Shown here: in pieces, positions 1-64,000 of the stretch
Numbering within the stretch: the first letter of the stretch is position 1
Layout of the letters: each line of letters opens with the position of its first letter
Source: an uncultured bacterium
GTDB taxonomy: Bacteria > Krumholzibacteriota > Krumholzibacteriia > JACNKJ01
Direction: 5' to 3'
Length of the DNA stretch: 64,000 nt
Assembly: GCA_963695095.1 (NCBI GenBank)
Contig: CAVOFT010000001.1
Location: forward strand, 1,376,001-1,440,000
Made by a program: the position numbers and the translations under genes
Notes under the pieces: generated by a model
Told to the model about the DNA's origin: nothing
The model's input: only the letters and a program-made list of their open reading frames with translations
Databases searched by the model: none

Positions 1-1
1 G

Positions 2-187
2 CGCCTGGCCGGCCTCAGTGGCAGCATCGACGGCTATTTCGAAAGCGTGATGGTCAACAGCGAGGACGCCGCCCTGCGGGGAAATCGGCTGGCCTTCCTG
101 CGCAATCTCGCCCAGCTCTTCCTACATCTCGCGAATTTCTCGCGCGTGGTCCTGGAGGGGGAGCGGGAGCCCCTCCCGGAGCGCTGA
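2..187 (+). CDS. glyS: Glycine--tRNA ligase beta subunit, C-terminal fragment (5' truncated by window)
   Basis: Frame 2 reads RLAGLSGSIDGYFESVMVNSEDAALRGNRLAFLRNLAQLFLHLANFSRVV..., matching the GlyS DALR C-terminal pattern (ID.FF..VMV..ED..LR.NRL.LL); stop TGA 185-187. Confidence 0.85.
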   Translation, partial: RLAGLSGSIDGYFESVMVNSEDAALRGNRLAFLRNLAQLFLHLANFSRVVLEGEREPLPER

Positions 188-269
188 GCCGGCCCATGCA
201 CTTCTCCTGGGGACTGTCAAGGGCCTTTCGGGAATCGCATGCCCCACCCGGCTGTCATGCGGTCGTTAC

Positions 270-299
270 TTGACTTCGCAAACCCCCAGCACGTAGACT
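270..299 (+). promoter_or_regulatory. Putative sigma70-type promoter for exoprotein A1
   Basis: TTGACT(270-275)-N18-TAGACT(294-299); same TTGACTTC/N18 layout as the promoter at 7710. Confidence 0.55.
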
Positions 300-569
300 A
301 TTAGCACTCGGATTGGGTCTTCGTGTCTGGACCCCTCAAGCAGGTTGGGACTCGCCAAGTCTTCCCGATGCCTGACGAGCGGGTGCAGGGACTCCCGGAA
401 CCGGTTGCGGCGATCCTGCGGTGCCGCGGCGATTCCGGGCGGGGGCCCCCGTCCCGGGTCCCAACGGTCTCGGGGGTGCGGAGTTCCAGCCTGAGTAGCC
501 CCACGGGCCGGTCCGGATCCGGCTCGACTGATTCGTCTCGAAACAACCATTGCCTTAATGGGGGGTAAT

Positions 570-3500
570 ATGAAGAGGATCCTCTCTCTGACCCTAAGCC
601 TCGCTCTCGTGGCCCTGGTGGCAAGTGCCGGGTTTGCGCGCGATGTCGTCAAGGACACGCGCACGAACTTCGAGTACCGCACGCCGCAGCCGGCCCCGGT
701 GACTACCGCGAGCGCTCGGGCAGACACGTTTTTCCTGTTCGCGGCCTCGGGTCCCGGCGCCAAGGGCATGCCGGGCACCAACAGCCGCGGCTACACCTTT
801 GACAACGGCTCCGGTGGCCCGGCCACCGCTGGCTGGACGACCTACGATGCCACGGCTCAGGCCGGGACTTACTGGCATCTGCAGGCGCTGACGCTGAGCA
901 ACGGCCACGGCACGGATTTCTCGACGGCGGCTGGCTTGCCGCCGACGGGCGGCCCGACCGCTGGTAACGACTTCGCGTGGTGGTGCGGTCGCCAGAACGC
1001 TTGCGGCTGGGCGAATCCCACCGGCTACGGCACCAGCTGGAACCAGTGGCTCGAGCTGGCGGTGCCGGCGGCGGCCACCGGCGGCACGATCGAGTTCGAT
1101 TACGTCGCGGACTTCGAGGGTGACACCTTCGACTTCTTCACCCTGTACACGAAGACCGGCGCCAACGATCCCGTGCAGCTGTTGACCAACACCATCAGCG
1201 GCGAGCAGACCGTGCTCCACTACGGTCCCACCGCTTTCGGCGATGTCGACAAGCTCATCTTCGCCTTCGTGTCCGATGGCGGCTGGTCCGATGAGGACGG
1301 CTCCTTCATCACGGACATCGGTGCGGTCTGGGTCGACAACTTCGTGGTCGACTACACCGGCGCCACGGATCTGGCCTGGAACTTCGAGGACGGCGTCGAG
1401 GCCAACTACCCCGCGCTGACCGCGAGCTTCCCCGCGGGCGCGGGCATCTACGGCGCGCTCTATGCCAATCTGTTCAGCGAGGACGTGTGCATCACGAACT
1501 CGACCTATGCCTGGGCTTTCTTCGATCTGAACACGACGAACCCCGAGTACCCGATCCCGGTGACCGCCTACGGTCCGCCCTACGTCGAGAACGGCATCCA
1601 GAGCCCGATCTTCGAGAAGGCGCACGCCCTCGGCGATGCCGTGGGTACCTCGGTTCTCGATCAGCACGATGCGAACTCGCAGTTCCTCGTCCGCTGGATG
1701 GTCTACCGCGACCTGCCTCTGAACGCGCTGATTTTCTACCAGCTGTTCGTCGCGGCGCAGACCGTCGAGGTGCCTTGCCTCGGCCAGTGGGCCAACAACA
1801 ACACCGTGTGGTACGGTGACGACAATGCCTGGGGCGACTGGTTCATCGACTACACGCTGCGTCTGGCGACGTCCGCGGCCGGCAATACCGTCAACGGTAT
1901 CGCCATCCGTCTGAACTCGCTCGACCAGTGCGGCGTCTGGTGCAACACCTACGGTGACGGCACCGGCCATACCCCCGCGCCTTACTTCGACATGGTCTCG
2001 GCGATGCTGGTCAACAGCTCGTCGATCGCCTGGAACACCGACGTGTTCCGCCGCCTCCAGGACAACTTCCCTGAGACCAGCGGCAAGGTGCGCATCGACA
2101 GCTGCGATCGACGTTCAGCCCACCACCAGCACCACGCTGGTGATCGGCGACTCGACCCGCGTCGACCTGAACATGGACGGCAACGGCGGCATCGGCCTGG
2201 ATCCCAACACCGGCACTCGCCGCGCAGTGTACATGCACTTCCGCGTCGTGGCCGGCCCGCATGCGGGTTCGACCGCCGCGGCGATGGGCGATCCGGACAT
2301 CAGCGACGGCATCTACTCGCCGCTCGTTGGCACGACCGTTGTGAACGGTGAGACCTGGAATGTCGCGGTGGCGGACACTGCCCGCTACCAGAGCACCCAG
2401 AGCCCCGGCTCCTGGGCCTTCGACCTCGCGGATGACTACTTCGAGGCCGGCGACGTCATCGAGTTCTACTGGAAGGGCATCGCGGCCGACGCTACCGTGT
2501 CGACCCGTCCGCTCTACGCCGAGAATGCCGATCCCGAGCTGCGTAGCTACTACACCGTGCGCTGCCTGCCGACGGCCGGCGCCACGATGCTGTACTGCGA
2601 CGACGGCTGGGGCGCTGGCGGCGTCGGTTTCATGCCGTACTGGGAGCTGGCCTTCCGCTACAACGGCTACGAGGACTACGATGTGTACGTGACCCAGGCG
2701 CCCAGCTCGGGTCTGCACAACGGCCTCGGCGGCCGCGCCGAAATCGGTGACATCGATCAGTACCAGGTGATCATCTTCGACAGCGCTGACCTGCCCACCT
2801 ACACGATCCAGAACGCGCTGCCCGATGACCTCACCTTCGACGACGTGCTGCTGGACGACTGGCTCGTCAACAGCTCCCACAACACCTGCCTCTGGGTGCT
2901 GGGGAACGAAATCGCGACGGACCAGGCGGACGAGCCGAGCTTCCTGAACAACGACCTTGGCGCCGTGCGCATCCTGTCCGGCACCTACTATGATGACCTC
3001 ACCGGCATCGTGGTGCCCAAGGTGTTCTCGTCGCATCCTGCGCTGCTGATCGGCGGCATCCAGCCCTACTTCAACGTGGATGCGGGCTGCCCGTCGATCG
3101 ACAACCTGGATCTGGTGGCGCTGAACACCGGCAACCCCCTGGCCGTCGAGGCCATGCGGTGGGCGGTCACGGGCGGCAGCCAGGCCAAGGCTGGTATCTA
3201 CAACCAGGATCCGGACGGCAATGGTACTGCCCTGAGCCCCGGTGGCTTCACCAACCGGACCCTGTTCAACCCGTTCAGCTACTATGAAGTCTGGGATGCC
3301 GGCTTCGGCACCGGTCAGGGCTACAGCTACGCTCGCCTCTTGGTTGGCGACGTGCTGTCGAACCTCTGCGGTTTCGATCCCAACGGCACCCCGGACGGCG
3401 TGGATGTCGTGCCGGCGAGCTTCGCGCTCAAGGGCAACTTCCCGAATCCCTTCAACCCCACGACCACGATCAAGTTCGATCTGGCTGCCAGCGAGTACGT

Positions 3501-3693
3501 GCACCTGAACGTGTACGATCTCAGCGGCCGCCTGGTGAAGACGCTGGTTGATCAGCCGATGTCGGCTGACAGCCATGAGGTGGTTTGGGACGGCAAGGAC
3601 AACGGCGGTGTCCGCGTGGCCAGCGGCGTGTACTTCTACAAGCTGGTCGCCGGCGATTTCAACGCCACCGAGAAGATGGTGATGTTGAAGTAG
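570..3693 (+). CDS. Large secreted exoprotein A1 (~1040 aa) with C-terminal FlgD-Ig/T9SS-like sorting domain; one +1 frameshift near 2103
   Basis: Signal peptide MKRILSLTLSLALVALVASAGFA; ORFs 558..2351 and 1954..3693 join at KVRIDS/AIDVQPTTSTTLVIGDS, collinear with intact paralogue 4349..7474; C-terminus NFPNPFNPTTTIKF...VYDLSGRLV...WDGKDNGG..VASGVYFYKL...KMVMLK. Confidence 0.85.
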
Positions 3694-3760
3694 TCCGCTC
3701 ACTCGTTTGCTCTCGCGCACGAAACAACGTGCGCGACCCGCAAACGAGCTCGCTTGCGAA
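3690..3760. repeat. Cruciform/REP-like element, copy 1
   Basis: GTAG start; 9-bp stem CTCGTTTGC/GCAAACGAG, 2x3 internal loop, 9-bp stem TCGCGCACG/CGTGCGCGA, loop AAACAA, then CTCGCTTGCGAA; homologous to reverse complement of 7471..7545. Confidence 0.75.
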
Positions 3761-3770
3761 AGCAGAGCAG

Positions 3771-3802
3771 AAGGGGGAGCCGCAAGGCTCCCCCTTTTTC
3801 TT
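3771..3802 (+). terminator. Rho-independent terminator of A1
   Basis: AAGGGGGAGCC-GCAA-GGCTCCCCCTTTTTCTT hairpin plus T-tract. Confidence 0.9.
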
Positions 3803-4348
3803 GCGCGCGAGGTGCTCCAGGCGCTCGGCCGGCACCCGCGGCCGCCGGCGCCCGTTGCCGCTGGTCGGGACGGGGATGACGGCGGACGGACAACTCAATG
3901 ACGAATACCGCTCCCAGCGCCGCCGCCGGTTTCCTCCTATAACACAAGCATTGACAACGGTATGCGATGGTGGCCCTCGGGCCCTCACAAGGGCCTTTTA
4001 TCTCTCGCCTCCTGATCCCTGTTCGCCCCCTCGGATGGCATCTGTAAAAGTTGTACCGCACGCATTGACAAGGACTTACGATCAGAGGCCGGAGCGCCTT
4101 GGGTACGGCTCCTGCAGGGGCCCGATTGGTTGTTTCGAGGCGAGCCTAGCCTCGAGGGGCCGCCGTCCCGGCCGGGCTGCGGGCCGCGGCGCGTGACCGC
4201 AGGGCAAGCGGGCGACAGGGCCAAGACACCGGGCAAGCGATCCCTGGTCCTGCTCTTTTCCCCCCGCGCGCTCCACGCCGCCGCGGGCGAGGCATGATCC
4301 GCCGAGTCGGCGATTCCTCATCACGACTCACAGGACTGGGGGAATACC

Positions 4349-7300
4349 ATGACTCGACGACTGATCACTGCCCTGCTGGGGCTGGCAGCGTTCATGCCGC
4401 CTCTGCAGGCCGCGGCCCGAGAGGCCGCGCGGCCCGATCGAGGCCACATCGCCCTGGAGGGCCCCGCGCGCGGGGCCCCGCCCGCAGCGAACCTCCGCGC
4501 TCGCGAGGACACGCTCTTCCTCTTCGCGGCCTCGGGGCCGGGCGCCTACGGGGCACCGGGTACCGACGACCGCGGCTATACCTTCGACAACGGCGCCGGC
4601 GGCCCGGCCATGGCCGGCTGGACCCCGGTGGATCTGACGGTGCAGGCCGGCGCGTGGTGGCACCTGGCCGACGCCGACATGGTGGACGGCCTGCCCACGG
4701 ACATGAGCGCCGCCGGCCAGCCCTGGACGGTGGGGGACACGAACAACGACTTCGCGCTCTGGTGCGGGCGACAGAACGTCTGCGGGTGGCTCAATCCCAC
4801 GGGCTACGGCAACGACTGGGAACAGATCGTCGCTCTGGCCCAGCCGGGCTTCGCCACCTCGCTGCAGGTGAATTTCGTCTACAACAGCGACTTCGAAGGC
4901 GACGTCTACGATTTCTTCACGGTCGAGATCGAGGTGAACGGAACCGCCCAGGAGGTGTTCCGGCACAACGTGGCCGCCGACCGCACCTTCCACGACTTCA
5001 GCGTGACCATCAACAAGGCCGACTACCCCACCGGGGCCAATTTCGGCGATGTGCTCTTCCACTTCAGCGCGGACGGCGGCTGGTCGGACGAGGATGGCTC
5101 CTTCATCTCGGACATCGGCGCGGTCTGGCTCGACAACCTGGAGCTGAGGGCGGACGCGGTGACGGTCTTCCGGGCCGACCTCGAGGATGGCGTGCTCCCT
5201 GCTGCCATCGACTTCACCGTGCCGCTGGGCGCGGGCAGTTTCGGGGCGCTCTACCAGGGGCTCTTCTCAGAGGACATCTGCATCGTCAACTCGAGCCATG
5301 CCTGGGCGTTTTTCGACCTCAACACCACGAATCCCGAGTACCCGATCCCGGTGACGGTCTACGGGCCGCCTTACATGGACAGCGCCGTGCGCAGCCCCCT
5401 GCTCGAGCGGGCTCACGCGGCGGGCAGCGCCGGCGGACAGCCGCTGGTGATCACGCCCGAAACGCAGGTGAATCTCGAGTACTGGGTCTACCTGGACATG
5501 CCGCTCAATGCGCTCGTCTTCGAGAAGTGGCGGGTGGCGGCGATCACCGAGGAGCAGCCCTGCCTCAGCGGCTTCAAGGATGACCAGACGAGCTACTACG
5601 GGGACCAGAAGATCTGGTTCGCCGCGGACCGCAACGTCACGCTCGCGGTCGCCGAGGCGGCGGCGGGTGGCACGGTGACGGGCCTCGTCGTCCAGATGGA
5701 GTCCATCGACCGCTGCCCGGACTGGTGCAACCAGTACGGCGACGGCACGGGCCACACGCCGGCGCCCTACTTCGACAACGTGCGCATCAAGCTGATCAAC
5801 GCCTCGGCCGTGGCCTGGAACGTGGATCAGTACCGGCGCTTCCAGGACAATTTCCCGGAGGTCGGGACCGGCAAGGTGCGCATCGACAACAGCGACGACA
5901 TCGCGCCGCCGAACAGCAACACGCTGGTGATCGGCGACTCGACGGTCGTCGACCTGAACATGGATCTGGCGGGAGGCATCAAGCCGAACGCGAGCAATCC
6001 CACCGGCCAGACCCGCCCGGAATTCTACCTCTGGTTCCGCGTCGTCTCCGGTCCCCATGCCGGCTCCACGGCGGCCGCCATGGGCGATCCGGACGCCGGC
6101 GACGGCATCTGGTCGCCGCACGTGGGCACGGCTGACTTCAACGGCCTCACCTTCAACGCCCTGCTCGCCGACTCGGCCCGCTACCAGGGCACGACGGTGG
6201 CGGGCACCTATGCCTTCGACTTCAACGATGCCTTCTTCGAGCCCGGGGACGTGATCGAGTTCTTCTACCGCGCCGAATCCGGCACGGGGGTCATCGAAAC
6301 CCGTCCCCGCTACGCCACGGCCAACGATCCTCAGCTCCGCGCCTACTACACGGTGCGCTGCCTGCCGACCGCTGGCGTGGCGATGCTCTACTGCGAGGAC
6401 AACTTCGGCGATCTGCCCTGGTGGGATGAGGCTTTCCGCTACAACGGCTATGCCGACTACGACATCTACACCACGCAGGCGCCGAGCTCGGGCCTCAACA
6501 ACGGGCTCAGCGGGCGGGCGGAACTGGGGGACATCGACCAGTACCAGGTGATCGTCTGGGACAGCAGCAACCTGCCTTCCTACACCCTGAGCAACGCCCT
6601 GCCTGAGGACAAGACCTTCGACACCGTGCTCCTCGACGATTGGCTGGCCAACAGCAGCCACGACACCTACCTGTGGGTGATGGGCTGTCAGGTCGCCAAT
6701 GACCTCGGCGCTTCCGATCCCTTCCTCGGCACCGATCTCGGTGCCTCGCTCCTGTTCGCCAATCAGTACCTGGACGACGTGACCGGCGTGCTCGTGCCCA
6801 AGGTCTACGCCACCCATCCCGCGCTCGAATGGCTGGGCGCCAGCCCGAGCTTCTGGGTGGACGGCGGCTGCCCCTCGGTGGAGAACTTCGCCATGGTGGC
6901 CCGCAACGGCCAGTTCGCGCTGGAGAGCCATGCCTGGGAGAATACCGGCGGCACGACGGCGGTGGCGGGCATCTACAACCGGGATCCGGACGGCAACGGC
7001 ACGGCGACGAGCGCAGCCGGGCACATCAATCGCACGCTCTTCAACCCCTTCGGCTATTTCCAGGTGCGGGACGCCGGCTACGGCGTCGCCCAGGGTGTGG
7101 ACTACGCCCGCAAGATGGTGGGCGACATCCTGTCCAACCTGCTCAGCCGCGATCCCGACACCGTGCCCGATGGCGCGGGCGAGATCCCGGCGGCGACGGC
7201 GCTCAAGGGCAGCACTCCGAATCCATTCAATCCCAAGACCACCCTCCATTTCGCGCTGGCCGTCGACGCGCCCGTCCACCTGGGCGTCTACGACCTGGCC

Positions 7301-7474
7301 GGGCGGCGGGTGCGGCAACTCCTGGCCGGCGAGCGCAGCCTCGCCGCCGGGCAGCATGAAGTCGTCTGGGACGGCCGCAGCGATGCGGGCGACCGCGTCG
7401 CCAGCGGCGTCTACTTCGTCCGCATGCAGGCGGACGCGGTGAGCCAGACGCTCAAGCTGGTGCTTCTCAAGTAG
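4349..7474 (+). CDS. Large secreted exoprotein A2 (1041 aa), paralogue of A1, C-terminal FlgD-Ig/T9SS-like domain
   Basis: Signal peptide; blocks shared with A1 (DGGWSDEDGSFI.DIGAVW.DN, WAFFDLNTTNPEYPIPVT.YGPPY, YGDGTGHTPAPYFD, YYTVRCLPTAG); C-term PNPFNPKT...VASGVYF...KLVLLK. Confidence 0.9.
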   Translation: MTRRLITALLGLAAFMPPLQAAAREAARPDRGHIALEGPARGAPPAANLRAREDTLFLFAASGPGAYGAPGTDDRGYTFDNGAGGPAMAGWTPVDLTVQAGAWWHLADADMVDGLPTDMSAAGQPWTVGDTNNDFALWCGRQNVCGWLNPTGYGNDWEQIVALAQPGFATSLQVNFVYNSDFEGDVYDFFTVEIEVNGTAQEVFRHNVAADRTFHDFSVTINKADYPTGANFGDVLFHFSADGGWSDEDGSFISDIGAVWLDNLELRADAVTVFRADLEDGVLPAAIDFTVPLGAGSFGALYQGLFSEDICIVNSSHAWAFFDLNTTNPEYPIPVTVYGPPYMDSAVRSPLLERAHAAGSAGGQPLVITPETQVNLEYWVYLDMPLNALVFEKWRVAAITEEQPCLSGFKDDQTSYYGDQKIWFAADRNVTLAVAEAAAGGTVTGLVVQMESIDRCPDWCNQYGDGTGHTPAPYFDNVRIKLINASAVAWNVDQYRRFQDNFPEVGTGKVRIDNSDDIAPPNSNTLVIGDSTVVDLNMDLAGGIKPNASNPTGQTRPEFYLWFRVVSGPHAGSTAAAMGDPDAGDGIWSPHVGTADFNGLTFNALLADSARYQGTTVAGTYAFDFNDAFFEPGDVIEFFYRAESGTGVIETRPRYATANDPQLRAYYTVRCLPTAGVAMLYCEDNFGDLPWWDEAFRYNGYADYDIYTTQAPSSGLNNGLSGRAELGDIDQYQVIVWDSSNLPSYTLSNALPEDKTFDTVLLDDWLANSSHDTYLWVMGCQVANDLGASDPFLGTDLGASLLFANQYLDDVTGVLVPKVYATHPALEWLGASPSFWVDGGCPSVENFAMVARNGQFALESHAWENTGGTTAVAGIYNRDPDGNGTATSAAGHINRTLFNPFGYFQVRDAGYGVAQGVDYARKMVGDILSNLLSRDPDTVPDGAGEIPAATALKGSTPNPFNPKTTLHFALAVDAPVHLGVYDLAGRRVRQLLAGERSLAAGQHEVVWDGRSDAGDRVASGVYFVRMQADAVSQTLKLVLLK

Positions 7475-7545
7475 TTCGCAAGCGAGTCTCCCCTCCTGGC
7501 CGCGCGCGTTGTTTCGCGCGCGGCGGGAGGGGAGCGAGCGTCTAC
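7471..7545. repeat. Cruciform/REP-like element, copy 2 (inverted relative to copy 1)
   Basis: GTAG-TTCGCAAGCGAG...CTCCCCTCC/GGAGGGGAG and CCGCGCGCG/CGCGCGCGG stems, loop TTGTTT, ends GAGCGAGCGT-CTAC. Confidence 0.75.
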
Positions 7546-7590
7546 AACGCGCGCGGCGCGGAGCCGAGCCCGCACCTTTCAACTCCAGCC

Positions 7591-7616
7591 GGGGGAGCCG
7601 CTTGGCTCCCCCTTTT
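7591..7616 (+). terminator. Rho-independent terminator of A2
   Basis: GGGGGAGCC-GCTT-GGCTCCCCC-TTTT; stem identical to the A1 terminator. Confidence 0.8.
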
Positions 7617-7709
7617 CCTGCTCCCGGGCCCCGGCGGCAGCCGCCGGGGCCCGGGGTGCGGCCGGCGCCCGGCCCCGGGACGGCTCCGGGGTGCCTCGGG
7701 GCTTTTGGG

Positions 7710-7739
7710 TTGACTTCAAATCCCACAATTCCCTATATT
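7710..7739 (+). promoter_or_regulatory. Putative sigma70 promoter of the lipoprotein operon
   Basis: TTGACT-N18-TATATT in an AT-rich patch ~75 nt upstream of ATG 7815. Confidence 0.65.
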
Positions 7740-7814
7740 ACAGCCGCTTTACCCCACTCATGCCTGCCCTCGTGCCCCGAGACTCCACACCCTGGGTGGA
7801 AGGAGCGGATTATC

Positions 7815-9941
7815 ATGCTGGGGATTGACCGCCGCCTGAGGACTTCCCTTCTGGCCGCCGCCGGGCTTGCCCTGGCCTTGGGTCTGGGTTGTCGCCGCGA
7901 GTTGCCCGAGCTCTTCGACCGCAACAAGGCGCCGGAGACCTACGTCACCGCGGCCCCGGTGGAATCCCTCTTCGATGGCTTCCGCGTACAGCTCAACTGG
8001 TACGGCCTCGATCCCGACGGCGAGATCGCCTACTACCTCTGGGCCTGGACCGACTCCTCGCGCGCCTACTTCTCGGCCTGGAATCCCGAGACCCGGGCCG
8101 ACGACCGCATCCTCCGCGAGGGGCTCTTCGAGGCCACGCACCTGACGACGCGCACCGATTCCATCTTCACCATCCAGGCCAACGACAACGGCGGCACGGC
8201 GCGGGACGTGACCTTCAACGTCACGGCCGTCGACGATCAGGGCAAGCGCGACCCGGTGCCGGCGCGGCTGTACTTCTTCGGCAGCGTCGACGCCCGCCCC
8301 CAGATCGTCTGGCTCGACACGCCGCCGGACACGCTCGACTCCGGGGAGGCATTCACCTGCCGCTTCACGGCGACGACCCAGAACGGCTACATCCTCGGCT
8401 ACAGGTGGGCCTCGGGGGCCGATCCCAACTTCGAGCCCCAGAGTAGGACCGGCGAGCAGATCTGGACCTACCAGATCGCCGATGACTGCAGCAACGTCGA
8501 TCTGGAAGACGGCTACTGCGGCCTGCAGGATTCGACGGCGATCAGCCTGAGCTTCGCGAACGACATCGGCGGCGCCGATTCTCTCATGGTCGAGTTCTAC
8601 AAGTTTGGCACCTTTCTCATCAAAGCGCGCGCGATCGACCTGGCCGGCGTCGAGTCCGAGTTGAACACCTCGCTGAGCAATCTGAAAGGTGCCGTGGCGC
8701 CGGTGCTCAACCGCGACCCGGATACGCGCCTGCGGCCCTGGGACGGCGCCGAGGACTACCCGATCGAGGTGACCTATCCGACGGGCCAGGGCCAGAGCGA
8801 GGTCTACCGCCTCAACGCCGTGCGCGTGGATACCCTGCCCGACGGCCGCCCAGCGCCGCCCGGATTCCACTACGCCGTGCGCGAGACCGTGCCCTGGGGC
8901 GCTACCGCCTGGATCCGCTTCTTCTGGCAGGGCTGGGATTACGACGACCCCATCATCGCCGCCGATATCGAGGACATCGTGGGGGACGAGGATACGATCC
9001 AGACCCGCTTCCAGATGAGCTACTCCTGGACGAAGCAGAACCTCACGAATGGCGCCGCCTTCAGCGCCAACTCCAACGGGCGCTATCCGGCCGGCGGCGA
9101 GCTCGGCTACCCGGAGGAACTCGAGTTCGATGCTTTCGGCGAGGCGGGCAGCACTTTCCGGATGAACATCCTGCCCGTGACCTATACGGTCTACGGCTAC
9201 GCCCAGGACCACTTCGAGCGCGTCGACGGCACGCCGGTCTCGGTCACCTTCACGGGCGGCTTCGCCTCCACGGTGGACAGCATCGTCCTCAGCGCCACCA
9301 AGGGCGACGGCAGCCCCTCGGGCGTGCGCGTGAACCTGAGCACCCTGCCGCCGGGCGCTCCGGTGCGCGTCGCGCTGCATGCCTATCCAGCGTTCTGGCC
9401 GCCCACATCCGAAGTCGGCGCCTGGAATCCGACAACGCGCACCTTCACATTGAATCCGAGCGTCGTCACCGGGGTCGGGCCGAGCGCATTGGACGAGTTC
9501 AATCCGACCTTCACGTTCTATGGGCACGACGACCCGCGCAACGGCGAAGCCGTGCAGCTCGGGCGCGCGCGCTGGGATCTGGTGGATCCCGACTTTCCGA
9601 TCAGCAGCCTGCAATTCGTGACGGATGTCTACGAGGCGGCCGACCAGACCACCGTGAACTTCTGGAAGGAGGTCTTCCCGGGCAACGCCGATCCGCCGGC
9701 CTCCGGGAGCTTCACCGTGCAGCTCAAGATCCGGGACATCTTCTCCGCGATCAACGCGGGCCCGACGCCGACCTATCTGGGTCCGAAGACCTTCCAGGGC
9801 GAATTCTGCAATACCATCGCCTCGCAGGTCGTGACGGAGATGATCGAGGACACGCCGCAACGCCAGATCGGTCTCAATAACACCGGGCGCGTCAGCCTGC
9901 CCCTGCGCGCCCAAGTCGATATTCAGTACGCGCCGTTCTAG
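7815..9941 (+). CDS. Lipoprotein L1 with Ig/Y_Y_Y-like beta-sandwich repeats, unknown function
   Basis: GGAAGGAG RBS, ATG 7815; lipobox LGLG-C; N-terminal module NKAPETY...VQLNWYGLDPDGEIAYYLW...FNVTAVDDQG resembles L2/L3 modules. Confidence 0.8.
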   Translation: MLGIDRRLRTSLLAAAGLALALGLGCRRELPELFDRNKAPETYVTAAPVESLFDGFRVQLNWYGLDPDGEIAYYLWAWTDSSRAYFSAWNPETRADDRILREGLFEATHLTTRTDSIFTIQANDNGGTARDVTFNVTAVDDQGKRDPVPARLYFFGSVDARPQIVWLDTPPDTLDSGEAFTCRFTATTQNGYILGYRWASGADPNFEPQSRTGEQIWTYQIADDCSNVDLEDGYCGLQDSTAISLSFANDIGGADSLMVEFYKFGTFLIKARAIDLAGVESELNTSLSNLKGAVAPVLNRDPDTRLRPWDGAEDYPIEVTYPTGQGQSEVYRLNAVRVDTLPDGRPAPPGFHYAVRETVPWGATAWIRFFWQGWDYDDPIIAADIEDIVGDEDTIQTRFQMSYSWTKQNLTNGAAFSANSNGRYPAGGELGYPEELEFDAFGEAGSTFRMNILPVTYTVYGYAQDHFERVDGTPVSVTFTGGFASTVDSIVLSATKGDGSPSGVRVNLSTLPPGAPVRVALHAYPAFWPPTSEVGAWNPTTRTFTLNPSVVTGVGPSALDEFNPTFTFYGHDDPRNGEAVQLGRARWDLVDPDFPISSLQFVTDVYEAADQTTVNFWKEVFPGNADPPASGSFTVQLKIRDIFSAINAGPTPTYLGPKTFQGEFCNTIASQVVTEMIEDTPQRQIGLNNTGRVSLPLRAQVDIQYAPF

Positions 9942-9999
9942 CCCCAGAACGGCGGGGTCGGCCCCCCCCGCGGGGGGGCCGCAACGCGGGAAGCGAGCC

Positions 10000-12477
10000 A
10001 TGCGCAGATACAGATTCCTGCTCTTCCTCTTGGCGGTCACGGTCGCGCTCGGCGGGGTGATGGGCTGCGACAACCTGGAGACCGAGGGCAAGCCCAATCA
10101 GGCGCCCGCGGTGTATCTCTCCAGCGGGCCCGCCAACAACGACGCCAACGTCAACTACCGGGTGCGCTTCTACTGGAACGGCTACGATCCCGATGGCCGC
10201 GTGGACCACTTCGAGTACCTGGTCACCAACGACGAGGTCACGGGTTCGCTGATCATCGACGACGATATCTACACCACCCTCGCCGCTCTCGACGACGCCT
10301 ATCCGCAGGTGGACTACAGCTGGCGCAGCATCGAAGTGCATGACACGACCATCTCGGTGACGGCCGACTCCATCCCGGTGGCGGGCGCGCCGGAAGACTC
10401 GCTCTATTTCTACGGGGGCGATCGCTTCCTCTTCCGCGCCCACCACACCTTCTTCATTCGGGCGGTGGACGAGCTTGGAGCCGTATCCCGCATCCCGGCC
10501 CATCGCACCTTCACGGCGACGACGATCGCCCCCGAGGTGAAGATCAACCACCCTGCGGACACGCAGGGCGTCGGCGGCTACGATCAGCTGCCTCCGGACA
10601 TCTTCTTCCGCTGGGCCGGCAACGACTCGGTGGGGGACGGCACGGTGATCGAGCCCGACTACACGCGCTACGCCCTGCTCAAGCGGGGCGATCTCGGCCT
10701 GGACACGCAGTTCACGGGCCGGCTGCTCAGCTTCCCCGACTCGGTCTGGAGCGTCTGGCGGGGCTGGGATCAGGTGGATTCGCTCAACGAGAATCTGAGC
10801 GGCAAGCGGGCCCTGATCACTGGCCTCACGCCGACCTCGGCGGGGGGCGGCGCCGGGTTCTACCTGTTCTTCGTGCAGGCCAAGGACGAGGCCGGCGCGA
10901 TCTCCAGCCACTACGAGGACGGCAAGAACCTGCGCAAGATCCGCGTGGTCTCCAGCCTGGCGCCGAAGGTGACCGTCACCGAGCCCGTGCTCGGCGTGCG
11001 CGTGAGCAGCAACAATCAGACCTACGACTTCACGGTGGCGGAGAACCAGGTGCTCAGGCTGACCTGGTCGGCTACGGCCGCGGCCTATGGCAGCGAGATC
11101 ACCGGCTACCGCTATGGCTGGGATATCCTCGATACGGAGAACGACGAGGAGTGGAGCACCTGGTCGCTGGCGACCACCTCCACGCAGGCCAGCTTCGTCT
11201 CGGGCAGCCACAGCTTCTTCCTGGAGGCCCGCGACTACAGCGGCACGACGACCCGTGTCGTCTATCGCCTGGTCGTGGTGCCCTTCACGATGGAGCGCGA
11301 GCTGCTCTTCATCGACGACTACAACAACACGGCCAGCTCGAGCGTCGCCAACACCTACCCCGGCAGCCCCAATCAGTACAACTGGGGCACCTACTACCTG
11401 ACCAACGATATGCAGCGGGATTTCTGGGACGCCATCCTGGAGGAGTACAACGGCTACGATCCGGTCGTGGACTTCTTCCGGGTGACGGCGATCAATCCCA
11501 TCCCGCCCTTCGAGACCGTGGCGCTCTACAAGCGTCTCATCTGGGAGGTGAAGGAGGGCGGCGCCGGCGAGGCGGGCCTGAGCCGCGTGTCCCGCTTCGT
11601 GGACGTCTACGCCGTGAATTCGGTGCCCTTCGATTACCTGTCGGCCTTCATGGACCGCGGCGGGCAGCTCCTGCTCTGCGGCAGCAACCCGGTGCTCGCC
11701 ATGCTGCCCACGGCCGGCGAGATGGCCGACCCCACCTACGAGCGCCGGCTGCCCATGGCCTTTCTCAAGCACCTCTCCTACTCGGAAGGCAGTTCCAGCG
11801 AGTCGCAAGCCGCCGTGGGACGCTTCCTGCCCTACAAGTACTTCGGCCTGGACGCGCTGGTCAAGGGCGCCGACCAGGACGCCAAGACCTACGACTGGAC
11901 CGGCCCCGACTGGCGCACCGTGCGCACCTTCTGGGGCTTCTACGGCGCCGGCTACACGCGCGCCGAACTGGCCAGCTTTCCCAACACGACGAGCTGGGCG
12001 CCGGGCGACACCCTGCGCTTTCGCCCGCAGGTCTACCAGTGGTTCCACGACGCCGGCGGCTTCTTCAACGGGGCGGATTCGCGCGCGGTGGGTTGCACGG
12101 CCTTCCCTCGCGCCTTCGGCCTCAACTCCGTGGAAATCTACAACTGGGATTTCTTCAGGCTCCAGTACGATCCGCCGCTCACCTACCGGACGACCAAGTA
12201 CATCCCGCTGCTTTCCTACGTGCCGGCCGATCCCACGACGAGATGGGGCCGGACCCCGAGCCCGGACATGTGCTACCTGACTCCGGGCGGCGAGCATCAC
12301 GACGAGCTGGGCTACGCCACGGGCAGCGGCGGCCCGCATGCGGTCGCGGTGATCGGCATGGAGAAGCCGGCCACCCCCAGCGTGCTCCTGGGATTCACGC
12401 CCTACTACCTGGCGCCGACCGAGGCCAAGGGCTTCATCGACCACATCTTGATCGACATCTTTCACATGATCAAGTGA
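10000..12477 (+). CDS. Lipoprotein L2 (825 aa): three beta-sandwich modules plus C-terminal alpha/beta (class I GATase-like) domain
   Basis: Lipobox VMG-C; repeats ending HTFFIRAVD, YLFFVQAKD, HSFFLEARD; then LLFIDDY...KRLIWE...LSAFMDRGGQLLLCG...VLLGFTPYYL. Confidence 0.85.
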   Translation: MRRYRFLLFLLAVTVALGGVMGCDNLETEGKPNQAPAVYLSSGPANNDANVNYRVRFYWNGYDPDGRVDHFEYLVTNDEVTGSLIIDDDIYTTLAALDDAYPQVDYSWRSIEVHDTTISVTADSIPVAGAPEDSLYFYGGDRFLFRAHHTFFIRAVDELGAVSRIPAHRTFTATTIAPEVKINHPADTQGVGGYDQLPPDIFFRWAGNDSVGDGTVIEPDYTRYALLKRGDLGLDTQFTGRLLSFPDSVWSVWRGWDQVDSLNENLSGKRALITGLTPTSAGGGAGFYLFFVQAKDEAGAISSHYEDGKNLRKIRVVSSLAPKVTVTEPVLGVRVSSNNQTYDFTVAENQVLRLTWSATAAAYGSEITGYRYGWDILDTENDEEWSTWSLATTSTQASFVSGSHSFFLEARDYSGTTTRVVYRLVVVPFTMERELLFIDDYNNTASSSVANTYPGSPNQYNWGTYYLTNDMQRDFWDAILEEYNGYDPVVDFFRVTAINPIPPFETVALYKRLIWEVKEGGAGEAGLSRVSRFVDVYAVNSVPFDYLSAFMDRGGQLLLCGSNPVLAMLPTAGEMADPTYERRLPMAFLKHLSYSEGSSSESQAAVGRFLPYKYFGLDALVKGADQDAKTYDWTGPDWRTVRTFWGFYGAGYTRAELASFPNTTSWAPGDTLRFRPQVYQWFHDAGGFFNGADSRAVGCTAFPRAFGLNSVEIYNWDFFRLQYDPPLTYRTTKYIPLLSYVPADPTTRWGRTPSPDMCYLTPGGEHHDELGYATGSGGPHAVAVIGMEKPATPSVLLGFTPYYLAPTEAKGFIDHILIDIFHMIK

Positions 12478-12599
12478 GGACCAGCTTGGACGGAGGGACG
12501 CCGCAGCACTCGGGAGTGGGACCTGAACGCCGCGGCCCCTCCGTCGCTCCATCGACGCTCGCCGGCCCGGCGGCCGGGGTGAGGGAGGATTGAGGCGCA

Positions 12600-14240
12600 A
12601 TGAGAAACGAGGCGAGGCTCAGTGCAGCGCTGGTCCTGGCGCTGCTCCTGCCGGCCGGGGCGGCTGCCCAGCTCTGCGATCCTGATGACATGCCGCCGCC
12701 GGCGGTCTATGCCGATACGCTGGGATTGCCCGCGCCGGATTGGGACATGAGCCCTTTCTACCCCGCGGGCGGCACGCGCCTGGACGCGATCGGCAACGCC
12801 TATTACTCCGTGGGCACCGAGTTCGGCTACTTCGGCGTGCCGGCCGAGTTCGACGTGACCGAGGAGGAGCCCCCGCACTACTTCCTGCCCGACGGCTGGC
12901 GCAAGCGCGACATGATGACCTTTACCTGGACGCGGCCGGCCGGCACCCAGATCGTGCGCCGGCCTTCGCTGCGCTCGGGCGGCGTCTGGGCCATGGATCC
13001 CGCGGGCAGCGTGCCGGGCGACACCGTGCTCGTCTCGCCGCAACTCTCGGTCTACGGCGCCTACACGGGCAGCCGGGATCAGGTCTTCGTCTTCGAGCGC
13101 AGCTTCGGCGCGCGCTTCCAGGGCGATCGCGTGGCCAGCCCTCTCGATCCCGGCCTCGATGCCTGGAGCGCGAGCCACTACACCATCGACGGCGAGCTGT
13201 GGTACGACACGCCCCAGTACTTCACGCCGATCGGCGGCAGCATCACGATCACCAGCACGATGAGCTGGAAGGAATCCTACACGCCGGATCCGGAGTTCGC
13301 CTATGCCCCGGGCGATCCCCTGCTCAGCGGCCGCATCAACCTCTACTCGCGCTACGAGCGGGTGGCGGCCGATTCCGTGCGACTCGTCGACACCAACATC
13401 CACTGCGCCCACGGGCTCTTTCCCGATGCCTGGTACCCGAACGGCACCTGGGATCCGACCACGGATCCCTCCGCCTACGGACTCTACGTTTCCTTTTCGC
13501 CGGGCGTCATGGCTGAGGGTTTCCGCTGGCGCCTGGTCACCGAGGAGTTCGACGGCTATCTCGTCTGGCGGGAAGTCCTCGGCTCGGACAACGGCTGGAT
13601 GAACATCTGGAAGATCTCCTACAATGAAGAGCGCGACAAGGAGTACTGGTGGTGGATCGGCGGCGACTTCAGCATCACCGCGCCGCCGCCCTACTACGGC
13701 TACGATCCGATGACGCTGACCAACGTTTTCGCCGGCAGCGACGAGCTGCTCTATCTCGACTTCGACGTGCACAACGGCTTCGCCTACAAGTACGCGATCA
13801 CCACCTTCGACCGCGGTTTCCGACCCAACAGCGGCGAGAACAATCACTACCTCCGCAGCAGCACCAGCAAGGAGCAGCTCGACACGGTGGCGCGGGAGCT
13901 GGTCTTCAACCGGCCGGCGGGGGAGCGGCTGGAGCGCAACGTCTATGCCGTGCCCAATCCGCTGCGCACGGGCAAGAGCGCCTTCGACGATCCGAACTAC
14001 CACAATTTCCCGGGCGAGATCGTGCGCTTCGTGGGCGTCACGGCGCAGACGACCCTTAAGGTCTACTCGCTGGCCGGCGATCTCCTCTTCGAGGCCGCGA
14101 ACACGGATCCGAACACGCGCAACATCGTCTGGGACACCCGCAACCAGATGGGCGAGTTGGTCGCCTCGGGCGTCTACATCTACCGCGCGGAGGGCCAGGG
14201 TGGGGACGAGGAGTTCGGCCGCCTGATCATCATCCGCTAG
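12600..14240 (+). CDS. Secreted protein C with FN3-like motif and T9SS-like C-terminal domain
   Basis: Signal peptide ending AAA-Q; DFDVHNGFAYKYAITTFD; VYAVPNP...KVYSLAGDL...WDTRNQMGELVASGVYIY...GRLIIIR. Confidence 0.85.
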   Translation: MRNEARLSAALVLALLLPAGAAAQLCDPDDMPPPAVYADTLGLPAPDWDMSPFYPAGGTRLDAIGNAYYSVGTEFGYFGVPAEFDVTEEEPPHYFLPDGWRKRDMMTFTWTRPAGTQIVRRPSLRSGGVWAMDPAGSVPGDTVLVSPQLSVYGAYTGSRDQVFVFERSFGARFQGDRVASPLDPGLDAWSASHYTIDGELWYDTPQYFTPIGGSITITSTMSWKESYTPDPEFAYAPGDPLLSGRINLYSRYERVAADSVRLVDTNIHCAHGLFPDAWYPNGTWDPTTDPSAYGLYVSFSPGVMAEGFRWRLVTEEFDGYLVWREVLGSDNGWMNIWKISYNEERDKEYWWWIGGDFSITAPPPYYGYDPMTLTNVFAGSDELLYLDFDVHNGFAYKYAITTFDRGFRPNSGENNHYLRSSTSKEQLDTVARELVFNRPAGERLERNVYAVPNPLRTGKSAFDDPNYHNFPGEIVRFVGVTAQTTLKVYSLAGDLLFEAANTDPNTRNIVWDTRNQMGELVASGVYIYRAEGQGGDEEFGRLIIIR

Positions 14241-14317
14241 GTGATGACCGGCGCCCGGCGCCTCTCCCCTGACCGGCCACCCGGGCCGGTCAGGCCGGCG
14301 GTCGCAGAGGAGGATTG

Positions 14318-16781
14318 GTGAGCGGCAGCCGCTGGTGGCGCGGCGCCCTGCCGCTGCTGCTGGCGGGGGCGCTGGGCCTGGGCGCTTGCGATGAGCGCCT
14401 CGATGAAGTCGGCCTACCCAACCAGGCCCCGGTGATCCACCTCTCGAGCGGACCCGTCGAGGGCGAACCCGACGCCAATTACCGCGTGCACTTCTACTGG
14501 AACGGCCACGACCCCGACGGTCATGTGGACCGCTATCAATTCCTGATCACCGACGACGAAGTCACCGGTTCGCTGATCATCGACGAGGACGTCTACGCGC
14601 GTCTGGCCGGGCTCGGCTACGGCTGGCGGGACGTCTGGGCTCACGACAGCATCTTCGCCGTCACCGCGGATTCGATTCCCGACGCGGACGATCCCGCGGA
14701 TGCGCAGTATCTCTACGGCGATCGCTTCCTCTTCCGCGCTCAGCACACCTTCTTCGTGCGGGCCGTCGACGAAGAGGGGCTGGCCTCCCGCCTGCCGGAG
14801 CATCGCAGCTTCACGGCGACGACCATCGCGCCCGAGGTGAAGATCGTCTTCCCAGGCGACCTCGGCGGCGTCGGCGGTTACGACGGCCTGCCGCCGGACA
14901 TCTTCTTCCGCTGGACGGGCAACGACTCGGTGGGCGACGGCAGCGTGATCGTGCCCGATTCCACGCGCTTCACGCTGCTGCGCCGGGGTGACCTGGGGAT
15001 CGTCAATCAGGAGAGCGGGCGCCTGCTCGCCTTCCCGGACAGCGTGTGGAGCCCCTGGCGGCACTGGGACGCCGTCGACAGCCTGAACCCCAACCTGGGC
15101 GGCCGCCAGGCCCTCGTCGAGGATCTGACGCCGACCTCGCAGGGAGGCGGCGAGGGCTACTACCTCTTCCTCGTCCAGGCCAAGGATGAGGCCGGCGCCA
15201 TCACCAGCCACTTACCAGGACGGCAAGAACCTGCGCAAGCTGCGCATCCTCGAGGGTCTGCAGCCGCGGCTGGTGATCCGCGAGCGCTCGCTGGGCACCA
15301 GCTTCGCCGGCCACGATCAGACCTGGGACTACAGCATCGCCGCCGATCAGCCCCTGCAGATGAGCTGGTCCGCCTCGGCGGCGGAATACGGCAGCGAGAT
15401 CACGGGTTACCGCTATGGGTGGGACATCCTCGACAGCAACAACGACGAGGAATGGACGAGCTGGTCGCTCAGCAACACCGCTGCGCAGGCGAGCTGGCCC
15501 GGCGGCACGCACAGCTTCACGCTCGAGGCGCGCGACTACAGCGGCCGCGTGACGCGGGTCCTCTATCGCTTCGTGGTGATCCCCTTCACGATGGACTTCG
15601 ACCTGCTGCTGGTCGACGACTACGACAACACGCCCGTGGCCAATCCCTACCAGGGTTGGCCCCTCGGCCAGCCCTTCACCTGGGGCACCTTCCCGCACAC
15701 CAACGAGCAGCAGCTCGCCTGGTGGCAGGCGCTCCTGAGCGACTACCCCGGCTTTGCAGCGGGCCGCGATTTCTTCCGCGTCACCGTCATCGACAAGCAG
15801 CCCTATATCCAGGTGCTGGCCAGCTACAAGCGCGTGATCTGGGAGGTGCGCGAGACCGAGCCGGGCGGCTCCGGGCTCGCGCGGGTGGCGGCGATGGTGG
15901 ATCCCTACTCCGTCCAGGGCGCCGTGCCCTACGATTACCTGAGCGCCTTCCTCGAAGGCGGCGGGCAGCTCCTGCTCTGCGGCGTGCACCCCATCTCAGC
16001 GCTGCTGCCGTTGCCCGCCCAGATGCAGACCGATTCCTACCAGCGCCGAACGCCGATCGCCTTCCTCAAGCACATGGGCCTGAGCGGGGGCAGCGCCAAC
16101 GAGTCCGCGGCCGCCGTGCAGCGCTTCCTGCCCTGGCGGGAGTTCGGCATCGATGCCGTCGCCAAGGCCGTCGATCCCAATCCGCGCCTCTTTCCGGGCG
16201 CCAACGCCGATCTGCGCACGCCGCGCACCTTCTGGGGGCTCACCGGCATCGGCTATGCCGGCGGCGAGCAGGCCGACTTCCCCATCAGCACCGGCTGGCT
16301 GCCCGCCGACACCCTGCGCTTCCGGCCGGAGGTCTACGCCTGGTTCGCCGCCGCGGGCCCCATCTTCAACGATCCCGACGACTGGGACGACCCGAGCGGC
16401 GCCGGGCACGTGGAGTTCGGCCTCGCCGAGGGCGAGATCTACAACTGGGACCGCTTCGCGGCCGCCTACACGCCGCCGCTCCACCTGCGCTCGGAGCAGT
16501 ACCGGCCCTTGCTCACCTGCATTCCCGCCGACTCCACGACGCGCTGGGGCCCGGCGCCCACGCCCGTCCATCCCTACATGCGCGCCGACGGCCAGCACTA
16601 CGACGAGCTGCAGTACAGCCTCGGCCCGGGCCGCCGGCACCTGACCGGGCTCGTCGGCATGCGCCACCCGGAAGCGCCCAGCGTGCTCCTGGGCTTCACG
16701 CCCTACTACCTCGCGGACGATGCCGCGCGCGGGCTCTTCGACCACATCCTGGTGGACATCTTCCACATGGAGCGGCCTTGA
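14318..16781 (+). CDS. Lipoprotein L3, paralogue of L2; one +1 frameshift near 15211
   Basis: GAGGAGG RBS; lipobox LGA-C; 5' part of ORF 14315.. joins ORF 15186..16781 at AGAITSH/YQDGKNLRK, collinear with L2 AGAISSHYEDGKNLRK; both end DHIL.DIFHM. Confidence 0.85.
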
Positions 16782-17854
16782 GCGGGTCTGCCCGCGGCGA
16801 GTGGCAGGCACTGGCCCTGCTCACGCGCAGCGGCGAGCCGGAATCGCAGCACTGGGGAGCCTGGGCGCTGGTCGACGCCGCCGGGCGCCTGCTCGACGGG
16901 CGCGGGGATCCGGGTCAGGCGGTCTGGGCGCGCAGCGCGGTCAAGGCCTTCCAGGCTCTACCCGTCGCGGCCCTCGGCCTGCTGGAGCGCCATGGCCTCG
17001 GCGACGAGCACCTGGCCATCATCGCCGGCTCGCATAGCGGAGAGCCGCGCCACCGCCGGCTGGTGGGCGAGATCCTCGCGGCCGGCGGCTTCGGAGAGGC
17101 CGACCTCGCCTGCGGCTACCACCGGCCCTTCGACCGTGCCAGCGCGCGGGAGCAGATCGCGAGCGGGGCGCCGGACAGCCCGCTCTATCACAACTGCTCG
17201 GGCAAGCACGCGGGCATGCTGCTCCTGGCCGGCGCCCTGGGCGCGCCCAGCGCCGACTACCTCGACCCCGAGGGCCCCGGCCAGCGCCTGATCCGCGAGA
17301 CGCTCAGCGCCTTCGCGGGCGGCCGGGCGCCCCTCCTCGGCCTCGACGGCTGCAGCGCCCCCAGCTTTCGCCTGCCCCTGGCGGCCCTTGCCCAGGCCGC
17401 CGCCCGGCTGGGCGCCGGCGATCCGCCGGCGGGCCTGCCTCGCCCGGCGCTGCCCTGGGGGGTGGCGCTCGAGCGACTGCGGGGAGCCCTGACCGCTCAT
17501 CCCGAACTCGTGGGGGGCAGCCACCGTCGCTTCGATACGGATCTGATGCGCGCCGCCGGCGGCGGCCTGCTGGCCAAGAGCGGCGCGGAGGGCGTGGAGC
17601 TGGTCTCGCTGCGGGCGCGCGGCTGGGGGCTGGCGCTCAAGATCGCTGACGGCGCCGACCGGGCCGTGCCGCCCCTGGTCTGCGCGCTGCTGGAGCGCTG
17701 GGCGATTCTGGACGCAAAAGCCCTTGCCGCGCTGGCGATCTGGCGTGATGCTGCGCAGATTAACGCGGTGGGAAGGCAAACCGGCGCGCTGGCGATTCTG
17801 CCCGCAGCGCTGCCGCCGCAGTCGCCGCCGGACGGCGCCGCTGCCGACGACTAG
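16778..17854 (+). CDS. L-asparaginase II family protein (Rhizobium AnsA type)
   Basis: Motifs RSAVKAFQALP, GSHSGE, HNCSGKHAGML, DGCSAP, KSGAEGV, ALKIADG; TTG start overlaps L3 stop (TTGA). Confidence 0.85.
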   Translation: MSGSARGEWQALALLTRSGEPESQHWGAWALVDAAGRLLDGRGDPGQAVWARSAVKAFQALPVAALGLLERHGLGDEHLAIIAGSHSGEPRHRRLVGEILAAGGFGEADLACGYHRPFDRASAREQIASGAPDSPLYHNCSGKHAGMLLLAGALGAPSADYLDPEGPGQRLIRETLSAFAGGRAPLLGLDGCSAPSFRLPLAALAQAAARLGAGDPPAGLPRPALPWGVALERLRGALTAHPELVGGSHRRFDTDLMRAAGGGLLAKSGAEGVELVSLRARGWGLALKIADGADRAVPPLVCALLERWAILDAKALAALAIWRDAAQINAVGRQTGALAILPAALPPQSPPDGAAADD

Positions 17855-17888
17855 GCGCCGCGACAGCCAGCGGGAGGATGCGGGAGTC

Positions 17889-19289
17889 ATGGAGCGCTAC
17901 ATCGAGCCCTTCAAGATCAAGGTCGTCGAACCGATTGCGGCCATCAGTCGCGCCGAGCGGGCGGCGGCCATCCAGCGCGCCGGCTACAATCTCTTCAAGC
18001 TGCGCGCCGATGAGATCTACATCGACCTGCTCACGGATTCGGGCACCAGCGCGATGAGCGACAACCAGTGGGCGGGCATCATGCTCGGCGACGAGTCCTA
18101 TGCCGGCAGCCGCAACTACTTCCACTTCGAGTCGACCATCCGCGAGATCTTCGGCCTCGAGCACGTGATTCCCGTCCACCAGGGCCGCGTGGCGGAGAAC
18201 CTGCTGTTCTCCACCGTGCTCCAGCCGGGCATGGTCGTGCCGAACAACAGCCACTTCGACACCACGCGCGCCAACGTCGAGCACCAGCAGGCCGAGGCCC
18301 TGGACCTGCTCTGCGCCGAGGGCAGAGATCCGCGTCTGGTGGCGCCCTTCAAGGGCAACATGGACGTGGCGGCGCTGGAGGCCCTGATCGCCCGCGTGGG
18401 GGTGGCGCGCATCCCGCTCGTGATGCTGACGGTGACGAACAACAGCGGCGGCGGCCAGCCGGTGTCCCTGGCCAACATCCGCGCGGTGAGCGCCGTCTGC
18501 CGCGCCCACGGGCTGCCGCTCTTCTTCGATGCCTGCCGCTTCGCCGAGAACGCCTACTTCATCAAGACGCGCGAGCCGGAATGCGCGGACCTGAGCATCC
18601 CGGCCATCGTCGCCGAGATGTTCAGCCACGTCGACGGCTGCACGATGAGCGCCAAGAAGGACGGCCTGGTCAACATGGGCGGCTTCCTCGCCATGCGCGA
18701 CGGCGACCTGGCCGAGCGCATCCGCAATCTGCTGATCCTGGTGGAGGGCTTTCCCACCTACGGCGGGCTATCGGGCCGGGACCTGGAGGCCATCGCCCGC
18801 GGTCTGCGCGAGGTGCTCGACGAGCGCTACCTGCAGTTTCGCGTCAGCCAGGTGGCCAATCTCGGCGAGCAGCTCGTCGAGGGCGGCGTGCCCATCCTGC
18901 AGCCGCCGGGCGGCCACGCCGTCTACCTGAATGCGGGCGAATTCCTGCCCCATATCCCGCCCCTGGCGTTTCCCGGGCAGTCGCTGGCGGTGAACCTCTA
19001 CATCGAGTCGGGCGTGCGCGGCGTCGAGATCGGCACCCTGATGTTCGGCGGCCTCGATCCGGCGACCGGCGCGGAGCGCAGGGCCCGGCTCGAACTGGTG
19101 CGGCTGGCCATCCCGCGTCGCGTCTACACGACGATGCACATGAACTACGTGGCCCAGTCCATCCTGGACCTCCACGAGCAGCGCGGGAAGCTGAAGGGCA
19201 TGCGCATCGTCAAAGCGCCGCCCATCCTGCGCCACTTCTCGGCCACCCTGGATTTCACCAGCCAACCGGAGCACGCCTCCGCCGGCTGA
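17889..19289 (+). CDS. tnaA: Tryptophanase (PLP beta-eliminating lyase)
   Basis: EPFKIKVVE, IDLLTDSGT, PLP motif MSAKKD, RLAIPRRVYT, LRHF (SAKKD/LRHF favour tryptophanase over tyrosine phenol-lyase SGKKD/LRFF). Confidence 0.88.
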   Translation: MERYIEPFKIKVVEPIAAISRAERAAAIQRAGYNLFKLRADEIYIDLLTDSGTSAMSDNQWAGIMLGDESYAGSRNYFHFESTIREIFGLEHVIPVHQGRVAENLLFSTVLQPGMVVPNNSHFDTTRANVEHQQAEALDLLCAEGRDPRLVAPFKGNMDVAALEALIARVGVARIPLVMLTVTNNSGGGQPVSLANIRAVSAVCRAHGLPLFFDACRFAENAYFIKTREPECADLSIPAIVAEMFSHVDGCTMSAKKDGLVNMGGFLAMRDGDLAERIRNLLILVEGFPTYGGLSGRDLEAIARGLREVLDERYLQFRVSQVANLGEQLVEGGVPILQPPGGHAVYLNAGEFLPHIPPLAFPGQSLAVNLYIESGVRGVEIGTLMFGGLDPATGAERRARLELVRLAIPRRVYTTMHMNYVAQSILDLHEQRGKLKGMRIVKAPPILRHFSATLDFTSQPEHASAG

Positions 19290-19310
19290 ACCGGCAAGGG
19301 GAGTACACGC

Positions 19311-22074
<2,764 letters not shown>

Positions 22075-22130
22075 GCGGGGAGCGGATCGCCTCGACCGCC
22101 TCGCGTTCCGCGCGCGGGGCGGCGCCTGTC

Positions 22131-22904
22131 GTGGCGCCGCCCCGCCTGGATCTGCCGGCGCTGCGGCGCTCGGTCTGGCGCACGATCCTGGTCTTCGCCC
22201 TGCTGCAGCTTGCCTTCGCGCCGCTGCTCGCCTGGCGGCCCGGCCCGGCCCGGCTGGGTCTGGGCTTCCTCGCCTTCGCCCTGCCCTGGACGCTGGCCAC
22301 GGGCTTCCTGCTCGCCCGGCAGGTGCATCTCCTCTACAGCGAGGCCGGCCGGCCCTTGCGCGGCCTCAATCTTGCCACGCGCGTCACCTTGATTCGCGTG
22401 ATCGCCGTGCCGCTGGTGGTCACCCTCATCCTGGCCCGCGAGCCGCGCCTGGCGGCACTGGCCGTGCTGGCGGCGGCCCTCAGCGACGCCGTGGACGGCA
22501 GCCTGGCCCGGCGCCGCGGCGAAGTCACGCAGCTCGGCCGCGTCGCCGACCCCAGCATCGACGCGGTCTTCTGCGGCTCCAGCCTCAGCGCCCTCGCGCT
22601 GGCCGGCCTGCTCCCGATCTGGGTCTTCCTGCTCGTGGTCCTGCGCTATGCGCTGCTGGCCGCCGGGGCGCTCTGGCTGCGCCTGTGGGCGGGCTTCCTG
22701 CCGGCGCGGGCCACCTTCGCCGGGCGCTTCTACTATTTCATCCAGTACAGCCTGCTGGTCGGCTTGCTGCTGGGGGCCGCGGCAGGCGATACTGCCGTGT
22801 GGCGCTGGATCCCCGGCGCTCTGGGTGGCCTGCAGGTGCTGGTGATCCTGCAGCTCGTCCTGCTCGGCCGCAGCCTCCACGCGGAGCTTCGCCATGCTGA
22901 CTAG
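22131..22904 (+). CDS. CDP-alcohol phosphatidyltransferase family membrane protein
   Basis: [27 protein letters not shown] matches DxxDGxxAR...GxxxDxxxD; start uncertain. Confidence 0.8.
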
Positions 22905-23289
22905 ACTGCGTCGAGGCGCGACGGCCCTGGCCGGTGCGCTGCTGCTGGGCGCCGGTGGCGCCTGCACCCCGCCCGCGCGGCAGCCGGTGGCCATCTGGGA
23001 GGGCGACGCCGCGCGCGTGCGGCTCGAGTATCGCGGCGAGGCGCGGGCCGTCTTCGCGACAGGCGACTTCAACGAGTGGGCGCTAGCGCCCTTTTCGCGC
23101 CTGGAATCGGAGCGCTGGGAACTGAGCTTCAGTCTGGCGCCCGGCGAGTACTCCTACCTGCTTGCCGTCGAGAACGACAGCGGCTGGTCCCTGCGGCCCG
23201 ACCCCGCCAATCCCCTGCGCCGCGACGACTCGGCTGGCCGCAGCTTGTCGCTCCTGCGCGTCGGGAACGGCAACAGCGGCTCCGACTAG
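22894..23289 (+). CDS. Small lipoprotein with CBM48/glycogen-binding (E-set) domain
   Basis: GGA-C lipobox-like; [10 protein letters not shown]...W...LAPGEYSY...DPANP. Confidence 0.7.
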
Positions 23290-23342
23290 ACGGCGCAGCG
23301 ACGCCTCCGGGCGTCACCTCTCAGCCCGGAGGCAGCAAGCTC

Positions 23343-25469
23343 GTGCAGCTCGAACCCCATCTGGCCGCTCCTTGGCTGGCGCTGATCGTCGTGCTGCTGC
23401 TTTGGGGCTGGGCCCTGTGGAGCTACCGCCAGACCCTGAGCCCCGTGAGCGCGAGCCAGCGCCGCCTGCTGCTCGGCCTGCGTCTGGCGGCATCGCTCTT
23501 GCTGGCTCTTCTCGTCGGCGGGCTCGATCTCGTGCTCGAACGCCGTCGCGCCGAGCGGCCCCTGCTGCGCGTGCTCGTGGACGCCTCGGCCAGCATGCAG
23601 CGCCCGGCGGCGAGCACGGCCGGAGCGACCAGCCGCTACGACCGCGCGCAGGAAGTGCTGTCGGCGCTCGAGGAGCGCTATGAGGGGCGCCTGCGGCTGG
23701 CGCCGGCGGCCTTCGGCGACGGCCTGCTCACCGGCGTGCTGCCGGCGGTGGCCACGGCCCCGGTCACGGACCTGGGCGCTGCGCTCGGCGCGCTGCCTCC
23801 GGCCGAGCCGGGCGAGGCCCTGCTCCTGCTCAGCGATGGCTGCGACACGGAGGGCGGCCTCTGGGCGGGCGCTCTCGGCGGTGGTCGACCGCTCTACGGC
23901 ATCCTGCTGGGCGATAGCGTGGCGCCGGCCGATCTGCGCCTGGACCAGGTGGAGGCCCTGCCCGTCCTGCGCAAGGGCGCTCGCTTGCCGCTGGCCGTGG
24001 AGATCGCCGCCACGGGGCGGGCGGCGCGCGCGGGCCGCCTGCTGGTGCGCGAGAATGGTCGCCTGCTCGCCGCCGAGGACTGGCTGCTCGAGCCGGGCGA
24101 ATCGCGCGTGCGCCTCGAGCTGTCGCTGGAGCTCGAGGCCCTGGGTCAGCATTTGCTCGAGCTCAGTCTCGAGCAGGGGCGGCCGGGCAGCGCGCCGGAC
24201 GCGGCGCCCGGCAACGACAGCCGCCTGCTGGCGGTGCGCGTGGTGGAGAGCCGGCTGCGCGTGCTGGTGCTCGCCGGCCGGCCGGACTGGGATCTGGCGG
24301 CGCTGCAGGACGGCCTGCGCGGCGAAGAGGCCCTCGAGCTCGTGGCCGTCACGCCCGGGCCGACGGGCGGGCTGCGCGAGGCCGCCAGCGGCAAGGCCTG
24401 GCAGGTGGAGGCGGAGCTCTGGCACGGCCTCGTACTCCACTCCTGGCAACCGGGCTGGGACCCGGGGCTCCTGGAGCGTCTGCGCCTGCAGGGAGGCGCC
24501 CTGCTGCTCGGGTCCTTCCTCGAGCGGCCCAGCGGCGCCCGTCTGCCGGCTGCCTGGCGCCTGGACCTGAACGCGGTTCCCGGCGGGCGAGGCCCGGGAG
24601 CGGCCGGAGGCGAGGTCCTGCTGCACTGGGGGGCGGACGCCCTGCGCCATCCGGCCCTGCAGGGGGCCGTGGCCCTGGGTGTGGACCCGGCCTCGCTGCC
24701 GGCCCTGGAGAGCGCGAGCCCCAATCCGCTGGCGGGCGGCCGGGAGCTGCTGGTCGCGGCGGGAGGCGCCGTGCTCAGCGCGCGGGAGCTGGGCGGCCTG
24801 CGCCTGGCCGCCTGCAGCGGCCAGGGCTTCTGGCGCTGGCCCCTGCAGGGCGAGCAGGGGGCGCCCCTCTTCGGCGAGCTCTTCTCGGGCCTGCTGCGCT
24901 GGCTCGCCCGCGAGGATCCGCCCGAGCGCCTGCTCGTCGACTGGGGCGAAGAGAGCCTGAGCGCGGGCCAGCCCGGCCGCCTGCGAGCAGAGGTGCTGGA
25001 TCCGGACTTCCGCCCCCTGGCCGAGGCGGAGCTGGACTGGAGCCTCTCGCGCCTGGCGGGCGACAGCCTGCTGGCCGCCGGCACCTTTGCGCGGGAGACG
25101 GCCGGCGCCGGCTTCGCGGCGCAGCTGCCCGCCCTGCCCGAGGGCCTGTATCGTCTCGCCCTGAGCGCGAGGCTGGCCAGCGGCGAAGCGCTCGCGCGCA
25201 GTATCGAGCTGCCGGTGGAAGCCCCGCGCCGGGAACTGATGGAGCTGGCCGCGCGGCCGGAGACCCTCCGCTGGCTGGCGGCGCAAACGGGCGGTCGCGT
25301 CCTGACCGCCGAAGGGCTTGACGCGCTGGACGCGGCCCTCGACTTCACGCCGCGCAGCGTGACGAGCCGTCGCGTCCTGCGCCTGTGGCAGCACCCCCTG
25401 GCCTTCCTCCTCCTCCTCAGCCTGCTCGCTGCCGAGTGGGGGCTGAGGAAGCGATTCGGCATGGTCTAG
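23343..25469 (+). CDS. Membrane-anchored vWA-like domain protein
   Basis: N-terminal TM segments, VLVDASASM, TDLGAAL, LLLSDG MIDAS-like elements; C-term LAAEWGLRKRFG. Confidence 0.7.
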   Translation: MQLEPHLAAPWLALIVVLLLWGWALWSYRQTLSPVSASQRRLLLGLRLAASLLLALLVGGLDLVLERRRAERPLLRVLVDASASMQRPAASTAGATSRYDRAQEVLSALEERYEGRLRLAPAAFGDGLLTGVLPAVATAPVTDLGAALGALPPAEPGEALLLLSDGCDTEGGLWAGALGGGRPLYGILLGDSVAPADLRLDQVEALPVLRKGARLPLAVEIAATGRAARAGRLLVRENGRLLAAEDWLLEPGESRVRLELSLELEALGQHLLELSLEQGRPGSAPDAAPGNDSRLLAVRVVESRLRVLVLAGRPDWDLAALQDGLRGEEALELVAVTPGPTGGLREAASGKAWQVEAELWHGLVLHSWQPGWDPGLLERLRLQGGALLLGSFLERPSGARLPAAWRLDLNAVPGGRGPGAAGGEVLLHWGADALRHPALQGAVALGVDPASLPALESASPNPLAGGRELLVAAGGAVLSARELGGLRLAACSGQGFWRWPLQGEQGAPLFGELFSGLLRWLAREDPPERLLVDWGEESLSAGQPGRLRAEVLDPDFRPLAEAELDWSLSRLAGDSLLAAGTFARETAGAGFAAQLPALPEGLYRLALSARLASGEALARSIELPVEAPRRELMELAARPETLRWLAAQTGGRVLTAEGLDALDAALDFTPRSVTSRRVLRLWQHPLAFLLLLSLLAAEWGLRKRFGMV

Positions 25470-25562
25470 GCCCTCCGCCCCGGCAACCGGGCGCCTCTGG
25501 CGCCCGGGCGGCCCGAGTGCCCTGCGCGCTCGGACCGCTGGCGAGGGCCGGGGGAGGTTGCC

Positions 25563-27215
25563 GTGGACAGCGGACGCATCGCGCGCCGTCTACTCCTGCT
25601 GCTTTTCCTGCTCGCCTGCGCGCTCTGGCTGCTCCTGGACGATCCCGCGCGTGCAGGGCTGCTCCTCAACGAAGTGCTCTACGATCCCGAGGGCGCCGAC
25701 GGCGACCTCGAGTTCGTCGAGCTGATCGCGGCGGGTCCGGATAGCCTCGCGCTCGGCGAGGTCCGGCTGGAGTTCTGCAATGGGTCGACTCCGGGCGCTT
25801 GGGCGCTGCTCTGGACGGGCTCGCTGAACCTGCCGCCGGGCGCGCTCTTCGTGCTCGGCGAGCCCGCGGTGCCCGGCGCGCAGGTCGTGCTCACGCTCGA
25901 CATGCAAAATGGCCCGGAGGCCCTGCGCCTCGTGGCCGGCGGCGAGCTGCTGGATCTGCTGGGCTACGGCGAGGGCCTCGATCCGGGCCTCTACGAGGCC
26001 TGGCCGGCTCCGGACCCAGCGGGGCAGTCGCTGGCGCGCCTGCCCGATGGCGTCGACACCGACCAGAACGCGCTCGATTGGTTCGCGGCCCCGCCCACGC
26101 CCGGGGCGCTCAACCAGCCGCCCTTCCGCGCGGCGCTGGAGGCGGTCACGCCGCCCTGGCAGCCGCTGGCGCCGGGCGCACCCTGCAGCCTGCGCATCGC
26201 GGCGGCGAACACGGGGCGGGATGCCTGGCCGGCGCCGCTCGTCCTGCAGGTGGATGGCGTCGCCCGCGGCAGCCTGCCCGCTCTGGCGGCCGGCGAGCGA
26301 GGGGGCGGGCTCGTCGTGCTGCCCGGGTTGCCGGCCGGCGATGCCCTGCTCGCCCTCGCCCTCCTGGGACCCACCGGCGGCCTGGCGGACAGCTGCTCGC
26401 TCCCTCTGCGCGTGGGTCTGGGCGCGCTCGCGCTGGACGAAGTGCTCTTCGCGCCCCTGTCCGGGGGCAGCGAATGGGTGGAGTGCCGGGCGCGAGCAGC
26501 CCTCGATGGCCTGGCGGAGTTCACGCTGACCGACCTCGGCGGCACGCGCGCGCGTTTCCGGCCGCCGCCGCTCGCCCCCGGCGAGCGTCTGCTCCTGTGC
26601 GCGGATCGCGAGGCACTGCTCGCGGCGCTGCCAGCGCTCGATCCGGTGCGGGTGCTGGCGCTGAGTCCCTGGCCCAGCCTCGCCAACAGCGGCGAGGCCG
26701 ACCAGGCGCCAGGCTGGACCGATGGCCTGCGCCTGGCCAGCGCCGACGGCCGCTGCGCGGATGGCCTCCTCTACCGCGGCGACTGGATCCCGGCGCGCGG
26801 TTTCAGCATCGAGCGCCTCGCGGACTTCCCGCTAGGCGCGCTCGCCCCCTGGGCGGCCTCGCCCCTGGGCAGCAGTCCGCTGACCGGTAGCGCGGCTCCC
26901 GCGCCCGCCACGGCGTCCGGGCTCGCCCTCGCCCCCAATCCCTTCGACCCCGAGCGCGAGCGCCTCTGGGTGGATCTCTGCGCGCCGGGCGAGGCGCTGG
27001 AGCTGCGCATCTTCGACGCCGCCGGCCGGGAACTGCAGCGCCTGAGCGGCAGCCTGGCCGGGGGCCTCGCGCGCCTGGTCTGGGACGGCTGCGACGCCCG
27101 GGGTGGCCGCCTGGCCGACGGCGCCTATCCGGTCCTGGCCAGCTGGCGAGACGCCGCCGGCGGGCGCCACCAGGCGAAGGCCGTGGTCGGCCTGCAGCGC
27201 CGGAGCCAACACTGA
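25563..27215 (+). CDS. Lamin-tail-domain secreted protein with C-terminal FlgD-Ig-like domain
   Basis: Two LTD-like repeats (LNEVLYDP...EFVEL; LDEVLFAP...EWVE), SLARLPDGVDTD, PTPG, APNPFDP...IFDAAGR...WDG. Confidence 0.75.
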   Translation: MDSGRIARRLLLLLFLLACALWLLLDDPARAGLLLNEVLYDPEGADGDLEFVELIAAGPDSLALGEVRLEFCNGSTPGAWALLWTGSLNLPPGALFVLGEPAVPGAQVVLTLDMQNGPEALRLVAGGELLDLLGYGEGLDPGLYEAWPAPDPAGQSLARLPDGVDTDQNALDWFAAPPTPGALNQPPFRAALEAVTPPWQPLAPGAPCSLRIAAANTGRDAWPAPLVLQVDGVARGSLPALAAGERGGGLVVLPGLPAGDALLALALLGPTGGLADSCSLPLRVGLGALALDEVLFAPLSGGSEWVECRARAALDGLAEFTLTDLGGTRARFRPPPLAPGERLLLCADREALLAALPALDPVRVLALSPWPSLANSGEADQAPGWTDGLRLASADGRCADGLLYRGDWIPARGFSIERLADFPLGALAPWAASPLGSSPLTGSAAPAPATASGLALAPNPFDPERERLWVDLCAPGEALELRIFDAAGRELQRLSGSLAGGLARLVWDGCDARGGRLADGAYPVLASWRDAAGGRHQAKAVVGLQRRSQH

Positions 27216-27976
27216 TGTTGAACTTGAGATTATCTCGGCAACGCTATATAAATAAAGCCATTATCGTGCTTATCAGCCTGGCCTTAGCCCCGCCGCCCGG
27301 CCGGGCGCAGCTCTTCAGCCTCTATCCCGAGCGCTCGCCGCGGGACCTGCAGGCGGCCCTGGACGGCCTCGGTCCCTGGCGGCCGCGCCTCGCCCTGGGG
27401 CAATGGCGCCCCTATGGCTTGCCGGCCGTGGTGCAGGAGCTGGAGCTGGCGGCTCGCCCCGGGGGCCTTCAGCTGGCCCTGGCTGCCAGCCGCCAGGACT
27501 GGGGGCCCATCGGCGCCTGGCGGCTCGGCCTGCGGGCGCTCAGACCCCTGGGGGAGGGTCTCAGCCTGGGTCTGGCCTGGAGCGGCGAGCGCCTGGACGC
27601 GGGCGCCGGCGCGCAGGGCCTCGAGTTGCTGGCGGCCCTGGGCCGGCGGCCCGTGCTCTGCCTGAGCGCCCGCCTCCTCGGCCAGCCGGGGCCGGGCCTC
27701 GCCGCGCGCTCGGCGGGCGCGCAGATCGGCCTCAGCCTGGCCGAGGGGGACTGGATCCTGCGGCTGTGGCGACGGCCCGGAGGTCCGGCGGGCGCCGAGG
27801 AGGGGCTCGCCCTGGAGCGCCGCCTCGGCCCCCTCGAGCTGGGGCTGCAGGCGAACTGGCCGGGCTGGCAGGGCCTGGGCCTGCGCTACGGAGGCGAGCG
27901 CTGGGGCTTGGCCCTCGAGGAGCGTTTCCACGCCGAGCTGGGGGCAAGTCACGGCCTGCGCCTGCTGCTGCGCTAG
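27215..27976 (+). CDS. Hypothetical protein, possible outer-membrane beta-barrel
   Basis: TGATG coupling to upstream gene; alternating hydrophobic strands; PYGL and HAELGASHGL motifs. Confidence 0.55.
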   Translation: MLNLRLSRQRYINKAIIVLISLALAPPPGRAQLFSLYPERSPRDLQAALDGLGPWRPRLALGQWRPYGLPAVVQELELAARPGGLQLALAASRQDWGPIGAWRLGLRALRPLGEGLSLGLAWSGERLDAGAGAQGLELLAALGRRPVLCLSARLLGQPGPGLAARSAGAQIGLSLAEGDWILRLWRRPGGPAGAEEGLALERRLGPLELGLQANWPGWQGLGLRYGGERWGLALEERFHAELGASHGLRLLLR

Positions 27977-29434
27977 ATGAAGAAGTCGCTATTACTCGTT
28001 GCAGCTATGTCGCTTATCATGAATTTACCGGCGCGAGCGGAGGAGGCGCTGCCCCTGGACGCCGAGGCGCCGCTCGCCCTCGGCAGCCTGCCTGCGCGCA
28101 GCGGGCTGAGCCTGGCCGGCGGCTTCGACGCGGCCGGCCCTCGCCCTGCGCGCTACGGCGCGAGCCATGCCCTGGGCGCCTGGCGTCTGGGCCTGGCCGG
28201 CAGCGGCCTGGCCGAGCTGCCCCGGGGCGCTCTCGCGGGAGACTGGGGGCGCTGGCGCCTCGTCGTCGGCGGCCTGGCTGGAGATTGGGGACAGGGCCTC
28301 CTGCTCGGCGCTCGCCGGCGGGCGCCGCTCGGCGCGCCCCGCGCGCCGAGGGCGGCCGCTCTGCCACTGGCGCCATCGACGGCCAGCGAGCCGCTCGGCC
28401 GCGGAGTGCTCCTGGCTGCCGGCGGCAGCGCCGGCCGGGTCGCGATCGCCGTCCTCGAGGACGACTCTGCGCCCGGGCAGGCCGCCGGGCGGCAGGCGCT
28501 CGGCGCCGTCTTGGGGCTGCGCTGGCGGGCGGCCAGTCTGGATCTGCTGCAAGCTCCTCGGGCCCTGGGCGGCGCACTCGGCCTCGACTGGCAGCGCGAG
28601 GACCCGCGGCTCGCCCTCGCCACCGAGGCAGGGCTGCTGGCGCCCAGAGCCGCGCCGCTGCGGCGAGGGCTGGCCTGGCGACTTGCCTTGGCGGCGCCCG
28701 ACCCGGCCAGCGGCCTGCGCTTGGCCGTCGAGGGCTTGCTTCTCGATGGCGCGCAGGCCGCCGGAGCGCGCGGCTGGTTCGGCGCGGCCGCCGGCGAAGA
28801 GCTGCACGCCGCCCTCGCGGGGCCGGGGCCGGGTCCCTGGCGCTGGCGCCTGGCGCGGCGCCTGCGCCGCGGGCTCGGCCTTGCCCGCGGCACGCGGCGC
28901 AGCGAGAGCGCGGTGCTCATCGAGGGCGAAGGGCGCCTGATGCCGCTCGCCCTCGAGATCGAGCTGCGCCAGGTGGAGGAGCGGCGGTCGGAGACCCTCG
29001 ACGCCGCGCCGGGCTTTCCGCGCGCGCGCGATGCGCTCGGGCTGCGCCAGGAGCTGGCCATCGGCCTCGCCGCTTCGCGCGGTCCCGCCCTGCGCTGGCG
29101 GCGGCGCTTCGGCGAAACGGGGGTGGGCAGCCTCGTCCAGCTCACGGGGGCGCTGCCTGGCTTCCCCGGCCTGGAGCTCTCGCTCCTGCGCCATGAACTG
29201 GAGCCCGGGGCGCCGGTCTTCCTCGTCTATGCGAGCGGCGAGGCCGGCGCCGGCCTTGCCGCCGCCAGCGAGACGCGCGCGCTGGCCGGCCGCGGCTGGC
29301 AGGCCTCGGCGCGACTGCGTCTGGGCGGGCCGGGCCGGCGCGCCACGCTGAGTGCGCGCTACGGACGCCGCGAGGATGGCAGCAGCAGCTGGTCGCTGGC
29401 CGCAGGGCTCGATCTGGCCCGCGCGCGCGACTGA
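27977..29434 (+). CDS. Hypothetical secreted protein, possible beta-barrel
   Basis: Signal peptide MKKSLLLVAAMSLIMNLPARA; GDWGQGLLLG; amphipathic strands; starts immediately after upstream stop. Confidence 0.55.
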   Translation: MKKSLLLVAAMSLIMNLPARAEEALPLDAEAPLALGSLPARSGLSLAGGFDAAGPRPARYGASHALGAWRLGLAGSGLAELPRGALAGDWGRWRLVVGGLAGDWGQGLLLGARRRAPLGAPRAPRAAALPLAPSTASEPLGRGVLLAAGGSAGRVAIAVLEDDSAPGQAAGRQALGAVLGLRWRAASLDLLQAPRALGGALGLDWQREDPRLALATEAGLLAPRAAPLRRGLAWRLALAAPDPASGLRLAVEGLLLDGAQAAGARGWFGAAAGEELHAALAGPGPGPWRWRLARRLRRGLGLARGTRRSESAVLIEGEGRLMPLALEIELRQVEERRSETLDAAPGFPRARDALGLRQELAIGLAASRGPALRWRRRFGETGVGSLVQLTGALPGFPGLELSLLRHELEPGAPVFLVYASGEAGAGLAAASETRALAGRGWQASARLRLGGPGRRATLSARYGRREDGSSSWSLAAGLDLARARD

Positions 29435-29487
29435 GCGCCGCTGCGCCTGCGATTGACAGTCCCCGCGATCGATGCTCACATGCGGCC

Positions 29488-30633
29488 ATGGCAAGCTTCT
29501 GCGGCAGCGGCGAGTGGACCGTGCTCGGTCTCATGTGCGGCACCAGTCTGGATGGACTGGATGCGGCGCGCCTGCGCCTGCGCTGCGGCGAGCAGGGCCT
29601 CGAGCGGTGGGAACTGCTCGACTGGCAGGAGGCGCCCTACCCGGCGGCGCTGCGCTCCGAGGCCGAGGCGCTGATCCTGGGCGAAGCGCGAAGCGCCGCG
29701 GCCTTCGCGAGCCTGCACGTCGGCCTTGCCCGCGCCTTCGCTGACTTCGTGCGCACCGCCTTCCCCGCGCCCATCGCCGATCTCGCCGGCTTTCCCGGCC
29801 AGACCCTCTGGCACGATCCCGAAGGCGCGCAGCTGAGCTTCCAGATCGGCAGCCCGGCCGCCTTCGCGGCGCTCACGGGCCTGCCCACGGTGGGGGAGTT
29901 CCGCCTGCCCGACGTGCTCGCGGGCGGCCAGGGAGCGCCGCTGGTGCCCCTGGCCGACGCCCTGCTCCACCGCGACGCGCGCGAGTACCGCGCCCTGCTC
30001 AACATCGGTGGCATTGCGAATGTCACGCTGCTGCCGCCCGGGCGCGGCAGCGAGGGCGTGCTCGCCTGGGACACGGGGCCGGGCAATACCTTGCTCGACA
30101 GCTTCGCCCGCCTGGCCACCGGCGCGTCCTGCGACGAGGGCGGCCGCCTCGCCGCCGCGGGACGCGTGCTGCCCGAGCTGCTCGCCGAGTGGCTGGCCGA
30201 ACCCTGGTTCCAGCGGCCGCCGCCCAAGAGCACGGGCAGGGAACACTTCGGCGGCCGCTTTCTCGGGCCCGCCGCCCTGGCCGGTCTGCGGGCGCAGCAT
30301 GCGGACGCTGACCTCGCCGCCACCCTGCTCGCCCTCAGCGTCGAGAGCGTAGCGCTCGCGCTTGACGGCGTGCCGGCCGATCGCTTGTATGTGGCCGGCG
30401 GCGGCAGCGCGAATCCCACGCTGATGGCGGCTCTCGCCGCCCGCCTGGCGCCCCTCGCCCTCGCCAGCAGCGCCGCGCTCGGCTTGCCGCCCGCGGCCAA
30501 GGAGGCGGCGGACTTTGCCGTGCTTGCCCTGGAGGCGGCCGCGGGCCGTCCTGTCAGCCTGCCCGCCGTCACCGGTGCGCGCGCACCCGCCGCGGCGGGG
30601 CTCTTCGCGCCGGGCAGGCTCCACTGCTTCTAG
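29488..30633 (+). CDS. anmK: Anhydro-N-acetylmuramic acid kinase
   Basis: GLMCGTSLDGLD, GQTLWH, DVLAGGQGAPLVP, NIGGIAN, DTGPGN, PPKSTGRE, KEA. Confidence 0.92.
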   Translation: MASFCGSGEWTVLGLMCGTSLDGLDAARLRLRCGEQGLERWELLDWQEAPYPAALRSEAEALILGEARSAAAFASLHVGLARAFADFVRTAFPAPIADLAGFPGQTLWHDPEGAQLSFQIGSPAAFAALTGLPTVGEFRLPDVLAGGQGAPLVPLADALLHRDAREYRALLNIGGIANVTLLPPGRGSEGVLAWDTGPGNTLLDSFARLATGASCDEGGRLAAAGRVLPELLAEWLAEPWFQRPPPKSTGREHFGGRFLGPAALAGLRAQHADADLAATLLALSVESVALALDGVPADRLYVAGGGSANPTLMAALAARLAPLALASSAALGLPPAAKEAADFAVLALEAAAGRPVSLPAVTGARAPAAAGLFAPGRLHCF

Positions 30634-30645
30634 GACCCGCAGCCG

Positions 30646-32046
30646 ATGAGGATGCCCTTCATGCCGCCGCGCCGACTCCGCCTTCCTCGCCTGGCGCCGC
30701 TGGCCCTGCTTGCGCCGCTCGCCGTGCTTGCGCTCGCCGGCTGCCAGAGCAAGGCGCCGATCCAGACGCGCACGGTCTCGGAGCGGCGGCCGCCCGCGCC
30801 GCGCGCGCAGGAGCCGCGGCGACGGCCGCTGCCCGGCGTGGGCCTCGACCGCGAGCCCGAACTGCGCATCCTGCTCAGCCGCCGCGTCAGCGGCGTGGAA
30901 GTGCAGGCGAGCAGCGGCTTCGTCGCCCTGGACGCCGCGGGCCGCGTGCTCGCGCGCTATGGCGGCGATCGCCGCTACTCCTTCTTCCAGAACCGCCGCA
31001 GCCCCGAGCGCCTGGAGGTGGTCAGCGAGGGCCTGCGCGGCGGCGCCAGGACGAAGGCGGCGCTGGGGCGCCTGCCCTTCGCCGAGGCGATCACGCTGCA
31101 GCCCCTGGCCGGCGGCGTGCTCACCGTGAACGGCAAGGCCTATCGCGGGCGCCTGAAGCTCTGGCGCGAGGAGGACCACTTCAGCTGCCTGAACCTGCTG
31201 CCCATGGAGCTCTACCTGCGCGGCGTGGTGCCCCACGAGATCGGGAACCTGCCGGCGAGCGGCTACGAGGCGATGAAGGCCCAGGCGGTGGCCAGCCGCA
31301 CCTACGCCGTGCAGCGGCTCCTCGCCAGTCGCGAGCGGGCCTGGGACATGGTGGACACCGTGGCCGATCAGGTCTATCGCGGGGCGGAGGCCGAGTCCCA
31401 GGCCGCCAACCGCGCCATCGGCGCCACGCGCGGACAGCTGCTCTTCGCGGGGGAGGAGCCGGCGGAGATCTACTACGCCTCCACCTGCGGCGGCGCGACT
31501 GTGGCCATCGACGAGGTCTGGAAGCACGAACCGGTGCCGCACCTGCGCATGGTGCGCGACGTCGATGCGCAAGGGCGGGCCTGGTGCCGCTCGAGCAAGC
31601 TCTATCGCTGGCAGCAGGGCTGGAGCGCCAAGCAGCTCGGGCAGATCCTGCGCGCCTACCTGCCGCCGGCGGCGGGGCTGCCCGCCGGCACCGAGATCGG
31701 GTATCTCCAGGACATCGCCGTCACCGAGCGCACGCCCGAGGGGCGGGCCAAGCGCCTCGTGGTCCGCACCGACCGGGGCGAGTTCGTGGTGCAGGGCGAC
31801 CGGATCCGCTCGGCCCTGAAGCGCGATCTGCAGGGCAACGCCCTGCGCAGCATCTTCTTCGAGCTGAAGACCGAGCGCGATAAGCAGGGGCGCCTCGTGC
31901 GCATCATCGCGACGGGCGCGGGCTGGGGCCATGGCATCGGCATGTGCCAGGTGGGAGCGATCGGGCGCAGCACGGCCGGCCAGGGCTACGACGAGATCCT
32001 GGCGGCCTACTACCCGGGCACGCGCCTCGCGCGGCGCTGGCATTGA
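30646..32046 (+). CDS. SpoIID/LytB-domain lipoprotein (lytic transglycosylase)
   Basis: LAG-C lipobox; YLRGVVPHE, EAMKAQAVASRTYA, DQVYRG, GWGHGIGMCQVGA, ILAAYYPG. Confidence 0.88.
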   Translation: MRMPFMPPRRLRLPRLAPLALLAPLAVLALAGCQSKAPIQTRTVSERRPPAPRAQEPRRRPLPGVGLDREPELRILLSRRVSGVEVQASSGFVALDAAGRVLARYGGDRRYSFFQNRRSPERLEVVSEGLRGGARTKAALGRLPFAEAITLQPLAGGVLTVNGKAYRGRLKLWREEDHFSCLNLLPMELYLRGVVPHEIGNLPASGYEAMKAQAVASRTYAVQRLLASRERAWDMVDTVADQVYRGAEAESQAANRAIGATRGQLLFAGEEPAEIYYASTCGGATVAIDEVWKHEPVPHLRMVRDVDAQGRAWCRSSKLYRWQQGWSAKQLGQILRAYLPPAAGLPAGTEIGYLQDIAVTERTPEGRAKRLVVRTDRGEFVVQGDRIRSALKRDLQGNALRSIFFELKTERDKQGRLVRIIATGAGWGHGIGMCQVGAIGRSTAGQGYDEILAAYYPGTRLARRWH

Positions 32047-32092
32047 AGGTTGCAAGTCCTTGTGGAGGGATCGCTTGGGCCGGCGGGGAGGC

Positions 32093-32121
32093 TTGACAGC
32101 CCAGGGCGGCTTTGCTACCTT
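32093..32121 (+). promoter_or_regulatory. Promoter of tRNA-Asp
   Basis: TTGACA-N17-TACCTT with TG extension. Confidence 0.7.
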
Positions 32122-32139
32122 GCGCCCCTGCCTGTGCTG

Positions 32140-32214
32140 GGGGGCGTAGTTCAGCCTGGTTAGAACGCCTGCCTGTCGAGCAGGAGGTCGCGAGTTCGAA
32201 TCTCGTCGCTCCCG
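32140..32214 (+). tRNA. tRNA-Asp(GTC), CCA not encoded
   Basis: Acceptor GGGGGCG/CGCTCCC, D-arm GTTC/GAAC, anticodon arm CCTGC-CTGTCGA-GCAGG, T-arm GCGAG-TTCGAAT-CTCGT, discriminator G. Confidence 0.95.
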
Positions 32215-32238
32215 CCCTGCGCCATCGGGCGCCTGAGG

Positions 32239-32270
32239 ACTCCCGCAAACCCTTGCGGGAGTTTTCGTTT
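32239..32270 (+). terminator. Rho-independent terminator after tRNA-Asp
   Basis: ACTCCCGCAA-ACCC-TTGCGGGAGT-TTTCGTTT. Confidence 0.85.
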
Positions 32271-32324
32271 GGGGAAATGCCTGGAGTCTCGACAGCCCGG
32301 CGCCCCGGGCGCTAGACTGCTGCC

Positions 32325-33488
32325 ATGAACACTTCGCGCCCACGCTGCCGCCTTTGGCCGACCGCGCGCCTTGCCGCCGCCCTGCTCCTCGCCCTGCCCG
32401 GCTTCGTCGCCGCCAGCAGCTACCTGGTGCTGCCCGACGGCAGCGGCGACACGCCATCCATCGCGGCGGCCCTGCGCCTGGCCGTGAGCGGGGACCTGAT
32501 CGAGCTGGGCGACGGCGTCTTCAGCGGGATCGGCAACACGGGGCTGGACTTCGCGGGCAAGAGCATCACCCTGCGCTCCCGCAGCGGAAATGCGGAGGCC
32601 TGCGTGCTGGACGCCGGGGCGGGCCCCGCGTCGCCGGGGCGCAGCTTGAGCCTCGTCACCGGTGAGACGGCGGGCGCCGTCATCCAGGGCATCGGCTTTC
32701 GCGGCGGCTTCCTGGCGGACGCCGATGGCGCCGCGCTCCTGCTCGTCGGCAGCCGCGCGCGGATCCGGAACTGTCGTTTCAGCGGCAACACGGCGCCCAA
32801 GGGCGCTGCGGTCTTCGTTGCCGGCGGCGCGCCGAGCTTCGAGGGCTGCGTCTTCGTGGGCAATGTCGCCGGCATCGCTGGCGGCGCCCTGGCGGTGACG
32901 GCCGGCGCGCAGGTGACGGCGACGAACTGCCGCTTCACGGCGAACAGCGCGGCCTACGGCGGGGCGCTGATGGCCGATGCGGCGGCGCTCACGCTCGAGA
33001 GCTGCGTGCTCGTCGCCAACAGCGCCAGCGCGCGGGGCGGCGGCCTCTACGCGGGCGATCAGGCGGCCTTGTCGCTGACGCGCTGCACGCTGGCCTTCAA
33101 CGAGGGCGTGACGGCGGGCGGCATCGCCCTCGCCACGATGAGCAGCTTGAATCTCCAGCACTCGATCATCGCGTTTTCGCCCGCCGGTGAGGCCGTGGAG
33201 CTTCGCTTCGCGAGCACGGCGAGCGTGAGCTGCAGCGACCTCTTCGGCAACGCGGGCGGGGACTGGACGGGCGCACTGGCCGCGCTCGCCGGACAGGCCG
33301 GCAACCTCGGCCTCGATCCCGAATTCTGCGGCGATGCCGCCAGCGGCGACCTGAGCCTCTCGGCGGGGAGTCCCTGCGTGGCCCCGCCCGGCTGCGGGCG
33401 GATGGGCGCTCTGGGCGTGGCCTGCGCCAAGCGGGGCGTGAGCGTCCTGGACTTCGGCCGCATCAAGCAGTTCTACGGCGGCGACTAG
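32325..33488 (+). CDS. Secreted right-handed parallel beta-helix repeat protein
   Basis: Signal peptide; repeated C.F..N.A..GGA(L) motifs; DFAGKSITLRS; DPEFC...SPC; short C-terminal FGRIKQFY. Confidence 0.8.
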   Translation: MNTSRPRCRLWPTARLAAALLLALPGFVAASSYLVLPDGSGDTPSIAAALRLAVSGDLIELGDGVFSGIGNTGLDFAGKSITLRSRSGNAEACVLDAGAGPASPGRSLSLVTGETAGAVIQGIGFRGGFLADADGAALLLVGSRARIRNCRFSGNTAPKGAAVFVAGGAPSFEGCVFVGNVAGIAGGALAVTAGAQVTATNCRFTANSAAYGGALMADAAALTLESCVLVANSASARGGGLYAGDQAALSLTRCTLAFNEGVTAGGIALATMSSLNLQHSIIAFSPAGEAVELRFASTASVSCSDLFGNAGGDWTGALAALAGQAGNLGLDPEFCGDAASGDLSLSAGSPCVAPPGCGRMGALGVACAKRGVSVLDFGRIKQFYGGD

Positions 33489-33514
33489 GTCGCTCGGGAA
33501 AGGACCCGGCGCGC

Positions 33515-34516
33515 ATGAGCCCAAGCTCCGGCAAGATGCCGCGCATCGTCGTGACCGGCGGTGCGGGATTCATCGGCAGCAATCTCGTGCGCTCGCTCAA
33601 TGCGGCGGGCGAGCGGGACATCCTCATCGTCGATCATCTGGGGACAGGCGAGAAGTGGCGGAACCTGCTGGGCCTCGCCTACGCCGACTACCTGGACAAG
33701 GCGGAGTTTCGCGCCCGTTTCCGCGCCGGGGGGCTCGGCGGGGCACAGGTGGTCTATCACCTGGGCGCCTGCAGCTCGACCACCGAGACCGACGCCGGCT
33801 ACCTGATGGACAACAACACCCGCTACACGCGCGAGCTTTGCGAAGCGGCCCTTGGCGCGGGCGCGCGCTTCGTCTACGCCTCCAGTGGCGCGACCTACGG
33901 CGACGGCGCCCTCGGCTACGACGACGATGACGCGGTGACGCCGCGTCTGCGCCCCCTGAACATGTACGGCTACTCGAAGCAGGCCTACGATCTGTGGGCG
34001 CTGGCGGCCGGCCGCTTCGACCGCATCGTGGGCCTCAAGTACTTCAACGTCTACGGGCCGGGCGAGGACCACAAGGGCGAGATGCGCTCGGTGATGCACA
34101 AGGCCTTCCAGCAGATCCGCGCGCGGGGCACGGTGGCGCTCTTCCGCTCCCATCGCGAGGACTACGCCGACGGCGAGCAGAAGCGGGACTTCGTCTACGT
34201 GGCCGACGCCGTGGCCGTCACGCGCTTCTTCGGCGAGACGGCGGCGCCCGGCGGCCTCTACAACGTGGGCACGGGCACGGCGCGAACCTGGCTGGATCTG
34301 GCGCGGGCGGTGTTCACGGCGATGGACGAAGAGCCTCTGGTCGACTTCATCGCCATGCCCGAGGCCCTGCGCGCGAAGTACCAGTACGAGACGCGGGCGA
34401 CGACGGCCAAGCTGCGCGCCGCCGGCTTCGCCGGCGAATTCCACACGCTCGAGGCGGGCGTGACCGACTACGTGCAGAAGCACCTGCTGCCCGCGGCGGC
34501 GAGGGAGGAGAGCTAG
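33515..34516 (+). CDS. hldD: ADP-L-glycero-D-manno-heptose 6-epimerase
   Basis: VTGGAGFIGSN, HLGACSSTTE, YASSGATYG, PLNMYGYSK, YFNVYGPGEDHKGEMRS, KYQYET. Confidence 0.9.
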   Translation: MSPSSGKMPRIVVTGGAGFIGSNLVRSLNAAGERDILIVDHLGTGEKWRNLLGLAYADYLDKAEFRARFRAGGLGGAQVVYHLGACSSTTETDAGYLMDNNTRYTRELCEAALGAGARFVYASSGATYGDGALGYDDDDAVTPRLRPLNMYGYSKQAYDLWALAAGRFDRIVGLKYFNVYGPGEDHKGEMRSVMHKAFQQIRARGTVALFRSHREDYADGEQKRDFVYVADAVAVTRFFGETAAPGGLYNVGTGTARTWLDLARAVFTAMDEEPLVDFIAMPEALRAKYQYETRATTAKLRAAGFAGEFHTLEAGVTDYVQKHLLPAAAREES

Positions 34517-34519
34517 CTC

Positions 34520-35558
34520 GTGCGCGTTCTCGTCACCGGGGGCTCCGGTTTTCTGGGCATCAACCTGATTCGCCACCTGCTCGCGCGGGATTGCCGCGTG
34601 CGCAACCTCGACCTCCTGCCCTTCGACTATCCCGAGGTTTCCGCGATCGAGTCGGTGCAGGGGGACATCCGCGACCGGGCCACGGTGGACCGCTGCATGG
34701 AGGGCGTGGAGGCCGTGGTCCACTGCGCGGCCGCGCTGCCGCTCTACAAGCGCGGCGGAGATCTTCAGCACCGACATCGAGGGCACGCGCAACGTCGTGG
34801 AGAGCGCGAAGGCGCATGAGGCCGGGCGCTGCGTGCAGATCTCCTCGACGGCGGTCTACGGGATTCCGGACCACCACCCGCTGGTGGAGACGGACGCGCT
34901 CGTGGGCGTGGGGCCCTACGGCAAGGCGAAGATCGCGGCCGAGGAGATCTGCGCCGCGTGCGCGGGAGCCGGGCTTCTGCGTGCCGATCCTCCGGCCCAA
35001 GTCCTTCATCGGGCCCGAGCGGCTGGGCGTCTTCGCCCTCTTCTACGACTGGGCGCGCACGGGGCACGGTTTTCCCGTGCTCGGCGACGGCAAGAACCGC
35101 TACCAGTACCTGGACGTGGAGGATCTCTGCGCGGCCATCTGGCTCTGCCTCACGCTGCCGGCCGAGCGCGTGGACGACGTCTTCAACATCGGCGCGCGGG
35201 AGTTCGGCACGGCGGCGGGCGACTTCCAGGCCGTGCTCGACGAGGCCGGCTTCGGCAAGCGCGTCGAAGCCGCTCCCGGCGGGCCCGGCCATCTGCCGTG
35301 CTGCGCGTGCTCGAGGCGCTCAAGCTCTCGCCGCTCTACAAGTGGGTCTACGAGACGGCCAGCAAGGACTCCTTCGTCTCCATCGAGAAGGCTGAAGCCG
35401 TGCTGGGCTACGACCCCCGGTACTCCAACCGCGACGCGCTGCTGCGCAACTACCGCTGGTACCTGGCCAACCTCGATCGCTTCGCCGGCGCCTCGGGCGT
35501 GACCCACCGCGTGCCCTGGAAGCAGGGGGCGCTGGGGCTGGCGAAATGGTTCTACTAG
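34520..35558 (+). CDS. NAD-dependent epimerase/dehydratase (extended SDR); about four +1 frameshifts
   Basis: VTGGSGFLG, HCAAALP, ISSTAVYG, YGKAK, ILRPKSFIGPERLG across ORFs 34520/34797 and alternative frames. Confidence 0.8.
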
Positions 35559-35573
35559 AATCACTGGAGCGAG

Positions 35574-35777
35574 ATGGCCCACCGCAATTTCATCACCCGC
35601 GTCATCCGCCCTGGTGAACCCGCTCCACCGGACACGGATTGGCTCGCGCTCTCGATTCCGGAACGAGTGGAGGCCGTGTGGAGCTTGACTCGAATCTGCT
35701 ACGCGTGGCGACAGGACGGTGCCGATGAACCAAGACTGGATCGAGCTACTAGCCACATTCAACGCCCACGCGGTTGA
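35574..35777 (+). CDS. Small hypothetical protein, possible partner of the downstream nucleotidyltransferase
   Basis: GGAG RBS, 67 aa, WLALSIPERVEAVWSL; overlaps next gene. Confidence 0.55.
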   Translation: MAHRNFITRVIRPGEPAPPDTDWLALSIPERVEAVWSLTRICYAWRQDGADEPRLDRATSHIQRPRG

Positions 35778-36180
35778 GTACCTCGTCGTCGGGGCGCACG
35801 CGTTGGCCGCCCATGGCCACGTCAGGGCCACGAAGGACCTGGACGTCTGGGTGCGGCCGGACAGCGAGAACGCAGTGCGGGCGATCCAGGCACTCCGCGA
35901 TTTCGGCGCCCCGCTCCAAGATCTCACCGAGGCGGATCTGGCCTTGCCGGGGCTGGTCTTCCAGATTGGTGTGCCTCCCCTGCGCATCGACATCATCACG
36001 GCGATAGACGGTGTCGACTTCGTGGCGGCCTGGGAGAGCCGGATCACCGTACGACTTGGTGAAACGCTAGTGCCAATCCTCTCGCGGCAGGATCTGATTG
36101 CGAACAAGCGAGCCTCCGGTCGCCTTCAGGACCTGGCGGACCTTGAGCGGCTGGAGGGCTTGGAGGACGGGTCGAAGTGA
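35725..36180 (+). CDS. Minimal nucleotidyltransferase-like protein (DUF6036/AbiEii-like)
   Basis: YLVVGAHALAAHG..RATKDLDVWV, RIDII, DLIANKRASGRLQDLADL. Confidence 0.75.
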   Translation: MNQDWIELLATFNAHAVEYLVVGAHALAAHGHVRATKDLDVWVRPDSENAVRAIQALRDFGAPLQDLTEADLALPGLVFQIGVPPLRIDIITAIDGVDFVAAWESRITVRLGETLVPILSRQDLIANKRASGRLQDLADLERLEGLEDGSK

Positions 36181-36735
36181 GTGCCGGCAGTGGGGCACAT
36201 CGTCCTGCGCGCGAGCTATAGCTTCTGGGACCTGCACGTCGCCATCCAGGACGCGATGGGCTGGCTGGACTACCATCTCCACATGTTCCGACTGCGCGGA
36301 ACGGGCTTAGGGGAGCGCGCCGAGATCGGCATCCCCGACCCCGATGGCGACGACCTCATGCCCTGCCTGGCAGGCTGGGAGGTGCCGCTTGCGGCCTACC
36401 TCGAGCAGGTCGGAGATCGCGCGGTCTACGAGTACGACTTCGGCGACGGCTGGGAGCACGAAGTCACGCTCGAGGAGATCGGCGAGCGCGCGGCCGGTAC
36501 GCGGTACCCCATCTGCCTGGCGGGCAGGCGCGCCTGCCCCCCGGAGGATTGCGGCGGCATCCCCGGCTACGAGGAACTGCTCGCGGCGCTTGGCGATCCC
36601 GCGCACCCGGAGCACGCCGAGTTCCTCGAGTGGGTCGGTGGCGAGTTCGATCCGGAGGCCTTCGATCCCACCGAGGTCGAGTTCGACGATCCGCGATCGC
36701 GCTGGCAGATCGCCTTCAGCGACGCGGACGATTGA
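36181..36735 (+). CDS. Plasmid pRiA4b ORF-3 family protein
   Basis: DLHVAIQDAMGWLDYHLHMF, YEYDFGDGWEH, CLAGRRACPPEDCGG; N-terminus may be short. Confidence 0.85.
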   Translation: MPAVGHIVLRASYSFWDLHVAIQDAMGWLDYHLHMFRLRGTGLGERAEIGIPDPDGDDLMPCLAGWEVPLAAYLEQVGDRAVYEYDFGDGWEHEVTLEEIGERAAGTRYPICLAGRRACPPEDCGGIPGYEELLAALGDPAHPEHAEFLEWVGGEFDPEAFDPTEVEFDDPRSRWQIAFSDADD

Positions 36736-36809
36736 GCAGGGCGGGCCGGACCCGGTGATTGGCTCTCGTGGGGCCAGCTCGGCCGGGTTCCTGCCAATGC
36801 TCCCGTGCG

Positions 36810-37406
36810 CTACTTGGCGCGGGCGTAGCTGATCTCCATCCACTTGACTTCCAGGTCCGAGCCGGGAGCCGGCCCCCAGAACTCGAAGACGTGCTGGTCG
36901 TCGCCGATGAAGCGCGTGACCAGACGTACCTTGCTCTCCATGCCCATCACCGGATCGACATAGGACCCGTGGCAGACGAGCTCCTTCTTCTGGGCGTCGT
37001 AGTCGCCCTCGTAGCTCATGATCCCGGTGCCCATGGAGTCGAACCAGGTGCCGACGTACTTCTTCTTCCCGTTGTCATAGCCCATCGTGCCGAGCCCCTC
37101 GTAGGGCTGGCCCATCATGGATCCCCGGAAGTGGGACTTCAGATAGCGGCCGCCGAAGATCATCTCCGCCTCTTCGGTGCCCGTGGAAACCATGGGCTCT
37201 CCAGCTGGGTCCTGCCAGGACTTGACGGTGGCGTCCCAGCGCCCGGCGCCCTTGGCGAGCATCGCGTGCGCGGCACCGGGGGCGGCGGCCGCCGCGTAGG
37301 CCTGCATCATGTCGTCCTGGCTCATCTCGGTGGGGTGCTCGTCCTTGGCGAGGGCGCTGCCGGCCAGGGCGGCGCAGACAAGGGCGACGAGGGCAAATGT
37401 GCGCAT
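36810..37406 (-). CDS. DUF1579-like secreted protein
   Basis: GGAGG RBS, signal peptide, GGRYL...GYDNGKKKYVGTWFDSMGT...MEISY. Confidence 0.75.
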   Translation of the reverse strand: MRTFALVALVCAALAGSALAKDEHPTEMSQDDMMQAYAAAAAPGAAHAMLAKGAGRWDATVKSWQDPAGEPMVSTGTEEAEMIFGGRYLKSHFRGSMMGQPYEGLGTMGYDNGKKKYVGTWFDSMGTGIMSYEGDYDAQKKELVCHGSYVDPVMGMESKVRLVTRFIGDDQHVFEFWGPAPGSDLEVKWMEISYARAK

Positions 37407-37642
37407 CATCATCCTCCGTGGGTTCTGTTCTGGAATCGGCAGTGCTTCGCGAATCGGCAGCAGAGTAACCAAGATCGTCTCGCCTGGCAATCCACCGATC
37501 GGCACGACAAAGGGTATGCAGGTCCCGTGATCCGATGGCGAAGGCTGCGGCAGGCGGCCAGCGACACTCCCTCATTGCAGCACGCGCGGGGCCCGCGCAT
37601 ACTCGCGGCCACCCCTCCTCCGCACCCGAAAGGCAATCACGC

Positions 37643-37954
37643 ATGTCCACCGGCACCGTACGCCTCCACCGCGTGCTCCGCGCGACGCCCGAGCGCGTCT
37701 ACCGTGCCTTCACCGATCCCGACGCCTTGGTCAAGTGGATCCCGCCGCATGGCTTCACCGCCAAGGTCCACCACATGGACGCCCAGGTCGGCGGCACCTA
37801 CAAGATGTCCTTCACCAACTTCGGCACCGAGCTCAACATCGTCCAGGAGGGCATCCCCGCGGTGATTCCCGTGGAGGCCTGCTACCTGGGCTGGCAGGAA
37901 TCGCTGGCACTGCTCGCCCTGCTCGTCGAAGCCGAGATCCCGGACGAAAGCTAG
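37643..37954 (+). pseudogene. SRPBCC/AHSA1-family gene with internal in-frame deletion
   Basis: VRLHRVLRATPERVYRAF...GGTYKMSFTNF joined directly to GTELNIVQEGIP...CYLGWQESL; 103 aa versus roughly 145 aa typical. Confidence 0.65.
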
Positions 37955-38039
37955 CACTGCCGCAAACCCATCACTGAGGCCGGTCGGCCCGCCATGCAGG
38001 GGCGGGTTGATTGGAGACCCCTTGACCGGAGGAGACCGC

Positions 38040-39023
38040 ATGCGTCGCATCACGCTGCTGCTGCTGGCAATCGCCCTTGGCACGACGACGGCCCAGGCCC
38101 AGGACCTGCCCGGGAGCAAGGACCATCCCATCATCACGCGCTACCCGGGATCGGCCATCGCCTGGTACCGGGTCGACAACCACCGGCCCTACCGGGTGCC
38201 TACGGGATCCGTGACCGACTATCGGCAAATCGCCGAAGGGATCGACACGGAGGGGCGCCTCACGCGGATCTACTACACCCTGGACGGCGGCGCGCGCAGC
38301 GACGCCGAAGTCTACGAGAACTACCGGCAGGCGCTGGCCGCTGCCGGTTTCGAGATCCTGGCAGCCGGCCGCGAGCCCGCGGGCGCGCGGGGAGCGGGGG
38401 TTGGCAGTCGCAAGTGGCGTGAGGTGCTCTACCTCAGCAATCCCTGGGGCGATACGGCCGGTGCCGTCAACGAGATGGGAAGGGGCTCGGCCACCTCGGG
38501 CGGCGGCGGATCCGTCGTGGCGCGGAAGGAACGCGCGGCAGGCGTGGCCTACGTGATCGTGTCCGTCTATCAATTCCGCGAGGATCGGGTGAGCACGCTC
38601 GTGGATGTGCTCGAGGTCGCGCCTGCACAGACGGGCCTGATCGTCGTCGATGCCGAGGCCATCGGCGCCGGCATCGAGGAGAAGGGACGCGTGGTGCTGG
38701 ACGGCATCCTCTTCGACTTCGACAAGGCCGTGATCAAGCCGGAGTCGAAGCCCGCCTTGGATCAGATTGCGAGCTACCTGAAGGCCCAGTCCGCTCGGCA
38801 GTTCTACGTCGTCGGTCACACGGACACGAAGGGCACGCTTGCTTACAATCGGGAGCTCTCGACGGCGCGCGCGCAGGCGGTCGTGAATGCGCTGGTCGAT
38901 GGCTACGGCATCGCCCGCGGCCATCTGGAAGCGCAGGGCGTGGGACCCTTGGCACCGGTCTTCGCGAACACCGCGGATGCCGGCAGGGAGAAGAATCGGC
39001 GTGTCGAACTCGTGGAGCAGTGA
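38040..39023 (+). CDS. OmpA-family protein with N-terminal DUF4892-like domain
   Basis: Signal peptide, GSKDHPIITRYPGS; ILFDFDKA, VVGHTD, NRELSTARA, GREKNRRVELV. Confidence 0.85.
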   Translation: MRRITLLLLAIALGTTTAQAQDLPGSKDHPIITRYPGSAIAWYRVDNHRPYRVPTGSVTDYRQIAEGIDTEGRLTRIYYTLDGGARSDAEVYENYRQALAAAGFEILAAGREPAGARGAGVGSRKWREVLYLSNPWGDTAGAVNEMGRGSATSGGGGSVVARKERAAGVAYVIVSVYQFREDRVSTLVDVLEVAPAQTGLIVVDAEAIGAGIEEKGRVVLDGILFDFDKAVIKPESKPALDQIASYLKAQSARQFYVVGHTDTKGTLAYNRELSTARAQAVVNALVDGYGIARGHLEAQGVGPLAPVFANTADAGREKNRRVELVEQ

Positions 39024-39252
39024 GTTTCCGCTCCACTTCGCGATTGGGAACCTGCGCGCCGAAGCGCGCAACGAAAAGCCGAGCTGCTGCTGCGTCTGAT
39101 CAGGGGCGATCCCTGGGAGCAAGGGCGCCGACGAACACGGGTCAAGCTGGGCGGGACGATGATGCGACTCGAGCTGGCGAGAGGCCTGTGCCGGAGGCCG
39201 CATGATCTGGCGACCCGCGTGGCCATGAAACCAAGGCCGGCACATCAGCATC

Positions 39253-39281
39253 TTGATATGCGGACCTGCCTACCGTACTAT
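39253..39281 (+). promoter_or_regulatory. sigma70 promoter of orphan gene 39334
   Basis: TTGATA-N17-TACTAT. Confidence 0.65.
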
Positions 39282-39333
39282 CCGCAACCGAGCACGGGGT
39301 CCCGCGGGGAATCCGACTCAGAAAGAGAGAATC

Positions 39334-39597
39334 ATGACCGATCAGCCAGAAAAGACTGAGCTGGAGAGATCAAGAGACATCATCTCGCAACTCAAACAGA
39401 TGCGACACGATGCAGAGAACAACATCAAGAAGCTAGCCGAATTGTGGCTCGTCCTCGATGATGAAATGAAGCACAAGGAGTTCGCGCGCAGAGTCGAGGA
39501 ATTGAGTTCGCACGAGAATGCGTTTCACGGGGCTATCGAGCCGCTCATCGCAGACTACGAGATGGAATGCAACCGCATGGAGAATGAAGCATCGTGA
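39334..39597 (+). CDS. Small helical hypothetical protein (87 aa)
   Basis: Own promoter, purine-rich RBS, E/K-rich helical sequence, lower GC than flanks. Confidence 0.65.
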   Translation: MTDQPEKTELERSRDIISQLKQMRHDAENNIKKLAELWLVLDDEMKHKEFARRVEELSSHENAFHGAIEPLIADYEMECNRMENEAS

Positions 39598-39973
39598 AGG
39601 TGGGGGAGCGTGCGGCCGCGAGCAGGATGGATACCCACTTCACGATGAGGTCTGCGCCATCCGCGACGCTCTCGCCAATTGGCGGATAGTGGCTAGGATC
39701 GCGAGTCAAGGCAGCGGTTGCATCCAGTCACCCGCGCTCGCGGTCTGCTCGTGATCGTGAAGGCAGGTGGCGTGTCCGGTCCAGGGGGGCGGACCTGCGC
39801 CGGTGCGCCCGAAAGTGCGGGGAGCGTGTAGGCGAACCGAGGAAGCCTAGCGCCCCCGTCCACCCGGCGTGGGCCCCAGAGCCTTGGCCCGCTGATCCGC
39901 GCGCAAGCCTGGCGGCGAGCGAGTGCCGGGACGGGCACGGGCAGCAACCGGAGAACATCGAGGAGAGCCAAGC

Positions 39974-40360
39974 GTGAAGCGCGTCACCGGCATCGGCGGC
40001 ATCTTCTTCAAGGCCAAGGACCCGAAGCGCCTCGGGGAGTGGTACCGCGCGCACCTCGGCATGGACGTCCAGGAGTGGGGAGGCGTCACCTTCCGCTGGG
40101 CGTCTCCGGAGAATCCCGCGGGGATGGGAACGACGGTCTGGAGCCCCTTCGCGGCGGATACCGCCTACTTCTCGCCCAGCCAGGCGAGCTTCATGATCAA
40201 CTACCGGGTCGACGACCTGCACGCTCTGCTGGCTCAGCTTCGCAGCGAGGGCTGCGACGTCGATGCCAAGGTCGAGGAGTCGGAGTACGGCAAGTTCGGC
40301 TGGGTCATGGATCCGGAAGGCAATCGCATCGAGCTCTGGCAGCCACCGGAAGGGCAGTGA
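39974..40360 (+). CDS. VOC/glyoxalase family protein
   Basis: GAGGAG RBS; KRVTGIGGIFFKAKDP, FMINYRVDDL, YGKFGWVMDPEGNRIELWQP. Confidence 0.88.
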   Translation: MKRVTGIGGIFFKAKDPKRLGEWYRAHLGMDVQEWGGVTFRWASPENPAGMGTTVWSPFAADTAYFSPSQASFMINYRVDDLHALLAQLRSEGCDVDAKVEESEYGKFGWVMDPEGNRIELWQPPEGQ

Positions 40361-40384
40361 TCATTCATGCGCAAGGGGAGGCAG

Positions 40385-41008
40385 ATGATGCGCCATGCAA
40401 TCGCGACCCTTGGTCTCGGCCTGGCGGTGCTGCTGCCCCTCGCTTGTGCGAATGAGCCCCAGACCGCCGCCGAGCCGCTCGTGCGCGCCTACATCGAGGC
40501 CTGGAACGCCGGCGATGCGGCCGGCCTCGCCAAGCTGCTGGACGAAGATGCCGTCTGGCAGATCGGCATGGCGCGGGTCGCGGGCCGGGAGAACATCCTG
40601 GCCGTGCTCGAGTACGACAGGGCACTCAATGCCCAATTCTCGATCGAGAACCTGCGGGCCAGCGCGGATACCGTTGACTGCGAACTCGTCCGCAGCGACG
40701 ATCTCCTCGACTGCCTCGGACTGCCGCAGTCCCGTCACTTCACGCGCCTGCGCGTGTCCGGCGGCCGCATCCTGGAGATCGTCCCGCGGGGCGAGCCGCT
40801 GCAGATGGCCTTGTTGAGGGCCCGCTACGCGCAGTTCGCGGCCTGGCTGCGGGTGACGCACCCCGACGCCTTGCCGCAACTGCAAGGGGCCCAGGGCGGC
40901 GGGCCCCTGAGCGCCGAAGCTGCTCAGCTCACGCTGCAACTCGCGCGGGAGTGGCGGGCGGCCGAGGGCGCCATGGGGGCCGATGCCGGCGGGCGATCGA
41001 CCCCCTGA
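40385..41008 (+). CDS. SnoaL/NTF2-like lipoprotein
   Basis: PLA-C lipobox; VRAYIEAWNAGDAAGLAKLLDEDA...GRENI. Confidence 0.65.
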   Translation: MMRHAIATLGLGLAVLLPLACANEPQTAAEPLVRAYIEAWNAGDAAGLAKLLDEDAVWQIGMARVAGRENILAVLEYDRALNAQFSIENLRASADTVDCELVRSDDLLDCLGLPQSRHFTRLRVSGGRILEIVPRGEPLQMALLRARYAQFAAWLRVTHPDALPQLQGAQGGGPLSAEAAQLTLQLAREWRAAEGAMGADAGGRSTP

Positions 41009-41020
41009 GGCGCTGCTTTC

Positions 41021-42274
41021 TCACTTCAGCACAATCAGCCGCCGGGCCTGCACCTCGCCTCCCGCTTCGAGTCGGTAAATGTAGCTGCCGCTGGCGAGCC
41101 CCTTGCCGCCCAGCTTCAGCGCATGGATGCCGGCCTCGAAGCAGCCATCGGCCAAAACGCGCAGCAGGCGACCTTGCGCATCGTGCAGGGTGAGCTTCGC
41201 GGGCCCTGGGGCCGCCAGCGTGAAGCTCAAGGTCGTTGTCGGATTGAAGGGGTTCGGGTGATTCTGCGCGAGCAGGGCGCGTGGGACCGCGGGTGTGTCC
41301 GGCGCCGCCACTGCGTCGCGCGCGTTCTTGAACACACCGCTGCTCTGCGAGGCCGCGTAGTGCACGCCGCCCGGCCCGTTGACCAGGCCGATCACGTCCG
41401 TCGCGCTGAGGCCCTCGGTGTAGAGCGCCCAGGTATCGCCCATGTCTTCGGAGCGGTAGACGCCGTTGCACTCATCCGCCATCAGCATCGTGCCCCAATC
41501 GTTGCCGTAGGCGATGTCCCCGTAGCAGCCCCATTCCTGCACCGGCAGATTCTCCGTCAGCTCCATCCAGCTATCGCCGAAATCCCAGGAGCGCAGCAGG
41601 TGCATCTCGTAGTTCGTCGTGTCGTAGCCGGCAAGGAAGAGCGCGAAGCTGGGGGCGAAGGAGAGAATGCCCCAGTCCTCAGCCGCCGGCGGTACCGCGA
41701 GCGATAGCCAACTGGCGGCGTAGTCCTCGGAGCGCCACAGGCCCGTATCTCCCTTCACCCAGAGATGCGCATTGCCCCCGGCCTCAAGATCGAAGTACTG
41801 GTCGCAGATCAGGTTCTCGGCCACCGGTTGCCAGCCATAACCGCCATCGCAGGAGTAGAAGAGGCCGCCGCCGTACTCCACGGCGGCGTAGACGTCACCC
41901 GTCAGCGGATGCACTACGAGCTGGGAGACGAACTCGCCTTCTGTCAGCACGGTGACCTGGTCCCAGCTCGCGCCCTTGTCGGCAGTCACCAAGAGTCCGC
42001 TACTCCAGGTGTCGTTGCAGATCAGGGTGCCGAAGTCCGTGCAGACCATTTCCGTGAGATCGCTGGGGCCGCCGACATCGGTCCAGCTGAGCCCGTCGTC
42101 CTCGCTCACCCTGACGCCCATGTAGAGGCCGCCGATGTAGATGGTACCATCCGCGGCGACGGCGATGGCGCGGGTACTCGTGTACTCGGGGCCGATCCAC
42201 TCCCAAGTGTCCTGGGCTGCCGCCACGCCGGTCATGACGACCAGGATGGCGATGCCCAACTGAAGGTGTCGCAT
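41021..42274 (-). CDS. Secreted BNR/Asp-box beta-propeller protein with T9SS-like C-terminal domain
   Basis: Repeats S.D.G.SW (SEDDGLSW, ADKGASW, SWDFGDSW, SEDMGDTW); QNHPNPFNPTT...LASGSYIYRL...LIVLK. Confidence 0.85.
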   Translation of the reverse strand: MRHLQLGIAILVVMTGVAAAQDTWEWIGPEYTSTRAIAVAADGTIYIGGLYMGVRVSEDDGLSWTDVGGPSDLTEMVCTDFGTLICNDTWSSGLLVTADKGASWDQVTVLTEGEFVSQLVVHPLTGDVYAAVEYGGGLFYSCDGGYGWQPVAENLICDQYFDLEAGGNAHLWVKGDTGLWRSEDYAASWLSLAVPPAAEDWGILSFAPSFALFLAGYDTTNYEMHLLRSWDFGDSWMELTENLPVQEWGCYGDIAYGNDWGTMLMADECNGVYRSEDMGDTWALYTEGLSATDVIGLVNGPGGVHYAASQSSGVFKNARDAVAAPDTPAVPRALLAQNHPNPFNPTTTLSFTLAAPGPAKLTLHDAQGRLLRVLADGCFEAGIHALKLGGKGLASGSYIYRLEAGGEVQARRLIVLK

Positions 42275-42565
42275 GCCTCCCCTCCCTTGCTCGCACGCGC
42301 TTTCCTGCGCGCGCGACAGCAGCATGGCGGGAAGGCGTTACGCGGCCGTTACGCGCGGGAGCCTACGCCCGAATTGGCTCTGGTATTAGCCGGCAGCGCG
42401 CGCTACTGTGGACGCGACTCGGCCCGAGCGGCTGAGGGGCCCAGAAGCCATGTCCGCGCACAGGACGCACTCGCCGCTCTTTCGCCGCCGTTCCGTCGCT
42501 CGCGTACTGGGGCGATCCTGCACACCGGAGACGATCCGCTCCGCAATTACCGGGATACGCAAGCG

Positions 42566-43957
42566 ATGACACTCTATCTGATCAATCCCTCCAATCCACT
42601 CGTCAGCATGGCCAAGGTCAAGGAGAACAAGTGGAATCGCTATCGAGTGTGGAAGCCCCTCGGTCTGATGGTCCTGGCCGGCCTGACCCCCGCCGAGTGG
42701 GAAGTTACCATTCTCGATGAGAATCTCGGCGTCCCGGACTACGATGCGCTGCCCCGGCCGGACCTGGTGGGGATCACGGCCTTCACCTCACAGGCGAATC
42801 GGGCCTACGAGATCGCCGGTCACTATCGGCGACTCGGCGTGCCAGTGGTCATGGGCGGCATCCATGCCACGATGTGTCTGGAAGAAGTCCAGGCCCGCGT
42901 GGACGGCGTGGTCACGGGCGAGGCGGAAGGCGTCTGGGCGCGGCTCCTGGCCGATGTCCAGCGCGGGCAGCTCGCGCCGCGCTACGAGGGCGCCCTGGCG
43001 GGGATCGATCAGGTCCCGCCGGCGCGTCACGATTTGCTGGCCTCGGGCTATGCCTTCGGCGCCATCCAGACCACGCGCGGCTGTCCGCTGAACTGTAGCT
43101 TCTGCAGCGTCACCGCCTTCAACGGCGCCCGCTACCGGATGCGATCGATCCCCGATGTCATCGGCGAGTTCCGGCTGGTCCGCGAGAAGCGCGTGCTGGT
43201 GGTCGACGACAACCTCATCGGCACCAGCGCCGCCCATATCGCCCGCGCCAAGGATCTCTTCCGCGCCATGATCGCGGCCAAGCTGAACAAGGACTGGATC
43301 GCCCAGGCGACGATCAATGTGGCCGACGATGAGGAGCTACTCGGCCTGGCGGCGAAGGCCGGCTGTCGGGGCTTCTTCATCGGCTTCGAATCACCGAGCC
43401 CCGAAGGCCTGCGCGAAGTCAGCAAGAAGTTCAATCTTCTGAAGGACCGGGACTTCCGGGCCTCCGTGCGACGTATCCAGCGGCACGGCATCCTCGTCGT
43501 GGGCTCATTCATCATCGGCCTGGATGTGGACAAGCCCGGCATCGGCAAGCGCATCGCCGAGGTCGCCAGCGAGTACGGCGTGGACAGCTTGAACGCGCTG
43601 TACTTGACGCCGCTGCCCGGCACACGCCTCTGGGACCAGATGCAGGCCGACGACCGCATCGCGCTCAACACCTTCCCCGCGGACTGGCAGTACTACACGC
43701 TGACCTTCCCCGTCGCCCGCTACAAGCACCTATCCGTGGATGCGATCAACGCCGAGATGCTCGCCTGCGATCGCGCCTTCTACTCGATCCCCCGCATCCT
43801 GAACAGGGTCTGGAGCAACTTCTGGGGTCGGCGTCAGCCCTTGATCAGCCTGGTGGGAAATCTCTCCTACCGCAGAAACCACGACTTGAGCGCGGAGGCC
43901 TACCTGACCTTCCGCCGCTACCTGGCCGCCACCGCTGTGGCCGGGTCCGCGCGGTGA
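42566..43957 (+). CDS. B12-binding radical SAM protein
   Basis: PLGLMVLAGLTP, VVMGGIHAT, TTRGCPLNCSFC (CxxxCxxC), IGFES, TPLPGT. Confidence 0.9.
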   Translation: MTLYLINPSNPLVSMAKVKENKWNRYRVWKPLGLMVLAGLTPAEWEVTILDENLGVPDYDALPRPDLVGITAFTSQANRAYEIAGHYRRLGVPVVMGGIHATMCLEEVQARVDGVVTGEAEGVWARLLADVQRGQLAPRYEGALAGIDQVPPARHDLLASGYAFGAIQTTRGCPLNCSFCSVTAFNGARYRMRSIPDVIGEFRLVREKRVLVVDDNLIGTSAAHIARAKDLFRAMIAAKLNKDWIAQATINVADDEELLGLAAKAGCRGFFIGFESPSPEGLREVSKKFNLLKDRDFRASVRRIQRHGILVVGSFIIGLDVDKPGIGKRIAEVASEYGVDSLNALYLTPLPGTRLWDQMQADDRIALNTFPADWQYYTLTFPVARYKHLSVDAINAEMLACDRAFYSIPRILNRVWSNFWGRRQPLISLVGNLSYRRNHDLSAEAYLTFRRYLAATAVAGSAR

Positions 43958-43973
43958 ATACCCTCGTCCCGGA

Positions 43974-45350
43974 GTGCTGCTCGTGAGCGACCCGCTCTTC
44001 TGGCATCGCCTGCAGTTCGGCTTCACGATCACCTTTCACTACCTCTTTCCGCAGCTGACGATGGGCCTGGCCCTGCTCATCGTCGTCATGAAGGCCCTCG
44101 GACTGCGCGGCGGCGGCGAGGCCTGGAACGACGCCGCGCGCTTCTGGATCCGCCTTTTCGGCCTTGCCTTCGCGATGGGTGTGGTCACCGGCCTGCCGAT
44201 GGAGTTCCAATTCGGCACCAACTGGGCGGTCTTCACAGCCAAGACGGGCGGCGTCATCGGCCAGACCCTGGCCATGGAGGGCATCTTCGCCTTCTTCCTC
44301 GAGTCCAGCGTTCTCGCCGTGCTGCTCTTCGGCGAGCGGCGCTTCGGCCCGCGGCTGCACGCCCTGGCCGCCCTCGCGCTTTTCATCGGCAGCTGGCTGT
44401 CGGGTTACTTCATCATCGCGACGAACGCCTTCATGCAGCACCCGGTGGGCCACTCCGTGGATGCCGCGGGCAATTTCCAGATCGCCCGGCTGACGGCCTT
44501 CGTCTTCAGCCCTTGGGCGATTGTCGAGTTCCTGCACAACCAGGTGGCCGCGGTCGTCACCGGCGCCTTTGCGATGGCGGCGGTGGGGGCTTTCTGGACC
44601 CTGCGCCGGGAGCACACCGAGCTCGCCGCGCGCTCGCTGCGCACCGGCGTGATCGCCGGGCTCGCCGCCTCCGTGCTGGTGACCTTCCCCACGGGGCACG
44701 AGCAAGGGCGCCTCGTGGCCGCGCACCAGCCCGTCGCCCTGGCCGCCATGGAAGGGCGCTTCGAGAGCGGACCGCGCGCGCCGCTGGCGATGATCGGCCA
44801 GCCCAACGTCGCCGAGCGCAAGCTCGACAACCCCATCCGGCTGCCGGCCGTACTCTCCTGGATCGCCTACGGGAGCTTTTCGGCCAATGTGAACGGCCTG
44901 ACGGCCTACCCGGAGACGGACTGGCCCGCGAACATCGAACTGCTCTTCTACGCCTTCCACATCATGGTGGGCCTGGGCACGCTGTTCGTCGGCGTGATGG
45001 GAATCGCCGCGCTCCTGCTCTGGCGCAGGCGGCTCGACCGCGCCCGCTGGCTGCTGTGGACGCTGGCGCTGGCCTTTCCCTTTCCCTTCATCGCCAATAC
45101 GGCCGGCTGGCTGACGGCCGAACTGGGCCGCCAGCCCTGGCTCATCTACGGTCTGTTGCGCACGGCTGCCGGCAGCTCGCCGACCGTGCACGCCGGCGCC
45201 ACGCTTTTCACCACCCTCGGGTTCGCCGGCCTCTACTTCGTGCTCGGCGCGCTCTTTCTTGCCCTGGTCGCGCGGGAGATCCAGCATGGGCCCCAACCGC
45301 TCAGGGCGGCGGTCGCAGCCGCGGCAGCACAGCACGGAGAGGACGCATGA
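43974..45350 (+). CDS. cydA: Cytochrome bd ubiquinol oxidase subunit I
   Basis: RLQFGFTITFHYLF, EFQFGTNW, NAFMQHP, QPVALAAMEG, AELGRQPW. Confidence 0.95.
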   Translation: MLLVSDPLFWHRLQFGFTITFHYLFPQLTMGLALLIVVMKALGLRGGGEAWNDAARFWIRLFGLAFAMGVVTGLPMEFQFGTNWAVFTAKTGGVIGQTLAMEGIFAFFLESSVLAVLLFGERRFGPRLHALAALALFIGSWLSGYFIIATNAFMQHPVGHSVDAAGNFQIARLTAFVFSPWAIVEFLHNQVAAVVTGAFAMAAVGAFWTLRREHTELAARSLRTGVIAGLAASVLVTFPTGHEQGRLVAAHQPVALAAMEGRFESGPRAPLAMIGQPNVAERKLDNPIRLPAVLSWIAYGSFSANVNGLTAYPETDWPANIELLFYAFHIMVGLGTLFVGVMGIAALLLWRRRLDRARWLLWTLALAFPFPFIANTAGWLTAELGRQPWLIYGLLRTAAGSSPTVHAGATLFTTLGFAGLYFVLGALFLALVAREIQHGPQPLRAAVAAAAAQHGEDA

Positions 45351-46390
45351 TGGAGACTGCCTGGTACGCCATCGCCGCGTTCACGCTGGCCGCCTACGTG
45401 GTGATGGATGGCTTCGATCTCGGTGCGGGCGCCCTCCACCTGTGGGTAGCGCGCGCCGATGGGGAGCGGCGCCAGGTGCTAGCCGCCATCGGTCCCTTCT
45501 GGGACGGCAACGAAGTCTGGCTGCTCGCCGCGGGCGGCGTGCTCTTTCTCGCCTTTCCGAAGGCGCTGGCGGCTGGGCTCTCGGGCTTCTACCTGGCGAT
45601 CATGCTCCTGCTCTGGCTGCTCATCCTGCGCGGCATCGCTATCGAGTTTCGCTCCCATGTCGGCGACGGCATGTGGCGCAGCTTCTGGGATGCCACCTTC
45701 GGCCTCGCCTCGACACTGCTGCCCCTGCTCTTCGGCGCCGCCCTCGGCAACCTGATCCGCGGCGTGCCGCTGGATGGGGAAGGCTGGTTCGCACTGGCTC
45801 TGTTCGCCTCCTTCTCGCCGCGGGGAGCCTCGGGGCTCCTGGACTGGTTCACGCTGCTGACCGGGCTGCTTGCCCTCGCTGCCATCGCACACCATGGTGC
45901 GCTCTTTCTCGCCTGGAAGACCACGGGTCCGGTGCGCGAGCGCAGCCGCCGCTCTGCCGGCCTGCTCTTCCCGATGGTGCTGGGGCTTTGGGCGTTGACG
46001 ACGGCGGCCACCGTCCTCCTCGCGCCCGCCCTCTTCGCCGCCCTCGCGGCGCGGCCGCTGGCCTGGGCGGCCAGCGGCCTCTTCGTGGTCGGCTTTGCGG
46101 GCAGTCTTGCCGCCCGCCGCGCCGGGCACGATCTGCTGGCCTTCCTGGGCTCCGGCGCCTTCCTCCTCGGTCTCCTCGGCGCTACGGCCACCGCGCTCTA
46201 CCCGGCCCTGATCCCCGCGACGGATCCGGCGCTCTCGCTGACTGCGGCCGGCTGCGCGTCCAGCCCCGAGTCGCTGGCGGCGGGTCTGCGCTGGTGGCCG
46301 GCAGGCTTCGCCCTTGCCGTCGCCTACGTCGTCATCGTCTTTCGCCTGCACCGGGGCCGGGCTCGGGCGGCAGACGACGACGCTTACTGA
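45347..46390 (+). CDS. cydB: Cytochrome bd ubiquinol oxidase subunit II
   Basis: MDGFDLGAG, GPFWDGNEVWL, LRGIAIEFR; ATGA overlap with cydA. Confidence 0.95.
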   Translation: MMETAWYAIAAFTLAAYVVMDGFDLGAGALHLWVARADGERRQVLAAIGPFWDGNEVWLLAAGGVLFLAFPKALAAGLSGFYLAIMLLLWLLILRGIAIEFRSHVGDGMWRSFWDATFGLASTLLPLLFGAALGNLIRGVPLDGEGWFALALFASFSPRGASGLLDWFTLLTGLLALAAIAHHGALFLAWKTTGPVRERSRRSAGLLFPMVLGLWALTTAATVLLAPALFAALAARPLAWAASGLFVVGFAGSLAARRAGHDLLAFLGSGAFLLGLLGATATALYPALIPATDPALSLTAAGCASSPESLAAGLRWWPAGFALAVAYVVIVFRLHRGRARAADDDAY

Positions 46391-46609
46391 ACCAGGGCGA
46401 GAGCGCCCGGAGAGCGGCCGCCCAGGGCCGCTGCGTCGATTCCGCTTCCATCCCTGATCACCAGCAGCTATGGTGAGAGATCAACATCTGGGCGGTCTTG
46501 CGCGATCGGCGGCGAACGCCGCATCCATTCCAGAGATCTGCGCAGCCCTGCACGCCCATCTGCTCACCCAGCTTCGAGCGCTCTCCTCGGGACGGAAGGG
46601 GATCTTGGC

Positions 46610-47206
46610 ATGTCATCTCTATTGGAAGGTCTCATGGGCCAGCTTGGCGGAGGCGCCCTGGCCGGGCTCAGCCGCCAGCTCGGCACGGACACGAAGCAGA
46701 CCCAGGCCGGGATCGCGGCCGCTCTGCCCATGCTGCTCGGGGCGCTGTCCCGCAACAGCGAGAGCGGCGCCGGCGCCAGCGCGCTCAGCGCCGCCCTCGA
46801 TCGGGACCACGACGGCGGCATCCTCAACGATCCGGCCGGCTTTCTCGGGCAGGGCGATACCGCCCCCGGCGCGGGCATCCTGAAGCACTTGTTCGCCGAC
46901 AAGCAGACGCGGGTCGCGAACGGGCTCAGCCAGGCGACCGGCATGGACGGCGCCGCGGCCGGCAAGCTGCTTGCCCTGCTGGCGCCCATGGTTCTGGGTG
47001 CCCTGGGCAGGGCCAAGCGACAGGGCAATCTGGATCCCGCCCAGCTCTCCAGCTATCTGGGCAAGGAGCGGCAGGCCGTCGAGAAGGCGGCGCCGCAGCA
47101 GCTAGGGGCCTTGAACCGCATGCTCGACGCCGACGGCGACGGCGACGTGGATCTCTCGGATCTGCTCAAGCAGGGCAGTCTCTTGGGCAAGCTCTTCGGC
47201 CGCTAG
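46610..47206 (+). CDS. DUF937-like protein
   Basis: ALPMLLGAL..N, ALDRDHDG, GILKHLF, LLAPMVLGALG, LDADGDGDVDLSD. Confidence 0.75.
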   Translation: MSSLLEGLMGQLGGGALAGLSRQLGTDTKQTQAGIAAALPMLLGALSRNSESGAGASALSAALDRDHDGGILNDPAGFLGQGDTAPGAGILKHLFADKQTRVANGLSQATGMDGAAAGKLLALLAPMVLGALGRAKRQGNLDPAQLSSYLGKERQAVEKAAPQQLGALNRMLDADGDGDVDLSDLLKQGSLLGKLFGR

Positions 47207-47254
47207 GGAGTTCCTCTGGCTGAGGATCACATTGCCACCACAAGGAGGATGACC

Positions 47255-47764
47255 ATGGGACTCATCGATTTCGTCAAGGACGCCGGCGAGAAGCTGTTCG
47301 GCAAGAGCAAGGCGGAGCAGGCGGCCGCGGAGACCGCGCAGGCAGCGCAGGCCGCTGAAGCCAAGGCTGCCGAGGCTGCCGTGAACCGCGCCAAGGCCGA
47401 CGCCCTGGCCGCGCAGATCCGGGCCCTCGGCTTGAAGGTCGAGCATCTCGAGCTCGAGTTCGCAAGCGGCGTGGCTCGCGTGGCGGGCAGCACACCCACG
47501 CAGGGCGACAAGGAGAAGATCATCCTGGTGCTGGGCAACACGCGGGGCGTGGCGCAGGTGGACGACCAGCTCGTCGTCGTGAAGCCGGCGCCCGAGGCCG
47601 CGCTCTACACGGTGCAGTCGGGCGACACGCTCTCGAAGATCGCCAAGGCGCACTACGGCGACGCCGCCAAGTATCCGCTCGTCTTCGCCGCCAATCAGCC
47701 CATGCTCAGCGATCCGAACAAGATCTACCCGGGCCAGGTGCTGCGCATTCCGGCCCAGAGCTGA
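47255..47764 (+). CDS. BON-LysM protein (Kbp/YgaU-like)
   Basis: MGLIDFVKDAGEKLFG; LGNTRGVAQVDDQL; YTVQSGDTLSKIAK...DPNKIYPGQVLRIP. Confidence 0.9.
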   Translation: MGLIDFVKDAGEKLFGKSKAEQAAAETAQAAQAAEAKAAEAAVNRAKADALAAQIRALGLKVEHLELEFASGVARVAGSTPTQGDKEKIILVLGNTRGVAQVDDQLVVVKPAPEAALYTVQSGDTLSKIAKAHYGDAAKYPLVFAANQPMLSDPNKIYPGQVLRIPAQS

Positions 47765-47841
47765 AGCATCGACATCGCGGAGCGCGCCCGGCGCGTTCCG
47801 CGGGGTACCCGACTGCGAGAGAAACCACAGAGGAGCCAAGC

Positions 47842-48048
47842 ATGAGCATCGTCAAGGTCATCGAAGTCATCGCCACCTCGAAGAAGAGCTGGGACGACGC
47901 CGCCCAGAACGCCGTCACCGAGGCCGGCAAGACGGTCAAGAACATCAAGCAGATCTACGTGGAGAACATGACCGCCACGGTGGATGCCAAGGGCAAGATC
48001 TCCGAGTTCCGCATCAACGGGAAGATCTCCTTCGTCGTTTCGGGCTGA
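47842..48048 (+). CDS. Dodecin family protein
   Basis: KVIEVIATSKKSWDDAAQNAV...KTVKNI...KISF. Confidence 0.85.
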   Translation: MSIVKVIEVIATSKKSWDDAAQNAVTEAGKTVKNIKQIYVENMTATVDAKGKISEFRINGKISFVVSG

Positions 48049-48199
48049 GCCGGCGGACAAGAGAGGCCGGGAACTCGGCGTGGGGCGATGATCTCCCCCG
48101 CCGGGCCTTCGCCGATTGACCCGAGCGGCTGGCCGCCTCGGGGGCATCCAGGGTATAATGGGGGCTGGATTGCCTAGCCCCCTCGCCCTGGAGCTCAGC

Positions 48200-50737
48200 A
48201 TGCGCCGCCCGCTTCTCGTCCTCGCAGGTCTCGCGCTCGTCGCTCTCGTTCTCGTGCTGGTCCCGCCCTTCCGCAGCCGGGATGCCGAACCCCCCCGCGA
48301 GCCCAACCAGCGCCCCAACGACTGGTTCTGGCGGCAGCGCGCCGACGAGGCCGGCGAGATCAGCCAGGCCGCCCTCGAGCGGGCTCTGGCTCAGGCCGCG
48401 GCCAAGGAGCGAGGCGGCGCCCTGCTCGGCCGCGCGACCTGGACGCAGGCGGGGCCGACGAACATCGGCGCCCGCGTGACCGACCTCGCCGTGCACCCCA
48501 CCGATGCCGACATCGCCTATGCGGCGATGGCCAGCGGCGGCATCTTCCGGACTGCCGACGGCGGCGCGAGCTGGACGCCCATCTTCGACGAGCAGGCCGT
48601 CCTGCCGGTGGGGGCCGTGGCTCTCGATCCGAGCAACCCGGAGGTCCTCTACGCCGGCACCGGCGAGGCCAACGCGGCCAGCCTCAGCTTCTTCGGCCTG
48701 GGTGTCTTCAAGTCCCTGGACGCGGGCGCGAGCTGGGAGCACCTGGGCCTGGCCGCGACCCGCTACATCGGGCGCATCCTCGTGGACCCCACGGACGGCC
48801 AGCGCGTCTACGTGGCGGCCAGCGGCAAGCTCTTCGGCACGAACCCCGAGCGCGGCGTCTATCGCAGCCTCGATGCCGGCGGCAGCTGGGAGCGCGTCTT
48901 CGCCCTCACCGACTCGACGGCCTGCATCGACCTGGCGCTGAATCCGCAAAGCCCGCAGGTGCTCTACGCGGCGATGTGGGAGCGCGTGCGCGGGCTCAAC
49001 TATCGCCGCTCCGGCGGGCCGAGCAGCGGGCTCTGGCGCAGCCAGGACGGCGGCGACTCCTGGCAAGAGCTGACCAGTGGCCTGCCCACGGACAGCGACG
49101 TGGGCCGCATCGGCATCTCCCTCTGCGCCGGGGCGCCCGGCACGCTCTACGCGATCTATGCCGACGCCAGCGCCTACTTCCGCGGCGTCTACAAGAGCAC
49201 GAACGGCGGCGACTCGTGGTCCCAGGTCAACGATGGCGCCTTGGCGGGCATGTACAGCAACTTCGGCTGGTGGTTCGGCAACATCCGCGTCGATCCGGTC
49301 AACGCCGACAACGTCATCGCCCTCGGCCTCTACGCCTACCGCAGCACGAACGGCGGCGCGAGCTGGAGCGAGACGGGCAGCAGCATGCACGTGGATCACC
49401 ACGCGCTGGCCTTCGCGCCTTCCCTGCCCAATCGCGTCTACGCGGGCAATGACGGCGGCCTCTATCGCTCGGCCAACAGCGGCGGCAGCTGGACCAAGCT
49501 CTACGATCAGCCGACCAGCCAGTTCTACGCCATCGCCGTCGACTACCAGAATCCCCAGCGGCTCTACGGCGGCACCCAGGACAATGGCACCCTGCGCACC
49601 TGGACCGGCGCCACCGGCGACTGGGAGATGATCTACGGCGGCGACGGCTTCTACACCCTCGTCGATCCGACGAACGCGAACACGATCTACGCCGAGTACC
49701 AGTACGGCGGCCTCGGCAAGTCGACCAACGGCGGCGGCAGCTTCAACGCTGCAACCAGCGGCATCGCGAGCGGCGACCGCCGCAACTGGTCGACGCCGGT
49801 GGTGATGGATCCGGCCACTCCGCAGACGCTCTACTACGGCACCTACCGCGTGTACCGCAGCACGAATGGCGCCGGCTCCTGGAGCGCGATCAGCGGCGAT
49901 CTGACCGACGGCGACCACGGCGGCAACTTCGGTACGATCACCACGATCGCCGTCGGACCGCAGGACCCGAACCTGATCGTCGCCGGCACCGATGACGGCC
50001 GCGTGCGCCTGAGCACCAACGGCGGCGGCCTGTGGACGGCCGTGGACGCTCAGCTGCCGCGCCGCTGGGTGACCCGCGTCGCCATCGATCCCGCGGACGG
50101 TCAGGTGCTCTACGCGACCTACTCGGGCCTGCGCTGGGAGGGAATCGGCCATGTCTATCGAAGTCAGGATCAGGGCGCGACCTGGCTCGACGTCACGGGC
50201 GACCTGCCGGCGGCTCCCGTCAACGCGCTCGTCGCCGATCCTGACCTGCCCGATCGCATCTACGTCGGCACGGACGTCGGCGTGTACACGAGCGAGCAGC
50301 CCGGCGGCAGCTGGCAGCCCCTGGCCGGCGGCCTGCCGCGCGCGCCGGTGCTCGACCTCGCGCTGCACCGGCCCACGCGCACGCTCGTGGCCGGCACGCA
50401 CGGGCGGTCCATGTTCCGCCTCGCGCTCGACGAGCTGACATCTGCGCCCGCCGCGCCGCTCGCCGCGCGCCTGCTGGCGCCGCATCCGAATCCCTTCAAC
50501 CCGCAGACGACCCTGCGCTTCGCGCTCGACGCGCCCGCGCGGGCGCGCCTGTCCATCGTCGACGCGCGCGGCCGCGAACTGCGCGTGCTGCTGGACCAGG
50601 CCCTGCCCGCGGGCGAGCGCGCGCTGGTCTGGGACGGCAAGGACGGCGAGGGGCGCACCCTGCCCTCGGGCGTCTACTTCGCGCGGCTGGCCCTGCCCAC
50701 GGGCAGCGCGGCGCGCAAGCTCGTGCTTCTTCGCTAG
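48200..50737 (+). CDS. Secreted VPS10/BNR-repeat double beta-propeller protein with FlgD-Ig C-terminal domain
   Basis: About ten S.(D/N)GG.SW Asp-boxes, GPTNIGARV, YAGTGE, GGTQDNGT, GTHGRS; HPNPFNPQT...LPSGVYF...KLVLLR. Confidence 0.85.
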   Translation: MRRPLLVLAGLALVALVLVLVPPFRSRDAEPPREPNQRPNDWFWRQRADEAGEISQAALERALAQAAAKERGGALLGRATWTQAGPTNIGARVTDLAVHPTDADIAYAAMASGGIFRTADGGASWTPIFDEQAVLPVGAVALDPSNPEVLYAGTGEANAASLSFFGLGVFKSLDAGASWEHLGLAATRYIGRILVDPTDGQRVYVAASGKLFGTNPERGVYRSLDAGGSWERVFALTDSTACIDLALNPQSPQVLYAAMWERVRGLNYRRSGGPSSGLWRSQDGGDSWQELTSGLPTDSDVGRIGISLCAGAPGTLYAIYADASAYFRGVYKSTNGGDSWSQVNDGALAGMYSNFGWWFGNIRVDPVNADNVIALGLYAYRSTNGGASWSETGSSMHVDHHALAFAPSLPNRVYAGNDGGLYRSANSGGSWTKLYDQPTSQFYAIAVDYQNPQRLYGGTQDNGTLRTWTGATGDWEMIYGGDGFYTLVDPTNANTIYAEYQYGGLGKSTNGGGSFNAATSGIASGDRRNWSTPVVMDPATPQTLYYGTYRVYRSTNGAGSWSAISGDLTDGDHGGNFGTITTIAVGPQDPNLIVAGTDDGRVRLSTNGGGLWTAVDAQLPRRWVTRVAIDPADGQVLYATYSGLRWEGIGHVYRSQDQGATWLDVTGDLPAAPVNALVADPDLPDRIYVGTDVGVYTSEQPGGSWQPLAGGLPRAPVLDLALHRPTRTLVAGTHGRSMFRLALDELTSAPAAPLAARLLAPHPNPFNPQTTLRFALDAPARARLSIVDARGRELRVLLDQALPAGERALVWDGKDGEGRTLPSGVYFARLALPTGSAARKLVLLR

Positions 50738-50808
50738 CGCGGCTCGCGCTTGCCGCCGCGCGGAGGGCTCGCTACACTCGCCGCTTACCTCGGCGAAAGC
50801 GAGTCCTC

Positions 50809-53617
50809 ATGATCCGCCCGCGGCCGCTCTCCCTCACGGCGCTGGTCCTTGCCCTCGCGCTCCTCCTGGCCGGCCCGGCGCGCGCCGAGTTCCTGCGTCT
50901 GGAGGATCTGGCCGGCGCCGCCGACTACGACCCCACGATCGCCTCGCCTGGACAACTTGCTGGGGTTCCCCTGGGGCGAGCGTCCGGCCGAGGGCGAGCT
51001 CATCCTGGCCGCCTGTCAGCGCCTGGCGGCCGCCTCTCCGCGCGTGGAACTGCTCAACTACGGCAGCACCCACGAGGGCCGCCCGCTCGTCTGCGCCGCC
51101 GTGGGCAGTGCGGCCAACATCGGCAAGCTGGACGCCCTGCGCGCAGCCCAGCGCGCGCGCATGCAGGGGGGCGCGGAGGCGGCGGCGCTGCCCCTCATCG
51201 TCTGGGTGGGGGCCAACGTGCACGGCGACGAGGCCTCGGGTGCGGATGCGGCCCTCGCCCTGCTCTACCATCTCGCCGCGGATCGCAGCGCGGCCACGGC
51301 CGCGCTGCTCGAGCGGGTACTCGTCCTCGTCGATCCGCTGCAGAACCCCGATGGCCGCGCGCGCTTCCTCGCGTCCTGGCGGGCCTGGGCGGCGGCGCCG
51401 CCCGTGCTCGACGACCAGGATCTCGGCCGCCGCGGCGACTGGCCGACCCCGCGCGGCAACCACTACCTGCTCGACCTCAACCGCGACTGGTACACGCTCT
51501 CGCAACCCGAGACGCGCGGCCGCGTCGCCCTCTTTCTCGACTGGTATCCCGCCCTCAGCGTGGACCTGCACGAGATGAACAGCTTCTCGACGACCCTCTT
51601 CTCGCCTCCCCGCGCGCCCTTCAACCCGCACCTGCCGGCCTCGACCGCGGGCTGGTGGGAGGCGCTGGGCAGCGCCGTCGCCCAGGCCTTCGGCCGCCGC
51701 GGCTGGCCCTGTGCCACCGGCGACTGGAACGAGGAGTTCAATCCCAATCGCGGCGCGGCCTGGCCCCTGCACCTGGGCACGGTGGCCTTTCTCGTCGAAC
51801 AGGCGACCACGCGCGGCGGGGCCGTGCTCCGACCCGATGGCGCCGTGCTCGACTATGCGGACTGCGTGGCGCGTCAGTTCACGGTGGCCTGGACCCTGCT
51901 CGGCGAGGCCGGCCGCCAGGCGGAGGCGATCGCTGCCGATCAGCTGGCCGCCCGCAGGAGCTGGCGGGGGGAGGCCGCCGACGGCACGAGGGCCTACCTC
52001 ATCGACAAGGAGCGGGCGCCGGGCGCCGCGGTCGAGCTGGCCGCCCTGCTCGCCGCGCAGGGCATTCGCGTCGATGTGCTCGGCGAAGCCCTGCGCCTGG
52101 ATGAGGCCGTGGACCTCTGGGGCGAGCCGCGCGGCAAGCGGCCCTTCGCGGCCGGCAGCTACCTCCTGCGCCTGGATCAGCCGGAGGGTCGGCTGGCCGC
52201 GGCCATCCTCGATCTCGATCCCCTGCTCCCGGACAGCGTCCTGACCCAGGAGCGGCGCGGCCTCGAGGCCGGCGAGGGCTCGATGCTCTACGAGGCGGCG
52301 GCCTGGTCGCCCGCCCAGGCCAGCGGAGCCGCCGTCTACGCTGCGCGCCGCCTGCCGCGCGTGGCCAGCAGGCCGCTGCAGTCCGCGCCGCCGGTGGGGA
52401 GCCTCTCGCCGGCGGCAGCGCCGCTGGGCTATCTCCTCCATGCGGGCGACCCGGGCTTCGTGCCCGCCCTCGCTGGCCTGCTCGCGGCGGGCATCGGCTG
52501 CGCGGCCAGCGATGAGGCCTTCGTCCGCGCCGGCCGCGAGTGGCCCGCGGGCAGCGTCTTCGTCCCCCGGGCGGGGGCGCCCGACTCGCTGCCGGCCGCG
52601 CTCGGCCGCCTGGCCGCTGCCGGCGGCGCCGAATTCGTAGGCGTCGATCAGGCCCTGTCCAGCGCTGGACCGGACCTGGGCAGCGATGCCTGGCGCCCCC
52701 TGCGGCGGCCGCGCGTGGCCTTGCTCGCCGGCTCGGCCTTCCACCAGACCACCTTCGGCGCGCTCTGGCAGCACCTGGAGGCCGAGCTCGGGCTGCCCGT
52801 CACGCGCCTGCGCGTGGACCTGCTCGACACGGCGGACCTGGATCGCTACGGCGTGCTCATCGTGCCGGACGGGCCGCGCGGCCGCGGCGCGGGCCTGCGC
52901 CCGCGCCTGGGCGAGGCGGGCTGGGCGCGGCTCCGCGACTGGGTCGCGCGCGGAGGCACCCTGATCGCCCTCGGTGAAGGCACGGGCCTGCTCTCTCCCT
53001 CGGCCGCGGAGGGACCCGGGGCCGAAGGGCTGGGCGCCCTGCGCCCGCGGCGCCAGGTGCTGGCCACCCTGGACGCCTACCTCGCCGAGAGCCGCCGCCT
53101 GGCCGCGCTGCCCGCCCTGAGCGTGGACGGCGCTCGCTTGCGCGCCGGCGACAGCCTCGCTCTCGGCCTGCCCGCTCTGCCGCAGGCGCCCATCGCGGCG
53201 GCCTCGCCCATCACCGACGAGCAGGACGCCTGGCTCCGCCGCTTTGCTCCGGGCGGCTGCATCCTGCGCGTGGACCTGGAGGCGAGCCACTGGCTCGCCG
53301 CGGGCGTGGGGGAGCGCGTCGCGGCGATGGTGGACACGGACATCGCCCTGCACGCGCGCCAGCCGGCGCGCGTCGTGGGCCGCTTCGCGCCTGCCGAGCG
53401 CCTGCGCCTCGCCGGTCTCCTGTGGCCGGAAGCGCGGGCGCGCTGGGCGGAGAGCGTCTACCTCAGCCAGGAGCGCGTGGGCGACGGCCAGGTGATCGCC
53501 TTCCTGGGGAATCCCTGCTACCGGGGGGCCTTCCGCGGCACGGTGCGCCTGCTGGACAACGCGCTGCTCCTGGGCCCGGGGCTGGGCACGCGCCCGCGGC
53601 CGCCTGTGGGCGACTGA
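50809..53617 (+). CDS. M14 zinc carboxypeptidase family protein; one frameshift near 50948
   Basis: Signal peptide in ORF 50809 joins ORF 50849; VHGDE, QNPDGR, DLNRDW, DLHEM. Confidence 0.85.
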
Positions 53618-53673
53618 TCGAGGGCACGCCGAGGCGAAAGACGTGCTGCTGCTGGCTGCCTTCGCCGCCCTGG

Positions 53674-53732
53674 CCGAGGCCGAGTGTACACGTGTACAGA
53701 CCGAGGCGGAGTGTTCACGTGTACAGACCGAG
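53674..53732. repeat. Tandem 27-bp repeat containing the palindrome TGTWCACGTGTACA
   Basis: CCGAGGCSGAGTGTWCACGTGTACAGA x2 plus partial CCGAG, between convergent genes. Confidence 0.85.
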
Positions 53733-53798
53733 CCGCCCTACCCTACCGCTGCGAGGGGTGCGGCGCTGCGTGCCCAGCCGACTCCTGATGGATCAGGG

Positions 53799-56700
53799 CT
53801 AGCGCCGGCGGGGGCTCGCCGGTACGCCCCCGCCCGCGACCGGGGCGGGCGGCGGCCGCCAGGGCAGAGGACCGCGGCCGCGTCCCCAGGCCAGGGTGCG
53901 CCGGGCCTGCAGCGCGAGGTCCTCGGCGACGATGGTCAGGGTCGGCAGCAGGATGAGCGTGAGCAGGGTGCTCGCCGTGAGGCCGCCCATCATGGCGCGG
54001 GCGAGGGGGAAGTAGTAGGCGTCGGCGACGCTGGCCTTGCCGAGGGCCAGCGGGGCGAGGCCGAGCACGGTCGTCGCCGCGGTCATCAGGATGGGCCGGA
54101 AGCGGTCGCGGCAGCCATCGAGGATGGCCGCCTCGCGGCTCAGCCCCTGCCGGCGCAGCTGCCCGATGCGGTCCAGCAGCACGATGCCGTTGTTCACGAC
54201 GATGCCGATGAGGATCACCAGCCCGATCATCGCGAACAGGTTGAAGGGCGTGCCTGTCGCCAGCAGGGTCCAGATGACACCGAGCACCGCGAAGGGGATG
54301 CACAGCATGATCACGAGGGGATGCAGCAGGCTCTCGAAGAGGATGGCCATCACGATGTAGACGCAGGCCAGGGCGAGCAGGATGTTGAGCAGCATGTCGT
54401 TCTGCTGCTCGCCCACGCGGCGCAGGCGCTCGCCCTCCGACCAGCTGTAGCCCGCGGGCAGCTCGAGGGAGTCCATCACCCCGCGCACGCGCTCCATCGC
54501 CTTGTCGAATTCCTTGCCCTCGTAGGCCCCGCTGATGCTGAGGGCCGTCTGTTGCCGCTCGCGGGCGATCTGGGTGGGGCCGCGGCCGATCTCGAAACGG
54601 GCCACCTGGCCGAGCAGCACCGGGCGGCCCTCGCGGTAGCTGACCGGCAGGCGCATCAGGTTCTCCAGGTTCCGGCGATCGCTGGGCTCGAGCACGATGC
54701 CGAGGTCGATCTCCCGCTCATCGCCCTGGAACTTGCGCAGGGGCACGCCGCGGAAGGTGAGTCCGAGCACCTGCGACAGCTCCCGCGGGCTCACCTGATA
54801 GAGGCCGGCCAGCTCGCGATCGAGGATCACGCGCACCTCGTCGCGACCGGACTCGCGGTTGGTATCCACGTCGTGCATGCCCTCGATGAGGTCGAGGCGG
54901 CGCACGACTTCCGTGGCCAGGCCGGCGAGCAAGTCCGTGTCCTCGCCGAAGAGCGTCACCGCGACGAGCTGGGCGCCCTGGCCGACGTCCTCCTCGTCGC
55001 GGAAGCGGTAGCGCACGCCGGGCAGCACGGGCAACTGGCTGCGCAGCGAGTCGCGCAGGGCGCCGATGCGCGTGGGGGTGACCTCGATGCCGTCGGCGAA
55101 GTAGAGGCGGAAGGCGCTGAAATTGTCGTCGTAGAACGTGTAGACGGCCTTGACGTCCATGCTGTCGCGGCGCGCGATGAGGAAGCCCTCGATCGTCGCC
55201 ACGTATTCCTCGACGCGGTAGAGATTGGTGTTGTCCGTGTACTCCAGCCAGAAGGAGACGTGGTCGCGCTTGACGCCACCGCCATCGTCCATGTCCGAGG
55301 GCTTGAAGCCGGTGACCTTGATGGCGACGACCGTCAGGGCGATCAGCCCCGCCAGGACGCCCAGGGTGGCCTTGCGATGGCGGAGCGCCGTCCAGGCGAG
55401 CAGGCGCAGGTATTGACGACGGAGCCAGGCCAGCGCCGCGAACTCGCCGCGCGTGTCCGCCTTGCGGATGCGCGACAGCAGCAGCGGCACCAGGGTGAGG
55501 CAGATGAAGAGCGAGAAGATGAGGGTGACGGAGATGGTCATGCCCACTTCGGAGAGCCAGAGCGTGATCTCGGTGTTCTTCGTGAGCACGATGGGGGCGA
55601 AGACGATGACGGAGGTGGCCGTGCTCGCGACAACGGCCATCGCCACTTCGCGTGTGCCCTCGGCGGCCGCCTGCCGCTGGGGCTCGCCCAGCTCGTGCCG
55701 GCGATAGATCGACTCCAGCACGACGATCGCGTTGTCCACGAGCATGCCCACGGCCAGCATCAGGCCCATCATCGTCAGGATGTTCAGGCTGCGCTGGGAG
55801 AGATAGAGGAAGGCGCAGGTGGCGATCACCGAGACGGGAATGGCGATGGCGGCCACCAGCGTGGTCAGCAGCCGGCGCAGGAAGACGAGCAGGATACCCA
55901 CCGCGAGCAGCGAGCCGATGAGGCCGGACATCAGCAGGTCGCGCAGACTGCCCTGGATGTTCTCGCCCTGATCGAACCAGACCACGACCTCGATGCCCGC
56001 CAGGGTGGGATCGCCCTTGATGCGCGCGAGCTCCGCGTGCACGCGCTTGGAGACGTCGACGATGTTGGCGCCCGAGGCCTTCTGGATCTCGAAGGCGATC
56101 GCTGGCTCGCCGTTCAGGTGGCGGTAGTAGTTGGGAGCCGGTTCCGCGTAGATCACTTCCGCGATGTCGGCGAGGCGGATGCCGGCCGCATTCACCGGCA
56201 GGTTGCGGATCTCCTCGAGGTCGCGGAACTGGCCCAGGCTGCGCACGCTCACGCGCTGGCGACCGTCCTGCACGCGGCCGAGCGACAGGTCGACGTTGCT
56301 GCTGTTGAGGGTCTGGAAGAGCTGGCCGACGTCCACGCCGTGGGCGATGATCTTGTCCAGCAGGAGATAGATCGTCACATCCTTGGCGCTGATGCCGTCG
56401 ACCACGACCCGCCCGACGCCCTCGATGCGCTGGAGGGGGGCGATGATGCGCCGCTCGAGCAGCTCATAGGAGCCCGAGAGGTCGCGCCCGGGCGCGCTGA
56501 TGCGCCCTTCCATGACGGGGATGTCCGTCGTGTTGAAGGTGAAGATGAAGTAGTCCTCGAGGTCCGCGGGCAGGAGCGGCCGCACCTGCTCCATGCGCTC
56601 CTTGACCTCCAGCCGCAGCACGTCGATGTCGCGACCGAAATCGAACTCCACGCCCACGAAGGCGCCGTCCCGGTCCGAGTAGGAGCGCAGGGACTTGACG

Positions 56701-56927
56701 TCGCCGAGGGTGGCCATCACCTCTTCGACGGGGCGGGCGATCTCGCGCTCCACCTGGGCGGGCACGGCGTTGGGATAGGGCAGCTGGACGCCGACGAAGG
56801 GCCAGTCGACCTTGGGCAGGAAGTCCAGCTTGAGTCGCGTGAGACTCACCGCGCCGAGGACGACCACGGCGGCGAGGACGACGAGCACCGTCACCGGCCG
56901 CCGCAGCGAGAAGTCGGAGAGGGCCAT
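53799..56927 (-). CDS. RND efflux permease (AcrB/AcrD/AcrF family)
   Basis: RRPVT, GMLVDNAIVVLE, FESLLHP, RFRPILMT; 1042 aa. Confidence 0.92.
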   Translation of the reverse strand: MALSDFSLRRPVTVLVVLAAVVVLGAVSLTRLKLDFLPKVDWPFVGVQLPYPNAVPAQVEREIARPVEEVMATLGDVKSLRSYSDRDGAFVGVEFDFGRDIDVLRLEVKERMEQVRPLLPADLEDYFIFTFNTTDIPVMEGRISAPGRDLSGSYELLERRIIAPLQRIEGVGRVVVDGISAKDVTIYLLLDKIIAHGVDVGQLFQTLNSSNVDLSLGRVQDGRQRVSVRSLGQFRDLEEIRNLPVNAAGIRLADIAEVIYAEPAPNYYRHLNGEPAIAFEIQKASGANIVDVSKRVHAELARIKGDPTLAGIEVVVWFDQGENIQGSLRDLLMSGLIGSLLAVGILLVFLRRLLTTLVAAIAIPVSVIATCAFLYLSQRSLNILTMMGLMLAVGMLVDNAIVVLESIYRRHELGEPQRQAAAEGTREVAMAVVASTATSVIVFAPIVLTKNTEITLWLSEVGMTISVTLIFSLFICLTLVPLLLSRIRKADTRGEFAALAWLRRQYLRLLAWTALRHRKATLGVLAGLIALTVVAIKVTGFKPSDMDDGGGVKRDHVSFWLEYTDNTNLYRVEEYVATIEGFLIARRDSMDVKAVYTFYDDNFSAFRLYFADGIEVTPTRIGALRDSLRSQLPVLPGVRYRFRDEEDVGQGAQLVAVTLFGEDTDLLAGLATEVVRRLDLIEGMHDVDTNRESGRDEVRVILDRELAGLYQVSPRELSQVLGLTFRGVPLRKFQGDEREIDLGIVLEPSDRRNLENLMRLPVSYREGRPVLLGQVARFEIGRGPTQIARERQQTALSISGAYEGKEFDKAMERVRGVMDSLELPAGYSWSEGERLRRVGEQQNDMLLNILLALACVYIVMAILFESLLHPLVIMLCIPFAVLGVIWTLLATGTPFNLFAMIGLVILIGIVVNNGIVLLDRIGQLRRQGLSREAAILDGCRDRFRPILMTAATTVLGLAPLALGKASVADAYYFPLARAMMGGLTASTLLTLILLPTLTIVAEDLALQARRTLAWGRGRGPLPWRPPPAPVAGGGVPASPRRR

Positions 56928-56928
56928 C

Positions 56929-59900
56929 TCAGGCGCTCCGGTCCAGGCGCTCGTAGACCACCGGGATCACGATCAGGGTGAGCAGGGTGGCCAGGCTGAG
57001 GCCGCCGATGACGGCGATCGCCATCGGCGCCCGGATCTCCGCCCCCTCGCCGAGGCCGATGGCCATGGGGGTCAGGCCCAGCACCGTGGTCAGGGTCGTC
57101 ATCAGGATCGGGCGCAGGCGGGCGGCGCTGGCCTCGACGACGGCCCCTCGCTTCGCCATGCCGGCGCGCCGGCGCACGTTGATGTAATCCACGAGCACGA
57201 TGGCGTTGTTGACGACGATGCCGGCGAGCATCACCGCGCCGATGAGCACGACCACGCTCACCGCCGTCCGTGTCACGAGCAGGGCGAGGATGACGCCCAC
57301 CAGGCCGAGGGGGACCGTCATCAGGATCACGAAGGGGTGCAGGAAGCTCTCGAACTCGCTGGCCATGACGAGGTAGACCATGAAGACGGCGAGGGCCGCC
57401 GCCAGGGCGAGGCTGCGGAAGGAGGTGGCCAGCTCGCGGTTCTGGCCGCCCAGGCTGACGGCGAGCGCGGCGGGCGGCGGCGCTGCGGCCAGCAGGGCCT
57501 CGATGTCGCGGCTCGCGCCGCCGAGATCCCGCCCCGCGATGTTGGCGCTGATCACGGCCGCGCGCTGCTGGCCGACGTGGACGATCTGCGCGGGCCCCGT
57601 GCCCAGGATCACCTCGGCCACCGTGGCGAGCGGGATGGGGACCCCCTCCACCTGGCCGATGACGAGTCCGCTCACCTCGCCGACGTCCATCTGGCCGGCG
57701 TCGGCGCGGCGGACGCGCACGTCGATCTGGCGATCCTGCTCCTTGAGGCGGGTGGCCAGGTCGCCGTGGATCTTGCCCCGCAGCGTGCGACTGACGGCCT
57801 CCATGTCCAGGCCCAGGCTGGCCAGGCGATCGCGGGCGAAGCGCACCTGCACTTCAGGGTTGCCCTGCTCGAGGCTGCTCTTCACGTCGCGCAGGCCGGG
57901 GATCTGGGCCATGCCCAGCGCCAGCCGGTCCGCGTAGGCGGCGAGGGCGTCCAGGTCATAGCCGTAGACCTGCACCTCGATCGGCGTCTGGATGCTGAAG
58001 TAGCTGGGCCGGCGGAAGGTGTAGCGGAGCTCGGGGTAGGCCGCGAGCACCTGGCGGCAGCGGTCGATCACGGCCGCTTCCTGGTCGCGGTCGCCGCTGT
58101 CGGCCACGCTGATGCCGAGCTGGGCCACGTTCTCGCGCTTCTCGCTGCGCGCGCCGCCGAGGCTGGGGCTATCGCCGACGCTCGCGTAGAGCACGCCGAT
58201 GCGCGCATCGCCGGCCAGGTCGGCCTCGATCTCGCGCAGCTTCTGCTCGACCCGGGCCAGCGGCGTGCCCGCGGGGAACTCGAGATCGAAGCCGAACTGC
58301 CCCTGGGCGAAGGGCGGCACCAGCTCGACGCCGAGCAGGGGCAGGCTGGCCACGGCGCCGGCGGCGAGCAGCAGGGCCAGCCCGAGCACGAGTCGCGGCC
58401 GGGCCAGGGCAGCGGCCAGCAGGCGCGGATAGGCCGCGTCCAGCCGTCCCCAGGCGCGATCGAAGCCCCGCTGCAGCGGCCAGAGCAGCCATAGGCTGAG
58501 GCGGCTGGCGGCGGCGAACAGGAGACGCCCCAGCCGGACGAGCAGTCCGGGCAGGAGCACGGTCAGCCCCCGCAACAGCCAGCGGCCCAGCCAGGCGAGG
58601 GCCACGAGCGGCGCGCTCAGGACCCGGCGCAGGCGGCCGGCGGGGCGGCGGGGCGCAGGCGGCATGGGCTCCGGGCTCGGCTCCGCGAGCGGAACCGGCG
58701 GAAAGGCGGGCGCGCGGCCGCCGAGGCTGGCCAGGACCGGAATCAAGGTCAGCGCCGCGAGCAGGGAGACGAGCAGCGAGGCCGTGACGGTCAGCGCCTG
58801 ATCGCGGAAGATCTGACCGGCGATGCCCTCGACGAAGATGATGGGCAGGAAGACGGCCACGGTGGTGAGCGTGGAGGCCGTCACTGCGCGGGCCACCTCG
58901 CCGGCGCCCTCGCGAGTGGCGTCCCAGAGGCTGAGCCCCGCGGCGCGGTGGCGGCTGACCGCGTCCAGCACCACGATGGCGTTGTCGACCAGCATGCCCA
59001 CGCCGAGGGCCAGCCCGCCCAGCGACATGATGTTGAGCGAGATGCCGAGCTGCTGCATCACGAAGAAGGTGGCCATGACGGAGATCGGGATCACCGTCGC
59101 GATGATGAAGGTGCTGCGCCGATCCTTGAGGAACAGATAGAGCACGAGCACGGCCAGAAGGCCGCCGATCACGGCGTTGCCACGCACCTCGGCGATGGAC
59201 TGCTCGATGAAGGTGCTCTGGTCGGCCAGGACGACGAGGTCGGTCGCCGGCGGCAATTCCCGGCGCAGCTGCTCCAGGCGCCGCTTGACGACGCTCGCCA
59301 CCCGCACGGTGTTCGCGCTGCCCTCCTTGTACAGGGCGAGCTCCACGGCCTCCTCGCCCTGCACGTGGCTGATCACCTCGCGCTCCTTGTAGCCGCGGGC
59401 CACCGTCGCCACGTCGGCCAGGGTGACGCGCCGCTCCCCGTCCTCGTAGACGATCGTGCGCGCCACGTCCTCTTCGCCCTTGAACTCGTTGAGCGTGCGC
59501 ACGAGGAACTCGGCGTCGCGGTCGCGCAAGCGGCCACCGGCCGCGTTCAGGTTCTGGTCGCCGAGAAAGGTGGAGACGGCGCTGATCGGCAGGCCGAGCG
59601 CGGCCAGCTTGGCCTCGTCCACCTCGACCTGGATCTCCTCCTCGAGGCCACCCTGCACGCGCACGGAGGCCACGCCTTCGAGCGACTCCAGGTCCTTCTT
59701 GAGCAGGTGCTCGGCCAGGTGGCGCAGGCTGACCAGGTCCTGCTTGCCGTGGAGGCCCAGGCGCAGGATGGGATCGAGATTGGGGTCGTAGCGCAGGAGG
59801 ATGGGGCTGCCGGCGTCCTCGGGCAGGCGCACCATGTCGATCTTCTCGCGCACGTCGAGGGCGGCGAAGTCCATCGCCGTCTTCCAGCCGAACTCGAGAC

Positions 59901-60174
59901 TGATTTCCGAGATGCCCGCCCGCGACACCGAACGCAGGCCGCGCAGGCCGGGGATCACCGAGACGGCTTCCTCCAGCGGCTCGGTGATGAGCTTCTCCAC
60001 CTCGGCGGGCGCCGCGTCCGGGTAGCTCGTCTGCACGGTGAGCGTCGGATAGGCGATGTCGGGGAGCAGATTGAGGGGCAGTCGGGACAGGGAGACGAAG
60101 CCGAAGAGCAGGGCCGCCAGCGTCAGCATGAAGACGGTGACCGGCCGGCTCATCGACCCGGTGACGAGCTTCAT
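56929..60174 (-). CDS. RND efflux permease (AcrB/AcrD/AcrF family), second subunit
   Basis: Start MKLVTGSMSRPVT (ATGA overlap with MFP); GMLVDNAIVV, FESFLHP, RLRPILMT. Confidence 0.92.
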   Translation of the reverse strand: MKLVTGSMSRPVTVFMLTLAALLFGFVSLSRLPLNLLPDIAYPTLTVQTSYPDAAPAEVEKLITEPLEEAVSVIPGLRGLRSVSRAGISEISLEFGWKTAMDFAALDVREKIDMVRLPEDAGSPILLRYDPNLDPILRLGLHGKQDLVSLRHLAEHLLKKDLESLEGVASVRVQGGLEEEIQVEVDEAKLAALGLPISAVSTFLGDQNLNAAGGRLRDRDAEFLVRTLNEFKGEEDVARTIVYEDGERRVTLADVATVARGYKEREVISHVQGEEAVELALYKEGSANTVRVASVVKRRLEQLRRELPPATDLVVLADQSTFIEQSIAEVRGNAVIGGLLAVLVLYLFLKDRRSTFIIATVIPISVMATFFVMQQLGISLNIMSLGGLALGVGMLVDNAIVVLDAVSRHRAAGLSLWDATREGAGEVARAVTASTLTTVAVFLPIIFVEGIAGQIFRDQALTVTASLLVSLLAALTLIPVLASLGGRAPAFPPVPLAEPSPEPMPPAPRRPAGRLRRVLSAPLVALAWLGRWLLRGLTVLLPGLLVRLGRLLFAAASRLSLWLLWPLQRGFDRAWGRLDAAYPRLLAAALARPRLVLGLALLLAAGAVASLPLLGVELVPPFAQGQFGFDLEFPAGTPLARVEQKLREIEADLAGDARIGVLYASVGDSPSLGGARSEKRENVAQLGISVADSGDRDQEAAVIDRCRQVLAAYPELRYTFRRPSYFSIQTPIEVQVYGYDLDALAAYADRLALGMAQIPGLRDVKSSLEQGNPEVQVRFARDRLASLGLDMEAVSRTLRGKIHGDLATRLKEQDRQIDVRVRRADAGQMDVGEVSGLVIGQVEGVPIPLATVAEVILGTGPAQIVHVGQQRAAVISANIAGRDLGGASRDIEALLAAAPPPAALAVSLGGQNRELATSFRSLALAAALAVFMVYLVMASEFESFLHPFVILMTVPLGLVGVILALLVTRTAVSVVVLIGAVMLAGIVVNNAIVLVDYINVRRRAGMAKRGAVVEASAARLRPILMTTLTTVLGLTPMAIGLGEGAEIRAPMAIAVIGGLSLATLLTLIVIPVVYERLDRSA

Positions 60175-61403
60175 GAGCTCTTGTCCCGGGCCTGCGCGGA
60201 ATCGGCAGCCGCGCCGGCTTTGCCGACGAGATCCTCGATCTTGCTGCCGGACTTCAGGCTGCCCGTCCCCACGCTCACCACGCGATCCCCCTCGACGAGG
60301 CCGCTCAGCACTTCGACGCGGCCGGCGTCGGCGTAGCCCGTGGTGATGCTCACCTTGATGACGCTGTCGGCCACGGCCTTGAAGACGTAGGTCTCGCCGC
60401 CTTCGGGCACCAGCGCGCGCTTGGGGATGACCAGCACGTCCTCGTGCAGGTCCGTCTCCACCTGGACGCGGACGAAGGAGCCCGGCCGCAGCAGCTCGTC
60501 GCCGCTGCTGACGCGGCAGGTCACCTTGACCGTGCCCGTGCGGGTGTCGACGATCGGCGCGATCCGCAGCACTTCGCCGGGCAGCTCGCGCTCCGGGGCG
60601 CTGTCGGGCAGGATGCGCACGGCCTGCCCGATGGCGATGCGCGCCGCCAGCTTCTCGGGCAGGTAGACGCAGGCCAGCAGCGGATCGCTGTCCACCAGCC
60701 GGAAGAGCGTGGTGCCGGCCACGACGTGCTGGCCGGGGGCGACGAGGCGCTCCGTGACGCGGCCGCTGAAGGGCGCCAGGATGCGCGTGTACGCGAGGCG
60801 CAGCGCCGCCGCCTTGCGCTGGGCGTCGGCCTCTTCCCAGCGGAAGCGCAAGTCCTGAAGCTCCTTGTTGCTGATGCCCTGCTCGGCGTGCAGGGCCTCG
60901 CCGCGGGCGAACTCGCGCTGGGCCGCCTCCGCGCGCAAGGCGGCTTCCTCCAGGGCGACGCTCTCGGCCTCGCCGTCCAGCAGGGCGAGGAGCTCGCCGC
61001 TCTCCACCCAATCGCCCTCCTCGGCCGGCAGCGACTTGATCTGGCCGGCTGCCTTGCACTGCACGTCGACCAGCTTCTCGGGTTCGAGGGAGGCGGTGGC
61101 GCCCAGCGTGCTGGCCACGGTGTCGCGGCCGACGAGGGCCAGTTCGACGGGCACGCGCAGCTCTTCCTTCTTCTCGTCCTTGTCATCCTTGCGGAAGCGT
61201 GCCAGGAAGCCGCCGCTCTTCTGGGCGCCGGCCGCGCTGTCGGGGGCGGCGGAGCTGCTGTCGGCGGCCGGGGCGTTCTCCTCGGCGCCGCCGTTCTTGC
61301 CGCAGCCGCTGAAGTTGATGACGACCGCCAGCAGGAACACCGCGAGGATGGCGAAGAGGCTCAGGGGACGGCGATCGGGGAGCGGGCCGATGAGCCGGTA
61401 CAT
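60171..61403 (-). CDS. RND periplasmic adaptor (membrane fusion protein)
   Basis: FSG-C lipobox-like; EEGDWVESG, TRILAPFSG, DTRTGTVKV, LRPGSF, VEVLSGL. Confidence 0.9.
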   Translation of the reverse strand: MYRLIGPLPDRRPLSLFAILAVFLLAVVINFSGCGKNGGAEENAPAADSSSAAPDSAAGAQKSGGFLARFRKDDKDEKKEELRVPVELALVGRDTVASTLGATASLEPEKLVDVQCKAAGQIKSLPAEEGDWVESGELLALLDGEAESVALEEAALRAEAAQREFARGEALHAEQGISNKELQDLRFRWEEADAQRKAAALRLAYTRILAPFSGRVTERLVAPGQHVVAGTTLFRLVDSDPLLACVYLPEKLAARIAIGQAVRILPDSAPERELPGEVLRIAPIVDTRTGTVKVTCRVSSGDELLRPGSFVRVQVETDLHEDVLVIPKRALVPEGGETYVFKAVADSVIKVSITTGYADAGRVEVLSGLVEGDRVVSVGTGSLKSGSKIEDLVGKAGAAADSAQARDKSS

Positions 61404-61572
61404 CGTGGCCTCCTGGGGTGGGTAACGGAGAGGGCCGGGCGGGAACCGCCCAACGGGGCAGCTTACGGTGGCCCGGCCAGGGGGTTACGCCTGTTGACTT
61501 GGAGCCCTCGAGAGCGGGAGAGGTTTCGCCGCAGGCCCATTCACGGATTCAATACCACTCGATCTGAATACT

Positions 61573-61581
61573 TGCTATAAT
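61573..61581 (+). promoter_or_regulatory. Extended -10 promoter of the C25 protease gene
   Basis: TGCTATAAT in an AT-rich patch ~60 nt upstream of ATG. Confidence 0.6.
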
Positions 61582-61642
61582 GTGACGGTTGGCTTCCACC
61601 CGCCTCCGGGTGGCTCGGGCATTCCTACGAAAGGACAGGACG

Positions 61643-64000
61643 ATGATGAAGACCGTGAAGGGACTGGCCATCGGCTTGCTGCTGCTCTGCTTGGCGGCGC
61701 CGGTTCTGGCCGAGACATCACAGATCGCGTTGAGCGGCAGCGAAACACGGCTCGAATTGCTGGCGCAGGAGGGCGACGCTCTCCATTATCGCCTCTCCCT
61801 GGCCGGCCTGGCCGCCGAGCGCGTGGCCACCCCGGCGGGGGCCTTCACCCGGCTGGACATCCCCGGCTACTACCACAGCCAGGAAGTCGGCGCGCCGGCC
61901 CTGCCGATGCTCAACCGCCTCATCGAGCTGCCCCTGGGCGCCAAGGCGAGCATCGAGATCATCGGCCTCCAGGAGCGCGAGATCGATTTGGGCGCCCTCG
62001 GCCTCGGCGATCCGCTCTTCCCGGCGCAGCCCAGCCTGTCCAAGAGCGCCGATCCGGCCAGTCGGCCCTTCCGCTATGACGCCGCGGCCTACCGGGCCGA
62101 ACCCGTTGCCCGCGACCTGGTGGCCGTCGTCGATTGCGGGCAGCTTCGCGGCGCCCGCGTGGGCCGGCTCGAAGTGTCCCCGGTCACCTACTATCCCGAG
62201 GCCAAGCGCCTGCGCGTGGCCGAGAGCGTCGAGTTCCGCGTCAACTTCACGGGCGGCGATCCCGTGGCCGAGGCGCGCCTGAAGGCCCTCACCCGCAGCC
62301 CCTTCTTCACACCGGTCTACGAGCGCCTCGAGGGAGCCCGCGGCCTGCATGACAGCTATCCGGATCGCGTGCGCGATCTCGTGACGCTGGTCGTCGTGAC
62401 GCCGCCGGAGTTCGAGTACCAGCTGGCGGACTTCGTCGCCTGGAAGACGCGCCGCGGCTTCAAGACGATCTTGGCCGTCACCGGCACGCCCGAGGTCGGC
62501 ACGCACCACGGCTCAGATCCAGGCCTACATCCACGGCCTCTACAACAACGCGACGCCCGAGCAGCCGGCGCCCAGCTTCGTCGTCTTCGTGGGCGACGTC
62601 GCCCAGATGCCGACCTGGACCGAGGGCGGCAACGTCACCGACCGGCCCTACTGCGCGGTCGAGGGCGGCGACCTGATGCCGGACATCTACTACGGCCGCC
62701 TGAGCGCCACCAACCCGACGCATGCTCCAGGCCATCCTGGACAAGACCCTCGATGTACGACCAGTTCACCATGCCCGATCCCAGCTATCTCGAGGAGGTG
62801 GTCATGATCGCCGGCATGGACGGCAGCTTCGGCTCCGTCTGGGCGAACGGCCAGATCAACTACGGGACGACCTACTACTTCAACCCCGCGCACGAGATCC
62901 TCAGCCACACCTATCTGTACCCGGCCTCGGGCAGCAGCGACGCCGCAGATCGTGCAGAACGTGAGCGACGGCGTCAGCTACATCAACTACACCGCCCACG
63001 GCAGCACGACCTCCTGGTCGGACCCGACCTTCACGCAGGGCAACATCAACAGCCTGCAGAACTACGGCGAGTACTGCCTGGCCGTCGGCAACTGCTGCCT
63101 GACCAGCAGCTACGAGGTCGGCGAGTGCTTCGCCGAGACCTGGCTGCGCGTGGCGGACAAGGGCGCCATCGGCTACATCGGCGGCAGCAACTCGACCTAC
63201 TGGGACGAGGACTACTGGTGGGGCGTGGGCTAACGGCAGCATCGTCGCCAACCCCACCTACGAGACCCACGACGATGGGCGCCTACGACGGCCTCTTCCA
63301 CGATCACGGCGAGGCGATGACGCAGTGGTACGTCACCAACGACGCGCTGATCTTCTGCGGCAACCTCGCCGTGATGGAGGCCGGCTCCAGCCTGACCAGC
63401 TACTACTGGACCATCTACAACCTGATGGGCGACCCCAGCCTCAGCACCTGGATCGGCGTGCCGCAGACCAACCCGGTCAACCATGTCAGCCGCTCTTCAC
63501 CACCAGCACGAGTCTGGCGATCGCCGCCGCTCCCGGCAGCTACTGCGGGCTCAGCCAGGACGGTGCGCTGGTCGGTGCCGGCACCGTGGGCGCGACGGGC
63601 AGCCTCGACCTGGAGATCTGGGAGCTGCTCACCCCCGGCCCGGCCGAGCTGATCGTGATGGCCCAGAACATGGAGCCGTACACGGCGACGATCAATGTCA
63701 TCGTGCCGGCCACGATCGTCTTCGATCCGGACGCCATCGACGCCCAGGTGCCCACGACGGTGACCATCGGCGTCTTCGAGGCTGACGGGACCACCCCCAA
63801 GCCCGGCATCGAGGTCTGGGCCGAGGGCGTGGGCTACGCGACGGCGCGCGTGACCACCGGCGGCGACGGCAACTGCCAGCTGCTGATCGACTACCCCTAC
63901 GGCCCGAGCGTCGACATCTGCGGGCAGGATCCGGCGGATCCCTGGCTGCTCTTCCGCCAGCCGCTGACGGTGAATGCCCTGCCGCTGATGGACGTCGCCC
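61643..64000 (+). CDS. C25 (gingipain) cysteine peptidase with propeptide, Kgp-like; several +1 frameshifts; 3' truncated by window
   Basis: Signal peptide; propeptide GAPALP...LIELP, FPAQPS.SKS; catalytic NYTAHGS..WSDP and GNCCLT; YWDEDYWW; YNLMGDPSL. Confidence 0.85.

Follow-up and report, generated by a model that had tools for sequence, protein, structure and literature searches.

The described systems that come closest to the locus reported here are the type-A cargo of the T9SS (type IX secretion system), the PorZ protein of its attachment complex, the M6 peptidases and a group of non-catalytic domains of the GATase1-like fold. PorZ is built from two propellers and a tail. Tannerella forsythia has a T9SS-built surface layer (PMC4175972), and for the GIFT domains a binding of sugars has been proposed (PMC7226087). 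The locus compared with these systems lies in a 64,000-nucleotide stretch of DNA, hereafter called the window, from an uncultured bacterium of the Krumholzibacteriota. To our knowledge, the Krumholzibacteria have no cultured members, and we are aware of almost nothing that is established about their cell envelope. We think, with a probability of about one half, that the core of this locus encodes a non-catalytic cell-surface assembly of T9SS-exported proteins and outer-membrane lipoproteins, possibly one that binds glycan.

All six open reading frames are on the forward strand and follow each other as A1-A2-L1-L2-C-L3, just as the earlier note on this DNA had reported. The features are as follows:

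570 to 3693, + strand: A1, an exported protein of ~1040 aa that has a signal peptide and a FlgD_ig/T9SS type-A tail; its paralogue is A2; frame broken
3773 to 3794, + strand: terminator-like hairpin after A1, G+C-rich with a T run, 80 nt past the A1 stop; likely an intrinsic terminator
4349 to 7474, + strand: A2, 1041 aa, exported; jelly-roll, MAM-like, Ig-like and GATase1-like domains and a sorting tail
7591 to 7612, + strand: terminator-like hairpin after A2, identical in sequence to the one after A1
7710 to 7739, + strand: sigma-70-like promoter match (10/12), 75 nt 5' of L1; a consensus match only
7815 to 9941, + strand: L1, a 708-aa lipoprotein (Cys26) with a differing C-terminal part of ~200 aa
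10000 to 12477, + strand: L2, an 825-aa lipoprotein (Cys23) with four PKD/FN3-like domains and a GATase1-like domain
12600 to 14240, + strand: C, 546 aa, exported, with a divergent PorZ-like/CHU_C-like sorting tail
14315 to 16781, + strand: L3, paralogue of L2 with a lipoprotein signal; frame broken

The hairpin sequence of the two A genes has two matches within the window, where 0 are expected. The intergenic gaps among the co-oriented L1, L2, C and L3 measure 58-122 nt, a spacing that is operon-like. One-base insertions break the frames of A1 (near 2100-2110) and of L3 (near 15211). Both breaks are probably assembly errors and not marks of pseudogenes, because the housekeeping gene ppdK nearby in the same window (19320-22020) repeatedly switches frame as well, with at least seven switches when compared with an intact 918-aa orthologue.

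A1 and A2 align in BLASTP with 49% identity over 525 aa and 58% over 532 aa, and L2 and L3 with 66% over 283 aa and 52% over 524 aa, which bears out the paralogy that had been noted for both pairs and their description as duplicated into alternative variants. With L1, BLASTP aligns 56-71 N-terminal residues of L2 and L3 and no more. This agrees with the earlier view that L1 shares their N-terminal module, but the sharing is not confined to that module, since a comparison of profiles aligns L1 and L over ~500 residues (hhalign probability 99.6%, E 1.5e-23). Judged by this profile alignment, L1 is a divergent L paralogue across the four Ig-like domains that does without the GATase1-like domain. 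The profiles of A and L also align, across the Ig domain and the first half of the GATase1-like domain, though weakly (E 1.7e-4; hhalign probability 50%), which suggests that both families may have a homologous Ig plus GATase1-like (GIFT/ThuA-like) module in common.

Profile searches with the tails of A1 and A2 gave 39.4 and 36.4 bits for FlgD_ig and 34.7 and 23.3 bits for TIGR04183, which has a curated cut-off of 23 bits, so that the T9SS-like tails proposed for these proteins, which also have the signal peptides noted before, could be confirmed. For C a second variant of such a tail had been claimed, and its tail is indeed divergent, with TIGR04183 at 18.2 bits, under the cut-off, and CHU_C at 16.3 bits. 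It is matched best by the PorZ tail (E 1.3e-8), which beats the generic type-A tail in 7/7 family members tested (E 1.3e-8 to 2e-11), and among PDB profiles PorZ 5m11 is matched with E 3.7e-6. An assignment of C as full-length PorZ was rejected, as the full-length PorZ model NF052228 (cut-off 260 bits) gives 33.7 bits and covers model positions 668-748 only, i.e. the last ~90 residues of C; six relatives behave likewise. That L1, L2 and L3 are lipoproteins, as had been proposed, is borne out by the lipobox cysteines, which are kept as Cys23 in 67/68 L-family rows and as Cys26 in 20/20 L1-family rows; L3 carries the same lipoprotein signal as L2.

Structural models of high confidence were obtained for A2 (pLDDT 87.8) and L2 (pLDDT 90.7). 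A2 is predicted to fold into an outer jelly-roll (~54-486) with a nested MAM-like domain (113-291), an Ig-like domain (487-673), a GATase1-like domain (675-940) and the sorting tail (948-1041). The L2 model predicts four PKD/FN3-like domains (~30-430) and a GATase1-like domain with insertions (430-825), which supports the former description of L as an Ig-repeat lipoprotein. The GATase1-like domain of A2 matches 2gk3 (Z 15.3, rmsd 3.5, 209 aligned), 3rht (Z 15.2) and the IFT52 N-domain 5fms (Z 14.3), and that of L2 matches Agd3 6nwz and GH42 5xb7 (both Z 12.2), 3rht (Z 11.6) and 5fms (Z 10.2). The MAM-like domain of A2 resembles InhA2 4yu5 (Z 13.6, 16% identity), and its jelly-roll gives CBM-like matches to the alginate-binding 8zqf (Z 10.6), the xylan-binding 2w5f (Z 10.5) and the hyaluronan-binding 4d0q (Z 10.2). 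C consists of a family-specific N-terminal half, a conserved region (~290-415) that appears FN3-like from its sequence pattern, and the sorting tail (~445-546); C-like proteins of one other family (f4) are longer (805-833 aa) and contain a BNR/Sortilin-type propeller.

Pfam and NCBIfam searches returned no family for any protein body of the six, and at E 0.1 the Pfam models GIFT/ABC_transp_aux, ThuA, GATase1_like and GH42M were unmatched in the bodies of A1, A2, L1, L2 and L3, so that the likeness is one of fold only. For the GATase1-like domain, a class I glutamine amidotransferase was considered and rejected, as the fold agrees but a Cys nucleophile with His/Glu is not conserved: the nucleophile-elbow residue is Cys in 49/68 L rows and Met or Leu in A, and neither in the A nor in the L domain does any His reach 90% conservation. 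Equally, the similarity of the MAM-like domain to InhA2 does not make A an M6 peptidase, since PF05547 is unmatched and HExxH occurs in 0/170 family members, including 0/62 A-family sequences. Conserved residues of the GATase1-like domain comprise acidic ones at strand ends (D684, D705 and D758 in A; D439, D440 and D491 in L), and Cys841 is nearly invariant in A. The earlier note had recognized no catalytic motif in the six proteins, and neither these motifs nor the profile searches place any of them in a known enzyme family with an intact active site. As far as sequence and fold tell, the four kinds of product are exported, rich in beta-sandwiches and non-enzymatic. A literature search found no paper on these protein families.

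Conservation was followed in 201 genomes of the phylum, 125 of them of high quality. L occurs in 193/201 genomes (125/125 high-quality), L1 in 187/201 (123/125) and the A body in 172/201 (107/125); full-length C is present in 12/12 genomes of its own family, and its region 290-415 in 99/201. In 20 loci that were chosen solely by the rank of their L1 match, and counting informative loci, L1 is followed by L in 18/18 and L by C in 17/17, and A lies upstream of L1 in 11/14; glyS flanks the block in 10/12 and ppdK in 16/17. The homologues are therefore not scattered independently of each other, which would have spoken against the system proposed in the earlier note. In 20 further loci, which were selected for co-located matches, L1-L-C is found in 20/20 and A in 17/20. 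The linkage also recurs outside the ancestral slot, because additional A-L pairs without L1 or C were present in 4/4 loci fetched from family f5 and one genome (G078) has an L1-L-C-L-L-L array. A is not obligatory, as family f2 has L (7/7) and L1 (5/7) without A (0/7). A four-gene core A-L1-L-C describes the unit better than six genes do, and the region in the window is an expanded copy of this core, with A duplicated and an extra L at the end. This cassette is vertically inherited and held between glyS and ppdK throughout the phylum.

Since glyS and ppdK share the same syntenic block, the conserved order alone is weaker evidence for a functional unit than it might seem; both genes are without a link to cell-surface proteins, and the order may partly mirror general synteny. 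Within the genome that the window comes from, the additional copies of A and those of L stand apart from each other, and these unlinked copies, the missing A of family f2 and the weak A-L homology were all counted against an assembly. Public data contain 516 sequence clusters of the L family at E 1e-30, and among the best 240 L- and A-family matches listed there is no Pfam domain beyond the sorting tail, except for a few weak or partial A matches. Multi-copy, diverging families could also mean substrate-specific binding proteins and not a structural coat.

The genome encodes T9SS components, namely SprA (423.7 bits, cut-off 200) and PorU (438.4 bits, cut-off 420), and a PorV-like gene that adjoins PorU reaches 112 bits, under the PorV cut-off. 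Models for GldL, GldM and GldN found no match in the genome, in a search that was weak by its own control. A2 matches 153 places in the genome, nearly all through the sorting tail alone. A search of the genome for PorZ turned up no full-length copy; only five places have matches that reach E 1e-5, each of them restricted to the tail, with C second best, and another of these tail-level matches (2396461-2396805) adjoins a PorV-like gene elsewhere in the genome. Among the flanking genes scanned there was no TonB-dependent receptor, SusD or PorV, as had been observed before.

In the assembly that we favor, the T9SS would export A and present it at the cell surface, where it would be an abundant subunit of a coat or an adhesin. 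L and L1 would reside in the outer membrane and anchor or organize A, perhaps via the shared GATase1-like modules, and the PorZ-like tail of C might keep that protein attached. Glycan may be bound by the GATase1-like and jelly-roll/MAM-like domains, be it polysaccharide of the cell's own surface or polymers from outside. The earlier note had proposed a dedicated surface assembly, a lattice or a substrate-capture complex; the synteny of the homologues, the lack of an enzyme family and the duplicated variants stand, whereas a physical contact, a lattice or a capture complex is a proposal, so that this view is supported in part. On the side of an assembly we counted the conservation of L, L1, A and C in the 201 genomes, the gene order, the folds, the missing enzyme signal, SprA, PorU and the PorV-like gene, the many genomic matches to the A2 tail, the transcription units and, as precedent, the surface layer of T. 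forsythia (PMC4175972).

As alternative to an assembly, A, L and C could serve nutrient capture, as surface proteins that bind glycan or polymer and hold particulate or polymeric substrate for the many T9SS-secreted hydrolases of this organism, similar to the surface glycan-binding proteins of Bacteroidota. The CBM-like matches of A2 would suit this role, as would the glycan-processing GH42, Agd3, NDST1 and PelA among the top GATase1-like matches, the sugar binding proposed for GIFT domains in PMC7226087, and the divergence of multi-copy A and L families within genomes. However, inspection of 40 loci revealed no linked transporter, TonB-dependent receptor, SusD-like gene or hydrolase. Across the phylum the primary copy keeps to a single housekeeping slot, in contrast to substrate loci that are specific to a niche, and L is present in every high-quality genome; we regard nutrient capture as rather unlikely. 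Clearly less probable is that L1, L and C are phylum-specific accessories to which T9SS cargo is handed at the outer membrane and which do the jobs of PorZ and other parts in Bacteroidota. The near-universal L and L1, the lack of a full-length PorZ, the rank of C among the tail-level places, its preference for the PorZ tail including 5m11, the propeller of the f4 C-like proteins, which recalls the PorZ propellers and tail, and the unmatched GldL, GldM and GldN models (in that weak search) are compatible with it. Yet C aligns to PorZ by its tail only, the match beside the PorV-like gene is at least as good a candidate, and L is multi-copy, as machinery genes rarely are.

It would also be conceivable that independent envelope proteins are neighbors by descent only, simply because the stretch from glyS to ppdK is syntenic. 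Flanking glyS and ppdK in most loci, the terminator-like hairpin that each A gene has of its own and the unlinked extra A and L copies of this genome would be expected then, but A-L pairs and L-C-L arrays turn up again elsewhere in genomes, homologous modules are common to A, L and L1, and L1, L2, C and L3 lie close together in one orientation, which makes this explanation quite improbable. Finally, the GATase1-like or jelly-roll domains could hide a new active site, e.g. a glycan- or peptide-modifying one, for which the acidic strand-end residues of A and L and Cys841 of A might be candidates. As the domain has no conserved His, the classical nucleophile is unconserved, no family is matched and the closest structures are non-catalytic (GH42 oligomerization domain, IFT52, OST48), we consider cryptic enzymes very improbable.

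The cassette is among the few clade-wide and clade-specific gene blocks, every product of it is exported, and it combines two proteins with T9SS tails and two lipoproteins that share a module known from gliding, intraflagellar-transport and glycosylation proteins. Should the products assemble, they would represent a surface structure that depends on type IX secretion and lies outside Bacteroidota, and they would put the GATase1/GIFT fold to a new extracellular use. The L family is without annotation, and new family definitions would help to annotate many metagenomes better. As a bolder and doubtful proposal, L1-L-C, with A as usual client, might be a phylum-specific type IX outer-membrane module, in which GIFT-like lipoproteins and a PorZ-like-tailed protein take cargo, fix it to surface glycan, replace the PorZ-type delivery of Bacteroidota and build a T9SS-dependent coat with A as main subunit.

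Compared with known systems, A1 and A2 resemble T9SS type-A cargo (TIGR04183/PF18962) in their signal peptides, in tails at or over the cut-off and in a genome with SprA and PorU, but their bodies belong to no described family, the host is outside Bacteroidota and the C tail remains below the cut-off. TfsA/TfsB of T. forsythia, large adjacent paralogous T9SS-dependent surface proteins (PMC4175972), resemble A1/A2 by role only; the cassette adds lipoproteins and a PorZ-like-tailed protein. With PorZ (PG1604/PG93), C shares the tail, and the f4 versions also a beta-propeller, which the window's C does not have. To the M6 peptidases (immune inhibitor A), A2 is similar in the MAM-like domain but has no catalytic domain. 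The same fold without a catalytic triad is found in the non-catalytic GIFT/ThuA-like/GATase1-like domains (5fms, OST48 6s7o_G, STM3548 2gk3, 3rht, GH42 middle domain), which as a group reach Z 13.2-15.3 for A2 and Z 10.2-12.2 for L2. Unlike in these, an Ig domain precedes the domain in A and L, where it is extracytoplasmic and combined with either a T9SS tail or a lipid anchor, and the L version carries ~180 residues of insertions.

The six genes at 570-16781 belong to an envelope cassette with the basic order A-L1-L-C that is real, conserved and so far uncharacterised, which has its place among the surface-protein systems that depend on type IX secretion (T9SS). Its six long open reading frames, at 558-16781, are co-oriented, as the earlier note had proposed, and have the G+C bias at third codon positions that genuine genes show, in a window of about 67% G+C.

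A1, 570-3693, + strand, exported protein with a T9SS sorting tail
A2, 4349-7474, + strand, second protein of the A family
L1, 7815-9941, + strand, divergent relative of the L family
L2, 10000-12477, + strand, Ig-repeat lipoprotein of the L family
C, 12600-14240, + strand, second kind of tailed protein
L3, 14315-16781, + strand, second Ig-repeat lipoprotein of the L family

The suspected paralogy within both pairs is borne out by BLASTP, with 49% identity over 525 residues plus 58% over 532 between A1 and A2, and 66% over 283 plus 52% over 524 between L2 and L3. A1 and L3 each contain a frame break, near 2100-2110 and near 15211, respectively, and dropping one base makes either sequence colinear with its paralogue again. 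We read both breaks as assembly indels, because ppdK in the same window (19320-22020) also changes frame many times, with at least seven frame changes and at least eight pieces in all three frames when compared to the unbroken 918-aa orthologue of a relative (locus L011); a pseudogene reading of A1 and L3 was set aside for this reason. Indels therefore seem to be common in this assembly, and every frame break in the window has to be judged accordingly. A 1179-aa open reading frame at 14315-17854 is an artefact: it begins at the L3 start, continues in the wrong frame past the break and stops in the reading frame of asparaginase II (gene at 16880-17854).

The 3' end of glyS, which was assigned via the relatives' orthologous open reading frames with DALR and tRNA_synt_2f domains, lies upstream of the cassette, and genes for asparaginase II and a beta-eliminating lyase as well as ppdK lie downstream. 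Each A gene is followed by a hairpin, a motif that is matched twice in the window with 0 matches expected:

3773-3794, G+C-rich hairpin of 22 nt followed by a T run, 80 nt past the A1 stop
7591-7612, the same hairpin with only the loop differing, followed by a T run, 117 nt past the A2 stop

As the hairpins are identical save for the loop, the duplication of A took in the likely terminator as well. A putative promoter 75 nt before L1 is a sigma-70-like match (10/12) to the consensus alone, and the gaps L1/L2, L2/C and C/L3 measure 58, 122 and 74 nt, so that A1, A2 and L1-L2-C-L3 are likely the transcription units. An Rfam scan of positions 1-18000 matched no family at E 0.1. The codon adaptation index holds no expression signal here, because the median of the reference set (0.696; 33 genes neighbouring the two copies of tuf) falls under the genome median (0.729).

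The structural model of A2 (pLDDT 87.8, pTM 0.73) comprises the following parts, in residues:

about 54-486, outer jelly-roll with CBM-like structural matches (Z about 10)
113-291, nested MAM-like domain (InhA2 4yu5, Z 13.6)
487-673, Ig-like domain (Ig domain of P. gingivalis deiminase 5ak7, Z 10.2)
675-940, compact GATase1-like domain (2gk3, Z 15.3; 3rht, Z 15.2; IFT52, Z 14.3)
C-terminal to the GATase1-like domain, sorting tail

An interpretation of A as an inactivated M6 peptidase was rejected, since the MAM-like domain alone matches. The conserved residues in the N-terminal half of the family are mostly Asp, Glu and Gly together with paired Cys, which presumably fits calcium-stabilised binding modules.

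The model of L2 (pLDDT 90.7, pTM 0.76) starts with a lipoprotein signal, which is followed by four beta-sandwich domains at about 30-430 and an alpha/beta domain at 430-825. Foldseek matches of L2 were all generic tandem Ig/FN3 proteins, and the family profile matched the PKD-like domain of ColH (E 0.0022); apart from this, profile searches against PDB sequences matched tails alone (FlgD, PorU, PorZ). For the alpha/beta domain the top structural matches are all GATase1-like, each covering about 200-215 of the 395 residues:

Agd3 6nwz, Z 12.2
GH42 5xb7, Z 12.2
3rht, Z 11.6
ThuA-like 1t0b, Z 10.9
OST48 6s7o_G, Z 10.9
IFT52 5fms, Z 10.2

In a profile-profile comparison, A 606-791 was aligned to L 356-572 (E 1.7e-4, probability 50%). 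The aligned segment spans the Ig domain and the N-terminal half of the GATase1-like domain, and within it both families conserve Asp, Trp, Asp, Tyr, Trp and Gly at common positions. This evidence, weak but consistent, suggests that the Ig and GATase1-like modules of A and L are homologous. A complex prediction with A2 488-945 and L2 318-825 scored 0.00, which counts neither way on binding.

That L1 has the N-terminal module of L2 and L3 holds in substance, but the module had been drawn too small: BLASTP similarity is confined to 56-71 N-terminal residues, whereas the profiles are homologous across the first ~500 residues of L1 (probability 99.6%). The last ~200 residues differ from L. L2 and L3 were rightly called lipoproteins, and like L1 they carry N-terminal lipoprotein signals, whose Cys is conserved in 67/68 sequences of the L family and 20/20 of the L1 family. 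In Bacteroidota, acidic residues after this Cys mark surface-exported lipoproteins. At least one Asp or Glu is present among the five residues after the lipid-modified Cys in 58 of 67 L sequences (on average 1.24 acidic versus 0.24 basic residues), while all 20 L1 sequences have Arg directly after it; this hints, speculatively, at a possible difference in sorting between L and L1.

The C-terminal ends of A1 and A2 are FlgD_ig or T9SS type-A tails, as had been suspected (TIGR04183, 34.7 and 23.3 bits at a cut-off of 23). The second tail variant ascribed to C could likewise be confirmed: it is divergent (18.2 bits at the same cut-off; CHU_C, 16.3 bits) and its best match is the PorZ tail (E 1.3e-8). 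C is nevertheless not a PorZ orthologue, as the similarity is restricted to the tail. The tail, in BLASTP the last ~85 residues, is also all that C and A have in common in profile-profile comparison. It follows a conserved region at about 290-415 that may be FN3-like, judging from sequence. Matches to full-length C come from its own family alone (12/12 genomes, single copy), the similarity elsewhere being limited to residues ~290-415, and a related-locus search with C returned one relevant locus. C-like proteins of 805-833 aa in another family (f4) carry a BNR/Sortilin-type propeller. ESM Atlas searches with C and with L1 490-708 gave nothing beyond unnamed clusters or scores of at most 0.80, and Pfam and NCBIfam showed no family in the body of any of the four proteins. 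Tails and secretion route are of known kinds, and the bodies of A, L1, L and C lie outside the families of these two databases.

The genome of the window (3.64 Mb, 2 contigs, 93.5% complete) encodes SprA (423.7 bits, above the cut-off) and a full PorU (438.4 bits) that adjoins the best PorV-like gene. A full-length PorZ was not found in it; there are five tail-level PorZ matches at E 1e-5, among which C ranks second. Another one (C1:2396461-2396805) lies in an 852-aa open reading frame beside a PorV-like gene (2395747-2396382), a candidate attachment-complex pair. The TIGRFAM models of GldL, GldM and GldN had zero matches in this genome, and the controls likewise matched nowhere. A2 matches 153 places in the genome, nearly all through its FlgD_ig-type tail alone, so that the predicted T9SS secretome is very large for a genome of 3.6 Mb. 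At 63325-63999, an open reading frame that continues past the window end matches the C-terminal Ig-like domain of Peptidase_C25 (E 2e-8); its gingipain/PorU-like product is not the full PorU, which is encoded at 2.16 Mb.

In word-indexed searches A2 had 106 relatives, L2 had 262 and C had 28, the names being limited to "T9SS type A sorting domain-containing protein", "FlgD immunoglobulin-like domain containing protein" or "hypothetical", from metagenome-assembled genomes labelled Krumholzibacteriota, Latescibacteria or merely "bacterium". The L profile matched 516 cluster representatives out of 1.84 billion at E 1e-30, and 1434 at E 1e-10. A literature search, with subscription journals and supplements outside its scope, found no paper on these proteins or on Krumholzibacteriota and type IX secretion. 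Occurrence was counted across a phylum sample of 201 genomes, the window's own included.

Occurrence of the cassette families (all genomes; high-quality genomes)
L: 193/201; 125/125
L1: 187/201; 123/125
A body (query without tail): 172/201; 107/125
C body: 99/201; 72/125

A was found in none of the seven genomes of family f2. Twenty loci were at first chosen for apparently co-located matches, a biased choice, and L1-L-C is present in all 20, with A upstream in 17 and a contig end in the other three. A fairer set consisted of 20 further loci new to the analysis, which were picked solely by the rank of their L1 match among genomes of other families. Here L follows L1 in 18/18 loci with a continuing contig, C follows L in 17/17, and A precedes L1 in 11/14, its place in the others being taken by another L1, by glyS, or by neither of these; upstream glyS is present in 10/12 and downstream ppdK in 16/17. 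Two genomes without A at the ancestral slot have A copies elsewhere: in G073 a second L1 stands in A's place (locus L030), and in G063 glyS directly precedes L1 (locus L042). Based on this gene order, the window copy is the ancestral, vertically inherited four-gene cassette, in which A was duplicated and a second L added. A and L probably have a common module, and the linkage of the cassette genes is phylum-wide. At 23076-27976 the window also holds a 797-aa open reading frame without Pfam match, then a 550-aa protein that combines a lamin-tail domain with a FlgD_ig tail, and in L011 a lamin-tail-domain open reading frame comes after the second L gene (17905-19000).

The products are exported, as far as signals and tails tell, two with T9SS tails and two with lipid anchors. 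We propose, with a probability of roughly 0.5 for the mechanism as a whole, that A would exit through the T9SS and form a coat or adhesin subunit on the cell surface, that L and L1, sitting in the outer membrane, would anchor or organise it, that C would remain bound by its PorZ-like tail, and that the GATase1-like and jelly-roll domains may bind glycan. For GIFT domains (GldG, IFT52, OST48/Wbp1), sugar binding has been proposed (PMC7226087, with reference to Beatson and Ponting 2004). The same domains could serve a polymer-capture complex, which we consider unlikely. A T9SS accessory module, to which the PorZ-like tail of C might point, is quite improbable, C sharing this tail alone with PorZ.

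It is more doubtful still that the genes are neighbours through descent only. Gene order alone is no proof of a functional unit, because the same block also keeps glyS and ppdK, and the extra copies in the window's genome, A at 2.594-2.600, 0.208-0.210 and 3.503 Mb and an L pair at 3.399-3.403 Mb, are not adjacent, which counts against such a unit. Weight is added to it by A-L pairs without L1 or C away from the main slot in family f5 (4/4 loci fetched), by an L1-L-C-L-L-L array in genome G078, by the homologous modules, and by the tight spacing of L1, L, C and L3. Cryptic enzymes are the least probable alternative. The classical GATase nucleophile position holds Cys in only 49/68 L sequences, and in A it is occupied by Met or Leu; in neither GATase1-like domain does any His reach 90% conservation, HExxH occurs in 0/170 family sequences, and the products of A, L, L1 and C are without catalytic signature. 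For the coat or adhesin reading, the closest parallel in function comes from Tannerella forsythia, whose S-layer pair TfsA/TfsB depends on the T9SS (PMC4175972); the domain make-up of this pair is apparently unrelated to that of the cassette proteins.

Follow-up and report, generated by a model that had tools for sequence, protein, structure and literature searches.

Two T9SS cargo genes in the window (the whole 64,000-nucleotide stretch of DNA analysed here) each end in a hairpin at the stop codon, followed by an intrinsic terminator (Table 1). The sorting domains were recognised by matches to TIGR04183 at 3439-3681 (genome 1379439-1379681) in the first gene and at 7217-7462 (genome 1383217-1383462) in its paralogue. 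Pfam domains were FlgD_ig and Por_Secre_tail in the first gene and FlgD_ig in the paralogue.

Table 1. Features at the 3′ ends of the two cargo genes, in window coordinates.
Feature	Position	Strand	Basis or remark
Cargo gene 3′ end: T9SS C-terminal sorting domain and stop codon TAG (3691-3693)	3439..3693	+	ORF 1954-3693
Hairpin repeat copy 1, sense	3690..3760	+	Fold; covariance-model score 84.3 bits, E 3e-15
Intrinsic terminator GGGGGAGCC-GCAA-GGCTCCCCC with T run, 13 nt 3′ of copy 1	3773..3799 (hairpin 3773-3794)	+	
Paralogous cargo gene 3′ end: sorting domain and stop codon TAG (7472-7474)	7217..7474	+	ORF 4349-7474
Hairpin repeat copy 2, antisense to both neighbours	7471..7545	-	Fold; covariance-model score 77.5 bits, - strand
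Intrinsic terminator, stem as behind copy 1, with T run	7591..7617 (hairpin 7591-7612)	+	Outside the inverted segment; keeps the gene's orientation

Copy 1 begins with GTAG (3690-3693), of which the last three bases are the stop codon of the gene. The outer helix is formed by annealing of CTCGTTTGC (3702-3710) and GCAAACGAG (3740-3748), and is separated by an internal loop (TC/CCC) from an inner helix of TCGCGCACG (3713-3721) and CGTGCGCGA (3728-3736), which is closed by the apical loop AAACAA (3722-3727). The 3′ flank is CTCGCTTGCGAA (3749-3760); by itself this 12-mer was not above chance, as 10 of 100 shuffles contained two or more matches when one mismatch was allowed. Copy 2 is the mirror image of copy 1, with the flank at 7475-7486, the outer helix at 7488-7496/7526-7534, the inner helix at 7500-7508/7515-7523 and the loop at 7509-7514 (TTGTTT on the + strand); the genes on either side of it are both on the + strand. 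Both copies folded better than their shuffled sequences (z -4.2 to -5.9; 0 of 200 shuffles as good).

The sequence-only reading of this DNA had described the position and shared geometry of the two hairpins, six compensated differences between their stems, and same-orientation terminators with identical stems behind both. Each of these details was borne out by the sequence and the folds: four differences lie in the outer helix and two in the inner, all six are compensated, and GGGGGAGCC/GGCTCCCCC with a T run follows at both sites. The reading had also attached meaning to the GTAG and CTAC that bound copy 2 (7471-7474 and 7542-7545). Indeed, these form the outermost helix, and everything within it (7475-7541) is inverted. 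A consensus terminator scan listed the terminator at 7591; the terminator at 3773 was missing from its list.

A hairpin family seen in one genus

The 3.64-Mb genome (G000) contains at least 29 copies, two of which are the window hairpins. A hairpin scan of both strands found 90 AAACAA sites, of which 22 cap a perfectly paired GC stem of 7-10 bp built to the same plan, and a covariance model gave 37 matches, comprising 29 loci and 8 opposite-strand echoes. Two congeners carried at least 26 (G001) and at least 13 (G002) loci, making a pooled set of 68 copies from the three genomes. These copy counts are minimum values, since 150 of about 9700 candidates were scored in the model search. The sequence-only reading had proposed such a scan and was to be dropped if neither further copies nor covariation turned up; both were found, in the genome and in the congeners, and so it survives on this point.

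Among the relatives, all 38 genomes from other genera lacked the element, and it was not found in 148 genomes from 68 other genera of the phylum. In the phylum sample 149 of 151 genomes had no match, and the two with matches both belong to this genus (one of 69 genera). The hairpins are thus known to date from a single bacterial genus. A search of window positions 3000-8500 against Rfam 15, with E up to 10, returned nine chance-level matches, all far below the gathering scores and none fitting the hairpin.

The repeat is a three-tier hairpin made of a basal helix, a 3x3 internal loop, a variable helix of 9 bp, a GC helix of 9 bp and an apical loop, with a small internal loop or bulge between the two 9-bp helices. 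Its core is about 52 nt and the complete unit 70-80 nt (about 75 bp). The middle positions of the variable helix vary freely, and the GC helix and apical loop are conserved. Apical loops of three types (AAACAA, GCTTCACA and GCTTCGAA) occur on the one scaffold and differ between genomes, even at one orthologous site. The flanks, GCTCR on the 5′ side and CTCGCT on the 3′ side, are similar in all copies, with no variation from copy to copy. Tandem half-copies exist. Copies are mostly singlets, and only two convergent pairs (3212153/3212312 and 3232622/3232767) were found in G000.

A 20-pair model of 16 copies had 91.2% of its cells paired, and 13 of the 20 pairs had changed on both sides. None of 500 shuffles reached any of the five measures used, and slid controls were 29-55% paired. 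The genome-wide copies and the covariation statistics thus place the window pair far beyond chance. Wobble pairs were scarce, with 2 G-U among the 319 cells of the model; the outer helices of 60 copies comprised 480 Watson-Crick pairs, 10 G-T pairs and 50 mismatches. The sense strand had no folding advantage, the opposite strand being better in 58 of 67 copies. The stop codon was paired in the minimum-energy fold of 7 of the 13 copies tested.

Placement at the stop codons of cargo genes

Just 3′ of a T9SS sorting-domain gene lie 56 of the 68 copies, 49 in sense and 7 in antisense orientation. Copies within 290 nt behind the end of a sorting domain number 23 of 29 in G000, and 21 of 26 in G001 and 12 of 13 in G002, where the sorting domains were called with a profile built from G000 tails, not a curated one. 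The enrichment in G000 corresponds to a Fisher odds ratio of 85 (p = 2e-22; 20 versus 5 called genes), with sorting-domain genes making up 143 of 2765 ORFs. About a fifth of the copies stand behind unrelated genes, such as those for isocitrate dehydrogenase and an AMP-binding enzyme. The sequence-only reading had proposed a test for enrichment behind genes that end in AAGTAG and encode such domains; the association with sorting-domain genes held, but AAG-TAG was not general, as the stop codons ahead of the 13 close sense copies were TAG in seven, TGA in five and TAA in one. With these stop codons, identity with a bacterial SECIS element, a hairpin immediately 3′ of an in-frame UGA that undergoes readthrough, was rejected.

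Element-bearing cargo genes were spread over 19 of 100 N-terminal families, and presence of the element was not clustered on the sorting-domain tree (21 changes versus a shuffled mean of 24.1, minimum 20). The element is therefore not inherited with whole genes. No published link between T9SS and repeats of this kind was found in the literature.

All 29 copies in G000 lie outside long ORFs, mostly in the gap between stop codon and terminator. Among sense copies linked to cargo genes, 13 of 19 have the loop centre 28-33 nt past the stop codon; the base of the hairpin is no more than about 10 nt away from that codon. By a strict rule, 12 of the 29 copies are followed, 36-54 nt past the loop centre, by a distinct hairpin that carries a T run. 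The genome has 10 occurrences of the terminator stem GGGGGAGCC/GGCTCCCCC, of which 7 adjoin a repeat copy. The repeat has no T run of its own, and identity with an intrinsic (L-shaped) terminator was rejected.

Extragenic palindromic repeats are usually ascribed to a RAYT transposase, and they are not known to prefer one functional class of gene. The GTAG ahead of both window copies had earlier suggested a REP/REPIN family that owes its mobility to a RAYT (TnpA-REP) transposase. Indeed, the cargo repeats share with REP, BIME and REPIN sequences, as described in excerpts of PMC8266576 and PMC3116915, a short palindromic form with imperfect stems and conserved irregularities, occurrence in both orientations in extragenic, transcribed 3′ regions, and family-wise sequence conservation within a genome. 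A REP is defined, in an excerpt of PMC8266576, by a tetranucleotide, usually GTAG, that is conserved immediately 5′ of the palindrome, and by a length of 20-50 nt and hundreds of copies. By contrast, the cargo repeats are about twice as long, with three helices, are mostly single where REPs often form inverted pairs, are tied to one gene class, and occur in tens of copies (29 + 14 in G000). Only 8 of the 29 G000 copies have GTAG in the 27 nt 5′ of the helices, where it is mostly accounted for by the Lys-stop AAG-TAG, and it was absent behind TGA and TAA stops. Y1_Tnp (PF01797) had no match in G000 (93.5% complete), G001 or G002, and was found in 6 of 14 control genomes. Since there is no RAYT/IS200 transposase, no Rfam match and GTAG in 8 of 29 copies only, the REP/REPIN identity was rejected, and a classical family of this type is very improbable here.

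Exchange of cores and inversion at orthologous loci

Elements have occupied shared orthologous loci since before the split of the three sampled species, and persist where the neighbouring non-coding DNA can no longer be aligned, with cores swapped or homogenised within each genome. At the 3242k locus the core is of the GCTTCACA type in G000 and of the AAACAA type in G001, with the 5′ flank and terminator unchanged; among orthologues of copy 1, one outer helix has taken the place of another between almost identical flanks. In one G000 copy, two arm types known from other copies are combined. In G002, pairwise identity was 87% for the elements, 66% for adjacent coding DNA and 54% downstream.

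These exchanges at fixed sites, and units so much more alike than their flanks, would also be produced by an active non-autonomous mobile element, MITE-like or served by another enzyme, that targets the 3′ ends of sorting-domain genes in either orientation. Lineage-specific copies (L079 of G001, and a second copy behind the copy 1 orthologue), the tandem half-copies, and flanks resembling a fixed target agree with such an element. We regard it as distinctly improbable, because the three genomes lack a Y1 transposase, each has only 13-29 copies, and variable target-site duplications were not seen. Moreover, the positions are old, since most matchable G002 copies lie at loci where G000 has an element too; at the sole presence/absence locus synteny ends at the stop codon and the boundary is unreadable.

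Preservation is as good in antisense as in sense copies. All seven antisense copies retain the AAACAA loop (2552k reads AAACAAGG), the apex stem is intact in six, and in each the basal helix surrounds the inverted span. In G000, four copies run opposite to their genes, three of them with a sense orthologue in G002, where none of the 12 cargo-linked copies is inverted. Copy 2 has a sense orthologue in G002 and a degenerate sense orthologue in G001, and is for this reason best read as an in-place inversion. Un-inverting it from GTAG to CTAC restores a stop-codon junction whose 17 nt are the same as in another copy. The inversion at 2985k, with its G001 counterpart L140, predates the split of G000 and G001, and both hairpins are still intact; common to two species, it is old and fixed.

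The sequence-only reading had offered a mobile or invertible structured DNA element. Its structured, repeated nature in both orientations held up. Programmed inversion gained no support: antisense copies are few (7 of 56 cargo-linked) and one inversion is old and fixed. An invertible switch that toggles the 3′ signal of a cargo gene by phase variation fits a segment bounded by inverted repeats, as well as the four inverted G000 copies and their three sense orthologues, and is nonetheless extremely improbable on these counts and with no inverted copy among the 12 of G002.

Maintenance and possible role of the repeat

The explanation that we consider probable is an undescribed, genus-restricted family of extragenic palindromic repeats of about 75 bp, maintained at the DNA level by template switching and ectopic recombination, with a presumed role at mRNA ends or in termination. 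Upkeep would act on the DNA and not through selection on a single RNA strand. Template switching between the arms during replication would transfer a change from one arm to its partner, producing "compensation" by Watson-Crick pairs only, and could extend the stem as far as the stop codon. Occasionally it would invert all sequence between the arms, leaving copy 2 flipped and its terminator not. Ectopic recombination among copies would account for whole-core swaps and for homogenisation within a genome.

Excerpts of PMC8604942 and PMC13100816 describe template switching at inverted repeats as homogenising the arms, inverting the spacer and sometimes expanding the repeat, and according to an excerpt of PMC8794818 it can create and maintain perfectly paired RNA hairpins. 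The cargo repeats resemble such template-switched repeats (excerpts of these papers and of PMC7202029) in paired changes that are Watson-Crick only, a stem that runs into neighbouring sequence and inversion between the arms. Unlike the single hairpins of those studies, they form a dispersed family that also exchanges cores between loci. The expected signature, complementary arm changes without wobble (2 G-U among 319; 480 Watson-Crick versus 10 G-T), was found in counts over the copies, together with seven spacer inversions.

Some observations point away from DNA-level upkeep. Protein-bound RNA, too, is classically marked by free helices together with conserved apical and internal loops, and the strong sense bias (49 of 56) is as RNA-level selection would predict. 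Template switching leaves the preference for cargo genes, and a stem ending at the stop codon, unexplained. The homogenisation in G002, with 13 dispersed 80-bp copies and a changed apical loop, is demanding for ordinary gene conversion and could involve an enzyme. A cis-regulatory RNA motif dedicated to T9SS cargo mRNAs, in which a genus-specific RNA-binding protein or RNase reads the loops of the sense hairpin and controls stability, termination or localisation, would account for the loop conservation, the covarying helices, the sense bias, the fixed position relative to the stop codon and the persistence at orthologous loci amid unalignable non-coding DNA. It is nevertheless unlikely, given the near absence of G-U pairs, the lack of a folding advantage of the sense strand, the lack of an Rfam match and the copies behind unrelated genes. 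The antisense copies, one kept since before a speciation, and the three apical loops on one scaffold, even at one orthologous site, also argue against it.

If the DNA-level explanation is true, the repeats would be a clean natural case of template switching and ectopic conversion mimicking textbook RNA covariation, and a warning for motif discovery based on covariation. This is a repeat family without RAYT, tied to cargo-gene stop codons in three species, whose sites are long-lived and whose cores are exchanged and homogenised.

With its base this close to the stop codon and a terminator downstream, the hairpin would be part of the mRNA, and by analogy we infer an effect on mRNA 3′ ends or translation termination. 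Most likely it would act as do stop-proximal E. coli REPs, by slowing termination or influencing how stable the 3′ end of the cargo mRNA is; a role as an orientation-independent mRNA stabiliser is a possible candidate. In E. coli, ribosome stalling and reduced translation are reported for REPs less than 16 nt from a stop codon (Liang, Rudd and Deutscher 2015, as cited in an excerpt of PMC12306157). The cargo repeats likewise place the hairpin base within reach of the terminating ribosome, with a real terminator next. They differ in that the stop codon itself lies in the basal helix of many copies.

A purpose-built 3′ signal for T9SS cargo genes, recognised by a genus-specific factor in co-evolution with the apical loop (AAACAA, GCTTCACA or GCTTCGAA), is quite unlikely and may take two forms. 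The structure embedding the stop codon may time release of the nascent cargo chain. Alternatively, the repeat may be an orientation-free DNA site recruiting a topoisomerase or other protein where coupled transcription, translation and export block rotation of the transcription complex; this form would explain both the conservation of antisense copies and the preference for genes of secreted proteins. If a functional reading is true, the repeat would be the first cis-element here specific to T9SS cargo genes.

A hairpin family behind sorting-domain genes

The two hairpin repeats of the window, copy 1 on the + strand and copy 2 on the - strand, had been described as sharing one geometry, and this was found exactly as noted when copy 2 was read as its reverse complement. 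In both, an outer helix and a GC inner helix of 9 bp each are separated by a small internal loop, the apical loop is AAACAA, and the 3′ flank is CTCGCTTGCGAA. All six stem differences between them are compensated (6/6), and both fold far better than shuffled sequences (z -4.2 to -5.9). The genes upstream are paralogous T9SS cargo genes, each with a C-terminal sorting domain, and the + strand terminators behind the two copies have one stem in common. Because the gene following copy 2 is likewise on the + strand, copy 2 is antisense to all its surroundings.

The gene before copy 1 is apparently split into two overlapping ORFs in different frames. The first ORF matches residues 3-516 of the paralogue with 49% identity, whereas it is the second ORF, in another frame, that contains the sorting domain. 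The split means a putative frameshift near window 2110-2350, or an assembly error.

The family extends beyond this pair. In the genome carrying the window (G000; 3.64 Mb, 70% GC, two contigs), 22 of 90 AAACAA sites are the loop of a perfect GC hairpin of 7-10 bp, with the same outer architecture as the window pair. A covariance model built from 16 copies produced 37 matches in G000, comprising 29 loci and 8 opposite-strand echoes; the 29 loci are a lower bound because 150 of ~9700 candidates were scored. The seven copies added by the model have slightly different loops (e.g. AAAAAA, ATACAA, AAACAG). The expected covariation was present: a 20-pair model was 91.2% paired with double changes in 13 pairs, the inner-helix pairing being partly by construction because the first 22 copies were found through that helix and not through the outer one. 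None of 500 shuffles reached any measure of this model, and slid controls were 29-55% paired. An additional basal helix lies below a 3x3 internal loop. In TGA-type copies TGAGC pairs with GCTCA, placing the stop codon inside the hairpin, and at least two of the three stop bases were paired in the minimum-energy fold of 7 of 13 close sense copies.

Model matches were confined to the window's genus, sampled as three genomes plus a few metagenome contigs: G000 and two further carrier genomes, G001 (26 loci) and G002 (13 loci). Under stricter search filters, 0 of 38 relatives' genomes from 26 other genera matched, and an even sample of the phylum gave no match in 149 of 151 genomes, with matches in 1 of 69 genera only. 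Rfam contained no match for the hairpin. The exact apex pattern, searched in one genome per species outside the genus, returned only six unrelated single hairpins. Searching the apex pattern with flanks in metagenomes identified 10 contigs, six apparently from the sample behind G001; in three of the other four, the element occupies loci whose G000 orthologues also have a copy. Among the sequencing runs listed, none contained more than 0.13 of the query words and none was RNA. In G007, from another genus of the same family, the 30 of 148 cargo gene ends that were read had mostly ordinary terminators and no family members.

G000 contains 134 sorting-domain matches by TIGR04183, and 143 by our own profile among 2765 ORFs called with a crude filter made for this analysis. 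Copies are enriched behind such genes: 23 of 29 lie within 130 nt after one (19 sense and 4 antisense relative to the host gene), with a Fisher odds ratio of 85 (p = 2e-22) for the 25 copies that have a called gene. By the same profile, 21 of 26 copies in G001 (18 sense, 3 antisense) and 12 of 13 in G002 (all sense) were cargo-linked. Non-cargo hosts include isocitrate dehydrogenase, a secreted cytolysin-domain protein and an AMP-binding enzyme, whose gene carries the element in all three genomes. Element-bearing cargo genes occur in 19 of 100 N-terminal families, and a sorting-domain tree of weak resolution gave no clear clustering of them; the element's spread was therefore not simply whole-gene duplication. 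The sorting domain ends in Lys in 24 of 26 element-bearing genes versus 75 of 143 overall. Behind cargo genes in general, the first 81 nt have unusually stable folds: 24 of 143 cargo genes reach a fold energy of at most -50 kcal/mol, versus 45 of 2622 others.

Strand, inversion and turnover of the element

GTAG had been taken for a REP-type foot, which would call for a RAYT transposase. It precedes only 8 of 29 copies, mostly supplied by AAG-TAG stops, and PF01797 gave no match in any of the three carrier genomes in searches whose positive controls worked. The size and copy number of the family are also unlike those in a published REP definition (PMC8266576), and REP/RAYT identity was rejected on these grounds. 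No convincing target-site duplication was found around the copies, and at a presence/absence locus (L079 of G001, compared with G000) homology stops at the stop codon, leaving no readable boundary. GC skew, examined to tell replication strand from gene strand, was too flat to place the origin or terminus; the element strand is the gene strand in most cases.

G-U pairs occupy 2 of 319 cells of the 20-pair model. In the outer helix of 60 of 67 copies, the 7 without a clean apex being excluded, 480 Watson-Crick pairs were counted versus 10 G-U. An alignment in which both strands and duplicate loci were mixed contributed to no count. Selection on the sense RNA, sought as wobble-pair asymmetry, was not detected; in 58 of 67 copies it was the opposite strand that folded more stably, an effect due in part to the purine-rich internal loops of that strand. 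All seven antisense copies have kept AAACAA (the copy at 2552k reads AAACAAGG), and the apex stem is intact in six. The inversion at 2985k is common to G000 and G001, the G002 orthologue being sense, and has thus stayed intact since before the G000/G001 split. The scarcity of G-U pairs, the lack of a folding advantage for the element strand and the kept antisense copies point to a DNA-level process. One acting on both strands would fit these data, and template switching between the inverted-repeat arms is a candidate. Published work shows that such switching makes the two arms alike, flips the spacer between them and can enlarge the repeat, and that RNA hairpins can likewise arise and be kept up through it (PMC8604942, PMC13100816, PMC8794818, PMC7202029).

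The orthologue of copy 2 is sense in G002 and a degenerate sense copy in G001 (partial model match, + strand). The basal helix, GTAG/CTAC included, surrounds the inverted span, and the terminator outside that span has retained its orientation. Un-inverting copy 2 in silico restored a 17-nt stop-codon/element junction identical to that of another copy, and the longest match of the present junction elsewhere is 12 nt. Inversion in place is the simplest account of copy 2.

In the flanking coding DNA, identity is 80-92% for G000 versus G001 and 70-78% for G000 versus G002, and non-coding DNA past the terminators is no longer alignable. At least seven G002 loci and most matchable G001 loci have an element where the orthologous G000 locus has one. 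As judged from this orthology, the sites are old and their contents are not. Nearly all G002 copies have one outer helix in common and GCTTCGAA as a different apical loop. Similarity among the G002 copies is 87%, versus 66% in the coding DNA next to them and 54% downstream. The G001 orthologue of copy 1 differs in its outer helix, its flanks and terminator being almost identical. The locus at 3242k has an GCTTCACA-type core in G000 and an AAACAA-type core in G001, with the same 5′ flank and terminator. The 5′ arm of the G000 copy at 2862k resembles the G001 orthologue and its 3′ arm a metagenome orthologue, which accounts for its mismatched helix; by its arms this copy is a recombinant.

Tandem partial copies of one element half adjoin some full copies (table). 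The copy at 3048k and one on contig C2 are nearly the same element and follow the same gene tail (...ELQETRRMILLK-stop); C2, the 29-kb second contig, may represent a segment that is duplicated or in the wrong place.

Terminators and putative function

The terminator stem GGGGGAGCC-N3-4-GGCTCCCCC is itself repeated, with 10 instances, two in the window and eight elsewhere in the genome; seven adjoin hairpin copies and two more adjoin cargo genes. A strict T-run terminator lies directly behind 12 of 29 G000 copies. Situated between stop codon and terminator, the element should therefore be transcribed, a prediction from its position. The base of the hairpin lies close enough for a terminating ribosome to reach it. 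REPs closer than 16 nt to the stop lower translation in E. coli, as reported in PMC12306157, and a similar effect, or 3′-end protection, would be the most economical guess for the element.

Behind copy 2, promoter-like TTGACT-18-TATATT is followed by a stretch 92% identical in G002, amid intergenic DNA that is not alignable. This region, which precedes the next gene, may be a conserved promoter and leader or else a small RNA.

Other palindromes

A second family of hairpins is represented by 14 copies in G000 and by 9 motif matches in G001. Its apex, GGCGCC-GCTTCACA-GGCGCC, is conserved, and its stems are long (up to 28 bp) and vary greatly. Among 40 relatives, the GCTTCACA apex was above background only in G000 (14) and G001 (9). 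Seven of the 14 copies lie behind cargo genes, all sense; at one locus this family takes the place of the AAACAA type, and one copy has the G002-type loop instead.

Features and their positions (window, or contigs C1 and C2 of G000; L-numbers label single loci)
Feature	Position	Locus position
Copy 1	window 3690-3760 (+)	
Copy 2	window 7471-7545 (-)	
First ORF before copy 1	window 558-2351	
Second ORF before copy 1	window 1954-3693	
Paralogue	window 4349-7474	
Terminator stem	window 3773-3794	
Terminator stem	window 7591-7612	
Promoter-like region	window 7710-7775	
5′ half of element, before 386k copy, G000		L035 about 1477-1510
3′ halves, just 3′ of three G002 copies		L070, L064, L080, about 1584-1640
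3048k copy	G000:C1 3048603	L050 about 1440-1500
C2 copy	C2 19527-19606	L033
Second family	G000:C1 3232622, 3232767	L094 7622, 7767
Second family	G000:C1 3242186	L094 17186
Second family	G000:C1 3245480, 3248568	L095 480, 3568
Second family	G000:C1 663139	L159 about 1506
Second family, G002-type loop	G000 547716	
Third palindrome	G000:C1 388667	L039 about 1677
Third palindrome	G000:C1 663296	L036 about 1609
Third palindrome, further sites	772922, 772949, 1117904, 3329194	

A third palindrome, TTG(C/T)CACGTG(G/A)CAA, has about 20 occurrences, most of them intergenic, and is often found just behind cargo-gene terminators or at the tip of a long hairpin. It may be the site of a dimeric regulator or another repeat family. 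Long hairpins also follow a few cargo genes in G007 (L120, L111, L122), with CCGTAGCGACTGTGAAGC or its complement in the apex; TGTGAAGC, noted with these hairpins, is what the loop of the second family reads as on the opposite strand.
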